Shown here piece by piece: positions 1-64,000 of a DNA stretch of 64,000 nt. The translations under genes and the position numbers were made by a program. The notes below the pieces were generated by a model. That model made no database searches. It was not told where the DNA came from and worked only from the letters and a program-made list of their open reading frames with translations. Every line of letters starts with the position of its first letter. The stretch's first letter is position 1. This DNA comes from Anthoceros angustus (Eukaryota > Plantae > Anthocerotophyta). The DNA is taken from positions 1 to 64,000 of the forward strand of contig VJWM01000318.1 in assembly GCA_010909165.1 (NCBI GenBank), in the 5' to 3' direction.

Positions 1-399
1 CATGGCAGAATCCCGCTGCGAGGGTGGGAGGTGTTCCCACGGGTTTGGGACCCCTTCGCCTCCTCATGACAAGGCCTAGCGGGAATTAGTCCTACCACGA
101 AGTAGTCCTTTGGTGAGCACCTCCTACCACGGTAGGAGGGAAAGGAAGTCACGGTTTGGAAGCTCCCAAGGGAGATAAGAAGGCAACCGGCCCTGCTAGG
201 TGGGCGAGCGATGGAGTCACGGTGGGAGGAGTTGCTACCAAGTGATGAGCGGGAGCTCATCATAGGGAAGCGGGATGTAAGATCCCATGAGCAAGGCAAA
301 GGCCTTGAGTCTGGAGGTAAGAAAGGAGACTTAGACATGTTGGAGGAGATGCTGATAGGGGAGATGTTCAGAAGGTAGATGTAGGAGCCGCCAAGAGGA

Positions 400-1414
400 G
401 AGTTGAATTCTTGAAGACGGAGGCGAGAAGACAAGGACCTACCAAGCAAGGGAAATTGCGTAGGCGAGCAAAACCCAACAGGAGGATGTTATGAGGATGG
501 AAGCTCAAGTGGAGCACTTGGAAAAGAGTCTTGAAACAAGGCAACAGAAACAAACCATCATATTCGGAGAACAAGGCTCTTACCAAGCAATTGGCAGCTC
601 GAGAGGAGAAGGTGGAGCAACTTGCTCACATGGTGCATGGGAAAAGAAGGAAGACAAGCAAGTGCTGCTAATGGAGGAAAGGTCAAGACGAGCAATCTCG
701 CAAAGAAATGAGGACAAGACAAAGGCAAGTAGGCACATGAGCGGGTCATAGCCACACAGTGAAGATTAGTGACATGGAAAAGGAGCTGGAGAAATCACGA
801 GGCTGGAATTGAAGGAAGAAGAGCTGGAAGAACGGACACATTTTGTCCAAAGATTGGAAATGGAACGAGAAGTCCAAAGAACGGAGAATGCACAACTCCC
901 TAGGAGGATAGGGGAGTTGGAGGAAGAAATGGCAAGGAGAAAGGCCGCCATGAGGCGGTGGTGCAGCATATGTTGGCGGTGAGGGAGCGAGATTTCGGGC
1001 TGATTATGCCCTACAAGAGAGATTGATCCGCCAACCGCAGTAATGAGAGGAGAATGTGGCTCTCATGTCAAGACCGGTGAGCTGGCCTTGGAGCGAGATG
1101 CTTACAAAAGCAAGTGTGAGCATGGAGTATGGCTTGAGGATTATGAAGAATTGGAGATGGCACAACAACGATTTGCAGCCCATCTTCACAACAAGGTGCT
1201 CAAGGCCACTAACGAGTTGTTGCGACTTGCTGAGAGGAGGATGTTGGGACCTCATGACGATGATAGGGAGGCCTCATGCAAGTCCAACCGAAGCCTTAGA
1301 CTTGGAGAGTGTCCCAAGCAACAGGTGAAGAAACTTCGCACTGTGGAGAAGCGTGAAGCGGAGAAGCCATGTGTGGAGAGAATCACCTGTGAAGGGGTAA
1401 GGAAGAAGAAATGA
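400..1414 (+). pseudogene. Coiled-coil C-terminal part of the LTR-embedded ORF (frameshifted)
   Basis: E/K/R/L-rich peptides (EKVEQLAHM..., ELALERDAYKSKCEHG...ELLRLAERRMLGPHDD) repeated at about 27.5-28.9 kb and 37.3-38.2 kb. Confidence 0.6.
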
Positions 1415-2042
1415 CCTAGGGAACTCCTACTGTGGTAGGAGGAGTTCACCAGGAGGGACTCCTACCGGGGAGAAGGTCCTACCATGGTAGGAGGAAGAAG
1501 CAGCGGATTCAAGGTCGCTAGCATGGATTTGACGGGAGGCGAGTACCTTGGCCCTTGCGGTGAAGAAGGAAGAGGGGTTGATCTTGCAGAATGGAGCAAG
1601 AATCACAAGGAGAAGACCAACCTCCCAACATGGGTGGAGCAAGGAGCTCACTTGCTCCACAAGTGAGAGGAAGAGGAGAAGTCGAGGATGAGAGCTGGCT
1701 AAGAGAGCCCGGCTATTTTATTGGAGGAAGGAACTCAAGATAGGCATCAAGATAAGGAAGGGATTCATAAGAAGTCCTTAAATTAGCTTGAAGACATGGG
1801 GCAAGATGCCACTTGGGAAGACTTTTCTTTAGAGGAGGACAGCATTAATGCTTGTCACCCAAAGAGTGTGTTGACTAGCTAGATAGGAATGAGTGAGCCA
1901 TTAAGGCTCACATAGGTGAATTTGCTAGAATAGAATTTTACCCAAGATGCTTGGATGTCGAACTTAAAGTCCGACAACAGGATACACTAAAATAAGGAGA
2001 GGCAGGCTGTGAGGGCGCGCTGTGGGAGGAGTGAGGACCTCC

Positions 2043-2049
2043 TATAAAA
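2043..2049 (+). promoter_or_regulatory. Distal LTR TATA box (CCTATAAAAGGAGG)
   Basis: Same motif at 14174, 21325, 29531, 38870 and variant at 62874, about 0.8-1.05 kb before each LTR end. Confidence 0.65.
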
Positions 2050-2901
2050 GGAGGGAGCTTGTGAAGTAAAATTATCTGCGCCCCATCCTCCCGAGTCCTT
2101 CGTGCGTGAATTTCGCGGGCCGCAAGCCAACGCAGTTGTCCGGTAGAGAGGAGAACGCGCGGTCGGAGTGGGGTGAGGGCTTGCTTTTGCGCCCGCTAGC
2201 CGCTCCCTTGTGAATGGTTGTGTGAATTGTTTTGCTTTGAGTGTGTGGCGATGCTCAAGGAACTCGGCTTGAGGGTAGACCGCAGGAAAAGACTCGGAGG
2301 TTCTCGCCCTGGTACAAACCACATAGCAACCGCCCAAGGAAGAACTAATTTCCTGACGGACCCTGTGCGCAGCGTAAGGGCGAGTTGGAATTAATGAGCC
2401 AGCAATTGGTGTTAGAGTAGGAGATTGTGGAGGAAGGAAGGGTAGATGAGTAGAGAAGAAGAGGGCGTTGATTGAGAGAGTTGTGAGGAGGATTAGAGTG
2501 TAGGAAAACTAAGGCCACAGTGAGCCTAAGGGACGAATCCCAACTGCAAGTAAGAGGGCGCCTCGTGGAGAAGAGTGTCTTAGGAGTAGGGACGTTGGTG
2601 TGGGTCGTGGGGTCCCCTGGCGCCCGTGATAGACACCTTGTCATAAGACGAATCGCAATTGTGTGGTGTCGCCAGGTTGAGGTTTGGTGAGGACGGCGAC
2701 GGCGGGCGAGTCAGCTGAGAGGAGCGTGAGAGGGCGCCTTTGTTTAGAAGGCTGAGGTAGTGTGTAGTCAGCAGTAGTGACGGATTTCAAGATCTCGACT
2801 GCCTCAAGTCTCATGGGACTAAACCCAACGATTTAAACGACAAGTGATAAGTGTGGCCGCTTAGAGGGGAATCTCGGGAGTGCCCCGGTTTTCCTCCCAC
2901 A

Positions 2902-2996
2902 CTTGACACACACAAAACCATTCCTTGGGATCGAATCTCAGGACTATAACGACATAGAGGGTAAATTGGCGCCTTTGATGCAAAACCCATTCCACA
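2902..2996 (+). repeat. Last ~95 bp of a different (type-C) 5' LTR
   Basis: Second LTR-like end ...CCATTCCACA directly before a PBS; suggests the type-A LTR inserted into this LTR. Confidence 0.5.
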
Positions 2997-2999
2997 TTT

Positions 3000-3016
3000 T
3001 GGCCGCTGCCGGGAAT
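3000..3016 (+). other. Degenerate primer-binding site (tRNA-Asp type)
   Basis: TGGCCGCTGCCGGGAAT after CA-TTT, compared with intact TGGCGCCGTTGCCGGGGA at 15227. Confidence 0.65.
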
Positions 3017-3073
3017 GAAACCGCTGATTATAGGGGACTAACCATAGCTTAGGTGTCTAGTTTTGGAGTGTAT

Positions 3074-4660
3074 CTAGTTAGGTAGATGGATGCCACGGTT
3101 GAGCCGAGGGTTCGTAGTCAAGTCGGAAGGAAGCCTCAAGCGAAGCAACGCCAAGCAATCGGAAAGGTTGAAAAGGGTTGCAAACCGCGAGTTGAGGAGG
3201 ATCCAGAAGACGACCTGGGAGGAAGGGAAGTAAGGAAGCAACCAGGACGGGGTCCGATCTTGTTGGAGCAAGATCCCCAACCTCGGACTTGGACGAGGTA
3301 CCACCGCCAAGGAACCTGACCAATTCCATCCGACCTCTTCCGTGTGTGCATGCTGGAGATCAATCGACTCAGAACCGTTGTTGACCAACCACAACCGCCG
3401 AACGATAGTCATGACCACCACTCCCGGTGGTGGTCACCACCAAGCAACCTTACCCAGATGGAGAGGGAAGGGGTATGAAGACCCGATGAATTTGTTGAGC
3501 TTTGAGCACCGACATTTGCAAACCAGAAGCGGAGATGCATGCAGATTCATGGAGTTCTTCGGGGTCCATAAGTGGTATAGGCGCGAATACCTCAAGTCGC
3601 CCACACCTCCAAAGAACCTATGAAGAATTAAAACCGCCAGAGGTCTTGGGGCTTGACGTGAGGGATACGTGTTGTCCAAGCTTGAAAAGCCGCAGAGAGG
3701 AAGAAGGAAACCTTGCAGCGATGTGGAGAGGTTTCACACCACGCGATCAAGTGGCCTCACTGAGTTGCAACACGGTGGTTCGCTAAAGGCCCGGGTTCTA
3801 AGATGGGGAGACACGAAGGTTACAAGCGGAGAAGAATTTGGGCAAGGCTATCAAGGCGGCGCTAAACTATGAGGAATCCAACCCAAGGGAGGAGGAAGGC
3901 TAAGAAGGAAGAAGAAGAACGGAAAAAGAAGGGATTCCTCATCCTAAGAAAGTTCATCGTGAAGAGAGCTCCACGTAAGATTCCATGAAAGTTCCTGAGG
4001 AGGAACGAGTGATGCTGAGGAAGCCATCGATGAGGAGCGCCAAAAAAGGAAAAAAATGAAGGAAGTACGGACAACAAGGAGCAAGGCAAAACAGAGGCGA
4101 TGTACGCAAAAAGGACGCGAACAAAGAGAAGGGAGGCCGAGGCAGCCAAGAAAGTAGAACAACAGGGAACAAGATGGAGGAGATGATGGCAAAATTCGAG
4201 AAATTCCATCTTAATGCGTCAAGGAACATGAGAGGCGAGAGTCACACGAACCCACGAGCCAACCTCTTCGCTCGTGGTGGGCAGCAGGACACTCCAAAGC
4301 TAATTGTCCGACGACAAGGTACACCCTGGGATATGAGGAAGAGGAGGAAGAGGGTCCTGGAAGATACATCGATCCGTGAGGTTCCAACCCAAACCCAAAG
4401 ACCATGTACCCGCCAACCTACGAATTCCAGGGGTAGGTCAGAATCAACAAGGCAATAATCACACGCCTTGTGCTATAATCGCAACCTTGACACTATGCGA
4501 CAAAGCCCCAACTCAAGGCAATGGAGATTTTGATAAACTATGTCAAGATTGCAAGGCAGGGCATTTGGTGAAGTGTGCTCGCCAAAGCCCCGTAAAGACG
4601 GTGAGGATCGCAGCCCACCCGAACGGAGTTCAGACCAAACCCAAGTCTGTCCGCCATGCA
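3074..4660 (+). pseudogene. gag: Gypsy gag (family C), frameshifted
   Basis: LPRWRGKGYEDP (LPxFxG..EDP), KWY motif, charged coiled-coil, CCHC-like CQDCKAGHLVKC near 4540-4580. Confidence 0.75.
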
Positions 4661-5379
4661 TGTTGAGGACGCACTTATGGCGTATGGGAGGATGCCGAGA
4701 ACCCCGAGGAGCTTGAGGGATTAGACTGAGGAAGCGATTATTATGGGGAAGCCTCCGCCATGGTCGTTAGAACAAGGAGCACAAAAGCAAAAGAGAGGCG
4801 ACGGGGGAAAAAAAAGAAGAAGGAGGCGGATACGACCACGGATCGATGAGGAGAGAGTGTCACCACCTGGGAAATACCAAAAACGTTGGCTAAAGACGAA
4901 AAACAAGTCCGCAGACTTGGATGGACCATATGTGCAAGAGTGATGCAATGAGACTGAGTGTTCCAAGCAAGGCGAATGAAGGTCAATGAAGCCGGCCGAA
5001 GGGGTCCCCACCGTAGAAAGTTACCGAACGAGTTAGGGTTTTCCACCGACGACGGGAAGTCATGGATATGATACAAGAAGAGGAGGCTGGGAAAAGGCGG
5101 GTGTCGATTTCCACCACCCTGTGGGAGTCCACCACCCCACCGAAGGGCCACCGCCTCAAGTCATGACGAAACCGGGAACCCACCAACCAAACTGGATGGC
5201 AAAAGGCCACCGCTTCTTTCAATCTCGCCGAGGCCATCATGGACCAACATTTCATGATCACATTCGACAACTCCTCCGAGACAATCCGCGTATAGGCAAC
5301 AGATCGAGGGCGTTAAAAGAGGCGCAACCCAAAAGAGGCGAATGTTCCTATACCACCTCAGCCGCCATGGTGAACTTGG

Positions 5380-5640
5380 TATCCATGGTGGATCAAGGCC
5401 CACCAACCTGTGGAAATTTCGATGTGTCAAAGGAGTGCCTCGACATGGGTCGTGTAAATATTATGACACCTAGGAATTGGGCTTGATATTGAACATACTA
5501 CCAAGGTTTTGCCGACATGTCCGTAATGGTGCCGGGGAACCGACAGGTGCTAACGACCATTGGAACCATCCCCTACTTGATGGATTATGTAGTCATCCAA
5601 AAATCGCGCTGTGGCACGACGCCTAATTGGCCGAACATGG
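5380..5640 (+). pseudogene. pol: Gypsy aspartic protease relic (family C)
   Basis: CLDMGRVNIMT (degenerate DxG..VNIM), then ADMSV, IGTIPYLMDYVVI. Confidence 0.6.
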
Positions 5641-6149
5641 ATGTACGATCGCAATGCACGCCAAGTGGGGAAGGAAGTCGGTTTTAAACCGCTGGAATGG
5701 ATCCCAAGACCAAGGAGGGGAGGATGTGCCTATCGTGGAGTAAGGACATGTATGCAGTGAAACTCCAATAAAACAGAGGGTACACTCAGGACACGCCGGG
5801 GAGATGGAAGAGGAAGATAGGTTCCTGCTCGCACACATCTCATGGTCTCGATGAGGAGCGGACTACCGCAGAGATATCCCATATACAATTAACCTGAGGG
5901 TCGTTACGGGTAATGCATGAAGGTCCGCGGGGTAACAGCAGGAGGAGAAGAGGAGGCGCGCCAGCTCACGCCGGAGGATTTGTTAGGAATGGGGCATGAG
6001 AGAAGAGGAACCGGGAGCCGAAGAAGGGTTAGCGCACCGCACTGAGAGCGCGAGTGCCGATGAAGTCAAGGACGCGTTGAGGTTCTTCCGTGGAAGGTGC
6101 TCAAAATTCTCAACAATGGATGCGGCGTTGAGGAAGGAATGAAGCAACC

Positions 6150-6960
6150 GCTGTAATTCATCGATGTTTTCGCCTCGAGGTAACAGACATGAAGGGATCC
6201 CCAAAGAATGGGGCAGCATAGGATTGACTGGAACCGTGAGCAATCCCAAGAAGGATTCCACAAGACAAGTTAACCAAGTACTCCTCAAGGTAAAGGATCG
6301 CTTGAGATGTACCTCAAGGCGGATGTGATCTATCCTATAGTCAATACCGAATGGGTGGCTCCAATAGTGGTAGTACCTAAGAGCAGTGCAAAATCCGAGT
6401 TTGTCAGATCGAGAAGGTTGAATAAAGTCACCAAGAAGGATCACTTTCCGCTACCCTTCATCGATAATATCCTCGATCCGTGCAGTGAATGGCGATTCAT
6501 TCCTAGATGGGTACTATAATCACCGCACCTTAGGGAGAGCGATTGGCCGCCTCACCGCTTTTACAACCGATCGGGGACATATGCTTACAAGCGCAGCGAT
6601 TTGGGGTTGACGGAGCACCGGTCCTTCATGCGAGCCATCATTTTCAAGGACTTCCGACTTTATGGAAGTTTTCCGACGATTCCGCAGACGTTTAAGGACC
6701 ATGGTGCCCGAACCGCGAGCAACGCAATTATGCCTCGCATCCGGTGTGCTACTGCATGTCGAAGGAATTGCTAGCATCAATTTCAAGAGGTATAGAAGTA
6801 TCCGACAAGGTAAAGGTCATCGCCACCCTTAGAGCACCAATAACGCTAAAGGAACTCCGGGTTCCCGGGAATGGTCGGCATTATAGACGCTTGCGCCCGC
6901 CAAGCGGCTGCCCCACTAACGAGCTTGTTAAGGAAGGATCAGAGTGGGAATGGACGAAAC
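6150..6960 (+). pseudogene. pol: Gypsy reverse transcriptase (family C)
   Basis: VIYPIVNTEWVAPIVVVPK, RRLNKVTKKDHFPLPFIDNILD, FLDGY, TAFTTD, FMEVFxDD at about 6660-6680. Confidence 0.92.
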
Positions 6961-6989
6961 GGAGGAAGCATTTCGTGACTTACGACACG

Positions 6990-7390
6990 CCACACCCCAC
7001 GCTTAAAAGGACCGGATCGAGTAAGAAGTTCCACGCTGCTGATGTTTCAAAGATTTGCAATTGGGTCCCCAGCCGGATGAGAAGAAGAAGGATTTTCCGA
7101 TCTACTATGCCGAGACAACTAACGGACGCTGGACGAAAGTATACCACCAGAGCGCCAAGCACCGGGAATGGTTTAATGGTCACACCCTCTCGTATGAATT
7201 TGTGTTCCATGTTGACCACTTTGCCTTGAAACACCTTGTGAATAAACCGACCTTTCGGACGATAGCCGGATCTTGCCGCCGAGTTTACCTTCAAGGAACG
7301 AGAGAGGGTAAGCATATCAATGCCGACTTCATATCTCGATTGAAAACAGGAAGGTGGAAACCAGAAGACGATTTTCCGATGAGACACGCT
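6990..7390 (+). pseudogene. pol: Gypsy RNase H (family C)
   Basis: KFH..DVSK, QPDEKKKDFPIYYA, RQLTDAGRKYTT, FVFHVDHFALKHLVNKP, HINADFISRL. Confidence 0.85.
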
Positions 7391-7429
7391 CGCAGGAGAA
7401 ACCAAAGCCAACCAAGGAGGAGAGCCAAG

Positions 7430-8587
7430 ATCGATTGAGAAGGAGGAGTGGCTAAGACCAACATATCGAGATATACGATTATCTTGGCACGGCCAAATTC
7501 CTCCACATCTTCCAAGACATGATTCAAAGCGCCGTCCACTACTCCGCACTCACACGGCACAATATGAACTTTATACCGAGTCCCGGACGGTGGAGCGGTT
7601 ATGGGTACGCATCGTGAGCGAGTCCCGAGCTCTTTACAAGAAGAGGCGGAGGTCATTATGCCGCTGCATGTCACATGCAAAAATTTTGAGGTCACTATTG
7701 GCCTACAATGTACAAGGATGCCAAGGAGTTCGAAGCGCCGTGACGCTGCAAAGGGTCGGCAAGCCAAAGAACAACCCAATGGCCCCTTGTCCCCATACTT
7801 GCACCGCACCATTCGAGAAATGGGGAATCGATTTTGTGACCCATCCACAAAACCAAGACTCGCCAAAACCAATACATCATCCTGGCCAGACATCGTGACA
7901 CGGATGGTAGAAGCACAGCACGCCGTAGATTCGCGCACGTAGCGATTCCGCTCGAGCAAATCACCCGATATGGTCCCACCGGAGCTGGTCGCGACAGAGG
8001 AACACATTTCTCAATCGTGTAACATGACCACCAACGCTGTGAAGTCCACGCCTTTAACCCAAAAGCCAATGGGTCACTAAAAGGCAAATGGCTTGTTGTG
8101 CAAGATCCTAACCAAACTCACCGCCGCTATGCGTATGATCGATATGAAATGCATTCAAGACTGCAAATCATGAAACAACGCAGACTCAGACATTATACGG
8201 CATTCACTCATGCCAATAGAATTCCACCCACCGAGAATAGAACCAAGTCGAATGCCGTGGAGGAAAGTCATTGAAAGGTTGGTGGTTTCAGACGACACAC
8301 GGAGGATGAGAACAAGCCTCCAAGTTATGCAGGATGTCCAACAAAGGAGGAAAGAATGGCACGACAAGAGATTGAAGCCAAGAATACGTTGTTCCCTGGG
8401 ATCCGCTTTACTATATGATAACCGATACATGCATTTCTGTAAATTACATCTCGTGGATGGGGCCCTTCGTAGTGTAAGTTTTCGACAACGGATCAATTCA
8501 ACCCGCAAGATTTTAGTGGCTCCCGCCAACGCACAACGGTTGGCGGTCAAGAAATATTACAATAAGTTGGCGAGGACGCCAACAAAT
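7430..8587 (+). pseudogene. pol: Gypsy integrase (family C)
   Basis: GHYAA..YWPTMYKDA, QRVGKP, APFEKWGIDFV, AFNPKANG, C-terminal LLYDNRYMHF; followed by PPT. Confidence 0.88.
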
Positions 8588-9080
8588 GAGAAGGGGAGTA
8601 TGTGAAGACCACATGTACACTAACCCTCCCAAGTGTCGGATGAACGATTTTTTTGTTTTGGGTGTGTTAGAATAGCAAAGTGCTTTGAGAATCCCGAAGG
8701 TCTTTTATACGGAATGGTCCTTGGCCCTTGGAGATAATAATTTTTCTTTTTTGACCTTAGGTTTGACCCCTGACAGGTGGCTCAAATAGAGTCCTTTGGT
8801 GATTTTAGAATAAGGTGTCTATATATGCTAGGATGCTCACAATATGCCAGCTGGTAGTCAAGTGGGAGGTGGCTAGTTCCACCACTTGGCCAAGAACGGA
8901 CGATGTACTGTGGGGAGTTTACAACCCCAGTGGCGGAGCGCTGGCCACGCCCGGAGAATCGAGAGACACCCTGACCGCGAGGTCGCGAATTTCCACGCCA
9001 GACGCTTGAGCGGAATCGCAGTTAGCGCGCGATGCAATCTGGCCGGGCGGGCGTGCTATTTTTCTTCACAAAACTGCACT
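8588..9080 (+). repeat. PPT (GAGAAGGGGAG) and truncated 3' LTR of family C starting TGTG at 8601
   Basis: Hairpin, polypurine run, TA, TGTG immediately after the integrase end; sequence switches to A/B-type integrase near 9090. Confidence 0.7.
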
Positions 9081-9089
9081 CCTAATGCC

Positions 9090-9985
9090 CAAAAGGGAGT
9101 CTTATACAAGCTATCTCAATGAGAAAATTACGTTGTTTGAAGCGGAGGAAGCTTGTCACGTAAGCTGCATGCAAAAGAGGCCGGAGGGCATTACTGCAAA
9201 TCATGGTGAAGTAATCCTGATGGCTTTGGCTACGGCGTGTGAGATGTGGATTTTGGTAATTATGTGATGCATGCCGTTGGAGGACGACTTTTTCACACAA
9301 GGCCTCTACTTACATCCTACCACGCGACCGCTTGAGAAGTGGGTTTAGACTTGTGGGTCCAATCAAGCCACCCACAAAACGGACAAGGAAACAATATATC
9401 TTGGTGGCAACGGACTATTGCACAAAGATGGTGGAGGCTGAAGCAACAAGGAAGGATGATGCACCTACAGTAGCAAAGTTTCTCTTCGAGAACATCATAA
9501 TTTGGACAGCGGAGAAGGTGACAACTAAGAAGACTCCATATTATTTAACATATGGCATGTCTCCTATGATGCCCGTGGAATTTGAAGTACCTACCTACAT
9601 GATTATGGAGGATGAGGGCATGACTGTAGGGGATAGCCAGCTAGCTAGACTATAATCTTTCATAGAACAGGAGGAGCGTAGGGAAGATGCTTGAGAAGAA
9701 ACCCAGCAAACTCAAGAGCTTAGGAAGGATAGGCATGACGGAAAGTTAAGGAAGCAAGAAGCTATCATGGCCGGGGATTTGGTTCTTCTATATGATAGCC
9801 GTTATATGGACTTCCCAGAGAAGCTTAGGTTGAGATGGATGGGACCTTATGAGGTTGTGGTAGTATATGAATGGATCCGTGCAGCTCCGAGTGCTGGATG
9901 GGGAATTGCTGCCAACTAGAGTGAATGGGTGGAAGGTTAAGAAGTACCTTCAGCCCGAGGTATCTGTTGTTTGCGAGGACGCAAA
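9090..9985 (+). pseudogene. pol: A/B-family integrase fragment with internal deletion
   Basis: GVLYKL, LHAKEAGGHY, LVGPIKPPTKRTRKQYILVATDYCTKMVEAEA...KFLFENII joined directly to TAEKVTTKKTPYYLTYG; ends GWKVKKY. Confidence 0.85.
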
Positions 9986-10003
9986 CAGGTGAGGAGGGGA
10001 GTA

Positions 10004-11280
10004 TGTGGAACGCAAAAGTTTGGGCAACTAGTTCAAGTTGGGTTGCTTGAGAACAGGTCCGATTTTTTTGGTTAGAAATGGTTTGGAGGAAACATGCCAA
10101 AGCTTTTCCAAATTCTTTTGAAGCTGGAGTTGTAGGATATTGTTAGGAAGGTAGGGAGGATATTTAGGGAAGAAGAAACGGGTCAAAACGACCTTGTGGT
10201 GAGACAAGTAGGTTGCATATGTGAGTGGTAGGCAGGCAACCTACCATGGTAGGTCAGTAACCTACAACCGTAGGTGACAGTTTACCAAAGTAGGAAGCAT
10301 AGGATTAAGGCAAGGGTATAAGAGCTAGGGGAATTGTGAGCAAAGGCGAGGTCAAGGCTGCGGTGTGTGTGTGGAAATTGTAAGGGAGGAAGGTAACCTA
10401 CCATGGTACGAATCTGGCAAATAGTATAAGAGTTGCAGGAGAAGTGACCCTTTTTCTCAACTTTGTGCAAGAACTCAACAAGGAAGCCATGACAAGGCCT
10501 TCCAAAGCGAATGGAAAGGAGGCAACCACTAAGACCAAGAATGGGTGGAAGACCGAGAAAAGGAGCCCAAGTGGACGCTCTTCTCCAAAATTGTCTTGAG
10601 ACTTGTCAATTATCAGCACGCCTCTTATTTCAGCACCAACTTTTTGCAATTCCTATGGAAGGTCACTCAAGGAGCCAAGCCGGATTGGGGGACTATTATG
10701 TGTGAAGCTTACATCCATCACAGGGAGAAGCTCCTCAAGCCCAATGTTGTAGACGAGGGGAGTGCGCGGCGTTGCTATCTTAGCGCCTATTTGCTGCATT
10801 TATGGGAAACAGAGGGGCTTTTGACAAGCAAAGAGCTGGAAGGTTCTTGGCATCCATTCGAGATTGTCCATCTCAGGTCAAGCATGGAAAGACCATTGCC
10901 TTTTATGTTGAAGAAGACACTTGGAGGACAGGCATCGTCAAGCGCTGCAGCATCAAGGCTGGAGGTTGAGGCAAGTGAAGAGGAGGATGCTTGGGCCACA
11001 CGATGATGATAGGGAGGCCCCTCATGCGGATTGCCAAAATGTTGGGGCCTTAGATTTCGATGAGGCCACAAGTTTTGTTATGGACCAAGAGTTTGAGAGG
11101 AAATGGTGAGGAGGAGCCCATAAAGCACGACAGGAAATAGGAGGAAGAAGGCAAACCCTTAAGCATAGGTAAGGCAATCACATCTGGCCAGGCGTGGTCA
11201 TGAATCACTACCAATGCCGTAGGTCTATCGAAGGCAATGGATGCAAGGTTGTTGAGGGGAAAAGTGGATGGTAGGGGCGG
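10004..11280 (+). repeat. Truncated giant LTR (TGTGG start) after PPT 9991-10001
   Basis: GAGGAGGGGAGTA|TGTGGAACGCAAAAG; contains part of the LTR-embedded ORF. Confidence 0.75.
10545..11006 (+). CDS. Fragment of LTR-embedded ORF, Athila extra-ORF / plant transposon protein-like
   Basis: 153-aa ORF KWTLFSKIVLRLV...FLQFLWKVTQGAKPDWGTIMCEAY...CYLSAYLLHLWETEG, homologous to copies at 26.5, 36.4, 44.8 and 60.3 kb. Confidence 0.65.
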   Translation: MEDREKEPKWTLFSKIVLRLVNYQHASYFSTNFLQFLWKVTQGAKPDWGTIMCEAYIHHREKLLKPNVVDEGSARRCYLSAYLLHLWETEGLLTSKELEGSWHPFEIVHLRSSMERPLPFMLKKTLGGQASSSAAASRLEVEASEEEDAWATR

Positions 11281-11286
11281 CAGTAC

Positions 11287-14200
11287 ATTGGAGCATAAAG
11301 TTTGGGCAAGCTGGTTTAAGTGAGTTGTTTTTGAGTCCAGGAATTCTTTTGATAGAAATGGTTTGGTGGAAACCATGCAGTTTTTGTTCGATTGAAGCCG
11401 GGTACATGGGATCTTGTCGAAGGCGAGAGGATGCCAGGGAAAAGAAGCGGATCAAATGACCTTCTAGTGAGGAGGGTAGGAGACATATGTGAACGGTAGG
11501 AGATGTCCCTGCCGTGGTGGGAGGTATCCTACCACCGGGAGAAACTCCTACCACGGTAGGCTAAGTGGAGAGAACTCCTACCCCATAGGTATGGGTAGAG
11601 AATGTCCCACCCCGTGGTAAGCCCGGCCTAGCTAGCGTTTGATGACCTCTGGGCGTGAGGTGGCTCCTACCAGTGGGAAAAGGGTGAAGGCAATTAAGCC
11701 AAGGAAGTAGCTTGAGGTTCTTTGCGCACAAGCCGTTGATAGGCTTGGGAGGCAAAGGCACGATTATTGGGGGCCACCACCAAGTTTAAGGGGAAGGCAA
11801 AGTAATTTGCCACATGTGTGGAAGAAGTGAGACATGGTGCTCACGTTGCTGAGATTTTTGCAGGAGGACTGCTAGGTAGAGATGTGTGGCAAGGGTTGCT
11901 GCGGGAAGATGGGCCAAGTGCCCGTAATGGTGGAATTGCAGGATGCTGCTCTAGGTTGGGAGCTCGGCATGCGAGAGAGGAGCGCAAGTGCAAGGATGGA
12001 GCGAGGAGCTCATGTTCAGGTGAGCAGCCACAAGGGTTGCAAGAGGAGGCCATGGCGGTGCCGAGGCACATGGAAGTGCTCAATGGAGTCACGATGGGAG
12101 GATGGCATGATAGGGCCGTGTGTTGAACTAGGAAAGGCCATGGTAGGGCACTCACGGCGCTGAATTTGTAGATGGGCTGCAAGATGGAGGTGTGGCCAAA
12201 CCATAGGAAGGCGATGTTGCGGGTGGGCAACATGGTGAAGGGATCACAACGGTGTGCATCATGATGGCGGAATTTGCAGTGGGGCTGCAAGTCAAAGTGA
12301 AGGGAGGCCGTTGTGGTGGCCGCGAGGAGAAATGGTAGCAAGGAGGTTGATGAGATGTTGTTGAGTGTGAGGAGTTCACCGGGAATAACTCATTTTCGTT
12401 GAGTGTTGTGTAGCCAATTTGGTGTGTTGGACAATGGAAGTGTAAGAACTCAAGTTAAGCGTCCTAGGCGGATCAATGAGATGGGGCCTTTTGTGAGGTG
12501 TTATATTTGCAGTCGCATGAGAACTAATTGGGAGAGTGTTTGGGTGGTGCACCCTACGAAGTGGGTGTAGGGTGGCACTGGACGTAGGGCATGGCACTCC
12601 CTACTGCAGGGAGGGAGGTGCACCCTACGGAGCGGTGTAGGGGGCGATAGCCCTCAGAATGGAGAAGGTGTAGGGTGGTAGTGGACGTAGGGCATGGCAC
12701 TCCCTACCGTAGGGTGCGAGGTGCACCCTCGCGGAGCGTGTAGGGCGGAGGGGTCCTGACAGTTAAGGTAGTACGAGGGTAACAAGGGGACCCTACATAG
12801 GTAGGCGGGGTATGTATGTATATGGGAGGGCATGTAGGGATGGGTAGGGCGGTGCGTGTCCTCATTGTCCCTACCGATGTAGGGAACAAGTAGGGATACG
12901 ATGTAGGGAACAAGTAGGGAGACGGTAGATGGGTAGGATGTAGGGTGGCAGGGGCTCCTGGGCATTAGTTAGGTAGGTAGATAGGTAGGATGAGAGTGTC
13001 TCCCCTCACCGTAGGAGTGGGTGAGGTCTTGGGCAGCGGAGGTGGGGGACACCCTACTTGGATACAAGCGTACAAACCTAGGAAGTTGCTAAAGAGGGGG
13101 ATAGGCAAGGTTGTGGATAAATAGGATATATTAGGAATAATATAGCATAAATATGTGGGGTAGGTAGTGTAGGGTGTGGCCATGCAAGCGGGGTGTGTGA
13201 GGGTGGCACCTAGGAAGCTGTGAATTACGGGAAGAGCTTGTGCATGCAGGAAAGCTAGAGCAAGGACTTGGTGAACGCAGCCCGTGTGTGTGCAAGGAGA
13301 AGGAGGTGTGCGTGCATAAGGAGTTGTGTGAAGAGATTTGAAGCACAAGAAGAGGGCAAGGGCGCTGAATTTTTGTGCCTAGGACCTTGCAAGTGAGGGA
13401 TTTGGGCACATAAGGAGTCAGAGTGGGGACATCAAGTTTGAGCTAGGTGGGACCGTGGAGTGAAGAGGAAGTAAGTGGAAAAGGGCTGAAGTTGCTCTCT
13501 TGGTGGATTTTATGTGGCGAGTGAAGAAATCTCGCACTTGTGTGTGTAGACACCGAGGTGACAACTAGGTGGAACGCAGCATGTGGGCTGCCAAGCTTGT
13601 CTTGTTTGTCGATATTTGAAGGTACAAGATGGTGAAAGCGCACCTAAGAAGCAAGTTGGTTGCTAGGAGCCAGGGAAGAGCAGATGAGATTGCAGCAGGA
13701 GGCTAGGCATCATATGGGATCCGGTATATGGAAGGCCGAGAGGATGACTCGGAGGAGGAAGAGGAAGGCATGGAGCAAGATCCGCCACGGGAGACCTTGC
13801 AAAGTGGAGAGTGTGGAGGCGGTAGGGCCATAAGAGGTTGACCCTACGTCCGTAGGAGGTGTAGAGGGTGGCCCTACATCCGTAGGATCACCGGCGCGAC
13901 GGGCATCATGAGGCAATTGAAGGGGGTGGTAGCTTGGTGTGGGCTCATTGCTTGGGGAGACTTTCTTTAGAGGAGGACACGCTTGTCAACCCGAGAGTGT
14001 GTTGACTAGCTAGATAGGAATGTTGACAGAGCCATTAAGGCTCACATAGGTGAAGTTTGCTAGAATAGAATTTTACCCAAGATGCTTGGATGTCGAACTT
14101 AAAGTCCGACAGGATACACTAGAATAAGTGAGGCGGCCAAGAGCGCGCCTAGGAGGCTCAGTGAGGACCTCCCTATAAAAGGAGGGAGCTTGTGAAGTAA

Positions 14201-15222
14201 AATTATCGTGTCTTGCGCCTCCCTACCTCATGAGTCCTTTGCTCCTTGTGAAGGAAGTTCTGCAAGCCAACGAAGGCCCGGTAGAGAGGAGTTTGCGGCG
14301 GTGAGTGCTTGGCGGAGAGCTCGCTCCTTGCGCCTCAGTTGCTCCCCAGAATGGTGGCGTGAAATTGCTTTGCTTTGGGTGTGTGGCGATGCCCAAGGAA
14401 CTCTCGGCTTGAGGGTAGACTACAGGAAAGACTCCACGGAGGTTCTCGTCGTGCAAACTCAGCAACCGCCCAAGGAAGAACTTGTTGGCTTGTAGGCGGA
14501 CCCCGGTTGTGCCGTAAGGGCGAGCTAGGGCTGAGCTTGAAGTAAGGTTAGATTAGGAGAATGAGGAGTTGAGTTGAGGTGAGTGTTGAGGAGAATGTGG
14601 AGCTGAATGTTGAGTAGAGGTAGGTAGAGATTAGGAGTAAGAAGAAGGCCCAAGTCGAGCCTAAGGGAGGGGTCCCAAATGCACCAAACCGAGACCGGGC
14701 TGGGCTAAGGTCTCAAAATCACGGGTGGAGAAGTCGCTACCGTAGGGGTCCCTATGTGCGTGACGGTGGACCTACCGTAGGCGGGACCCGATCGAGGATG
14801 TCGTTGTAGGTCCAGAGTGGTGATTCGGCCGGGCGGCGGAGTGGCGTGCCGTCGGAGTTGGTGGTTGAGTGTGCCAATTGTGGGAAGGCGATGGGAAAGG
14901 AATAGTGGACGATCACGGGTGGTGAAGTCGCTGCAACGTAGGGGGTCCCTGCGTAGCCGCCGACCTACCGTGGGGTGTGGACCATAGTCGTAGGGTGTCG
15001 GTCTAGAAGCGGTGATTGACGGAGCGGCATGGTGAGGCGTGGTCTCTGTGGAGTGAGTTGAAGTTGCTCCAGTGTGAGGGAGGGGTGTGAAGAGGCGTGT
15101 GGTTTGTGCCTTGGATGTTGGTGACCGACAACAAGAGTCTCATGGGGCGAAACCTATTGTAGCGACATGGGATAAGTGTGGCCACTAGAGGGTGAATCTC
15201 AAGCCCCGGTTTTCCTCCCACA
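11287..15222 (+). repeat. 5' LTR of B1 (type B)
   Basis: Degenerate start (A)TTGGAGCATAAAGTTTGGG; ends TTTCCTCCCACA directly before the PBS. Confidence 0.8.
12540..13100 (+). repeat. G-rich GTAGGG / GGTGCACCCTACG / GGGAACAAGTA repeat block in type-B LTR
   Basis: Many GTAGGG units and short tandem repeats; sister block at 19750-20200 has (GGGAACAAGTA)x3 at 20059-20090. Confidence 0.7.
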
Positions 15223-15226
15223 TTTT

Positions 15227-15244
15227 TGGCGCCGTTGCCGGGGA
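15227..15244 (+). other. Primer-binding site complementary to tRNA-Asp(GUC) 3' end
   Basis: Perfect TGGCGCCGTTGCCGGGGA 4 nt after the LTR CA; this is the known Athila-type PBS. Confidence 0.92.
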
Positions 15245-15249
15245 CTCTT

Positions 15250-18200
15250 TGCTTTGGCAAGTCGGTAGTGGAAGAGGCATGAACATTGTTGAGAATCTCT
15301 AATCGGGGGATGAGAAGAAGAAGTTTTATTGCAGGCATAGAGAGGAGATCGCCCCCGCTGATTTTTGCAAGTGGTGTGAGAGTTGCATGACGTGTAGAGG
15401 AAGAAGCTGAGGAGAGAGCTCTTGCGGAGGAAGCTACATGTGCTAACATTTTCAAGGGTTCCATGAGGAAGAAGAGGTAGTTGTCTAAGAGGAGGAAGGT
15501 TGTGCTCACGGACAACAAGAGGAAGGAAGTTGTTGCCGAGGAGTTGCGATCAAGGGTGAGGGTCAAGAATTCGAGCCGTTAGTAATTTCCGAGGTACATC
15601 TTCCGCTTCGCAAGAGGAAGGACTTTTCTGATTGATTCGAGCTCTTCTAGCTTGATTTTGTCGTCATAGAGGAGGAAGGCAAGAGGGTGAGATTTGGCGG
15701 TGAGAAGTTGGGGTATGAAATCTAACGCTAATATTTCGCAAGGTCTTGATCGAATTATTGCCCAACTTGCTCCCCTTGCTTGTTAGAGGAGGAGAGGCGC
15801 TTGTGTGCCCAAGTCTGCTGTATAGTACATCCCGCTTGCAGGCAGCATTTGTTTACAGCCCGGTGTGGAATTCGCTGGGAGGTGTGCCGGTTTTGTGGAC
15901 GCCCTTGACCATGATAGGAGGAAGCAGGTGGTGGGAGTCACCACCGCCCGCCAGATGTGAGATTTGGGGAGAAGAAACGAGATCACATGTTGGTCCGGGT
16001 TGAGAACTCGCTAAGGAAGAGGGGAGTCTTTGTATGATTATGTAGAGGGATTTATGGTTACTTCAAGAGAGTACCACCACGTCCGCGGAAGTGACCTTTT
16101 CCGATAAAAGTTCGAGAAGTTCGGAGGGAATGTATGATGCTATAGAAGACGAGAAAGTCCGGTAAGATAGCAAGGATTTCTAAGTACCTAGGTGTAGAGG
16201 AGATGGTAGAGTTGAAGAAGTTGGGGAGCAACATGTGAATGAAAGTTTTATTTTTTGAAAACCGGAGAACGACTTGAGGCCAGATGGCGATTTCCGACGA
16301 GGAGTTGGTTGCCACAGCCCGGGTCAAGGGAGGACGTGAGCATGTTGTAGACAGCCTAAGAATTGATCAGCAAGACTTGTTGCCAGCAGAGAGGCCAAAT
16401 GAGCAAGAAGGGAGCGTTGTGCAGGAAAAGCTGCAGCAGGACAATCTGGAAATCCGAGAGAGGATAAGGGGGCGCTAGCATGGGCGCAAAGAGGAGGCTG
16501 AAATGATCCTCAAGGGTGAGCAGTCAGGAGGGCTGCAACTGGAGGCCATCACGATGGCAAAGAAAGCAAAGACACCAGCACCGCTCAGCAACAAGGCGCC
16601 CACTTGGCGAGGTCAGAGGCCAGGCGCCATAGGGCCGCAAGGAGGAGAAGGCCCTAGGGAGGTGGACACACCAGAGGGCGAAGGAGGAGATGCGATTCAT
16701 GAAAAGTTTGAGCAGAAATCGCAGAAGGGAGAGTTGGCATCTGTGGGCAATCACTCAAAATTCACCATGGAGGTACAGCAAGGCGAGGAGGTCGCCATGG
16801 GAGCGCAAATCTGACCTGGACATGAGGCTAGGCCAACAAGAAGGGAGGAAATCGGAACTTGGTTGGAAGGAGTCATGGGGCCGTAAAACTTGCGCATTGG
16901 CAAAGGTGGAGGAAACGGTTTTGTGAATGAGGTTGAGCATGCTGTCGTAGCAACAACGTCTAGGTTTGCTGGTAAGCGAGCTAGCAAGAGACCACAACGT
17001 TGGCAAGGATGATGGCGAAATTGCGAAGAAATCACAATTTGGAGGAAGGAGAAGTGGCACACAAAAATGGTGTCGAGGAGGTGCGCTAGAGCCTGTGGAG
17101 CGAGGATGGCTCTATGGTGATGTGTATGAAGGAGGATTGTGGAGAAATCACCTCAAGATATGCTTGCAGTGGAATTGCAAGAAGGAGCGCCGACCAATTC
17201 ACGGTCGATTGGAATTGCTGCGAAAGCAGCGTAAGGAGATTGCTACTAGATCGCGATCTAGGGCTAGACATGAGTCTAAAGGTCGGGAGATGGTGTACCA
17301 TGATGCAGTCCACGACCAGCACGGATGCTGCGCAAGTGAGGAGAAGCTAGTTGTGAGCCGAGTTGAAGGCGGGTTGTGGCCATAGCACCAACATCCACCG
17401 TGAACAAGCTAGATGGAAACAAGCAAGGCGTGGCGGCCTAGAGGTCAAGAGCAAGTCTTGATGCCGGAAAGCCAAGGATCCGTGAAGGGGTTTTGTGCAG
17501 AGATGCAACCTAATGAATTGGGGATTCCGAGCAAGGAGAAAGGGTGAGCAGTCAAGAGGGCTGCAAGTGGAGGCCACGAAGTTGGCAAAGGGAGAAGAGA
17601 AAACGGAGAAATCGCTGAGGGACTCCACATGGCGTGTGTGGGAAGAGCGTATGATGGAGCCTCGAGTAGGGACGGCTCGAGGATGGTGTGCATGGAAAGA
17701 AGCGGTGAAGAAAACCGCGATTCAAGGGGAGCTTGCGGAAAAGGAATTGGCGAATTCATGGGCGGCCAAGGAAGCCACTTTGTGGAGGTACGGCATGTCG
17801 AGAGTATTGTCGAGGGCGAGCTAGCTCGGGCCAGAGCCTAAGGTTATCATGGCGGGACCACGCTGCAAGAAGAGCAAGTTGACGACGTAGGCATGGATAC
17901 CGCAGCCGATGCAAGGAGCGGCGCACGGGTCATAATGTACATGGGGCTACAGCCCGTGTCCGCTGGGGTAGCAGGAAGTGGCAAAAGTGCATGCAAAAGA
18001 GGTTGGAGGCCATTATTTAGTGTAAATCACGGTGAAGAAAATCTTAGATGCAAGCATTGTGGGCTTACAGAGCGGAGAAAGTGACCACCAAGAAGACTCC
18101 TATTATTTAACGTATGGGATGTCTCTGATGCCTTGAATTTGAGGTACCTACCCAGATCATGGAGGATGAGCGTAAAATTGGAGAGTCGTGAAGTTAGACT

Positions 18201-18490
18201 AGAGTCTTTCATAGAGCATGAGGAATGGGAAGAGGCTTTAGAAGAAACCCAGTAATTCGTGGAGCTTAGAAAGGAGAGGCATGATGGGAATTAAAGCAAG
18301 AGGCTATCATGGCGGGATTTGGTTCTTCTATATGATATGGTTACATGGATTTCCCAGCTTAGGACCGATCGTGGTGGCAGTATGAGAATGGATCCGCAAT
18401 TACGTAGGCCGATGGGGATTTGCTACCAACTAGAGTGAATGGGTGGAAGGTTAGAAGCACCTTGAGATTCGTGTTTGAGGACGCAAACAG
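15250..18490 (+). pseudogene. pol: Deleted internal region of B1: 5' ORF/gag relic, pre-RT, RH tail, linker, integrase ends
   Basis: CCHC-like CRFCGRLDHDRRK near 15880; GKIARISKYLGVEEM joined to FxDEEL near 16230-16300 (RT-RH missing); GGHY..KKILDA joined to EKVTTKKTPYY near 18060. Confidence 0.75.
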
Positions 18491-18503
18491 TGAGGAGGGA
18501 GTA

Positions 18504-21500
18504 TGTGGAACGCAAAAGTTTGGGCAACTGGTTTAAGTGAGTTGTTTTGAACAGTCCGAATGCTTTTGATAGAAATGGTTTGGTGGAAACATGCGAGAAA
18601 TGTTTTTGTTCCGATTGAAGCCGGAGTCAGGATGTCGGGAAGGCAGAGAGGATACTTAGGGAAAAGAAACGGATCAAATGACCTTCTAGTGAGGAGGTAG
18701 GAGACATGTGAAGGTGGAGATGTCCTTGGTGGGAGGTATCCTACCACCGTAGGAGAAACTCCTACCACGGTAGGCTAAGTGGAGAACTCCTACCCCCATA
18801 GGTATGGGTAGGAGAATGTCCCACGTAGGTGGCCCAGCTAGCGTTTGATGACCCAACGTGGGTAGCTCCTACCACGGTCGGAAAAGGGTGAAGGCAATTA
18901 AGCCAAGGAAGTAGCTTGAGGTTCTGCTGCTGATAGGCTTGCAGGCAAAGGCCGATTATTGGGGCCACCACCAAGTTTGAGGGGAAGGCAAAGTAATTTG
19001 CCACACGTGTGGAAGAAGTGAGACATGGGCGGTGCTCACGTTGCTGAGATTTTGCGATGGGAGGACTGCTAGGTAGAGATGTGTGGCAAGGGTTGCTGGG
19101 AAGATGGGCCAAGTGCCGTAATGGTGGAATGCGGGATCTGCTGCGGGCTCTAGGTTGGGAGCTCGGCATGCGAGAGAGGAGCAATCGGTGCAAGGATGGG
19201 AGCGAGGAGCTCATGTTGAGGGTGAGCAGCCACAAGGGTTGCAAGAGGAGGCCATGGCGGTGAGGCACATGGAAGTGCTCAATGGAGTCACGATGGGAGG
19301 ATGGCATGATAGGGCCGTGTGTTGAACTAGGAAAGGCCATGGTAGAGCACTCACGGCTGAATTTGTAGATGGGCTGCAAGATGGAGGTGTGGCCAAACCA
19401 TAGGGCGTGTTGCGGGTGGGGTGCAACATGGTGAAGGGATCACAACGGGTGTGCATCATGATGGCGGAATTTGCGTGGGGCGCAAGTCAAAGTGAAGGGA
19501 GGCCGTTGTGGTGGCGCGAGGAGAAATGGGTAGCAAGGAGGGTTGATACGAGATGTTGTTGAGGCGTGAGGAGTTCACCGGGAATAAGTTCATTTATTCG
19601 TTGAGTGTTGTGTAGCCAATTGGTGTGTTGGACAATGAAGTAAGAACTCCAGTTAAGCGTCCTAGGGTGGATCGATCGAGATGGGGGCCTTTTGTGTGAG
19701 GTGTTATATTTATTGTCACATGAGAACTAATTGGGAGAGTGTTTGGGTGGTGCACCCCTACGGAGTAGGTGTAGGGTGGCGGGCGTAGGCATGGCACTCA
19801 CATGGGGAGGTGCACCCTCAAGGGGTGTAGGCGATAGGTGGCCCTACGAGAATGGAGAAGGTGTAGTGGTAGTGGGCGTGGGCATGGCACTCCCCTCCAT
19901 GAGGGAGGTGCACCCCTACGGGAGGTGGCGGAGGGTACGAGTTAAGGTAATGAGTGGGGTATGGGACTCATAGGTAGGCAGGTCCCTACATGTATGTATG
20001 TGGTGGGGCGGTGCGTAGGGATGGGTAGGGCGGTGCGTGTCCCACATGTGTATGTGTGGGGAACAAGTAGGGAACAAGTAGGGAACAAGTGGGGGCAGAT
20101 GGGTGGGATGGAGGTGGGGGGGGCTCCCCTGTGGTAGGTAGGTAGATAGGTAGGATGAGTGTCTCCCTCAGTAGGAGTGGTGAGGTCTCCCTCGTGGGCA
20201 GGGAGTGGTGACATACTTGGATACTTGGCGGTCAGCAGGAAGTTGCTAAGAGGGCTGCAGGCAAGGTTGTGGATAAATGGATATAAAATAATCACATAAA
20301 TATGTGGGGTGTAGTTGTGGCCATGCAAGCGGGGTGTGAGTGGCACCTAGGAAGCTGCAGTGCGAAGAGCTTGTGCATGCGGGAAAGCTAGGAGCAAGGA
20401 CTTGGTGGGAAGCAGCCCATGTGTGCAAGGAGAAGGAGGTGTGCGTGCATAAGGAGTTGTGTGTGAAGTTTGAAGCCTGTGAAGAACAAGGTGAATTTTT
20501 GTGCCTAGGACCTTGCAAGTGAGGGATTTTGGCGCATAAGGAGGTATATCGTGAGGACATCAAGTTTGAGCTAGGTGGGACTGTGGAGTGAAGAGGAAGT
20601 AAGTGGAAAAGGGCTGAAGTTGCTCTCTTGGATTTTGTGGCGAGTGAAGAAATCTCTTAATTGTGTGTAGAACCGAGGTGACAACTAGGTGGAAACGAGC
20701 ATGTGGGCCCAAGCTTGTCTTGTTTGTGCAGTTATTTTGAAGGTACAAGATGGTGGCCGCACCTAAGAAGCAAGTTGGTTGCTAGGGAGCCAGGGAAGAG
20801 GAATGCTTGAGAAGAGCGCAGGTGGAGGGGCACGGTGGGAGGAGACAGCCCAACACATCCGGTATATGGAAGGCCGTGAGGATGACTCGGAGGAGGAAGA
20901 GGAAGGCATGGAGCAAGATCCGCCACGGGAGACCTTCTTGCAAAGGTGGAGGCGTGGAGGCGGTAGGGCCATAAGAGTTGACCCTACGTCCGTAGGAGGT
21001 GTAGAGGGTGGCCCTACATCCGGATCACCAGCGGTGCGGCATCTGAGGTAATTGAAGGGGTTGGTGGTAGCTTGGTGTGGGCTCATTGCTTGGGGAGACT
21101 TTTCTTTAGAGGAGGACAGGCATTAATGCTTGTCAACCCAGAGGTGTGTTGACTAGCTAGATAGGAATGTTGTGAGCCATTAAGGCTCACATAGGTGAAG
21201 TTGCTAGAATAGAATTTTACCCAAGATGCTTGGATGTCGAACTTAAAAGTCGACAATAGGATACACTAAAATAAGAAGTGAGGCGGTGCAGAGGGCGCGG
21301 AGAGGCTGTATGTGAGGACCTCCCTATAAAGGAGGAGCTTGTGAAGTAAAATTATCGTGTCTTGCGCTCCCCTCATGAGTCCTTTGCTCCTTGTGAAGGA
21401 AGTTCGTGCCGCAAGCTACGTAATGCAGTAGAGAGGGAGTTTGCGCGTCGGAGTGCTTGGCGGGCTCGCTCCGCGCCTCTGCAGTTGCTCCTTGTGAATG

Positions 21501-22393
21501 GTTCTTTGAAATTGCTTTGCTTTGGGTGTGGCGATGCCCAAGGAACTCTCGGCTTGAGGGTAGACTACGGAAAGACTCCCAGGTTCTCACGTGCAAACTC
21601 ATAGCAACCCCCAAGGAAGAACTTGTTGGCTTGTAGGCGGACCCAGGCGATTGTGCCGTAAGGGCGAGCTAGGGCTGAGCTTGAAGTAAGGTTAGATTAG
21701 GAGGATGAGGAGTTGAGTTGAGGTGAGTGTTGAGGAGAATGTGGAGCTGAATGTTGAGTAGAGGAGTAGGTAGAGATTAGAGAGAAGAAGGCCCAAGTCG
21801 AGCCTAAGGGAGGGTCCCAAATGCACCAAACCGAGACCGGAAGCTGGGCTAAGGTCTCAAAATCACGGGGTGGAGAAGTCGCGCCCGTAGGGGTCCCATG
21901 TGCGTGGTGGACCTACCGCCAGGGGCGGGACCTCTGACCAGGATGTCGTTGTAGGTCCGGGAGTGGTGATTCGGAGGCGGTCGGAGTGGGCGTGGCTGCT
22001 GTGAGTTGGTGGTTGAGGTGTGCCAATTGTGGGAAGGCGATGGGAAAGGAATAGTGGACGATCACGGGGTGGTGAAGTCGCGTTGCAACGTGGGGGGTCC
22101 CGTGCGTGGCGTGACCCTCTTGCCGTGGGGTGTGGACCTATAGTCGTGGGGTGTCGCGTAGGTCTAGAAGCGGTGATTGACGGAGCGACATGGTGAGGCG
22201 TGGCTGCTTCATGGAGTGAGTTGAAGTTGCTCCACTGTGTGAGGGAGCTTGGGTGTGAAGAGGCGTGTGGTTTGTGCCTTGGATGTTGGTGACGACAAAC
22301 AAGAGTCTCATGGGACGAAACCTATTGTACTTAGCGACAAGGATAAGTGTGGCCACTAGAGGGTGAATCTCGGAAGCCAGGGGTTTCCTCCCA
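18504..22393 (+). repeat. 3' LTR of B1 (type B)
   Basis: GAGGAGGGAGTA|TGTGGAACGC start; ends GTTTCCTCCCA. Confidence 0.85.
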
Positions 22394-22394
22394 A

Positions 22395-24850
22395 GTGATT
22401 TAGCCCCAGAGATGTAAAAAATAGGAGGAATTGGTATTCTAGTATAAGGAAATTAGGAAACTAACATCACCAAGGAGAAAGGGGCCACGTGGCACACATC
22501 CTGTATAGGTGCAGGATAGCAACAGTTACTTTTTCTAACCCTTGGGTGACTTATAAAAGTGAAGCTGGCAGTGTGTCTGCAGATGAAGGCCATAATCAGA
22601 ACTTGAGGACTCACCACAAAGAAAAGGCGCCTGGGCCATCACCTCAAGCTTCCCAAGGCTCCCATACAGCAACGCGCCTGCATACGCCCGTGCTGAGGAG
22701 GAGAAGGAGGGCGATGAGTCGCTAGCGAGGCGAAATCACGCGCCCAAGAGGAAGAAGGTAGGAAACAGGAGGAAGCAAGAAGGGAGAAGAAGGTTAAAGA
22801 ACCCAACACCCTGCTGCTCGTGGAGGGTGACCCTAGGAGGGTCTGGAGCGTGGCAAGATTGCTAGAAACCTGTGAAGGGCTCCAAATTGCTGTGCGTGGT
22901 GAGTCCTGGGGAATTTCAAGAGTCAGAGGAAAAATCTGCCTCGGGACGCCAAGGTAAGGGACTGGCAAGTATGAGAGCAAGGCGGCCCGAGTGACCTTTG
23001 AGCTGTGCGGCAAGAGCAAACTGAGGAGGAGGATCCAACGCTACTAAGGATAAGAATGCGGTTGAGCCGCAGGAACTGCCAGTGAGGACAGGCGACTCTT
23101 CTAGTCAATTCCTCTGCGGGGAGAAGGGTGACTAATTCCAAGGAGGCCATGACCAAGCCCACCATGACCAAGGCAAGGCAGGTAGCAGCTAAGCGCGAAG
23201 GAGCATCCACCAAGGAGGGCGCGGAGCCAGCAAGAAGTCTGCTACAGGAAAAGGAGGCTTAATTCGGAGGCGTGTGAAATTTGACATGCCATTATTTGGC
23301 TGCATACTGCAGGCCAGCTGTCCTCTATGAGACCTCAGACTTTTGACCAAGCAGAGGAGAATATTCGCCAGAGCAGTAATGGGCGACATTGGTCTTGACA
23401 CCAGGAAGCCTTCTGAATCTGATAGAGGAGTGCTGCTAATTTGCAGCCAGAAAGCGGCATTGAGGAACGGTCACCACGGACAGGGAACACACAGACGGAG
23501 TGGTCGACCTACCCTCGATGAGTTGGAGCCTCTGATGATAGGATGCATACGCGTGACCAGCGTAAGGCGTCGGAGAAGGCGATAGCGCAATCAACGCTGA
23601 TGGAAGGAACGAGTGGAAAGTGCTTTTGCATCACTGGATCTCTCCCAAGGGAGCCTCAATTTATGCAAGGGGCACAAGGCTAAGTCCAAGAATCCGCTGG
23701 CTGGGACGGACCAAAAGTCTTGGACGCCCAAGTGAGATTGTTCATACAAGAATTGTTTTGGGCTTGGTGAGCAATCCAGCGTGTCATTTCAGCACTACCT
23801 TCCATTTTCTATGGAAGATCAGCGGTCAAGGAGTTGGGTCGGATTGGGGTTTATCATGTATGAAGCATACACCTACCACCGGAGAAGTTGGGTTGGAACC
23901 GTCACCATCGCTACGATGAAGATAAAGTTACCAATTGGTCAGGCTATCTTAGCACTTATCTAGTGCATTTAGGAATGGGAAGGATAGAGGGCTACCTACA
24001 AGTAAGGAGTTGGATGATTCCAAGCATCCATGGCAGATATTGCTAGAATAGTACTTACACCAGGAGATTGTGGAGTAGACTTGGTGCTTTAGCGCCTAAA
24101 TCTTTGGAGGTGCCGGGCAAGACCAATTGGGACATTATTGGGCCGAAGGAATCAAAGATAGGCCTGCAGGATGCAGGAGGACTTGCAAGGAGGAAGTTGC
24201 AGGGGGTTTTGAAGCTTGGACCATGGAGGATGTGAGATGGAAGTTGCAGGATAGATCCTACCATGGCGGTGAAGTCATCACAGGGTGGGAGGTATTCCCA
24301 TACGTTGGTTTGTGACCCCTTTGCTCCTCATGTACAAGACCCACGTCTGCATTGTGAACTAGTCGTCACAGTAGAGAGGAAGTAGTCCTACTATGGTCAG
24401 AGCTTGGTAAGGGAACTTGCTCACTACTGCAAGTGCCTAAGCAAGTGCTCCTTGTGGGAATCGAGAATTCTTTGTGGAAATTGCTTTTACTTTGGGTGTG
24501 TGTAAAATGCCCAAGTGACTCTAAACGAGGGTAGTTCTGAGCCCATCATAGGAACTCGGATGTAAGAGGTTCTCCCAAGGAGTCACAAAGGTGTCAAACT
24601 CATAGCCACGTAAGGAAGAACTTCTTTGGAGTGGTGGATGCGGACCCAGGGCGGTTGTGCTTGGTAGAGTGATCGAAAAGCCGATGTGACGAGTTAGACT
24701 AGGAGAGTTAGAATTCTTGAGGAGGATGAGGAGATGAGTAGAGGGGACCTCAAGAGGTGTAGGAAAGTTAGTGGGGGCACCTGGTGAGTATGGGCGAATC
24801 CATAAACCCAGTCTGCACGAGGATGTTATGGAGGATGGAGCAGCTCTGGC
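22395..24850 (+). repeat. Diverged, internally deleted type-A-like LTR fragment
   Basis: Colinear with 25340-27100 (G-box 22484, TATA 22552, ORF motifs FSTTFHFLWKISGQG), then jumps to distal LTR motifs. Confidence 0.7.
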
Positions 24851-25440
24851 CACAGGTGGAGAGTTTGGGTCTTTGCTAGAAATGGTTTGGTGAAGACATG
24901 CAAGGAAATTTTTGCTCCTTTTGAGCGGAGTTGTAGGACCATGTCGGGAAGGCAGAGGATATGCAGGGAAAAGAAACGGGTCAAAACGACCTTTGGTGAG
25001 GAGAAAAGGTAACCTACATGAGTGGTAGGAGGTGTCCTACCACCGTAGAGAAACTCCTACCATGGTGAGAGGGTAGGAGATCCTACCACCGTAGGAGATG
25101 ACCACCGCTAGTGTTTTGATCACCTACCGTGTAGGAATAGCTCCTACCATGGTAGGAGGGTAGGAAGGTATCCTACCGCCGTGGAGTGGTAGGAGAAGGG
25201 AAAACGCCTACCATGGTAGGAGGATGTCCTACCAGTGGGAGATGGGTTTCTAAGGAAGTAGCTTATGTTTTAGGCAGATAGGCTTGCTATATAGAGTCTT
25301 TTAGTGGACTAGATAAATAGGCCAAAATAGGTAATTAAGAAATTAGAGGCTAATTTTCAGTAATTAGAAATTAGAAAATAGGGAAATTGGTATTTTAGTA
25401 TAAGTAAAATTAGGAAACTAACATCAATGGTGGAGAAAGG

Positions 25441-25511
25441 GCCACGTGGCACACATCCAAGGGCAGGATAGAATGGTAGTTACTTTTCTAACCCTTGGGT
25501 GACTTATAAAA
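25441..25511 (+). promoter_or_regulatory. Proximal LTR promoter: G-box GCCACGTGGC plus TATAAAA
   Basis: G-box 25441-25450, TATA 25505-25511; same pair at 22484/22552 and on minus strand at 45042/44981; TATA also at 35396. Confidence 0.55.
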
Positions 25512-25515
25512 GTGG

Positions 25516-28500
25516 TTGCAGTGCTGCGGCTCGAAACTTGAGGAGCGGCCTCCAGAAGGCGCCGCCACACCTCAAGCTGCCCAAGGCCCCCAGCAAGCGC
25601 CCGTACACCAGCCTGTGTTGAGGAGGAGAAGGAGGCGCAAGCTCAGGGAGGAAATCCGGCGCCCAAGAGAGGAAGAAGGAGGAAAAGAGAAGAAGAGAAG
25701 GGAGAAGAAGGTTGGGGCAACACTTGCCAAGCTCGTGAGGGTGCCTAGGAGGGTGGAGCGTGGCAAGATTGCTAGGAAACCGGAAGGGCTCCTAAATTGT
25801 GGCGTGTAAGAGTCCGTGGGAATTTTGTGAGCTTTCTCTTGCAGGAGAAATCGGGGTTTTGGGGGCGCCAAGGTGTAAGGGCTGGAGGAGAGCAAGGGCA
25901 AGGACCTTTGAGCTGTGAGCAAGAGCAAATCGAGGAGGAGAAACGTTTGCAAGGAAGTGAGTCTGCAGGTGCAGGAGAGGCATCACTTTTCTTCAATTTC
26001 GTGCAAGTACTAACCAAGGAGGCCATGACCAAGCCTACCATGACCAAGGGCAAGGAGGTAGTAGCCAAGGAAGGAGCGTCCACCAAGGGAGGTGGCGCAG
26101 GAGCGGGCAAGAGGTCTAAGGCAGGAGGATCAGACCCCGGAGGGTGGAAATTTGACATGCCATTATTTACGTGCTATGCAGGCCAGCTATCCTCTAGAGA
26201 CCTTTCAGACTTTCGACCTTGGGCAGCAGAGGAGAATATTCAGCTAGAGTGGGTGTATGGGCGACATTGGTCTTACACCAACCTTGAATTGATAGAGAGT
26301 GTTTTGCTAATTTGCAGGACGGAGGAATTGGCCGCCTTAGGATAGGCGCAGACGGATCCACGGTGTTGGAAGGAGCATACGCCCGGTATATGGGTAGGAT
26401 AGCGAGGATAGCGGAATCACGTTGATGGAAGGAACGAGGCAAGCGTGCATCAACGGATCTTCCCAAGGAGCCCTTACCCTTATGCAAGGGGCATGAAGGC
26501 TAAGAATCCAAGAACGGTTGGCGACGGACCAAATCTTGGAGCCCAAGTGGAGATTGTTCACAAGAATTGTTTTGGGCTTGGTGAGCAATCCAAGGGTGTC
26601 ATATTTCTACCTTCCTCCATTTTCTATGGAAGATCACTCAAGGAGCGAAGCCGGATTGGGGCTCATCATGTATGAAGCATACACTACCAAAAAGTTCAAA
26701 ACCCAACGTCGGATGAAGACAGGTCAAGGCCATGCTATCTTAGCACTTATCTAGTGCATTTGTGGGAAGTAGAGGGGCTACTCACAAGTAAGGAGTTGGA
26801 TGATTCCAAGCATCCCTTTAACATTGTGTACTTACACCGGGAGAGGGACAGTGCTTGGTGCTGCGCTAAAGGAGGTGCCGGCACCACACAGGACATTATT
26901 CGGAAGGAATCCCTCCGAAAGATAGGCCGGAGGATGTGCGGGAGGACTTGCAAGGAGAAGTTGTAGGGGATTTGAAGTTTGGACCGCAGGATGCGGAGAT
27001 GGAAGGTAGGATAGATCCTACCATGGGAATCCGCTGCGAGGGTGGGAGGTGTTCCACGTGGTTTGGGACCCCTTCGTCCTCTCATGACAAGGCCTACGGT
27101 GGCGAATTAGTCCTACCACGGTGGAAGTAGTCCCACTGGTGAGCACCTCCTACCACGGTAGGAGGAAAGGAAGTCACGGTTTGGAAGCTCCCAAGGGAGA
27201 TAAGAAGGCAACCGGCCCTAGGTGGGCGGCGGATGGAGTCACGGTGGGAGGGTTGCCCACCAAGTGATGAGCGGGAGCTCATCATAGGGAAGCAAGGGAT
27301 GTAAGATCCCATGAGCAAGGCAAAGGCCTTGAGTCTCCCGGAGGTAAGAAAGGAGACTTAGACATGTTGGAGGAGATCTGCGCAGGAGATGTTCAAGGTA
27401 GATGGAGCCGCCAAGAGGAGAGTTGAATTCTTGAAGACGGAGGCGGAAGACAAGGACCTACCAAGCAAGGGAAATTGCGGGTAGGCGGCGGAAACCCAGT
27501 GAGGAGGATGTTATGAGGATGGAAGCTCAAGTGGAGCACTTGGAAAGAGTCTTGAAACAAGGCTAAGGCAAACAACATATTCGGAGAACAAGGCTCTTAC
27601 CAAGCAATTGGCAGCTCGAGAGGAGAAGGTGGAGCAACTTGCTCACATGGTGCGCATGGGAAAAGAAGGCGGAAGACAAGCAAGTCTGCTAATGGAGGAA
27701 AGGTCAAGACGAGAGCAATCTGCAGCAAATGAGGGCAAGGCAAGTAGGCACATGAGCGGTCATAGCCACAGTGTGAAGATTAGTGACATGGAAAAGGAGC
27801 TGGGAGAAATCCGAGGCTGGAATTGAAGGAAGAAGAGGTAGTTGTCTAAGAGGAGGAGAAGGTTGTGCTCACGACAACAAGAGGAAGGAAGTTGTTGAGG
27901 AGTTGCCGATCAAGGGTGAGGGTCAAGAATTCGAGCCCGTTAGTACTCGAGGTACATCTTCCGCTCTCGCAAGAGAAGGACTTTTCGTGGATTGTCGAGC
28001 TCTTCTAGCTTGATTTTGTCGTCGTAGAGGAGGAAGGCAAGAGGGTGAGATTTGGCAAAGGAGAAGTTGGGGTATGAAATCTAACGCTAATATTTCGCAA
28101 GGTCTTGATCAATTATTGCCCAACTTGCTGCCCTTTCAACCTTGCTTGTTAGGAGGACGAGGCGCTTGTGTGCCCAAGTCTGTATAGTACATCCCGCTTG
28201 GTGCAGCATTTGTTTACGACAGGTGGAATTCTGGGAGGTGTGCCCACGGTTTTGTGGACGCCCTTGACCATGATAGGAGGAAGCAGGTGGTGGGAGTCAC
28301 ACCAACAGCCCGCCAGCAGATGTGAGATTTGGGGAGAAGAACGGACACATTTTGTCCAAAGATTGGAAATGGAAGCAGAAGTCCAGCGGAGAGTGCACAA
28401 CTCCCTAGGAGGATAGGGAGTTGGAGGAAGAAATGGCAAAGGAGAAAGGCCGTCATGAGGCGTGGTGCAGCATATGTTGGCGGTGAGGAGGCAGATTTGG

Positions 28501-29083
28501 TGATTATGCCCTACAAGAGATTGATCCGCTGCAGAATGAGAGGACGGAGAATGTGGCTCTCCATGTCAAGACCGGTGAGCTGGCCTTGAGCGAGATGCTT
28601 ACAAAAGCAAGTGTGAGCATGGAGTATGGCTTGAGGATTACAGAATTGGAGATGGCACAACAACGATTTGCAGCCCATCTTCACAACAAGGTGCTCAAGG
28701 CCACTAACGAGTTGTTGCGACTTCTGAGAGGAGGATGTTGGGACCTCATGATGATGATAGGGAGGCCCTCATGCAAGTCCAACCGGAAGCCTTAGACTTG
28801 GAGAGTGTCCCAAGCACAGGGTGAAGAAACTTGCACTGTGGAGAAGCAAGTGAAGCGGGAGAAGCACGGTGGAGAATCACCCGGGAAGGGGGAAGAAGAA
28901 AAACGACCCGGTAGGAACTCCTACCGTGGTAGGAGGAGTTCCTACCGTGGTAGGAGGGACTCCTACCGTGGTAGGAGAAGGTCCTACCATGGTAGGAGGG
29001 CCAGCAGATTCAAAGGTGCTAGCATGGATTTGACAAGGGAGGCGAGTACCTTGGCCCTTGCAGAAAGAAGGAAGAGGGGTTGA
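25516..29083 (+). pseudogene. LTR-embedded ORF of type-A LTR (basic N-terminus, plant-transposon-protein-like core, coiled coil)
   Basis: Chain of overlapping ORF fragments: KFDMPLF..IQLEWVYGRHWSYTNLELIE..KWRLFTRIVLGLVSNPRVSYF..HLWEVEGLLTSKELDDSKHPF..coiled coil. Confidence 0.65.
28917..28999 (+). repeat. 4 x ~21 bp tandem repeat, each containing the palindrome CCTACC-NN-GGTAGG
   Basis: actcctaccgtggtaggagg-type units; read as SYRGRR repeats; similar blocks at 1420-1495 and 38245-38320. Confidence 0.85.
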
Positions 29084-30386
29084 TCTTGCAGAATGGAGCA
29101 AGAATCACAAGGAGAAGACCAACCTCCTAACATGGGTGCAGCAAGGAGCTCACTTGCTCCACAAGTGAGAGGAAGAGGAGAAGGCGAGGATGAGCCGGTG
29201 GCTAAGAGAGCCCGGCTATTTTATTGGAGGAAGGAACTCAAGATAGGCATCAAGATAAGGAAGGGATTCATAAGAAGTCCTTAAATTAGCTTGAAGACAT
29301 GGGCAAGATGCCACTTGGGAAGACTTTTCTTTAGAGGAGGATGCATTAATGCTTGTCAGAGAGTGTGTTGACTAGCTAGATAGGAATGTTGTGAGCCATT
29401 AAGGCTCACATAGGTGAATTTAGAATAGAATTTTACCCAAGATGCTTGGATGTCGAACTTAAAGTCAATAGGATACACTAAAATAAGGAGTAAGGCGTGC
29501 GGGGAGGCGCCGAGGCTGTGAGGACCTCCCTATAAAAGGAGGGGAGCTTGTGAAGTAAAATTATCGTGTCTTGCGCTCCCATCCTCCCGAGTCCTTCACT
29601 TTGTGCAGAATTTCGCCAAGCCAATGTCTCGTAGAGAGGGAGAACGCGCGGTCGGAGTCTGGGTGGAGGCTTGCTCTTTGCAGGCCCCAGCTCCCCTTGT
29701 GAATGGTTGTTGTGAATTGTTTTGCTTTGAGTGTGTGGCGATGCTCAAGGAACTCTCGGCTTGAGGGTAGACTAGGAAAGACTCTGGAGGTTCTCTGCGG
29801 TACAAACCACATAGCAACCGCCCAAGGAAGAACTCGTTAATTTCGACGGACCCAGGCATTGTGCCGTAAGGGCGAGTTGGAATTAATGAGCCAGCAATTG
29901 GTGTTAGAGTAGGAGATTGTGGAGGAAGGAAGGGTAGATGAGTAGAGAAGAAGGGCGTTGTTGATTGAGAGAGTTGTGAGGAGGATTAGAGTGTAGGAAA
30001 AGCGGAAGGCCAGTGCGAGCCTAAGGGACGAATCCCTGCAAGTAAGAGGGCGCTCCCTGGAGAAGAGTGTCTTAGGAGTAGGGACGGTTGCGGTGTGGGT
30101 CGGGGGTCCCGGCATGGGCACCTTCGTTAAGACGTAACTGCAATTGTGTGGTGTCGTTGTAGGTTGAGGTTTGGTGAGTTCTGGCGGCAGCGTAGCTGCA
30201 GGGAGCGTGAGAGGGCGCCTTGCTTGTTTAGAAGGCTGAGGTAGTGTGTAGCTGCGGTGGTGTGATTCTCAAGATTCGGCTTCCCCAAGTCTCATGGGAC
30301 GCCAACCCAGCGTCTGAACGACGGTGGGATAAGTGTGGCCGCTAGAGGGGAATCTCGGGAGTGCCCCGGGTTTTCCTCCCACATTT

Positions 30387-30402
30387 TGGCCGTTGCGGGA
30401 CT
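30387..30402 (+). other. Degenerate tRNA-Asp PBS of A1
   Basis: TGGCCGTTGCGGGACT after CA-TTT. Confidence 0.8.
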
Positions 30403-30629
30403 TGTGGGTCCATTGAAATTTTGAGATTTTCGTTGCTAGCTTGCGATGAGCTGAGAGATCTTGTAAGGAGGTAGGCGGGGTCTAGGAAGAGCCTACACGT
30501 CCTGGAACCCGTGCGTTGTGAAGGAGGAGCTCCACGCCTCCCGTGTGATTTTGTGTTCTGCAGCAAGAATGGCGCATGGCGGGTTGGCTGATTTTTCTTT
30601 AACAACCGTGTTTTGGAGGCTATGAGGAT

Positions 30630-33600
30630 GCTTGCAGATGTCTAGCGGAGGGGAGGGAGAGGAGAAAACCATAGGAGGTCACCCCACACATCGCAAGAGA
30701 TCTAAGAGCTGCAAGAAGAAATCAATGGAGGGGAGGAAAAGCGGTGGTTGCACGCTCGGAGGAGGAAGAGCTAAGGGGCTTGAGGAGGAGGCCGTTTTGC
30801 CCTTGCCTACAAGGGGAGCCAAGTGATCCAGGAAAACGCTTCGGAGAAGGGACGTCGAAATCACCGGCAGTGAAACAAAGGAGGTGGTTGAAGAGGAGTT
30901 GGTATGTGAAGAGGAGGAGGAAGCACCGCTTTGAGCGATTCAAGTTCAGCTACCAGCAGGCCTTCTCAACGCTGGACCTTCGTGGTGGTGATCTAGCTCA
31001 ACTTCCAAGCAGTGAAGGTGGGGTGAGCGTGGGGAATTGCGTGGTCTCAAGATCTTGCGGGCGCTGATAGAATCACGCTCACTCACATCTTGGGACGCAC
31101 ACCTAGGGAGACACCATCCCGTCCCAATCTTTTGTGCAGACACCCCTTGAGAACTTTGGTTGGAGAATTTACTGCAGGAGAGGAAGGGAGTGTGAGTTCG
31201 CCTAGCTCATCTGGACCAAGCAACATGAGTGGAGCAGGAGTAGGAGGGATTTGCTGTTTGGATAGTTGTGTGTTGAGGGGTGTGAGCGTGCTTCGAAGTC
31301 TAGTCGGGGAGGAGGAAGTAATTTTAGGAGTTGAGAGGAGATCACCCCGTCTTTTCGCAAGGGATTTGTGAACTGAATGGAGAAATCATGTGTGAAGAAA
31401 GCTTAGTTGCTGCTGATGTGCAAAGGAAGAAGCGGAGGAGAGCTCTTGGGAGGAAGCTACATGTGCTAACATCTTCAAGGGTTCCGTTGAGGAAGAAGAG
31501 GTAGTTGTCTAAGAGCAAGAGGAGGTTGTGCTCACGGACAGCGAGAGGAAGGAGGTTGTTGCCGAGGAGTTCGATCAAGGGTGAGGGTCAAGAATCCGAG
31601 CCTGTTAATAATTTCCAAGGTACATCTTCCGTTCTTGCAAGAGGAGGACTTTTTGGCGTGGATTGTTGAGCTCTTCTAGCTCGAGTTGGTCGTCGAAGAG
31701 GAGGAAGGCAAGAGGGTGAGATTTGGCGGTGGAGTTGGGGTACGAGATCTAATGGTGAGCTTTGCAAGGTCTTGATCATTACGCCCATCTTGCTGCCCTT
31801 TCAACCTTGCTTGTTAGAGGGAGGCGCTTGTGTGCCCAAGTCTGTATACATCCCGCTTGCAGCATTTGTTCGCCCGACAGGGGAAGTTTCTTGGGAGGTG
31901 TGCCCATTTTGTGGACGCCTCAACCATGAGTGGAGGAAGTGGAGGTGGTGGAAGTCACACCCGCAATATGTGAGATTTGGGGAGAAGCAACAAAGATGAT
32001 GAGGCTTTTGTGCAAACTTTGAACATGTGACTCATGCGAATTTGGAAGTCTCAATGTGGATTGTCTCCAAATTTTCCTAGAGTACTTGAGGTCATAGTGT
32101 GGTATAGTCACACGATGGAGCTGCATCACCATTGGATTGGGATGATTTGAGAGCTGTATCTTTGAACCGGTTTTGTGGCTTAAGCTATGCACATCATCAC
32201 GTTGGTCCGGTTGAGGACTCTGCGAAGGAAGAGGAGGAGTCTTGTATGATTACATAGAGAGAGAGTACCACCACGGCCACGAAGGATGTAGCCTTCAAAA
32301 GCAAGGCCTATGGTATGACCTTTCTTGATAAAGGTTGGGAAAGCAGTGTAGGAAGGAGTTAGAGGAACACATGTAGATCCATGTGCCATAGAAAAATTAG
32401 AGCTAGAATGTGGTAAGGTGGTGAAGATTTCTAAGTGTAGAGGAGATGGTAGAGTTTAAGAAGGTGCGGGGAAGAGCATGAATGCAGGTTTCATTTTCGA
32501 GGAGAGCGACTTGAGGCCCGATGATTTCCGACGAGGAGTTGGTTGCCACGGCCTGGGTCAAGGGGAGGACGTGAGCATGTTGTAGACGGCCTAAGTTGAT
32601 CAGCAAGCCTTGCTGCCAGCAGAGAGGTCAAATGAGCAAGAAGGAGCGCGTTGTGAAAGGCGGCAGGACAATCTGGAAATCCGAGAGGATAAAGGGCGCC
32701 AGTATGGGCGCGAGGAGGAGGCTGGAATGCTCCTCAAGGGTGAGCAGTCGAGGGCTGCAAGTGGAGGCCAGGTTGGCAAAGAAAAGAAAACGGAGCGTGA
32801 GCGTGAGGCGCCCACTTGGCGAGGTCATGGCCGGGCGCCATGGGGCCGCGAGGAGAGAAGGCCCTAGGGAGGTGGACACGCGGTGAGGAGGAGATGCATC
32901 CCATGAAAAGTTTGAGCGGCGGGAGAAGTTGGCGATTCATGGGAAATCACTCAAAATTGGCCATGGAGTGCAGCAAGGCGAGGAGGTCGCCATGGGAGCG
33001 AGCTGGACCTGGACACGAGGCTAGACCAGCAGAATGGAAGAAATCGAACTTGGAGGAGGAGCATGCGCAGGTCGAACTTGCATGGACAAAGCGGGAGAAA
33101 CGGTTTTGTGAATGATGCATGCCGTGCTGCTGTGTGGCGAGCTAGCAGGAGGCCACGATGGTGGCAAGGATGATGGAGAAATTGAAGAAATCTTGGAGGA
33201 AGGAGAAGTGGCACACAAAATGGTGTCGAGGCTACTGTCTTTGAGCCAGGAGCGGATGGCTTTATGGTGATGTGTATGAAGGAGGATTGTGGAGAAATCA
33301 CACCTCAAGATATGCTTTTGCAAGAAGGAGAGTCGACCAATTCACGGTGAAGAATTGCGCAGCTGTAAGGAGATTTGCTAGGCGCGATCTAGTCAGAGTC
33401 TAGAAGGTCGGAGATGGTGTACCAGCGATGATGCAATCCACCAGGCACATACTGTCGGCATGCGCGAGAAGCTAGTTTGTGGGCCGAGTTGAAGGCGGGG
33501 TTGTGGCCGCCAACATCCACTGGTGAACAAGATGGAAACAAGCAAGGCGTGGCTGGCCTAGAGGCTAAGAGCAAGTCTTGCTAGAAAGCCAAGGATCCGT

Positions 33601-34715
33601 GAAGGGAGTTTTGTGCAGGAGATGTTGACCTAATGAATTGGGATTCGAGCGAAAGGTGAGCATCAAGAGGGCTGCAAGTGGAGGCCAGCAAGTTGGCAAA
33701 GGGAGAAGAAACGGAGAATGGAGGACTCATGGCGTGTGGGAAGAGCTGATGGAGCCTGAGTAGGGGCGGCTCGAGGATGGTGTGCATGGAAAGGAGCTGA
33801 AGAATGATCAAGCTTGTGACAGAAAGGAATTGGGAATTCATGAAGGAAGCCACTTTTTGTGGAGGTACGGCGTCGAGAGTATTGTCGTCCAGCTAGCTTG
33901 GGCCAGAGCCTAAGGTTACATGGCATAGCAAGAAGAAAGTTGGTGCATGAGCGTGGATACAGGCCGTGATGCAAGGCAGGATCCACGGGTCATAATGTAC
34001 ATGGGGTGCCACCAGTCCGTGGTGGAGGAGGTAGGAAGTGGCGAAGTGCATGGGAAGAGGAGGTTAGAACGTGAAGGACTCCCATGTCCACGTTGAAGGT
34101 GAGGAAATTTCTTGGAGCACGGAATCATCGATAGTTTGTCTAGGGAAGGGCACTGTCTTTCTTAGAGCCTTATTGTTAAGAGATGGGGTCTTATAAGCTT
34201 GGTTTGATGAGAAGATGTTGTTTGAAGGAAGGAAGCTTCTCTTCTTAAAAAGCATGCGGAAAGGGTTGGAGGCCATTATTCTAATCACGTGAAGAAGATC
34301 TTAGATGGGGATTGTGGGCTTCTAATGGAGAAAGTGACTATATTTAACGAATGATGCCATTGAATTTAGTACCTACCATAGAATCATGGAGGATGAGCGA
34401 GATGAGGAGAGTCGGAAGTTAGACTAGATCTTTCATGAGCATGAGGAACGAGGGAAGATGCTTTAGAAGAAACTCAGAGCTTAGAAAGGATAGGCATGAT
34501 GGGAAGTTGAGGCAAGAAGCTATCATGGGGATTTGGTTCTTCTATATGATAGCGATATATGGACTTTTGGAAGCTTAGGTTGAGATGGATGGGACCTTAC
34601 GAGGTGGTGGCATGAGAATGGATCCCAACCACGTGCGGATGGGGATTTCGCAACTAGAGTGAATGGGTGGAAGGTTAAGAAGTACCTTGATGAGGAATGT
34701 TTGCGAGGACGCAAA
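30630..34715 (+). pseudogene. pol: Deleted internal region of A1: 5' ORF, gag-core relic, pre-RT, RH tail, linker, integrase ends
   Basis: CPFCGRLNHE near 31907; LQIF..WYS..WDDLRAV near 32060-32180; RT-RH missing near 32475; integrase core missing near 34315; ends GWKVKKY. Confidence 0.75.
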
Positions 34716-34727
34716 CAGAGAGGAGTA

Positions 34728-37700
34728 TGTGGGCAAAAGTTTGCAAGCATGAGTTGCTTGACAGCACTCTTTGCTAGAAATGGTTTGGTGAAGACATGCA
34801 AGGAAATTTTTGCTCCTTTTGAGCGGGAGTTGTAGGACCATGTCGGGAAGGCAGAGAGGATATGCAGGAAAAGAAACGGGTCAAAACGACCTGGTGAGAG
34901 AAAAGGTAACCTACATGAGTGGTAGGAGGTGTCCTACCGTGAGAAACTCCTACCATGGTAGGAGGGAGAGATCCTACCACCGTGGGAGGATGACCTGCTA
35001 GTGTTTTGATCACCTACCTAGGAATAGCTCCTACCATGGTAGGAGAGGTAGGAAGGTATCCTACAGAGGAGTAACTCCTACCGTGGTAGGAGAGGAACGC
35101 CTACCATGGTAGGAGGATGTCCTACCACGTAGGAGATGGGTTTCTAAGGAAAGTAGCTTATGTTTTAGGCAGGATAGGCTTGCTATATAGAGTCTTTTAG
35201 TGGACTAGATAAATAGGCCAAAATAGGTAATTAAGAAATTAGAGGCTAATTTTCAATAATTAGAAATTAGAAAATAGGGAAATGGTATTTTAGTATAAGG
35301 AATTAGGAAACTAACATCAATGGTGAGAAAGGGCCGTGGCACACATCCAAGGGCAGGATAGAATGGTAGTTACTTTTTCTAACCCTTGGGTGACTTATAA
35401 AAGTGGTGCAGTGCTGGGAGGCCTAAACTTGAAGAGCCTCACAGAAGGCGCCGCCACCTCAAGCTGCCCAAGGCCCCATACAGCAACGCCCCATACACGC
35501 CGGAGGAGGAGAAGGAGGCGCAAGCTCGGCAAGGAGGAAATCGAGCGCCCAAGAGAGGAAGAAGGAGGAAAAAGAAGAAGAGAAGGAGAAGAAGGTTGGG
35601 GCAACCCAACACTTGCCAAGCTCGTGAGGGTGCCTAGGAGGGTGGAGTGGCAAGATTGCTAGGAAACCGTGCGAAGGGCTCCTAAATTGCGTGGCAAGTG
35701 TAAGAGTCCGGGGAGAATTTTGTGAGCTTTCTCTTGCAGAAATCGGGGTTTTGGGCGCCAAGGTGTAAGGGCAGGAGGAGAGCAAGGGCAAGGACCTTTG
35801 AGCTGAGCAGAGCAAATCAAGGGAGGAGGCTTTGCAAGGATAAGAAGTGGCAGCGCAGGAATTGCAGGAGAGGCATCACTTTTCTTCAATTTCGTGCAAG
35901 TACCCCAAGGAGGCCATGACCAAATGACCAAGGGCAAGGAGGTAGTAGCTAAGGAAGGAGCGTCCACCAAGGAGGTGGCGCGAGGAGGCAAGAGGTCTAA
36001 GGCGGAGGATCGGACCCGAGGGTGGAAATTTGACATGCCTTATTTACGTGCTATGTGGCTATCCTCTAGAGACCTTTGACTTTACCTTGGGCAGCGGAGA
36101 ATATTCAGCTAGAGTGGGTGTATGGGCGACATTGGTCTTACACCAACCTTGAATTGATAGAGAGTGTTTTGCGCAGCGGAAGAGGAATTGGCCTTACCGG
36201 ATAAAGCATGCGGCGGATCCACGGTGTTGGGCCCGCATGCGTATATGGCGGAGGATGGCGAGGATAGCGGAATCAGCTGATGGAAGGAACGAGCGGAGGC
36301 AAGCGTGCATCAACGCGGATCTTCCCAAGGAGCCTTACCCTTATGCAAGGGGCATGAAGGCTAAGTCCAAGAACTTGGGACGGACCAAATCTTGGAGCCC
36401 AAGTGGAGATTGTTCACAAGAATTGTTTTGGGCTTGGTGAGCAATCCAAGGGTGTCATATTTCAGCACTACCTTCCTCCATTTTCTATGGAAGATCACTC
36501 AAGGAGCGGCGGATTGGGGCTCATCATGTAAAGCATACACCTACCACCGGGAAAAGTTCAAACCCAACGTCGGATGAAGATCCAGGTATGCTATCTTAGC
36601 ACTTATCTAGTGCATTTGTGGGAAGTAGAGGGCTACTCACAAGTAAGGAGTTGGATGATTCCAAGCATCCCTTTAACATTGTGTACTTACGGAGAGGGAG
36701 TGCTTGGTGCTTTGCGGCTAAAGGAGGTGCCGGCACCAGACATTATTGCTGGAAGGAATCCTCCGAAGATAGGCCGAGGATGCAGGAGGACTTGCAAGGA
36801 GAAGTTGTAGGGGATTTGAAGTTTGGACCGCAGGAGGATGCGGAGATGGAAGGTAGGATAGATCCTACCATGGCGGGAATCCTGCGAGGGTGGGAGGTGT
36901 TCCAGTGGTTTGGGACCCCTTCGTCCTCTCATGACAAGACCTACATGAATTAGTCCTACCACGGTAGGGAAGTAGTCCTTGAGCACCTCCTACCACGGTA
37001 GGAGGGAAAGGAAGTCACGGTTTGGAAGCTCCCAAGAGGAGATAAGAAGGCAACCGCCCCTAGGTGGGCGAGCGGATGGAGTCACGGTGGGAGGAGTTGC
37101 CCACCAAGTGATGAGCGGGAGCTCATCATAGGGAAGCAAGGGATGTAAGATCCCATGAGCAAGGCAAAGGCCTTGAGTCTCCCGGAGGTAAGAAAGGAGA
37201 CTTAGACATGTTGGAGGAGATGCGCATAGGGAGATGTTCAAGAAGGTATAGGCGCCAAGAGGAGAGTTGAATTCTTGAAGACGGAGGCGGAAGACAAGGA
37301 CCTACCAAGCAAGGGAAATTGCGGGTAGCGGCGGAAACCCAATGGCGGGAGGATGTTATGAGGATGGAAGCTCAAGTGGAGCACTTGGAAAAGTCTTGAG
37401 ACAAGGCAAGAGGCAAACAACATATTCGGAGAACAAGGCTCTTACCAAGCAATTGGCAGCTCGAGAGGAGAAGGTGGAGCAACTTGCTCACATGGTGCAC
37501 ATGGGAAAAGAAGACAAGCAAGTGCTGCTAATGGAGGAAAGGTCAAGACGAGAGCAATCTCGCAGAATGAGACAGGGCAAGTAGGCGCATGAGCGGGTCA
37601 TAGCCACAGTGAAGATTAGTGACATGGAAAAGGAGCTGGGAGAAATCCGGAGGCTGGAATTGAAGGAAGAAGAGCTGGAAGAACGGACACATTTTGTCCA

Positions 37701-39718
37701 AAGATTGGAAATGGAACGAGAAGTCCGAGAATGCACAACTCCCTAGGAGGATAGGGGAGTTGGAGGAAGAAATGGCAAAGGAGAAAGGCCGTCATGAGGG
37801 TGCGACATATGTTGGCGGTGAGGGAGCGTAGATTTCGGGCTGATTATGCCTACAAGAGATTGATCCGCCAACCGCAGAATGAGAGGACGGAGAATGTGGC
37901 TCTCCATGTCAAGACCGGTGAGCTGGCCTTGGAGCGAGATGCTTACAAAAGCAAGTGTGAGCATGGAGTATGGCTTGAGGATTACGAAGAATTGAGATGG
38001 CGATTTGCAGCCCATCTTCACAACAAGGTGCTCAAGGCCACTAACGAGTTGTTGCGACTTGCCGAAGGAGGATGTTGGGACCTCATGACGATGATAGGGA
38101 GGCCCTCATGCAAGTCCAACCGAAGCCTTAGACTTGGAGAGTGTCCCAAGCGGTGAAGAAACTTCGCACTGTGGAGAAGCAAGTGAAGCGGGAAGGTGGA
38201 GAGAATCACCCGTGAAGGGGTAAGGAAGAAGAAACGACCTGTAACTCCTACCGTGGTAGGAGGAGTTCCTACCGTGGTAGGAGGGACTCCTACCGTAGGG
38301 AGAAGGTCCTACCATGGTAGGAGGAAGAAGCAGCGGATTCAAAGGCGCTAGCATGGATTTGACGGCAAGGGCGAGTACCTTGGCCCTTGCGAAAGAAGGA
38401 AGAGGGGTTGATCTTGCAGAATGGAGCAAGAATCACAAGGAGAAGACCAACCTCCTAACATGGGTGGGAGGCGGAGCTCACTTGCTCCACAAGTGAGAGG
38501 AAGAGGAGAAGCGAGGATGAGCCATGGCTAAGAGAGCCCGGCTATTTTATTGGAGGAAGGAACTCAAGATAGGCATCAAGATAAGGAAGGGATTCATAAG
38601 AAGTCCTTAAATTAGCTTGAAGACATGGGGCAAGATGCCACTTGGGAAGACTTTTCTTTAGAGGAGGCATTAATGCTTGTCACCCGAGAGTGTGTTGACT
38701 AGCTAGATAGGAATGTTGACAGGAGCCATTAAGGCTCACATAGGTGAATTTTGCTAGAATAGAATTTTACCCAAGATGCTTGGATGTCAGAACTTAAATT
38801 CTGACAATAGGATACACTAAAATAAGGAGTAAGGCAGTGCCAGGGGGAGGCTGTATGTGAGGACCTCCCTATAAAAGGAGGGAGCTTGTGAAGTAAAATT
38901 ATCGTGTCTTGCGCTCCCATCCTCCTGAGTCCTTCACTTTGTGCAGGAATTTCGTGCCGGCTGCAAGCCAACGCAGGTCCGGTAGAGAGGAGAACGCCGG
39001 GAGTCGGGTGGAGGCTTGCTCTTTGCGCCACGCGCTCCCTTGTGAATGGTTGTTGTGAATTGTTTTGCTTTGAGTGTGTCGGCTCAAGGAACTCTCGGCT
39101 TGAGGGTAGACTGGGGAAAGACTCTGGAGGTTCTCACGTGCAAACCACATAGCAACCGCCCAAGGAAGAACTCGTTAATTTGGACGGACCCAGCATTGTT
39201 GTATAAGGGCGAGTTGGAATTAATGAGCCAAGAATTGGTGTTAGAGTAGGAGATTGTGGAGGAAGGAAGGGTAGATGAGTAGAGAAGAAGAGGGCGTTGT
39301 TGATTGAGAGTTGTGAGGAGGATTAGAGTGTAGGAAAAACTAAGGCCAGGAGCCTAAGGGACGAATCCCAAATGCAAGTAAGAGGGCTCCCCTGTGGAGA
39401 AGAGTGTCTTAGGAGTAGGGACGTTGCGGTGTGGGTCAGGGGTCCGGCGCCCGTGATAGACACCTTCATTGGGCGTAACGCAATTGTGTGTGTCGTTGTA
39501 GGTTGAGGTTTGGTGAGTTCTGTGAGCGATGCAGGCGAGCTGCTGTAGAGGGAGCGTGAGAGGCGCCTTGCTTGTTTAGAAGGCCGAGGTAGTGTGTAGC
39601 AGTAGTGACGGATTCTCAAGATTATGCTCCCCAAGTCTCATGGGACCCGAAACCCAGCGTTGGCATTTGATGGAAGTGTGGCCAGGGGTGAATCTCGGGA
39701 GCCCAGGTCTCCTCCACC
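34728..39718 (+). repeat. 3' LTR of A1 (type A)
   Basis: Hairpin TGTTTGCGAGGACGCAAACA, PPT, then TGTGG at 34728; ends CTCCTCCAC near 39717. Confidence 0.85.
35400..38233 (+). pseudogene. LTR-embedded ORF, copy in the 3' LTR of A1
   Basis: MEPKWRLFTRIVLGLVSNPRVSYFSTTFLHFLWKITQGA... and the coiled-coil ORF 37794-38156. Confidence 0.65.
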
Positions 39719-41189
39719 ACCCTGAGGGACATTGGAGAAGTGGAGAGTCTTCCAGTGGAGAAGATTGGCCAGAAGTCGGACAAAGTGCTGTGGTCTCCTG
39801 AGGCAAGTGTAATCTTCTTTCAATTCCAGACCTGCGATTGTTTTTCTTTCTGTGATTTTCGGAGTAGTCTTAGGAGCTTGCGGGAGTAGGGGTTATTGTT
39901 TAGAAATTTGCTGTGTGTGCTCTAATTGCTTTCCCGTGGAGTTGTTCACACAAGTCTCCCATGGGAATGAGCAACTCCACCTTGCGAGGCCAGCTTGGGT
40001 ATTAATGACAGAGGGGAAATCCAGGCGTTTCCCACAACAGCCATCCCAAAGTGGGTGTGAGCCTGCACTCCTTGATGTTCCTCGCCTGGGCAGGTCAAAT
40101 CACGGCCTTGGGTCCAACCACCGAGAGAAAAGAGCGAGATTGTCAAGAGTCTAACTCCTCCGGGGGTGGGCAGGAGGATCCTGTGGCTCACGTTTGCGAT
40201 CACCCTCATGCGGCACTGAGTCCACCCTCATCCCTTGGTGGAGCAAGCGATTTTGCAATCGGCCGGTTGCCTCAAACCTCGCTTTGTAACTCCTTCCGTG
40301 CCACGATCTCCCACTAAGGGAGGAAGGAGACTTGACATGTTGGTCTTATGAGGGAACAGAGGCGTGGAAAGGCCACCTTCATGGCCAAAGCAGGATCTAG
40401 TGGTGTGATTCCCGTAAGTTCCTATCCAAGCAGGACTTGTTCGAGGACATGCAGGTCTCAAGGCACCCCTTGTGCATAAACGTTCCCAGGTAGGGTGCTC
40501 GTAAGTCAATGCCTGTGGGAGTGGACACACTCTTCCACCTTGCCATCAATTTAGGATGTTGGAGAATCCTGAGACCCTGGGCATTGGGAGATTGACACTG
40601 GAGAAAACCACAAAGGGTACGAGATAAGCTGCACTAAACAAATGCACCAAGGGTGAGAGCTAGAAATCCTTGGCCGAGGCTACAATCATGACCGGGGTAA
40701 AACAAGATGTAAGGATCAAACCCATGACGTTGATTCCTCACGAGAGCGCCTCCATCTTGAGGCGAGCTCCAAGACCCTTTGCGGTGGTCAGCTTGGAAGG
40801 CTCCAAGGGATTACATCCGCGGCGCGAGGATGGTTGATGGCCATGAGTTCTCCACAGCCAGGGATCCGGAAGATATGGCGATGAGGCGCAATCATGTAAA
40901 CATTCGCTAGTATTTGGGCACTTGAGAGGTATATGCGTTCAACATAGGTTGTAATCATGTTTGTACTTGGAGACATTGTTGCTCTGGAGGAAGATGCATC
41001 CACAGATTTAGGACCCCTCCTGCTCTGTGGGCCTTAAATCTCTGCCAGCTCTAATGCTCCACCCATCATTGAACTCCTCATGGCACTCATGTCTAATCTA
41101 CCATGGCCTACAATTGCCATCAATATGCTCTTGATTAGCTGCCCTTTGTGCGCACAAAGTGCGTGAATCTTTCAGGGAGTTCTTTGTGG

Positions 41190-41900
41190 GTTCCTAGGTG
41201 ACAAAGTGGTCTTTCACAATTACTCAAGCCGTTCCTTGGGCATCCCACAAAAGGAAAGCAATTTCAGCAAAATTCGAGCACTGCAGGCGCATGAGGAGCC
41301 CTCCGCCCACACTCCAGGATCCCAACATGGGCTTGAGTGGCTGAAATTTCTCACGCCTCCGGGAGAGGCCACGATCTTTACTTCTCCGTTGCTCCATGGG
41401 AGGGCATACCTGATACACCTGATGTAGCTCTATTCTAAGTTTTCAGGTGGCAAGCCTCGCAAACCACCAGTCACCCAAGGGAAAAAAAAACATACAGGCC
41501 AAACGCCCATGGCTGCGTGGCTTGTTATTACAATTTATTCATACATAAATGCATTAAATTTCTTTTCAATTTCTTCCCTTGGAAAATTACCCACTAAGTC
41601 TTAAATAGGGATTTAAGCACTAGGAGAAGACTCTCATATATGATCGGCTATCCCCTGTAGCAAAAGGTTCTTGCCCTCAGGATTTTGTGGTTGTTGGATG
41701 GTTCTGTGAGTAGGAGAAGCAGGTGTGGTCTTCTCACCCTCCTACCATGGTAGGGAGCTTATCAAACATGAGGAGCAGCGGTGGCGTCCTCCGGGGAGGA
41801 GCACTCTCCCTCAAAGACCAACTTTCGATCGCCACCACCAGGTCATCCAGCCTTGCGGGTGGGTACTCCACGGGGGTAGGAGACCCTCTTGTGAGAGTGC
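41190..41900 (-). repeat. Diverged giant-LTR fragments, minus strand
   Basis: Reverse complements of LTR motifs GAAATTGCTTT..GATGCCCAAGGAAC..GGCTTGAG and CCCTTGGGTGACT. Confidence 0.35.
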
Positions 41901-42859
41901 ACCTAGAGACCATCTTCACAGGAAACGTGCTCCTCCTCGAGGAGCCCCTCTTGCTTGCACATCCCCTCTGTGACCTCGACTCCTCTATGACTTGGAGTCA
42001 TGCGCTCACTCTTGCAGAGGCTCCGGGCTTAAAGTTCATAGGGCTGTATCGTCGTGTGGCTAACATGCTCTTAAGACAAACCATGCCTTGAAAGGATCCA
42101 TTGTGGAGGGTAATCCTAAGGTATGATACACTCCAGGTTCATTGAGTCTTCGCCATCCTTCAACCTCCCATCATAGGCCTTCCTTTCCAAGTTAGCTCCC
42201 CACCGGATGTGAGCATTCTCCGGTGGCTATGAAGTTGGTGCCATCTTCTGTAGGGGCGTAGTGTCATGCCTGTGGAAACACGGTACCACCAACATCCTAT
42301 GTTGCCCTAAATCTCTTCTTGAGCTCTCCTTCTCTGACTCCTGAACCTCTAGAAGTCGTAGGGTCCCTCATGAAGCTGCGTTTGGCTGGCTCACATCCAA
42401 TGTAAGGAGTTTGACTTCGAATGGAAGTCTGAAAGCGGAGGCGCAATATGGTGGATATTGAGGAAGGTGAGTCACTGCATTTCCTCTTTGACTATGTTCT
42501 TGATCAACAGCTCTTTGGGAAGCGACTCGGAATGTTGCTAGATAACATTGCGGGCCTTCGTGCATTTTTAATGAAGTCAAAACAACTAAAATAAACTCCA
42601 TCAAAGGTGGAGACTATTGTATAATTTGAGAACATATTGTGAAATAACACTTCAAAGCAGTGGAAGAGAAACACGATAGAAATGTAAAGTGTAAGTGGTG
42701 AGAAAAGACCAGTATAATTGTACCCCAACAAAACTCTTCAATTTTGAACGGACGCTCACCTGCTGCGGTGTGGGCAAGACTCATTTCAGTAGCTCCCTTG
42801 TGAGAAGACACGAGGAGGTGCATGGCAAGACAAACATCAAGCATGATTCCGTGATCCAA

Positions 42860-43446
42860 AATTTCTACCTCACCGTTCAGCATCTTGGGGATAGACCTTC
42901 ACGTTCTATCTCCTCTTCCCATATGTTTCCCTCCTAGCATCACCAGTGGATGCCCTCTGTGGCGTTGTTCCAAAAATCTTCTCCCGCTTTGGCCCGTCAC
43001 GTGAACTACTTTATGTTCGTAAACAATGTTCGATGCCTTCATCTCAGGTGGATCATGACTAGCCTAGGATCATGCTCTGGTGGCAACCTCCTCACCTTCT
43101 GCGGTTCTTGGCGTGATTTATGGATCGACCAAGAATCGGTGGTCTCCTCCCGCCAATTTTTGTTCAAGCACATTAGTGGGTTTCCCAATCCTCCTTCATA
43201 CAGTTCCAAGAGCCATCCTCACTCCTGGGCTCGGTGCACCTTCTCAACACACCTTTTTGTGTGCCCTCTCCCTTAGTGCGATTTCTTAGCTTCTCCATCG
43301 CTCCTTGACTCACTTGGCCTGGCACAGCCTCATTGCTCACTTGAGAGAACTCCTTGTTCTCCTCGTACACATGTTGGCCCTTCTTTGCTCTATGTTTCTT
43401 AGATTGACCTCCTGCAAGAACTACATGAAACCCCTTGCGGACATGG
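42860..43446 (-). pseudogene. Diverged RH-INT linker fragment of a related Gypsy
   Basis: Reverse complement matches GGATGGCTCT..TGTATGAAGGAGGATT and CCCAAGAT..GGTGAGGTA..CACGGAATCATG of the A/B linker. Confidence 0.5.
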
Positions 43447-44925
43447 TGTGGAGCATAAAAGTTTGACCAGAAGAGGGAGGAGGCAGTTTGATTTTTTGGC
43501 TGGAGCGATTGAAAGAAGCATGCGAAATTTAGAATCTTGGAGTAGAGTGTAAATATTGTTAGGAAGAAGAGGATATCCGGGAGAGAAGGTGGCGACCCCA
43601 GACGAGGCGGGAGCGGTCAAGAGGGTGATGGTAAGGACTACGCATAAGGCTGCCACACCTCGATGGGGTGAGAGCGGACTACCAGTGGTGGCGGACTACC
43701 GTGGTAGGGGTGGTGAATCTCGGCTAAAAGGAAATTTAGAATAGAGGGGGATATCCACTATATATGCTCACCAATAGGGAATAAATATATAGAGTAATTA
43801 GAAGGTTAATTAGGGATAGCGGCGGGATAGGAAAATAGGTAGTTTAGATAGAATTAGGATTTTGGAATGATGAACCAATCTAGGGTTGCGCGGCGTGACA
43901 TCTAAGGAGGGCAAAGTGCGTTTGGGCGCTTCTCCAGCAAGAGCAAGCTGGGTGGCGTTGGGCGTGAAAAGGAAGGAAGGCCATCAGCCAGCCATCGCCA
44001 CGAGCAGAAGAGGAGCTGCGCGCCATCGAGAGGAGGAACACCGGCGGGCGTGAGCGGAGAAGGAAAAAGCGAGTCGCAGCGGTGGGAGCTCGTCACGCCC
44101 CCGGAGAGGAAGTGTGGGCGGCGCCAAGAACGCACTTAGGCGTGGTAGAATTGAGCGGGGAAGAGCGTTGCGCAATCGGCGCTCCGCCACGGAAGAAGGA
44201 CAAGGGGAGGCGACGGTGAAGACTCGGCCGTGGCTAACGTGTGCTGCAGTGAAGTGTGGTTGCTACCCCAAGGGGAGTGTTTGGAAGAAGTTTGGAGCAC
44301 CTGTTGGCGTTGGAAGTAATTCCTTCCTTTGAAACACTTGGAAAGGAAGCCCATGCCTCGAGGAGGAAAGGCAAGGGAAGGAGCCGCCAGCAAAGGCTCT
44401 CGCGAGAAGGAAAGGAAAAAAGAGCGGGGGCTCGCGCCGAGGAGCGACTTTGATGCCACAATTCACGTGCTGCGGCAGCTCAACCCGATTTGGTTGATTT
44501 CGGCGGAGGAGGAGAACATCCAATTGGGATGGGTGTATGGCGCCAATGGGCCTACACCAATTTGGAATTGATTGAGGAGTGTTACATCAACCTCCATCAA
44601 TCGAGCGCCCCGCTTACGGAAAGGAATGCTCGACGGATCCCATTGTTGGACCGTAGAAGCATTCCAGTGTATGGAGACCGGAGGAGAGCTCGGGTGCTCT
44701 CCTCGAAAGGTCGAATGGAGGGAAGAGGACGCCCTCTCACATTCCAAGTCCTCGACATGATGGATGGTGAAGGCCCACGCCAAGAATGGCTGGAAAAGCA
44801 GAGCATCAAGGAGTGAAGTGGAGGCTCTTTCAAAGATTGTTGGGGTTGGTAAATTACCAACGCACTATTTATTTCAACTTCCTCAATTTTTGTGGAAGAT
44901 TTCATGAGGAGCCAAGCATTGGGGC
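43447..44925 (+). repeat. 5' part of a type-D giant LTR (TGTGG start, no upstream PPT)
   Basis: TGTGGAGCATAAAAGTTTG at 43447; colinear with 58813-60380; ORF peptides LGWVYGANGPTPIW, LIEECYINL. Confidence 0.75.
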
Positions 44926-45719
44926 GCCTTCTGTGAGGCCGCCTCCTCAAGTTTAGGTTGTGGCCTCCTGCACTGACCACTTTTATAAGTCACCCAAGGG
45001 TTAGAAAAGTAACTACCATTCTATCCTGCCCTTGGATGTGTGCCACGTGGCCCTCTCCCACCATTGATGTTAGTTTCCTAATTTCCTTATACTAAAATAC
45101 CAATTTCCCTATTTTTCTAATTTCTAATTCTGAAAATTAGCCTCTAATTTCTTAATTACCTATTTTGGCCTATTTATCTAGTCCACTAAAGACTCTATAT
45201 ATAGCAAGCCTATCCGCCTAAAACATAAGCTACTTTCCTTAGAAACCTATCTCCTACCGTGGTAGGACATCCTCCTACCATGGTAGGCGTTTTCCCTTTC
45301 TCCTACCACGGTAGGAGTTTCTCCTGTGGTGGATACCTTCCTACCCTCTCCTACCATGGTAGGAGCTATTCACCGGTAGGTGATCAAAACACTAGCGGTC
45401 ATCTCCTCGGTGGTAGGATCTCTCTACCCTCGTCTACCATGGTAGGAGTTTCTCCTACGGTAGGACACCTACCACTCATGTAGGTTACCTTTTCTCCTCA
45501 CCGTGGTCGTTTTGACCCGTTTCTTTTCCTGCATATCCTCTGCCTTCCGACATGGTCCTACAACTCCCGCTCAAAAGGAGCAAAAATTTCCTTGCATGTC
45601 TTCACCAAACCATTTCTAGCAAAGAGTGTGGGCTGCAAAGCAACTCATTTAAGCTTGTTGCCCAAACTTTTGCGTTCCACATACTCCCTCCTCATTGTTG
45701 CGTCCTCGCAAACAACAGA

Positions 45720-46850
45720 CTTTTGAAGGTACTTCTTAACCTTCCACCCATTCACTCTAGTTGACAAATCCCATCCGACCGAGTTGCGGATCCATTCTCA
45801 TACTGCCACCACCTCATAAGGTCCCATCCATCTCAATCTAAGCTTCCTGGAAGTCCATATACGGCTATCATATAGAAGAACCAAATCCCACCATGATAGC
45901 TTCTTGCTTCCTCAACTTCCCATCATGCCTATCCTTTCTAAGCTCAATTGCTGAGTTTCTTCTAAAGCATCTTCCCACGTTCCTCATGCTCTATGAAAGA
46001 TTCTAGTCTAGCTACAGCTATCTCTGTCATGCGCTCATCCTCCATGATTCTATAGGTACTTCAAATTCTCGGCATCAGGGAGACATGCCATATGTTAAAT
46101 AATAAGGGGTCTTCTTGGTTGTCACCTTCTGCCGTCTAAGCCCATGCAGAATGTAGCTTAGTGTCCCAATCATACATGTGAGTCACACCTTGGTCAAGAT
46201 TGTACACAACAGCCCATTCGTTTTCTCCGTCAAACCATTCGCTTTGGGATTGTAAGGAGTTGTCTTTCGGCGAATGTTGAAGTAGGTGGTGAGAGTCTCG
46301 ACCGAGTTGAGGAAATGAGTTCCCCATGACCAACTCAAAGGACATCCATACCTCGTTATAATGTTCTCAAAGAGAAACTTCGCTCTGCGGTCGTCGTCCT
46401 TTCTTGTTGCTTGACCTCCACCATCTTTGTACAATAGTCCGTAGCCACCAAGATATATTGCTTCCTTGTCCATTGTGTGGGTGGCTTGATTGGACCTACA
46501 AAATCTATACCACTTCTCAAATGGTGCCAAAGGTAGTATGTAGGTGAGAGGCCCTGTTGACAAAGTGGGCCTTCCAACCCTCGACACGCATCACACCTCC
46601 TAATAAATTCCCACACATCCCTCTGCATTGTAGCCCACCAGTGCATCCAAGACCTTCTTCAGTGATTTGCGTCGAATAATGACCACCACCTCTGCATGTA
46701 AAGCCCGTGACCAAAACAAATTTCCACCGAATCTTCTCGTCTGGACCAAGCTTACAAGACCCCATCCGTAGGCAATAAGGGGCTGTCTTGTGGAGAAAAC
46801 ACCGCCCCTCCCTAGACAAACCATCGGGCATGATTCCATGCTCTAGAAAA
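45720..46850 (-). pseudogene. pol: Integrase with H2C2 finger and full core
   Basis: GGHYS..WWATMQRDVWEFIRRCDAC, GIDFVGPIKPP, YILVATDYCTKMVE, KFLFENIITRYGCP, TTPYNPKANGLTEKTNGLLCTILTKV. Confidence 0.92.
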
Positions 46851-47589
46851 TTCGTACCTCACCATTCAAGTATCTTGGGCATGAACGCCCCTCACGTTCG
46901 AATCTCCTCCTTCCACGCATACCACGTCGCCTCCTGCCAGCTCGCCCACCAGCAGCCCGAGGCGTTGTTCCATCCACAAATCCAGTTTCTCCCGCTTTGT
47001 CCATCTGCAAGTTTTGAGCTGCCCGTTTGCATGCTCCTCCTCCAACAACGTTCGGATTTCTTCCATTCCTGCTGGTCTAGCCTCGTGTCCAGGTCCAGCT
47101 CGTGCTCCCATGGCGACCTCCTGCTGTTGCCCCCATGGCCACCTCATGAGTGATTTCCCATGAATCGTTTTCTCTCCGCTTTTGCTCAAGCTTCATGGGA
47201 TGCATCTCCTTCCTCCTGGCGCACCTACCTCCCTAGGGCCTTCTCCTCGGCCCCATGGCGCTGGCTTGACCTCGCCAAGTGGGGCGCCTTTTTTTTGCGC
47301 TCCCATATCCGCTTCTTTCTTTTGCCAACGTGGCCTCCACTTGCAGCCCTCCTGACTGCTCACCCTTGAGGAGCATTCCAGCCTCCTCCTCGCGCCCATA
47401 CTGGCGCCCTTTTATCCCCTCTCGGATTTCCAGATTGTCCTGCTGGCCTTTCCCGCGCTCCCTTCTTGCTCATTTGACCTCTCTGCTGGCAGCAAGGCTT
47501 GCTGATCAATGCTTAGGCCGCCACAACATGCTCACGTCCTCCCCTTGACCCGGCCGTGGCAACCAACTCCTCGTGAAATCCATCCGTGG

Positions 47590-47990
47590 CTTCAAGTCGC
47601 TCTCCGGTTTCAGACGAAATGAAATCGACGATGTCGCTTCGGCCTAGTTTCTACGTCATAATCAAACTCTTGCAGCAGTAGTACCGGCAATCCTTCACGA
47701 CAAATCTGGCTTGTTCACAAGGTACTTCAACGCAAAATGGTCAACATGGAACGTCACTTTGCAAGCAAGCAGATAGTGTCTAAACTTCTTACAGAGTAAA
47801 TGATACCAAGACCCTCTCGCCCGTGGTTGAGTAGTTCTTCTCCGTGAGTGTCTACCGCATAGAAAATCGGATGGTCCGTTTCTTCTCGTCCTTACGGCTT
47901 AAGATGGTCCCAATGGCATAAGCGGACACATCCACGTATACATGAAACGGTTTCTCCCAATCGCGGCTGCAAGGTGCGCTCACTGTCCCT
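47590..47990 (-). pseudogene. pol: RNase H
   Basis: WEKPFHVYVDVSAYAIGTILS, NYSTT, KFRHYLL, FHVDHFALKYLVNKPDL, LQEFDY. Confidence 0.88.
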
Positions 47991-48149
47991 TCACCGAAAA
48001 GCCTGTCTTGCGGTCCATTCGAAAGGTGTATCCTTCTTGGTCAATTGGGTCAAAAGGCGCCTTCTTAGCAAAATCCTTGATGAACCTCTGTAATATCCTA
48101 GTCCTACAAAGGCACGCACTTTGCCTCACCGTTTGGGGTGCGTCCATCT

Positions 48150-48921
48150 CACTATGCCACCTTCTCCTTATCTACCGCAATCCTCTTCTGAAACTCGATG
48201 TGCCAACAAAATACCTTCCGTCATGCCAAAATAACACTGGATGAAGCTTCATGTTGGACTCCGCACGAAAACATTGTCTTAGGTGTCTAGGTGCGCTTCC
48301 TCCAAACACAAAAATCATCCGAAATACCTCCATGAACTTCGAAAATCTCGGAAGATAGCATTCACCACCTGTGGCGGGCGTTGCACAAGCGAAAGGTAGC
48401 TTGGAATAAGCGTAAGTGCCCCAATCGGTTGTGAACGTAGTCTTGTCGATCCTCCCTCCTCAGCGAAATCGATTGTAACCCGAGTACCCATCTAGAGTAT
48501 ACATTTCATGGCCAGCCACCGTGTCGACGCTGTCCATGAAAGGCAAGGTGGTGGTCCTTCGTTGCTTCATTAAGCTTCACGAAATCGACACACCGTACCT
48601 TCCTGCTTCTTAGGTACAATTACAATGGGCGACCCACTCGGTAAGCCGGATAAATCACCCGGCTTCCAAGTATTGGTCCAGCTGATCCTTGACGACCATA
48701 GAATACTTGGGATTCAGCCTGTATTGCTTGATCCTTACAGGAGTGCTGCCCTCCTTCAAATCGATTCGGTGTATCCCCAATTCTTCCGGAATTCCTGTCA
48801 TGTCAGTAATCTTGAAGGCAAACACATCGACATATTCTCTAAGGACCCTACGAAATTCTTCTTTTTCTACCACTCCTAGATGCCTGGAGATCTTGACCAC
48901 CTTGCCGGGTTCTAGCTCCAA
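48150..48921 (-). pseudogene. pol: Reverse transcriptase
   Basis: HRIDLKEGSTPVRIKQYRLNPKYS, EWVA.IVIVPKK, LDGYSGYN, DKTTFTTDWGTYAY, FMEVFxDDF near 48313-48330. Confidence 0.93.
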
Positions 48922-49324
48922 GTCCTCTACTGCGTCTGGATCTACATAAGTCCCTTGATGCTACGCACTATTCACGATCCTTCGTCGGAAATCGCGATCA
49001 TAGGCTCTACCCTTCAAGGCTACTCCTTCTCTATGTGCCTCGTCCTCGACTCCTCCTCTCGACACCATCTACTTGTAGGGGTGTACACCAACTCATTTTA
49101 TTGCGCCACCTCAAGAGGGTCCTCTTCGGTCACCGCCAAGAGCTCACCCGTACTAAGGTGTACCCATTGAGCGGACTCCCCTTCATAGGGTGCCTTGCTC
49201 CATGACACAAAGCGACCTCGAGCCCTACCCTACATGACTTAAATGTAATGCCACCGAAATCAAAGACACAAGCGGTACCATACAACCACGCGCCCGTTCT
49301 CCTCTCTGCCGGACAACTGCGTTG

Positions 49325-49920
49325 AGCACCGGTAAGGCGAGTTAGGAAATAACAGGCGAGCCAATTGTGGTGTTACCATGGTAGGAGATTGTGGAGGAAG
49401 GAAGGGTGAATGATGAAGTAGAAGAGGCGTTGTTGATTGGGGAGAGTTGTGAGGAGGATTAGAGTGTAGGAAAAGCGGAAGGAATACAGGCGATGAGCCT
49501 AAGGGCCAGTCCAAATCTTTTGCCAAGTAGAGGCGCTCCACATGTGGAGAAGAGTGTCTTAGGAGTGAGGGACAGAAGTTGCGGGGTGTGGGTTCAGGGG
49601 GTCACAGGCGCCCGTGATAGACACCTTTAACTTTGTTAAGACGTGAGGCACGCAATTGTGTGATGTCGTTCTAGGTTGAGGCGTGGTGAAATTACTGAAG
49701 CAGTGCGGTGGTGTAGGCTTCTTTGTAGAGGAGGCGTGAGAGGGCACTGCTTGTTTAGAAGGGCTGAGGTGGTATAGCAGCTCACGAGGTAGTGATGGAT
49801 TTCTCAAGATTAAATGATTCCCCAAGTCTCATGGGATGAAACCGCGTCACGAAGCAGCAATTAGGAATAAGAAATGTAGCCGCTAGAGGTGCATCTCGGG
49901 AGCCCAGGATGCCTCCCACA
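49325..49920 (+). repeat. Distal part of a type-A-like LTR
   Basis: Colinear with 2370-2901; ends GCCTCCCACA at 49920. Confidence 0.75.
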
Positions 49921-49989
49921 TCATCCTCGCCTTGGCCACCTCCCTCCTGCCTGCAGCCCAAGCTGCGAATTTTGTCATGATGCACACAC

Positions 49990-50947
49990 CCATTAAATTC
50001 CCTTCCACCATGTCATTACGGCCCATACGCCATCATAGCTTCTGTGGTTTGCACATGCCACCTCCTCTTACAGCCCGGCTGCAAATTCAGCTGCTGCCAT
50101 AGCTTCTCTAGATTCGACTACACGGCCTATCCTTCCTTCTTTTCTCTTGTTGCACCCCTATACTTATCTTGCCATTTTCCTCCTCTTTGCCCTAGCTCTT
50201 CTCTATCCACACTTGCAGGCGCATATACATCACAATGCATGTGAGAGCTCTTCTCCTGACTCTTAGTGTGGCGGCGCCTTCCTGCGGTGTTGGCGCTTGC
50301 TCACCCCTTCAAGTTGTGACCTCCTACACATGCACCCGGATTATAAAAAGATAACAGGGGTTAGAGATGGTAACTGCAATCTACTCTTTGCCCATGGATA
50401 TACCCGTTGCTTTGCTTTTCCTGACGGTTGATTGGGTTTCCCGTTCCTCTTATACTAAGATACTATTCCCCCTAGTTTCCTAACGGCCCATTTAATCTAG
50501 CTTTTATTTACCTGTCGGCCCATTTATCTAGTCCACTATTGGTGGGCACACATGATCAGTGGATATCTCCCTATCATAATTTCCCTTTTTGGCGAGGCGT
50601 CTTGTTCCACGGTGGTACATAGGCCCTCCCGTGGTGATGCTCCCTCCTTTCTCAACCTACCGGGCGTGAGTGTGGCCCAGCGGCCCTACGTTGGTAGTAC
50701 CTTGACCACCAATCTTTCCAGGAAATTTGCCCTCTTTCGCATAAATGCAGGGATCGTTTTGACCACGTTCTTCTTCTTCACGAGATATTTTCTTCGCTTC
50801 CCTAACGATGTTTACAACTCCGACAGCTTTAAGATTCTCGGAAGTTTTCACGGCGTACCTCCTCTTCAGCGTTTCTTAGCCAAAAAAATCAAAATTGTTA
50901 CGTCCTTTGGCGGTTTGAATTTGGTTGCCCAAACTTTTCGTTCCACT
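49990..50947 (-). repeat. Proximal part of a diverged giant LTR, minus strand
   Basis: GTTGCCCAAACTTTTCGTTCCAC (50924-50946) is the reverse complement of the LTR start; abuts Copia integrase. Confidence 0.65.
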
Positions 50948-51545
50948 TCATGGAGATATTCTGGACTTACCCCCTCCGTTTAAAGTCGGACACTTTTGAG
51001 GTCTTCCAGAGATGGGCTGGTCATATAACCCGCAGGCGAGAACCCATGATGCTTGCTCCAACAACGCAGCAAGCCCGGCAGCACGAGAATTCCACTGTAG
51101 CAGTTTACTGTGGAGAGCAGCGTTATCGTCAACTTATTGTGCCCTATACCCGGCGAGCGGTGTTGCGAGCAGCAGTAACCCGGAACTAACTGCTGGGCAT
51201 GTGAGCATGTTAGAGTGGTCAGGTTTGAGCAAAGCATACTAGGCTGAAGCAGTGAATTCTGACAACTTACATTCTCATGAGGCTTCTCACAAGTGCTGAT
51301 TGGATGGAAAGACCCCGGTTCCCAGGAGTTTTTTGGCGTAGGCCAGGTTGTTGCACTAAGGTCTTTAGCTCTCTGGTATGCACTACATCCCATGAGGCGA
51401 GAAAATTAGAGACGAGCTCGCCCACTTATTTTTGTAGGTTATGGTGAAAAGCGGCTTACCTGGCTATTGGATCCACCCGCTAACCACATCGATGTTTGCT
51501 AGAAGCGTGACCTTCAAGGAGCTTGTGTGCCCTGCCAAGCCATAT
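50948..51545 (+). pseudogene. pol: Ty1/Copia integrase fragment
   Basis: RYxWxY..KSDTFEVF, PYT..GVAxxxNR, SGLSKAY*AEAVN, GKTP, FVGY, ARSVTFKE. Confidence 0.85.
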
Positions 51546-52699
51546 TTTGATCATCTGTCACATGCTCAAGAGACTGTCACTCATGTGGATCTTACAGATC
51601 TGGACGATCCTACAGAATTCCCACAAGATGACATACCTGGAGTTGGTCCTGTTTGATAAAATAGCTTACTATTAGGGCACTCTTCACTAGGGCACCTAGG
51701 ACTTAATAATTAATTTAGTCCTTAGGGCTCTAGGTAGTTTCTTTTAGTAGTTATTTAATTGGTTAGTTGTTACAACCACTTATTGGTTACAACTACCTTG
51801 CCTACATAAAGGCATGTACTTTCTATTATGAATGTAATGCAACACATATTGCTAGAGCTTGTGTATGATTCTCATCATGGTATCGAGCACACTTGCTCTT
51901 TGTTTGCTTGCATCCTCATGCATCTAAGTAGCTTATCTAGGAGACACTTTCTAATCTAGCATTTGCCTAGATGGATTGTGTTTATCCTAGAATTGCTATC
52001 TTTCATGCATTCTTTATTCTAACATTTCTCTTCTAACAATGCTTTTATGCACTAATTCTTTGTCCTTCCTCCATGGATTTGTGTTCCCTTAGAAGGGAAG
52101 GCATAGAGTTAAGAAGAGAAGTAGTCCCAAGACAACAAGAACAAATTAGGAACACATAGAAGCAATAGAAGACAACAAGCTATAGAGGAGAGATAGAGAA
52201 ACCTCCTCTTGTATAGCAAACTTCATTGCATCTATTTTAATTTCTAAACCGGATCAAGGGAAGTTTATCAAGCTAGCTAGGCGTGATTTGCTAGAAGTTT
52301 TTAGTCCAATTCACGTCAAGGCATTAGAATTAGCTCTCCAACATATCCCAAATTTGAATCTGGTATTAGTACTCCTTTATCTTCTAGTCCAAGACAAAAA
52401 TAGCATAGAAACTCTTAGATTTCAAGAAATTGATAGTCAATTAGCAACTCTTAGAATCCAATCTTTGATCTTAAGGAGAATTATCTGAATTAAGGACAAA
52501 ATTGTCTATTCTCTCTAAGGTTGATAATGCGGAGATTTGAGCATGCTATCATCATCCGAATCGATTATGATGCAAGAGAAGAGTTTCGCGTGCAATAGAA
52601 GATGAGAGGTCATGCACGAGGCCTAGTCCTCTAAATCACCTACAATGGCTGGAGTGATCAATGATGAAGAACAAACTGTTCCTAATTCCCCATTGGGTA

Positions 52700-53560
52700 A
52701 TGATAATGCTAACACTTCATTGCATTATCATTATGGTGACTTCAAGAGAAAGATAGATTCAATGGAAGGATTATGACATCGGTCATTGAGAATGCGAGGA
52801 GCTTTGCGGCAAAGAGACCTTTGGGGCATCGTCGATGGATCAATTCCAAGGCCACACGCCCGATTTGACGCGTGAACTTCAACCTTCCAGGGCCTTGAGG
52901 GGCGAGAAGATTTTAGGTGGACTTTCTCAACATATGGTGAGACATGTCGCAAAGACCTCCAAGGATATGTGGACTCACCTTGCTCAATTATATTCATCTC
53001 GAGATGTAATGAGTATTGTTGCGGCTTCACGTAACCGCAACCTCTCAATGAAGGAGTCCGACACCATCGAACATCATGTTAATGCATTTCGATTGGCACG
53101 ATCCCATTTGGAATCTTCAATGGCGTACCTATCTCGTAGATGGAGGCTTTCATTCTCTTATCTTCATTGCCACCTTCTTATAGGGCTTTCATTACAACTC
53201 AAAATGCGTGATTCGCAATGTCGGAAAAGCTGCGGATGAAGATCCAAATGAAGAGCGGACATCGTGTTTCCGAACTTATTGGAGCATTGCTACAGGAGGA
53301 GGCAAGCATCATCACTCCGAGCCAACAAGCAGTGATGTATTCACAAAGGGTAGAGGAAGAGGAGGCGAGGCGAGGCCGAGGTTCTACTTTCCATGACCCC
53401 CATATCCTGCACATACTTTCCATGATGGAGAGGCATCTTCTTCAACACGCAAGAGGTAACAAGAAGGCGGGATTATATGTAATTGGTGCGTAATCCCAAA
53501 TCACATGGAAAAGGATTGTCGTAAGAAGAAGAATGGGGAACCTCAGGAGGCCCCACAGCT
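52700..53560 (+). pseudogene. gag: Copia gag
   Basis: LRMRG..RDLWGIVDG near 52790, KDMWTHLAQLY, CCHC knuckle (CNWC..PNHMEKDCRKKK) near 53480-53525. Confidence 0.75.
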
Positions 53561-53568
53561 AACATTGC

Positions 53569-54090
53569 GTGAAACAATCTTCCTCAACTCCAGCGGTGCT
53601 CCTGTGCTTGGCTTCTTCCAAGCCCTCCAATACCTCATGGTACTTAGGCAGTGGAGCTACTTCACATATTTGTTACAATGTAAACTCTTTTGAGTCTTAC
53701 TCACCACCACGGGACATCTCCTCCGGAGATGATCACAACCTACCCATTGCGGGTGTTGGTTCAGTTGTATTCAAGTGTGATTCAGGTCAGGTTCTTCATC
53801 TTCATCAAGTCCTCCATGTTCCTTCAATGTGCAAGAATCTAGTATCAGCTGCAAGTCTTTGTCAAGAACACACTCTGCAGGTGATCCTTTATGCAGATAG
53901 TTGTCTTCTCTCTTTCATAAGTGATAGAAACTATACAATCTGCACAGGCACTTTAGATGATGGTCTCTATAGATTGTCAGTACAAGTGGGAGCCACCCAT
54001 TCTGCTAATGTTGCCATTCCAAACCCAGCGACACCTACCCAAACCATGCTTTGGCATTGTCGCCTTGGTCATCCTAATAGTCAAAATTAA
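53569..54090 (+). CDS. pol: Copia protease and GAG-pre-integrase region
   Basis: 173-aa ORF: WYLGSGATSHIC (catalytic D replaced by G), VLHVPSMCKNLVS, LYRL, LWHCRLGHPN. Confidence 0.85.
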   Translation: MKQSSSTPAVLLCLASSKPSNTSWYLGSGATSHICYNVNSFESYSPPRDISSGDDHNLPIAGVGSVVFKCDSGQVLHLHQVLHVPSMCKNLVSAASLCQEHTLQVILYADSCLLSFISDRNYTICTGTLDDGLYRLSVQVGATHSANVAIPNPATPTQTMLWHCRLGHPNSQN

Positions 54091-54199
54091 TCCAAATGTC
54101 TAAGGGAGCTTTATATAGAACCCTTGCCTTGCAAAGGTTGAACACCTACCTTGGTGCGAATCTTGTGTCCTCACTACATCAAGAGCCTTTCAAAATAAA

Positions 54200-54380
54200 T
54201 CTCCACAAAGGGCCAAGTCACCTTTAGAGATAGTGCACATGACATTTGTGGACCCTTGTCTACACCCTCCTTTAGTGGTAGTAGATATTTTTGACCTTCA
54301 CGGATGATTTCTCTCGTTTTGTCTTTTCCTACATCGAAAAACAAGAGTGATGCCTTTCCTTCTTCAAGGACTACACGAAA
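54200..54380 (+). pseudogene. pol: Start of Copia integrase core
   Basis: HxDICGP..PSFSGSRY..TFTDDFSRFV..KSDAF. Confidence 0.8.
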
Positions 54381-54700
54381 TGCCTCATGTAGTGCATTGT
54401 GCACAAAACCAATCTCCTTGAGTGTCGTCCGGAGGTTATGAACCTTGTCCATGAGTGGAGGTTGTCTTGACATCCTTTGTCATGTGGACTACTCTCCCCC
54501 GGGTTGCTCGCCATTTTCTTCTTGCCTTCACAGCTGCCTCCTGCGGAATCTTGGTTCATTCTTGATTAGTTCTATGTGGAACTTCCCTTTGGTGTACTTC
54601 CCATCTCAAGCGTGAAAGCAAACACATGTCGCGATGCCTCCAACAACTCCTTTAGGGCCGTTGATTGCTCTTCAACTCGGGCAACCACTCATGTGGTGTG
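54380..54700 (-). pseudogene. pol: N-terminal start of reverse transcriptase
   Basis: LKELLEASRHVFAFTL, then across a frameshift MGKYTKGKFHIELIKNEP; typical Gypsy pre-RT segment. Confidence 0.6.
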
Positions 54701-54839
54701 GCTCGGATGGCACGCTTCCTCTGCTTTCTCCTTGCCCTCAAACTCGCCTTCTCCTGTTGAGATGCGAGTCGAATATCCTTCACCAGACCCTGCTTCAACC
54801 CGCCTTCTTGGTTTTGAAGTTGGTAGCGACTCAGTAGCT

Positions 54840-55725
54840 AAACCAGTCATCATGTTCATGTCAAATGCTTGCCCAAGCAATCGACAGTTCCTTCTCGGTC
54901 ACTCCGGTGTCTTGTGGCTCCGGCAAAATCCATGGCCAACTCCCTCTGTGGTGGCTCTCCCAAAACCTCGCCATGTCATCACCACAACGCAGGGCCATGG
55001 TTCCTGAAGGCGTAAGACTTGGACTTGGACACAAAGGTTGGCCAAGCCGCCATGGGGTGTCCGGGCGTGTTCACGAAGTCGGCGGCAACGGTCTTGATGA
55101 CTTGTTGGGCATGCCTTCCGATGCTAGCACATCCTTGACAACATGATTAGGTCGCTTGGTGAGCGACCTCGCACACTTCAAATGTTCCAAGGAGCAAGGT
55201 TAGTCCACATGGACCTCAACCTATGAGCCCTCGAACCAAATTAGGCATCCAATAGAAGCTCGACCCAACACTCCTCGGATCGTGGCAAAATCCTCCGAAC
55301 TTGCTTCTTCACGCTCATGCATCTTGGCACATTCTCCAACATGTATCCACAAGGCCTTTCTTGCCCCTTTACGGATCAAGCGCAAGATCCTCATCAGTCA
55401 TAGAACAATGCTGTTCGTGGATCCTTCAGACCTTGACCCTTGCCTGCGAGGATAGTCCTTGACACTCCCAACTGCGATGACAAGGTCCACGGTTGCCCAA
55501 GACAACTCAAATGGGACAACCCTATCATGCGAACATCCATCGGCCTTGGTAACCCTTCGACTCCCACGTCGGAGGTTAGGTACTCCCCATCAAGTCTCTT
55601 ACGCGCACGTGACACAATCCTTGCTTTTGGATCCGGGTCACAATGCACGTATCTTCGCACTTTGATGCCACACTTTAGCGCTGAAGCGATGCCTCCAAAG
55701 AGTTCCACGACTATGCCGTCTTCCA
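54840..55725 (-). pseudogene. C5 cytosine DNA methyltransferase domain inside the retrotransposon polyprotein
   Basis: Motif I VVELFGGIA (55720-55690); IV VDLVIA(G)WECQGLSLAGKGQGLKDPR..LFYD (WECQ 55459-55470); VI YMLENVP (ENV 55328-55336); VIII LDA*FGSRAHRLRSMWTN (55260-55200); X LLGQAFDMN (54854-54880). Confidence 0.88.
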
Positions 55726-56179
55726 GGTCGCCATGTGATGACAGGTGTTTAGGTCACAGGCTCAACCCTAGGCAAGAACTTACGAGTTCTCGGCTCATAG
55801 GACCTTGGTCCTCTTGCACCATCCTCCACAGCTTTTGCACGGCTCATTTGCAGTCACCAGCTCCGTCCGGTGACTTGAAGAACCTCCTCAGGGTGGTTGC
55901 AACCCTAGCTTGTCTTCCTCCTCCTCGTGAAATCCTCCATCGGTCGATTGCGGTTGTTAGACACACGCCAAGAGGTTCAAGCACGTATGGCGTGTCCTTC
56001 ACTCTGGCCAAACCGGGTAGACTGTTGGCAATGAGGTTCTCATGATCCTTGCCATGCACGAGAGGGATGCGGGCAATCCGTTCATCGGTTTTGCTCCAGC
56101 TTCTCCAGCCGGTCGATAGTAGGCATCTCGTCCACAAATCCACCATGACTCGGTTTGTACAAAGCGTCCGCTCCCAAGA

Positions 56180-56470
56180 CATCAAATGTATATCGGTGAC
56201 CAAGCGGTGTACCTCGACAAAGGTGAAGTCTGCTGTTCTTGGTTTGAATGAAACCTGTACCTTGTCACCCCCAACACATGCTCCGTGGTCCCAGCTGCGG
56301 TCTGGATCTTCCACTTGGTTTCCTTCAACCTTTCTTGGTGGAGACCCAACGCTTCCTTCACTCTTCTTCCAACGATCACCGGCTGTGCTCCGGTGTCAAT
56401 CAACACCCTCCTTGGTGCGAATCCATTGATTTCAATGTGCCTCTCCCGATTGTTGACCAAAGCCACCCCC
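56180..56470 (-). CDS. pol: Retroviral-type aspartic protease
   Basis: IEINGFAPRRVLIDTGAQPVIVG; DTG at 56397-56389; KIQTAAG downstream. Confidence 0.88.
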
Positions 56471-56899
56471 ACTCGTGCAGCATTCCGCTTCTCCACAGAG
56501 ATGCTTGGTTCGGAGGTCAGCAATGACATCATTGCTACCTGCTGTGGCAAATCTTGGACACTTGCTTCGTCTTCAAGGGTTGTCAACATCCGAGTCAAAC
56601 CCACGACTTCCTTCACGCTCAACCCCATGTCTTGTTGAAACATGGCATCTCAGGCTTTTGTGCCATCTCCGTATCTGCGCATGGGTTTCTCCACATCGCC
56701 CACTCTGGACTTTGATGTTGCTCCCAGTTGCTCCTGTTGGCTCAAACAAGCGACTTTGGCATCTTGGCATAGGTTCGGGAAGAGGATCCCGAAGCTTCCT
56801 TCCGTGTCTTCCGCACTGCAGGTGTCAAGACGTCCTCTTCTTCCTCTGAGCTATCTTCTCTCGTAGCTGGCAGAGGTTTCTTCCCCTTGCCCTTGGATC

Positions 56900-58100
56900 T
56901 GGTCACAGTCGCCATGTATCCAAGCTTGTGCTCATCTTCTTCGTCCTCTGATGATGAACTGCTGCTCTCCTTGATCTTCGCCGCACCAACTTCTCCAGCT
57001 TTGCGAGGCGTGCCACGTAGTCCATCGTCTTCTTTGATGCTTCCGTTTCTTTTGTCCACGGGACTTCGGTGCCTCCTCCACAGGCGCCTTTGCTCTTCGC
57101 GATTTTGTGGATGAGGTTGGCCGGATGCATTGGCGGGGTTGCTGCTCGATAACCCGTGAGCCGCAATTCGGATGCTTCTCCCAACATGCCGCTTCATTGT
57201 GCCGTACCTCCCACCTAGGGCATGGCTCCTCACCCTTGACTCCTCCGAATGCATGCTCGCACTCATGAGGGGAATGGTCCGTCCTCGGCACCTCACGCAG
57301 GGCTCGTCACTTGGGGCGTGTGGGTGGCTTGTCTCGCCGAGCTCCTCCACTCGACCTCCGTCGGTCATGTCCACCACTCCTACTTGTCTTTGGAGTAATC
57401 ACTTGCAACAAGAGAGAAAGTGTCCTATCTTGTCGACCATCTCGTACACTTCCTTGAGGGTGTGTTGTTGCCGTCTTGTGCACCGCTTGTTGCACCTTCA
57501 TGCGCGCATATGGCAATGCTGCAAGTACTTCTCTGCGGCGATCGGTCACTCATGATCTTGGTGTCACGTACCAAGCGGTCGATTCTTGATAAGCCATCTT
57601 GGCGGTCTCGACTTCATCTTGAAGTGTGTCACCGGAGATCTTCTCATCCGTGCTTGCGAAACTCCGGCGGAAGATGTCAAACATCTCTTGATGGGATCGT
57701 GCCCACTCGGTGCCACTTTCCCCTTGGTTCCTCGGAGCTTGAGCCTACTCACTGGTCCTCGGATGCTCAACAACCTCGCCTTGTGCTCGCGATAACGCCA
57801 ATGCTTCATCCCCAAGTACTTGCATTTGGATGAAGCCGTATCGCTTCGTGTATCCGGTCTTCAATTCCATCTCCGCACACACTGCTTCTCGATGAAGTCC
57901 TCCGGTGGCAAGGTGCCGCTCGTCTGTGAACAACTCCATTCGATCCTTGTCTCCTCCCATCTTGGCGACTCCAAGAGACAAGTCCTCCTCGCTTCGCTTG
58001 AGTTGTCGGCGGCACTAACGTGTCTTGTGTGTTGCCACTCACGGATCCTTCAAAGATTGTTGATTGTGTCTGGGTTCCTCCGTCCTTGGTGGTACCAAAA
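56900..58100 (-). pseudogene. gag: gag of the DNMT-bearing Gypsy
   Basis: PPEDFIEK-like motif, LGDEALA..YREHK, knuckle-like C..C..H near 57470-57520, then YMATVTRSKGK before PR. Confidence 0.6.
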
Positions 58101-58560
58101 TCGAGGTTACTTCTCTCTTGGTCGGGACTTGAATTCGCTCGATGGACTTGCTGGTTGGTAGCTCCGTCCGGATCGAGTGTGTCGCATGCACTCCAGGCGG
58201 TTAGTGGCTAGATCAAACCCTTAATCAAGGTTAACACACCCGCTATCTTAGATCGTGATTAGTGAAACCTCTAAGTATCTATGCATGTTAAAATTGCATA
58301 CAAATACTCTGCAGGCTATATGTCAAAGCTGGGTGAGTTGGATAGCAAAGGCATAAGAACTCCAGTTAAGCACCGTGGGGTGGATCAGTACTGGATGGGG
58401 TGCCAACCTAGGATTTTGACAGAAAGTGAAATCATGACATACCCATGTCTATCACTTCCCTTATCCCTTGGAATCAGGGCCCAAGAGTAAAATACTCTTG
58501 TTTCTCCCTTGGTTGGTTGGCCTTAAAGGCCAGCCCCTTAGGCCTCATTCCTCTCCTTGG

Positions 58561-58689
58561 TAGGCTTCTTCCTCCTCTCCTTGGCCTTGGACTTGGCTTC
58601 GCCTCCTCTCCTTGGCCTTGGACTTGGGCTTCTTGCCTCCTCTCCTTGGCCTTGGACTTGGGCTTCTTCCTCCTCTCCTTGGCCTTGGG
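58561..58689. repeat. ~33 bp tandem repeat x3.6
   Basis: Unit CCTCCTCTCCTTGGCCTTGGACTTGGGCTTCTT at 58571, 58602, 58636, 58669. Confidence 0.9.
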
Positions 58690-58812
58690 CCGGTCCTCTC
58701 TGGGCCTCAAGCCTTGGGCACACTTTAGAGTCCCTTGCCCTGCTTGCAAGAGCTGGCGTGCGTCGTAGCCTCGCCTCGCCTAGCATTTTCTAGCGCCTAG
58801 GGTCAGCATCAA

Positions 58813-61800
58813 CGTGGAGCAGTAAAGTTTGGGCAGCAGTCCAAACTAGCCAAAGGAGCGAACACGTTTGATTTTTGGCTAAGACCGATTGAAGAGGAAC
58901 ATGCCAAGAAAACTTGAATCTTGAAGGCTGGGTTGTAAAATATTGTTAGAAGTGAAAAGGATATCCCGAAGAAGAAGCGAAGGCGACCCGAAGCGGAGGC
59001 GGTCAGAAAATGGTAATTGTGAGACTACACCGTGTGCCACCACCCGTAAATTTGAGAAAAAGCGAGACCAGTGGTGGCGGACTACCATGATGGGTTGGCG
59101 GAACCTCGGCGGAAAAATTAATATGAGGATATCCACTATATATGCTCACCAATAGGGGAGTAGATAAATAGGATTAATTAGAAGGTGACTAATTTGAGCG
59201 GATAAGCAGGAAAATAGGTAATTTAGGAAGGCTTAGGTAATTTAGAATGTTGAACCAATCTAGGGTTGGGAACTCTCGGTGGCGACATCCGGAGGGCAAA
59301 GTGCGTTTGGGCCTCTCTTGAGCGGAGGCATCCTCACTTGAAGCGGAGCTGGGCGTAAGGCGGAGGAGAAAAGGAAGGTTGCTATCCGCCATCGCCATCG
59401 CTACGGAGGCGAAGGAGGAAGGAGACGCCATGAAGGAAAGAGAGCGGGGAGGAGAACCCTAGCCAAGTTGAGCCAAGAGGAGGAAGGAGAAGAGCAGAAC
59501 ATGAGGTCTCCTCAACGCGAGCATTGGAAGGAGCGTCAAAGGGCGCAAGGTTGAGGAAATTGGTTGAGGAGGACCTCGACCACCCATACCTGAGGAATCG
59601 CAAGGAAAATTGGCAGCAGTGTAGGAGCGTCATCAAGCCTAACGTGGGAATTGTGCCTCAGGAGGGGTTTGCTGACAGACTCTGGGAGAAGGAGCGTTTG
59701 AGAGCAAGCCTCGAGATTGCCAATTCGGAGAGTAATTCCCTTCCTTTGAAGCATTTGGAGAAGAGAAAGGCACCATGCCTCGAGCTGGAAAAGGCAAGGG
59801 GAAGGAACCGCCTGCCAAGGGCTCCTCCTCGCGAGGAGAAAAAGGAAAGAAGCGGCGGAGAGGCTGCGCCGCGAGAGGAGTGAACTTGTGATGCCCCAAT
59901 TCACTTGCTTTCTTGGGCAGCAACCCTCGGATTTGGTTGATTTTCGTGGGCGAGAGGATAACATCCAATTGGGATGGGTGTATGGCCAATGGGCCTACAC
60001 CAATTTGGAGGATTGAAGAATGTTTCATCAATCCATCAATCGAGGCAGCCCTTGCCGCATTCGGAGAGAAATGCTCGACGGATCCCATTTCTGGGCCGTA
60101 AGGAGCATTCGGCAGTGTATGGGAGGCCGGAGGAGGCTCGAATTGCTCTCCTCGAGAGAGGACAAATGGAGGAAAGAGCGGCCCTCCGAAATTCAGGAGC
60201 TCCTCGACATGATGGATGGAGGAGTGAAGGCCCATGCCAAAAATGGGCTGGAAGGCAGAAGCATCAAGGAGGCTGAAGTGGAGGCTCTTCGCAAAGATTG
60301 TGTCTGGGGTTGGTAAATTACCAAGGACGCCTATTTACACCAACTTCCAATTTTGTGGAAGATTTCAAGAGCCAAGCGGTTGGGGCACCATCATGTATGA
60401 GGCCTACATCCACCAGAGAAAAGCTCCTCAAGCCAAATTCGGTGGATGAGGAAGGGCCCTGCTACCTCGGCACCTATTTGGTGCATTTGTGGGAAAGGGC
60501 TTCTCACAAGCAAGGAATTGGAAGATGCTTGGCATCCTTGAGATAATCCATCTCCGGCCAAGCTTGGAAAGGCCTTGCCTTTTGCATTGAGGAAGGCGTG
60601 GGAGGTCGACCTCCACAAGCATGAGAGCGGAAGAAGTGGAGGCTTGGAGTGGGAATCTTTTCCACAGAGCAAGCAAGGAAGGAGAGCGGCCGAGGAGAGG
60701 CCAAGTATGGTTTATGAGAGGAGCTATGGCCAAGGGTGGGGAGTCCCCACCATCTCATGCCTGAAGAGGCACCCCAGCCTACCGGTAGGGGCGGCCTACA
60801 AGGGGTGGGCAGACTGGTGGACCTACCACGTAGGTGCACTCTAAGGGGGCCTACGCGGCGGGCACCGCCAGCAGGCGCAGCCTGGCGAGGGAAGGAAGGA
60901 AGCGGCCGCGTGGGCGCCGAGGCCGCCTGGGTGGGAGGCGGATGGAGCGGCAGTGAGGGACCCGGCCCGATGGTCCAAGTGCGGGAGGCTGGAAATTTCC
61001 AGCAAGAAGGGAGTGGAATTAGGACCCCTAGGAGAATTCTTTGTGCTTGTGAAGCACTCAACCGTGTGGATTTGAAGGGGCTAGAGACCTAGCAGCCTCC
61101 TTGTGGGCATGCCAAGAGGAGATCAAGACATGGCGGGAGGCGAGGACTAAATGGCAATTGGAGGCCATGGAGTCCGATGAAGGCAGCCAAGTTGGAAAAG
61201 GTAGAGAAGCTCCAGCGACCTCATGGATGAGCGGAGAAAATCCTAGAGGGAAGGTGTCGCGGTGAAGAGAGAGCCATATTGGGCCACAACCCGGGATTCA
61301 TGGAGGCAAAGGCGGAGCATTTTGCCCAATTAGAGCAAACGAAAGGGCAAAAGCGAGGCTCTCTAGGAAGATAGCGGTCCAGCAATTGGAGAGCGGTGAT
61401 GGCTACCCAAGCCATCAATCCGGACATGGAAGAGAAGGATCAGTTCAATTTGGAGGAGAAGCGCTGGAGCGGCTCAAGACCTACAAGCAAGAAATGGGCC
61501 GAGGGCTTGGCAAGAGAAGGAAAAGCTTGCCAAGAGGACTGGAACAAAGGAGGTTCCAAGAGGAGGAGCACAAGAAGGTGGTGCAGAATCTTGGTAGTAG
61601 GAAGCGCGATTTTGGGCGGACTATGCCCTTGAGCAAAATTGGCCAAGAAGTGAGGAGGAGAATGTGACCCTCCATGTCAAGGTGGGGAATTGACCACCTC
61701 AAGGACGCCTACAAGGTAGGTGTGAAGATGGAGAGTGGCCACGGATGATCTGATGCAATATCATAGCTTGGGGCTCACCTCCACAATAGATTTGAAGGCC

Positions 61801-63696
61801 AACAACGAAATCTTGCGTTTGGCCAAGAGGAGGACATTGGGTCCTCATGATGATGGGAAAGGCTGCAGTGCAGCGGAGGCCTCCGATTTTGATGAGGCCA
61901 TCGGTGAAATGGACTCAGGGGTCGAGGGTCGGGAGATGAGGAGCGGCCGTGGCGCCAAGGTGGAAGATGGCGCGAGGCAAGGAGGGGACAGCCCACCCTC
62001 ACGGGGTCAACCTACCACGGTAGGTGACCACCTACCGGTAGTCCGCGGACTACGTGGTGACCACACTCTGGTAGTCCCGGACTAGGGGTGCAGTGCCAGG
62101 GCTGTTGGGGTCGGGCCGAGGCTGGTGAGGATGAAGCCGGGGTCCGTGTATACCCCGAGGAGGCGGTGGGGTGGAGAGACAAAGGAGGGGCGGGACCCGA
62201 CCCGTCGAGGAAGGAGGGTGAGGTTCCCTCCCCAGAGGAGAGCAGGGGCGGAGAAGAGGCCAAAAGGGCCGGAGAAGTTAGACATCGGTGACAATTGGGG
62301 AGAAGACTCTTTAAAGATGCTCTATGGTAGGTATGGACAAATCAAGCGAAGGCAAAAGCAATGGAGATCTTGACCGAAGTCCTCACCGATGCGGAGAAAG
62401 AAGGAAAAGGCGGACTACCATGGTAGGTGGTGACCTACCCGATAGTCTGCCGGACTACGCGGTAGGGTGCGATGAGCGGCGCGACCGGGCGGAGGGCGCC
62501 TGCGCGGGCGCGGTGAAAGGAGGACTTTAGGCGCCGCGAGATGGAGGAAGGGCGGTGTACTTGCACATTAGGAAGGCGACAAGATCGGGAAGGGACAGAG
62601 AAAAGGAGGCGAGGAGCCAATCCACAAGAGACATGTCACCACCCAAGATAAGACTAGAATGGTCAAGACCATAAATGATGAGAGGAATAATAGAAAGGAT
62701 AGGTGATGTGGCGACATCCTTTAAGGATGATCTTAGGTGAAGTTACTAGAATAGAATTTACCAGGATCGATAGACTTAGGTGCCCTTAAATCTTGGCGGT
62801 AGGAAATAATAGAATATTGGAAAAGGTGACTGCGGTAGGGTCACCTAAGGGAGGTTGTATGTGGAAGGCCTCCTATAAGAGGAGGAGGATTTCACAAAGT
62901 AAAGTATCATGTCTTGCGCTTCCATACTCAGTCCTTTGCCATTGAGGAATTTCGTGCATTTGTGAGCCAAGCGTCTGGTAGAGGAAGTCGCGGTGGTCGA
63001 GTGCTTGGTGGAGGACTTGCTCATGCAAGTGCCTAAACGAGTTGCTCCCTTGTGAATGGTTCTTTGTGAAATTGCTTTGCTTTGGGTGTGTGGCAATGCC
63101 GGGAACTCGGCTTGAGGGTAGACTAGGGAAAGACTCCACAGGAGGTTCTGTTGGTGTCAAACTCATAGCCGGCCCAAGGAAGAACTTCTTTGGTGGAGGC
63201 CGAGGCGGTTGTGCCGTGAGGTCGAGCCATGGCAGGCGAGGTTAGAATAGGAGGAAGAGGATGAGGAGATGAGTAGAGGATTAGAAGTGTAGGTGTTGGT
63301 GGAAGGCCGGTAGAGCCTAAGGGACGAATCCCAAATCACCAAGTAAAAGGCGCTCCACAGGTGGAGAGGATTGGTCTTAGAAGTAGGGACAAAATTCGGT
63401 GTGGATCGGGGGTCCCTGGGCGCCGTGGCTCCTTCTTTGCTAAGGCGGGACCTCAATGTGTGTTGTTGTGGGTTGAGAATTGGTGGTCTTCGGGCGGTGC
63501 AAGCGTGTGTAAGAGGGTGAGTAGCGCCTTGCTTGTTTAGAAGGCTGAAGTTGTGTCACTGCGGTGTGATCGGTTATCACAAGACCTCAAACTTTCACAC
63601 AAGTCTCATGGGACGAAACCCAACATACGAAGCGACGGTGGGATAAGTGTGGCCACTAGAGGGGAAGCCTCGAAGCCCCGAGGTTTTCCTCCCACA
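58813..63696 (+). repeat. Complete type-D giant LTR (~4.9 kb), solo-like
   Basis: Starts CGTGGAGCAGTAAAGTTTGGG (T>C variant), ends GGTTTTCCTCCCACA; no PPT before, no PBS after, no TSD seen. Confidence 0.78.
59430..61900 (+). pseudogene. LTR-embedded ORF of type-D LTR
   Basis: KWRLFAKIV..GTIMYEAYIH..CYLGTYLVHLWE core (59880-60560), then coiled coil ending EILRLAKRRTLGPHDD. Confidence 0.62.
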
Positions 63697-64000
63697 AGAG
63701 GGAGAAGGTCCTACCATGGTAGGAGGAGCGAAGAATGGTCAAGGGCTGCTAGCATGGATTTGTGGCAGGGAGGCGAGTACCTCGGCCCTTGCGGGAAAGG
63801 AGGAAGAGGTGGTCAATCTTGCAGGGGTGGAGCAAGAATCACAAGGAGAAGACCAACCTCCTAACATGGGTGCAGGAGCAAGGAGCTCACTTGCTCCACA
63901 AGTGAGAGGAAGAGGAGGCGAGGATGAGCCGGTGGCTAAGAGAGCCCGGCTATTTTATTGGAGGAAGAAACTGAGGCGCCAAGATAAGGAGGGGATTCAT
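63697..64000 (+). repeat. Mid-part of a type-A LTR
   Basis: Matches 1467-1780 and 28975-29270. Confidence 0.8.

Follow-up and report, generated by a model that had tools for sequence, protein, structure and literature searches.

An LTR retrotransposon with unusually long terminal repeats

The window, the whole 64,000-nucleotide stretch of Anthoceros angustus contig VJWM01000318.1 analysed here, contains an LTR retrotransposon, designated A1, at 24856-39718. In order, A1 consists of an LTR, a primer binding site (PBS), a 4.3-kb internal part, a polypurine tract (PPT) and a second LTR.

24856..30383, plus strand: 5′ LTR of A1; first ~40 nt absent, 3′ terminus CCCACA
27837..28336, plus strand: 500-bp insertion, a B-type internal piece present only in the A1 5′ LTR
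30384..30402, plus strand: T-rich spacer and damaged Athila-type PBS of A1 (undamaged copy after 15222)
30403..34714, plus strand: A1 internal region, 4.3 kb, with pol remnants
about 34350-34700, plus strand: integrase C-terminus of A1
34715..34727, plus strand: PPT of A1, directly 3′ of the integrase end
34728..39718, plus strand: 3′ LTR of A1, read at 4991 nt; scaled for lost bases, about 5.4-5.5 kb

The sequences at 24870-30383 and 34768-39715 are direct repeats that differ by 1.6-2.9% substitutions, and A1 has terminal direct repeats, a PBS after the first and a PPT before the second. The insertion within the 5′ LTR differs by 0.8% substitutions from 15466-15976, versus 8.1% from A1's own 31490-31987. 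The A1 pol is defective; reverse transcriptase (RT) and RNase H (RH) are absent, with a join near 32444/32489, as is most of the integrase (INT) core.

A1 lies within an older LTR, designated D, that is split around 24856-39718 and whose U5 resumes across 24855|39719, with an overlap uncertain by 30-40 nt. The right part of D, with the remaining U5, aligns with z scores of 9.2 to the C end and 8.4 to the Aa end, compared with a maximum of 4.0 among 49 control scores. As the U5 halves rejoin at this junction, the whole 5-kb 5′ repeat moved with A1, and the inserting unit is the entire repeat-to-repeat A1. The A1 flanks provide only target site duplication (TSD) candidates with one mismatch, expected by chance 43% of the time, and the A1 termini are damaged. 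A clean TSD of 4-5 bp was also sought at B, C and C2 and none was found, the termini there being damaged.

LTR edges and related elements in the window

Further LTR features related to A1 are present.

1..2901, plus strand: 3′ part of a third A-type LTR, with the C-terminal half of the LTR gene
10004..11286, plus strand: LTR E, after a PPT; internal deletion, with gene start (10489), core (10566-10910) and C-terminal end kept
11287..22395, plus strand: family B element, with 3.9-kb LTRs at 11287-15222 and 18504-22395
22408..24855, plus strand: left part of older LTR D; gene N-domain, then U5, cut by A1
39719..40036, plus strand: right part of D; remaining U5, terminus TCCCACA
43447..44920, plus strand: start of a C-type LTR, with gene start (ATG 44353); its 3′ end is at 49306-49921
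44920..49324, minus strand: autonomous-type relative; RT, RNase H, linker, integrase, PPT, A-type LTR
58813..63696, plus strand: lone family C LTR, 65-70% identical to A; gene from ATG 59775 to about 61990

A PPT and TGTGG directly follow the integrase end at 10004, 18504, 34728 and, on the minus strand, 45681, as the sequence-only reading had proposed, and the 80 nt upstream of these four starts resemble one another (z 14-21). With the integrase end and PPT adjoining the LTR start in all four copies, there is no space for an internal extra ORF. Five other LTR-type starts (11287, 24855/6, 43447, minus 50947 and 58813) adjoin unrelated upstream DNA, with a maximum upstream z of 3.9 (Aa versus Ab); the upstream flank of A1, whose 5′ start is damaged, weakly resembles the PPT side of 34728 (z 3.9). 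The same reading had described 43447, 58813 and minus 50947 as TGTGG starts in unrelated DNA. The surroundings are as described, but TGTGG occurs only at 43447, the other four PPT-free starts reading TTGG, GGTGG, AGTGG and CGTGG. The four PPT-preceded and five PPT-free starts share one LTR edge, and the LTR ends form imperfect inverted repeats.

At the other end, CCCACA is followed by an Athila-type PBS at 30383 and 15222, the PBS being clean after 15222 and damaged at 30384 and 2999. The earlier pairing of LTR ends with a PBS holds for 5′ LTRs and not for the PPT-started LTRs; those ending at 22395 and 39718 have no PBS, and those starting at 10004 and minus 45681 are truncated, the latter, the A-type LTR of the minus-strand relative, at 44920. 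The lone C LTR at 58813-63696 had been taken for a solo LTR; as a clean, TSD-flanked one it is not supported, with no TSD and, on its right side, DNA from within an A-type LTR.

The A and B LTRs have both ends in common. A distal module, from about LTR position 3914, is common to the A, B and C LTRs, and their middles differ. A relic PPT and TG start before this module was considered and is not supported, as the purine run there has no LTR-type edge after it in any copy.

Short-read contigs of runs X1 to X3 have extra letters at many sites and, over matching stretches, exceed the window sequence in length by 8-11%; relative to them, the window is short of about 9% of its bases. Depth of ~2000-3000 drops to 70-230 at the PPT, and within the integrase end it is back up at about 1170. 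The X1 bins have values of 853-2452 over the gene, 787-3055 over the rest of the LTR and 65-900 over the internal region; these are not copy numbers, and the bins over the gene are closer to the other LTR bins than to the internal bins. As no X1 contig crosses the A1 3′ flank past 39948, the A1 junctions have no independent DNA support. When multiple flanks at the LTR edge were sought, none of the seven loose ends listed, of 14, lay at 45681. A 4405-nt X3 contig is colinear with 34898-38904 and has no intron-sized joint.

A conserved coding region within U3

The A1 LTRs contain a coding region, referred to here as the LTR gene, and two TATA-like boxes.

26025..28900, plus strand: LTR gene, 5′ copy; frameshifted as read and interrupted by the insertion
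35916..38240 (end approximate), plus strand: LTR gene, 3′ copy; about 775 codons as read
25499..25512, plus strand: TATA-like box 1, a putative promoter about 520 nt 5′ of the ATG
29526..29539, plus strand: TATA-like box 2, likely the genomic-RNA promoter

With lost bases scaled in, the 3′ copy has ~850 codons. It encodes a basic N-terminus, a conserved helical domain that extends to ~36700, a variable linker and a coiled-coil-like C-terminal part. The gene had been noted before as an ORF of roughly 1000 codons carried by both A1 LTRs. The same coding region is indeed in both, at about 775-850 codons, but not as an open frame; there is no intact frame for the gene in the window, and the longest plus-strand stop-free frame in the A1 LTRs is 189 aa. 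The higher count probably arose from including the insertion at 27837-28336. Given the extra letters in the longer short-read contigs, most of the frameshifts are probably assembly errors.

The ATG is at the same position and in a similar context in A, C, C2, D and E. TATA-like box 1 recurs at 35390, 22546 and minus 44993 and was not found in C, C2, E, B or F; box 2 is also present at 38865, 14169 and 62870. The X3 contigs, RNA only by guess, include one that ends ~30 nt past box 2 with U5 uncovered, although contigs cannot show RNA ends, and they also missed a stretch expected to match; this is set aside as evidence. Viewed as a cassette, the gene lies in the middle of the A, C, D and E LTRs, with other content in B. 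E and D carry large deletions. Contrary to the earlier expectation that all the giant LTRs would carry the gene, no match to it was found in either of the 3.9-kb B LTRs (11287 and 18504), and as family B propagates with giant, gene-free LTRs, the gene is not needed in cis.

This coding region, on the plus strand, is common to the U3 regions of four LTR families, which diverge in it with a codon period (pooled p=0.0055; this and the p values below are uncorrected for the many regions tested). Mismatches in the N-domain are periodic to differing degrees in four pairs (p=0.012, 0.027, 0.072 and 0.002). Pooled over the N-domain, a test in which the C2/D pair yielded no blocks, there are 54 synonymous and 68 non-synonymous differences and no stops on the plus strand versus 27, 91 and 8, respectively, on the minus strand. 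Integrase, as a control, gave p=0.018, 0.0075 and 0.06; for the LTR 5′ end, the distal U3 and U5, p was 0.17-0.51. Periodicity is weaker in the C-terminal part (p=0.16, 0.054, 0.03 and 0.0015), and there is none in the middle linker (p=0.46). Near-identical A copies have 1.0-1.4% substitutions in the gene region versus 2.1-3.9% in U5, and their gene mismatches are periodic (p=0.03 and 0.04, from only 12-14 mismatches). The same analysis gave no coding signal for the B middle (p=0.09) or the A1 internal region (p=0.40-0.83).

The encoded protein

No homologue that could anchor a function was found by the homologue searches, made for longer proteins only, with phmmer against 1.84 billion representatives and against PDB sequences, nor in the ESM Atlas, where the best value was 0.87 from one query and a second query returned nothing. 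A DNA pattern scan of metagenomes gave no matches. One related locus, from 427 candidate stretches, was rejected; it is bacterial, with ORFs resembling type VII secretion genes, and matched off-frame and by chance. The motif spacing of the protein, by eye, presumably resembles that of PF20167, the family to which similarity had been expected. The Pfam scan, which included PF20167, PF03078, PF10536 and PF04195, gave no match; it also missed the evident RT and integrase in this noisy DNA, so its blank decides nothing. The predicted fold of a 115-aa core is poor (pLDDT 51.7) and all helical, and Foldseek with this fold returned nothing at E<=0.001.

A, C and C2 encode a basic N-terminus, and across all plus frames of six copies no 19-residue window exceeds a Kyte-Doolittle value of 1.16, although frameshifts could hide one. 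This argues against the earlier "env-like" label, and that the gene encodes an env-like membrane or movement protein seems very doubtful, even though Athila-type sense ORFs 3′ of pol are called env-like, some with membrane segments (PMC7264820). The basic N-terminus, helical core, coiled-coil-like tail and lack of a membrane segment suggest, tentatively, a nuclear trans-acting helper that might, for example, counter silencing or target chromatin.

Relationship to known elements

Athila elements, of the non-chromovirus OTA clade of Ty3/gypsy, share with the A and B elements the PBS TGGCGCCGTTGCC after a T-rich spacer, and with this family the order RT-RH-INT and non-autonomous copies without RT, RH and INT (bioRxiv 10.64898/2026.03.20.713144). 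A PBS matching tRNA-Asp/Asn after an AT-rich spacer is present as the clean copy after 15222. No Tat-type aRH motif was recognized by eye in the 700-nt linker, in which frames are broken, and the RH match is PF17917 at only E=0.0076. By PBS and domain order, rather than by an RT tree, this Ty3/gypsy family would be Athila-like. Typical Athila LTRs are, however, searched for at 1-2 kb (bioRxiv 10.64898/2026.03.20.713144), and the Athila extra ORF is placed internally, between pol and the 3′ LTR (PMC7264820); here, there is no sense ORF in that position, the LTRs exceed 1-2 kb and the extra gene is behind the PPT, inside a ~5-kb repeat. Non-chromoviruses with LTRs of up to about 5 kb and with extra ORFs do occur (PMC6317226).

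Retroviruses such as MMTV and HML are similar in that the LTR has protein-coding DNA towards its 5′ end, which is duplicated with the LTR (PMC2664473). Their LTRs are about 1.3 kb or less and their hosts vertebrates, whereas here a several-fold longer gene is wholly within a 5-kb LTR. No kinship of their LTR proteins with the protein described here is apparent. LARDs, exemplified by barley Sukkula, are large non-autonomous LTR derivatives with intact termini (PMC8268840), and in this resemble A1. They are described as non-coding, whereas A1 has a coding LTR and pol remnants inside. A1 also differs from LARDs in sharing the window with an autonomous-type relative that has the same LTR. LARD LTRs are 4-5 kb. 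Retrosat2, RIRE3 and RIRE8 also combine LTRs of >3 kb with an extra ORF, ORF0 (PMC3485330), and Grande gene23 and the Retand antisense ORFs provide a parallel for an accessory protein that is nuclear and has a promoter of its own (PMC7264820). ORF0 precedes gag-pol, and gene23 is an antisense gene within the 3′ internal region; unlike the LTR gene, each occurs once per element. The literature searched, mainly open-access, contained no retrotransposon whose LTR encloses a gene.

Interpretation

We consider it likely, with a probability of about three in four, that these are ~5-kb LTRs of an Athila-like Ty3/gypsy family with a conserved U3 coding region of ~800-850 codons, probably an intact accessory gene, that would be copied to both ends. 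That the gene is inside the LTR and duplicated with it, as the sequence-only reading had it, follows from the repeats, the PBS and PPT positions and the split host LTR. It is very improbable that the true LTR is the ~1-kb distal module, with the giant LTR a repeat of the 3′ internal region and the ORF that arose by tandem or nested placement or by misassembly of long reads. The sharing of that module by A, B and C with different middles would fit such an arrangement, as would the noisy assembly and unsupported A1 junctions. The host U5 is, however, continuous around the whole unit, five unrelated flanks end at the TGTGG-type edge and the sole integrase-adjacent PPT is before that edge. In the window, a PPT or integrase end never precedes the start of a distal module, nor is there a ~1-kb 5′ LTR with a single ORF; this alternative is largely refuted by the window data.

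Giant LTRs could also carry the gene as a dead passenger, an old internal accessory ORF that a PPT shift brought into U3 and that was under selection only in the past and is in decay now. Every frame in the window is broken, B lacks the gene, E and D have large deletions, and the periodicity signal comes from old between-family divergence. The short-read contigs, however, restore length and many missing letters, and substitution in the gene of near-identical A copies is low and periodic; we regard decay as improbable.

If the gene is an accessory gene in U3, the PPT right behind integrase would prime plus-strand DNA synthesis, so that the zone between pol and the 3′ LTR of other Athila/Tat elements would have become U3, and reverse transcription would copy the gene into both ends of each new insertion. 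The upstream TATA-like box may give the gene transcripts separate from the genomic RNA, starting in either LTR of an element or in a lone LTR, and non-autonomous copies such as A1 may retain the gene and depend for RT and integrase on relatives such as the minus-strand copy at 44920-49324. A more extended proposal, of fairly low probability, is a plant-type gypsy clade in which a full 850-codon gene with its own promoter forms a swappable mid-LTR cassette in U3, two copies come with every insertion, and lone LTRs still make a new-family, trans-acting protein that counters host silencing once gag-pol is lost.

In reviews, the extra ORFs of retrotransposons are assigned to the internal region, and LTRs are regarded as regulatory DNA. 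A layout known from a few retroviruses is present here in retrotransposon LTRs, without a retrotransposon precedent in the literature searched. A PPT ahead of an accessory gene would offer a simple route to giant LTRs. Such elements would escape pipelines in which LTRs may be no longer than 1-2 kb. With the gene in the LTR, its dose is doubled per insertion, and as it outlasts the LTR-LTR recombination that removes all else, "dead" lone LTRs could stay protein-coding. The gene-bearing A and C and the gene-free B families, in one genome, provide a natural comparison for the role of accessory ORFs in plant retrotransposons.

Architecture of A1 and its LTR boundaries

Ty3/gypsy elements are densely nested in the window, which has a GC content of about 50%. 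The copies differ far more commonly by small indels than by substitutions; between the two LTRs of A1, a Ty3/gypsy element at 24856-39718, substitutions amount to 1.6-2.9% and gap openings to about 4.6 per 100 columns. Contigs from three public short-read runs have extra letters at many places relative to the window, and the same spans are 8-11% longer in these contigs. We read the window sequence as a noisy long-read assembly, so that broken frames carry little information on decay and profile searches lose sensitivity. A Pfam scan overlooked the evident RT and integrase at 3000-10000. A1 consists, in order, of an LTR, a spacer and a PBS, an internal part of 4.3 kb, a PPT and a second LTR:

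24856-30383, plus strand: 5′ LTR of A1, a direct repeat with the 3′ LTR
34728-39718, plus strand: 3′ LTR of A1, with the PPT immediately before it

In all four copies that have an integrase end and a PPT, the sole integrase-adjacent PPT is the one before the TGTGG edge. The same edge has unrelated DNA upstream at five further starts, four of which differ in the first base or two; the A1 start is damaged. A1 interrupts an older LTR, D (22408-24855 and 39719-40036), within its U5. To the left of A1, 24346-24855 aligns to the family C U5 with z 22; to the right, 39719-40036 carries on the interrupted U5 and terminates in TCCCACA. Compared with seven LTR ends, this right part scores z 9.2 and 8.4 for the best two and 3.0-4.9 for the others (maximum of 49 control scores, 4.0). 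As the older U5 resumes beyond A1, the inserted unit included the entire 5′ repeat. The PPT position, the five PPT-free starts and, most directly, the continuity of the host U5 all argue that the LTR length of 5 kb is real, as claimed in the sequence-only reading. The termini of A1 gave no confident reading of a TSD, and the flank at the junction had no coverage in the public contigs.

The PBS of A1 is of the Athila type, as presented in bioRxiv 10.64898/2026.03.20.713144; its cleanest copy in the window follows 15222. A minus-strand relative (44920-49324) has RT, RNase H, linker and integrase, then a PPT and an A-type LTR start. By comparison, A1 is without RT and RNase H and retains little of the integrase core; its internal part is a deletion derivative. 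About 40 bases are missing from the start of the 5′ LTR, which also contains a 500-bp piece of B-type internal region, absent from the 3′ LTR, reflecting either repair after insertion or misassembly. The RNase H-integrase gap holds a linker of low complexity, 700 nt in length and containing an internal repeat (46900-47600, minus strand, and 32489-33173), longer than that of the element at 3000-8600. This separate gag-pol element (2999-8600) has an Athila-type PBS, and its end (8566-8604) resembles an A-group PPT and LTR start, with no LTR after it.

A coding region within the LTR

The U3 of the A1 LTRs contains a conserved plus-strand coding region, here called the LTR gene (3′ copy, 35916 to about 38240). 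Single-frame plus-strand pieces match among LTR families A, C, D and E; they begin at an identically placed ATG and extend to a common C-terminal stretch. Within gap-free alignment blocks, the spacing of mismatches at multiples of three was compared with permutations. Mismatches in the N-terminal domain have an excess of such spacings in four pairs (p=0.002-0.072, pooled 0.0055), in a pattern that favours the plus strand. Integrase controls have similar periodicity and non-coding LTR parts have none, and a cruder earlier pass of the test agreed. Periodicity is weaker in the C-terminal coiled-coil-like part, and the linker gave no signal in this test. The sequence-only reading had placed an ORF of ~1000 codons in both LTRs; its main inference, a gene within the LTR, is supported, but its observation holds only in part, as the coding region spans about 775 codons as read (about 850 after scaling) and no long open frame is present among the window reading frames.

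Short palindromic tandem repeats are present on both sides of the LTR gene. In every A-type copy, arrays of the motif lie before, inside and after the gene (34900-35130, 36860-37000, 38240-38330 and counterparts), and are possible protein-binding sites.

Short query pieces of the gene product had no match among clustered proteins (longer proteins only), in 1.84 billion representatives, or in Pfam, PDB or ESM Atlas; the predicted fold of a short piece was of low confidence and its structure search was without a match. By eye, the spacing of motifs in the core may resemble that in the C-terminal region of plant transposon proteins of the PF20167 type. The product has a basic N-terminus and no detected membrane segment, features that fit a nuclear accessory protein, of the type discussed in PMC7264820, better than env.

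Other LTR families and elements

Family B LTRs (3.9 kb) share their first 300 nt, distal module and last 100 nt with family A, and no part of the LTR gene was found in them. A distinct 2.3-kb middle sequence with strong G-skew (p=0.09 in the coding test) is present in place of TATA-like box 1 and the gene:

11700-13900 and 18900-21080: middle of family B LTRs
49939-50139 and 58332-58400: pieces of the same sequence

The family C LTR at 58813-63696, previously taken for a solo LTR that kept the gene, does carry it; its ends have no TSD, so that it counts as a lone LTR but not as a demonstrated solo LTR. LTR E (10004-11286) retains only the gene start, conserved core and C-terminal end, as if it were either a naturally short form or the product of two deletions.

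A minus-strand retroelement at 54000-58300 encodes an aspartic protease (PF13650, E=7.8e-6). After the protease, frameshifted pieces at about 55150-55750 (minus strand) resemble, by eye, motifs of C5 cytosine methyltransferases; Pfam and PDB gave no confirmation. Retrotransposons carrying methyltransferases have reportedly been found in charophytes and dinoflagellates (PMC5890265).

Proposed mechanism and comparison with known elements

Reverse transcription, by its standard mechanism, turns all genomic RNA sequence downstream of the PPT into U3 and places a copy at each end. As the PPT adjoins the integrase end, the accessory zone would fall within U3, and the LTR gene would be copied with it to both ends of the element. 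TATA-like box 2, common to families A, B and C and situated about 850 nt before the 3′ end, would drive the genomic RNA, and TATA-like box 1, present only in A-type copies and D, could drive the LTR gene. One contig from the third short-read run, which is only guessed to be RNA, is colinear over the LTR gene region.

LTRs as long as about 5 kb occur in non-chromoviruses, as do extra ORFs (PMC6317226); PMC6317226 and PMC7264820 describe these ORFs in the internal region, up- or downstream of the polyprotein, whereas the LTR gene of A1 is inside the LTR. A1 resembles in this MMTV, lentiviruses and foamy virus, for which ORFs within LTRs are described in PMC2664473. No retrotransposon with a gene inside its LTR was found in the literature searched. 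The A1 case is characterized by an Athila-like carrier, direct evidence for the LTR boundary and a gene-free sister family, B.

Follow-up and report, generated by a model that had tools for sequence, protein, structure and literature searches.

A truncated Gypsy retrotransposon in Anthoceros angustus DNA whose protease and reverse transcriptase start flank a DNMT3-type cytosine methyltransferase, and a stop codon after the methyltransferase in many relatives

A Gypsy fragment in a window of retroelement DNA

The window, by which we mean the whole 64,000-nucleotide stretch of contig VJWM01000318.1 that was analyzed, is retroelement DNA in which no host gene was seen. On its minus strand lies the 5' half of a Ty3/Gypsy element that runs from a gag-like region through an aspartic protease (PR) and a C5 cytosine methyltransferase (DNMT) to the start of the reverse transcriptase (RT), where it meets a Copia fragment of the opposite orientation. 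The features are as follows.

54530..58300, minus strand: 5' half of a Gypsy-DNMT3 retrotransposon (gag-PR-DNMT-RT start), ends approximate
57000..58200, minus strand: gag-like region, frameshifted, without a Pfam match
~57310-57180, minus strand: two zinc-knuckle-like stretches in the gag-like region, placed by eye across frames and inferred from P0269 (zf-CCHC) and L015
56260..56520, minus strand: aspartic protease (PF13975, E 1.8e-06; PF13650, E 2.4e-06)
54824..55723, minus strand: DNMT3-type C5 cytosine methyltransferase domain, unpermuted, motifs I-X, from a frameshift-aware profile alignment
54694..54823, minus strand: DNMT-RT linker, the site where relatives have a conserved stop
54534..54693, minus strand: N-terminal RT segment (HEWLPEL...SRHVFAF...GKYTKGKFHIELIKNEPRFRRRQ) and end of the element (matches to P0302, E 8e-5, and L002, E 2e-4)
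52900..54500, plus strand: adjoining Copia fragment, outside the element (gag, Pol beta-barrel, and GAG-pre-integrase by Pfam; start of the integrase core by eye)

The protease motif IDTGA occupies 56400-56386 on the minus strand (Pfam gag-asp_proteas, E 1.8e-06). This protease is 43% identical to that of the Closterium protein P0269, and no close relative of it was found in the metagenome contigs. The sequence-only reading had placed a methyltransferase between a protease and an RT; the PR-DNMT-RT order stands, with the qualification that the RT in the window is limited to its N-terminal ~50 residues (54693-54534), recovered as two collinear HSPs to the Closterium protein P0302 (E 8e-5). Past ~54530 the sequence is that of a Copia element on the plus strand (Pol_BBD, E 3e-19; gag_pre-integrs, E 4e-8), and the two elements meet head-on at 54500-54535, the Gypsy element cut at the RT start and the Copia element in its integrase core; no terminal repeat separates them. 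This junction may be a deletion or a mis-assembly (chimera). Because the copy adjoins the Copia fragment, the RT core, RNase H (RH), and integrase (INT) are absent and the 3' repeats are missing too; cut off where RT begins, the copy is incapable of transposing by itself. Neither an LTR pair nor a tRNA was found in the window, no Rfam family exceeded its gathering score, and the absence of the 3' half explains why it holds no paired terminal repeat of the element, including split repeats arranged as A-coding-B-A-B. Upstream of gag, short imperfect tandem repeats (unit ~30-36 nt, CCAAGGCCAAGGAGAGGAGG core) lie at 58560-58690 on the minus strand and are possibly part of the 5' repeat or leader.

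The copy is heavily frameshifted. In all five repeat pairs compared within the window, indel events exceed substitutions (137 vs 48, 129 vs 88, 93 vs 62, 255 vs 135, and 55 vs 38), and decayed relatives of the element carry mostly stops, with 0 to 3 frameshifts. In view of this indel excess and the few frameshifts of the relatives, we reject the idea that decay of an ancient copy suffices to explain the frameshifts, which we infer to be largely uncorrected long-read error in an unpolished assembly. They consequently say little about the age of the copy, and the indel excess across the window calls for caution with other frameshift-based findings in this record.

Short variant contigs along gag, PR, DNMT, and the pre-RT segment numbered 1934, 3659, and 1537 in three runs labelled as three organisms, counts in which one run (X1) may represent the source sample itself and in which depth is not copy number. 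In each of these runs, the contigs cover gag-PR-DNMT-pre-RT in 27 to 29 of 30 bins; another run (X4, for which an RNA origin is a guess) gave 10 contigs, which do not bear on expression. These counts suggest that the family of the window element is present in many copies in related species.

Elsewhere in the window, the element has Athila/Tat-like neighbors, identified from motifs by eye. A motif of 40 to 55 nt is common to three places in different elements (58332-58386, 19622-19673, and 12421-12460 (+)) and is similar to the Pol III promoter that lies within 5S rRNA genes, in the manner of Cassandra- or SINE3-like elements; Rfam gave no 5S match for it. Neighboring Gypsy families also contain tandem repeats with a 21-nt unit and a palindromic CCTACC..GGTAGG core (28895-29011, 38222-38317, 45228-45302, and 25203-25256). 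These repeats form long hairpins, and they match miRNA models below threshold.

The methyltransferase domain and its class

The window domain contains motifs I, IV with its catalytic Cys, VI, VIII, IX, and X in unpermuted order. On the minus strand, motif I (ELFGG) lies at 55705-55691; motif IV begins as WECQGLS at 55470-55450, with the catalytic Cys codon at 55464-55462, and continues in another frame as AGKGQGLKDPR at 55447-55415; motif VI (YMLENV) follows at 55345-55328, motif VIII (FGSRAHRLRSMWTNL) at 55240-55196, and motif X (LGQAFDMN) at 54877-54854. We aligned the domain in a frameshift-aware manner, with X at breaks, to a profile built from 7 intact homologues (333 columns). The alignment extends over profile columns 3 to 329 at 55723-54824 with a score of 480, compared with a maximum of 137 among 32 other stretches of the window and of 115 among 10 codon shuffles, which bears out the earlier claim that C5-methyltransferase motifs occur here in that order on the minus strand. 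The window domain matches 58 of 86 invariant profile columns and contains 10 inferred frameshifts and 3 stops.

Detection of the domain by standard models was less straightforward. The sequence-only reading had proposed a frameshift-aware search with Pfam DNA_methylase as a check; the homologue profile just described recovers the domain across its frameshifts, whereas the Pfam model matched none of the three single minus-strand frames. We note that this model is weak on intact homologues as well, with 1 of 7 above the curated cut-off. A single window frame with stops written as X nevertheless retrieved 7 intact Gypsy polyproteins among 1781 candidates, and a search of the PDB with a single frame matched exclusively DNMT3A/B/C chains (26 of 26; human DNMT3B, E 5e-4).

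The same affinity emerges from the homologues. Profile A1, made from the chlorophyte-type homologues described below, ranks DNMT3A (E 6e-14) ahead of DRM (1e-9) and HhaI (7e-4), and the domain of metagenome locus L015 also ranks DNMT3A first (5e-8) and matches Pfam DNA_methylase at E 1.8e-13. An AlphaFold model of homologue P0003 (pLDDT 72) has its best structural matches in DNMT3A/B (E 2e-15, TM 0.63); single-sequence structure prediction of the L015 domain was of low confidence (pLDDT 33). The unpermuted motif order of the window domain is unlike that of DRM, and the catalytic Cys is present in all 37 rows of the alignment. Judged by these similarities, the window enzyme is DNMT3-type, nearer to DNMT3 than to DRM, DNMT1, or bacterial methyltransferases. 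Two of the DNMT-bearing polyproteins (P0053 and P0097) have precomputed matches to PF01585, which we take to be the G-patch domain.

Domain layouts and the stop codon in relatives

The first homologues have the layout RT-RH-DNMT-INT-PHD, with RT ahead of DNMT in all 139 RT-bearing proteins among 270 homologues. The named carriers are chlorophytes (Haematococcus P0078 and Scenedesmus P0187), and the rest include many metagenome proteins. Loci L004, L034, and L036 together with P0001-P0270 make up a large chlorophyte-type set of Gypsy elements with this layout, and Pfam DNA_methylase frequently fails to detect their DNMT. The protease of L036 is encoded upstream, in a frame overlapping pol. A second layout is represented by P0269 (Closterium, GJP34393.1) and P0217, both with gag-PR-DNMT order and both also matching the window protease. 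A search with these two gave 31 proteins, 25 of them from Closterium. Of the 31, 8 have PR-DNMT, a count to which P0217 and the match of P0269 to itself can be added, and 4 have DNMT-RT; Closterium gene models with DNMT-RT-RH are among the 31 as well. A metagenome scan yielded at least 69 loci; those listed have no DNA-level similarity to the window, and among them DNMT precedes RT in 27 (20 of them with PR) and RT precedes DNMT in 2. Split repeats arranged as A-coding-B-A-B were present in 2 of 11 loci examined (L039 and L042). At E<=1e-30, the DNMT family has 474 representatives, part of which were inspected.

Because PR-DNMT-RT order is common to the Closterium proteins and at least 20 metagenome loci, we regard the DNMT as integral to the element. 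The comparison thus came out against an independent insertion and upholds the earlier proposal that the methyltransferase between PR and RT is the element's own. In a quick tree of 76 rows, with L068 left out and without host DNMT3, DRM, or Klebsormidium sequences, the chlorophyte layout forms one clade (support 97) and Closterium another (100), with phage-like enzymes outside (100). The window row falls inside the retroelement DNMT group on a long branch (1.18), with at most 42% identity to any row and no supported sister in that tree.

The relatives with DNMT ahead of RT share a further feature, an in-frame stop codon between the two domains. In L015, a Gag-PR-DNMT frame of 1369 codons is followed by one TAG and then, in the same frame, by 1047 codons of RT-RH-INT-PHD; the downstream RT-RH-INT order was confirmed in both L015 and L027. 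Among the loci listed, all 36 that span the site have an in-frame stop after Gag-PR-DNMT. Motif X and the RT start could both be located in 19 of the loci listed, where the two lie in one frame in 15 and the other 4 have indels; a stop is present in each of these 15 same-frame loci and is the sole stop in 10. Since 29 of the 36 stop-bearing loci are near-copies, they amount to about four independent lineages. The near-copies are those of the L003 family, which has kept the stop in 29 of 29 copies. Stop sites between DNMT and RT, with their contexts, are as follows.

L015, 5083-5091: TAG CAG TTA
L013, 2081: TAG CAG TTA
L016, 4661: TAG CAA TCA (context also in L060)
L003, 11234: in the family, 17 TAG CAA CCC, 10 TAA CAA CCC, and 2 variants
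L001, 1291: TGA CAA TTA
L002, 875: TGA CGG, at the position of the L001 stop and in the same clade
L027, 848: TAG GGG with a stem-loop, z -4.0

Three types of readthrough signal have been described: type I, UAG-CAR-YYA, active also with UAA and UGA; type II, UGA-CGG; and type III, UAG-GGR with a structure (PMC3542737). The contexts in the relatives correspond to all three types as that review defines them, with the limit that CAA CCC of the L003 family misses the last base of CARYYA and that the stem-loop at L002 is not significant (z -1.3). As a background rate, 51 of the 1618 stop-like triplets counted across seven such loci are followed by a context of readthrough type. An in-frame stop in such contexts suggests that the DNMT is likely produced at the level of Gag.

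The stop after DNMT is not universal across the relatives. L005 has no stop in the 128 codons past DNMT before its contig ends, and DNMT runs on into RT in four gene models from Closterium, these being models and not DNA. The linker of the window copy, too noisy for its frame to be followed, contains stop-like triplets at 54840 (TAG CTA) and 54740 (TGA GGG), neither of them canonical, and we see about an even chance that the window's family uses the stop.

Proposed function and comparison with known systems

A transposon that carries the enzyme that normally silences it poses a puzzle that dates from 2018. With moderate confidence, we read the window copy as the 5' half of a truncated Ty3/Gypsy element whose family likely takes DNMT into its particles and likely uses it to methylate either its freshly made cDNA or the site of insertion. 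Ribosomes would pass the stop at a rate of a few percent, and the protease would release the DNMT, such that a particle would hold Gag-like amounts of DNMT and far less RT and integrase. The DNMT would then methylate the cDNA or the site of insertion, with CG as the probable context if SymbioDIRS-Dnmt3 is a guide, and the new copy may thereby resemble host DNA or set its own chromatin state. Selection appears to keep DNMT in proportion to Gag and to restrict RT and integrase, pointing to a job inside the particle and not to a passenger. The intact domains of L013, L015, and L016 and the short stop junctions make activity and readthrough directly testable, and the window copy itself is merely a noisy, truncated member of its family.

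Base composition leaves no trace of such methylation. The CG observed/expected ratio is 0.78 in the element and 0.63 in the window (CHG, 0.63 in the window); CG is thus no more depleted in the element than in the window, and a CG-loss footprint of self-methylation is not seen. Nor does the depletion of CG and CHG tell a land plant from a streptophyte alga, since Klebsormidium methylates CHG too (PMC5890265).

The DNMT might be integral and selected for a different target, binding or methylating the RNA of the element, serving in structural or targeting DNA binding, or damping transposition to the benefit of the host, a reading that we consider rather unlikely. Expression at Gag level would suit a role in RNA or particle structure, and the element shows no extra CG loss. 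Non-cDNA roles are among the options listed by the 2018 authors, who saw no de novo methylation of DNA when the Klebsormidium domain was assayed in yeast (PMC5890265). That inactivity of KnitGypsy-Dnmt3 is called inconclusive by the same authors, and SymbioDIRS-Dnmt3 does methylate CG de novo in yeast (PMC5890265). Also against this reading are the catalytic Cys, retained in 37 of 37 rows, the window domain's own motifs I, VI, VIII, and X, and the fact that the nearest structures are the DNA-methylating DNMT3A/B.

The stop of the relatives could instead be a true terminator, with RT-RH-INT expressed via spliced RNA, an internal promoter, or reinitiation and the DNMT still on the Gag side. A precedent of sorts is Candida Tca2, whose gag-UGA-pol junction, placed in yeast, did not support readthrough on its own and proved to contain a minor promoter (PMC2194720). 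We consider this improbable for the elements here, given that none of the 15 same-frame loci (among the loci listed) changes frame in passing the stop, that L001 and L002 have contexts of two different known readthrough types at a single site, and that the downstream frame of L015 has no methionine ahead of the RT motifs. That the DNMT is a one-off insertion of a host or viral gene into a dead Gypsy element, or an assembly chimera, is extremely improbable even in an indel-rich window with a Gypsy-Copia junction at ~54500-54530 that may be a chimera or deletion, since the same order recurs in Closterium and at least 20 loci, the DNMT is intronless, and contigs of three runs cover gag, PR, and DNMT alike.

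The spread of the DNMT over chlorophytes and streptophytes suggests an old, widespread family that is often missed by Pfam. A broader picture seems to us possible rather than probable: one old green-lineage Gypsy-DNMT3 family would exist in two layouts, with DNMT after RNase H within Pol in chlorophytes and in the Gag-protease frame in streptophytes, including land plants. Several lineages of the latter would have a programmed leaky stop, using among them all three viral signal types, and their particles would be loaded with Gag-level DNMT that writes 5mC on the cDNA before integration. The family in the window would then be an abundant, recently active, and divergent land-plant member.

The nearest described system is KnitGypsy-Dnmt3 of Klebsormidium nitens (de Mendoza et al. 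2018, PMC5890265), and the label "streptophytes (Gypsy-DNMT3)" appears in a recent preprint that also names EpiLTRs of Cymbomonas and Euglena (bioRxiv 10.64898/2026.05.21.726589). In a full-text literature search that was thin on subscription journals, we found no description of Gypsy-DNMT3 elements in land plants, of the RT-RH-DNMT-INT-PHD layout, or of readthrough in DNMT-Gypsy elements; the available portions of bioRxiv 10.1101/2021.11.30.470311 and PMC13468544 hold no DNMT-Gypsy content. The likeness to the Klebsormidium element claimed by the sequence-only reading held up, the window having an intronless DNMT in a Ty3/Gypsy coding region with PR, DNMT, and RT start collinear. Compared by description only, both are Ty3/Gypsy elements with an intronless, unpermuted DNMT3-type domain that keeps its catalytic residues. 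KnitGypsy-Dnmt3 also has split repeats arranged as A-coding-B-A-B (PMC5890265), like L039 and L042, and its host methylates CHG in addition (PMC5890265). It differs, again by description only, in that its DNMT shares one ORF with RT and RNase H (PMC5890265), whereas that of the relatives lies in the Gag-PR frame ahead of the stop. We conclude that the window element is a divergent, truncated member of the known streptophyte Gypsy-DNMT3 kind.

Other systems share parts of this arrangement. The Closterium elements (P0269, P0289, and P0302), which are unannotated, resemble the window in their gag-zinc knuckle-PR-DNMT and DNMT-RT-RH order, P0269 in the motif IV string WECQGLS and P0289 in a similarly short DNMT-RT linker, but are just 28 to 43% identical to it in single-frame segments and form their own clade. 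The chlorophyte-type elements have the same DNMT family and a PHD finger after integrase, as in the relatives, but place DNMT after RNase H, inside Pol. SymbioDIRS-Dnmt3, SymbioLINE-Dnmt, and the EpiLTRs are likewise retroelements with C5 methyltransferases, but, as their reports describe them (PMC5890265; bioRxiv 10.64898/2026.05.21.726589), they are of the DIRS or LINE class or have a DNMT4-related domain with DAM and a chromodomain. A single in-frame stop before the polymerase is shared with tobamoviruses, tobraviruses, Tombusviridae, and gammaretroviruses (PMC3542737) and with Tca2 (PMC2194720); in the relatives, where sequence context is what suggests readthrough, the stop comes after gag-PR-DNMT and leaves an enzyme domain on the abundant side. 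This family-level readthrough signal and the two layouts are what the analysis adds beyond known Gypsy-DNMT3 elements.
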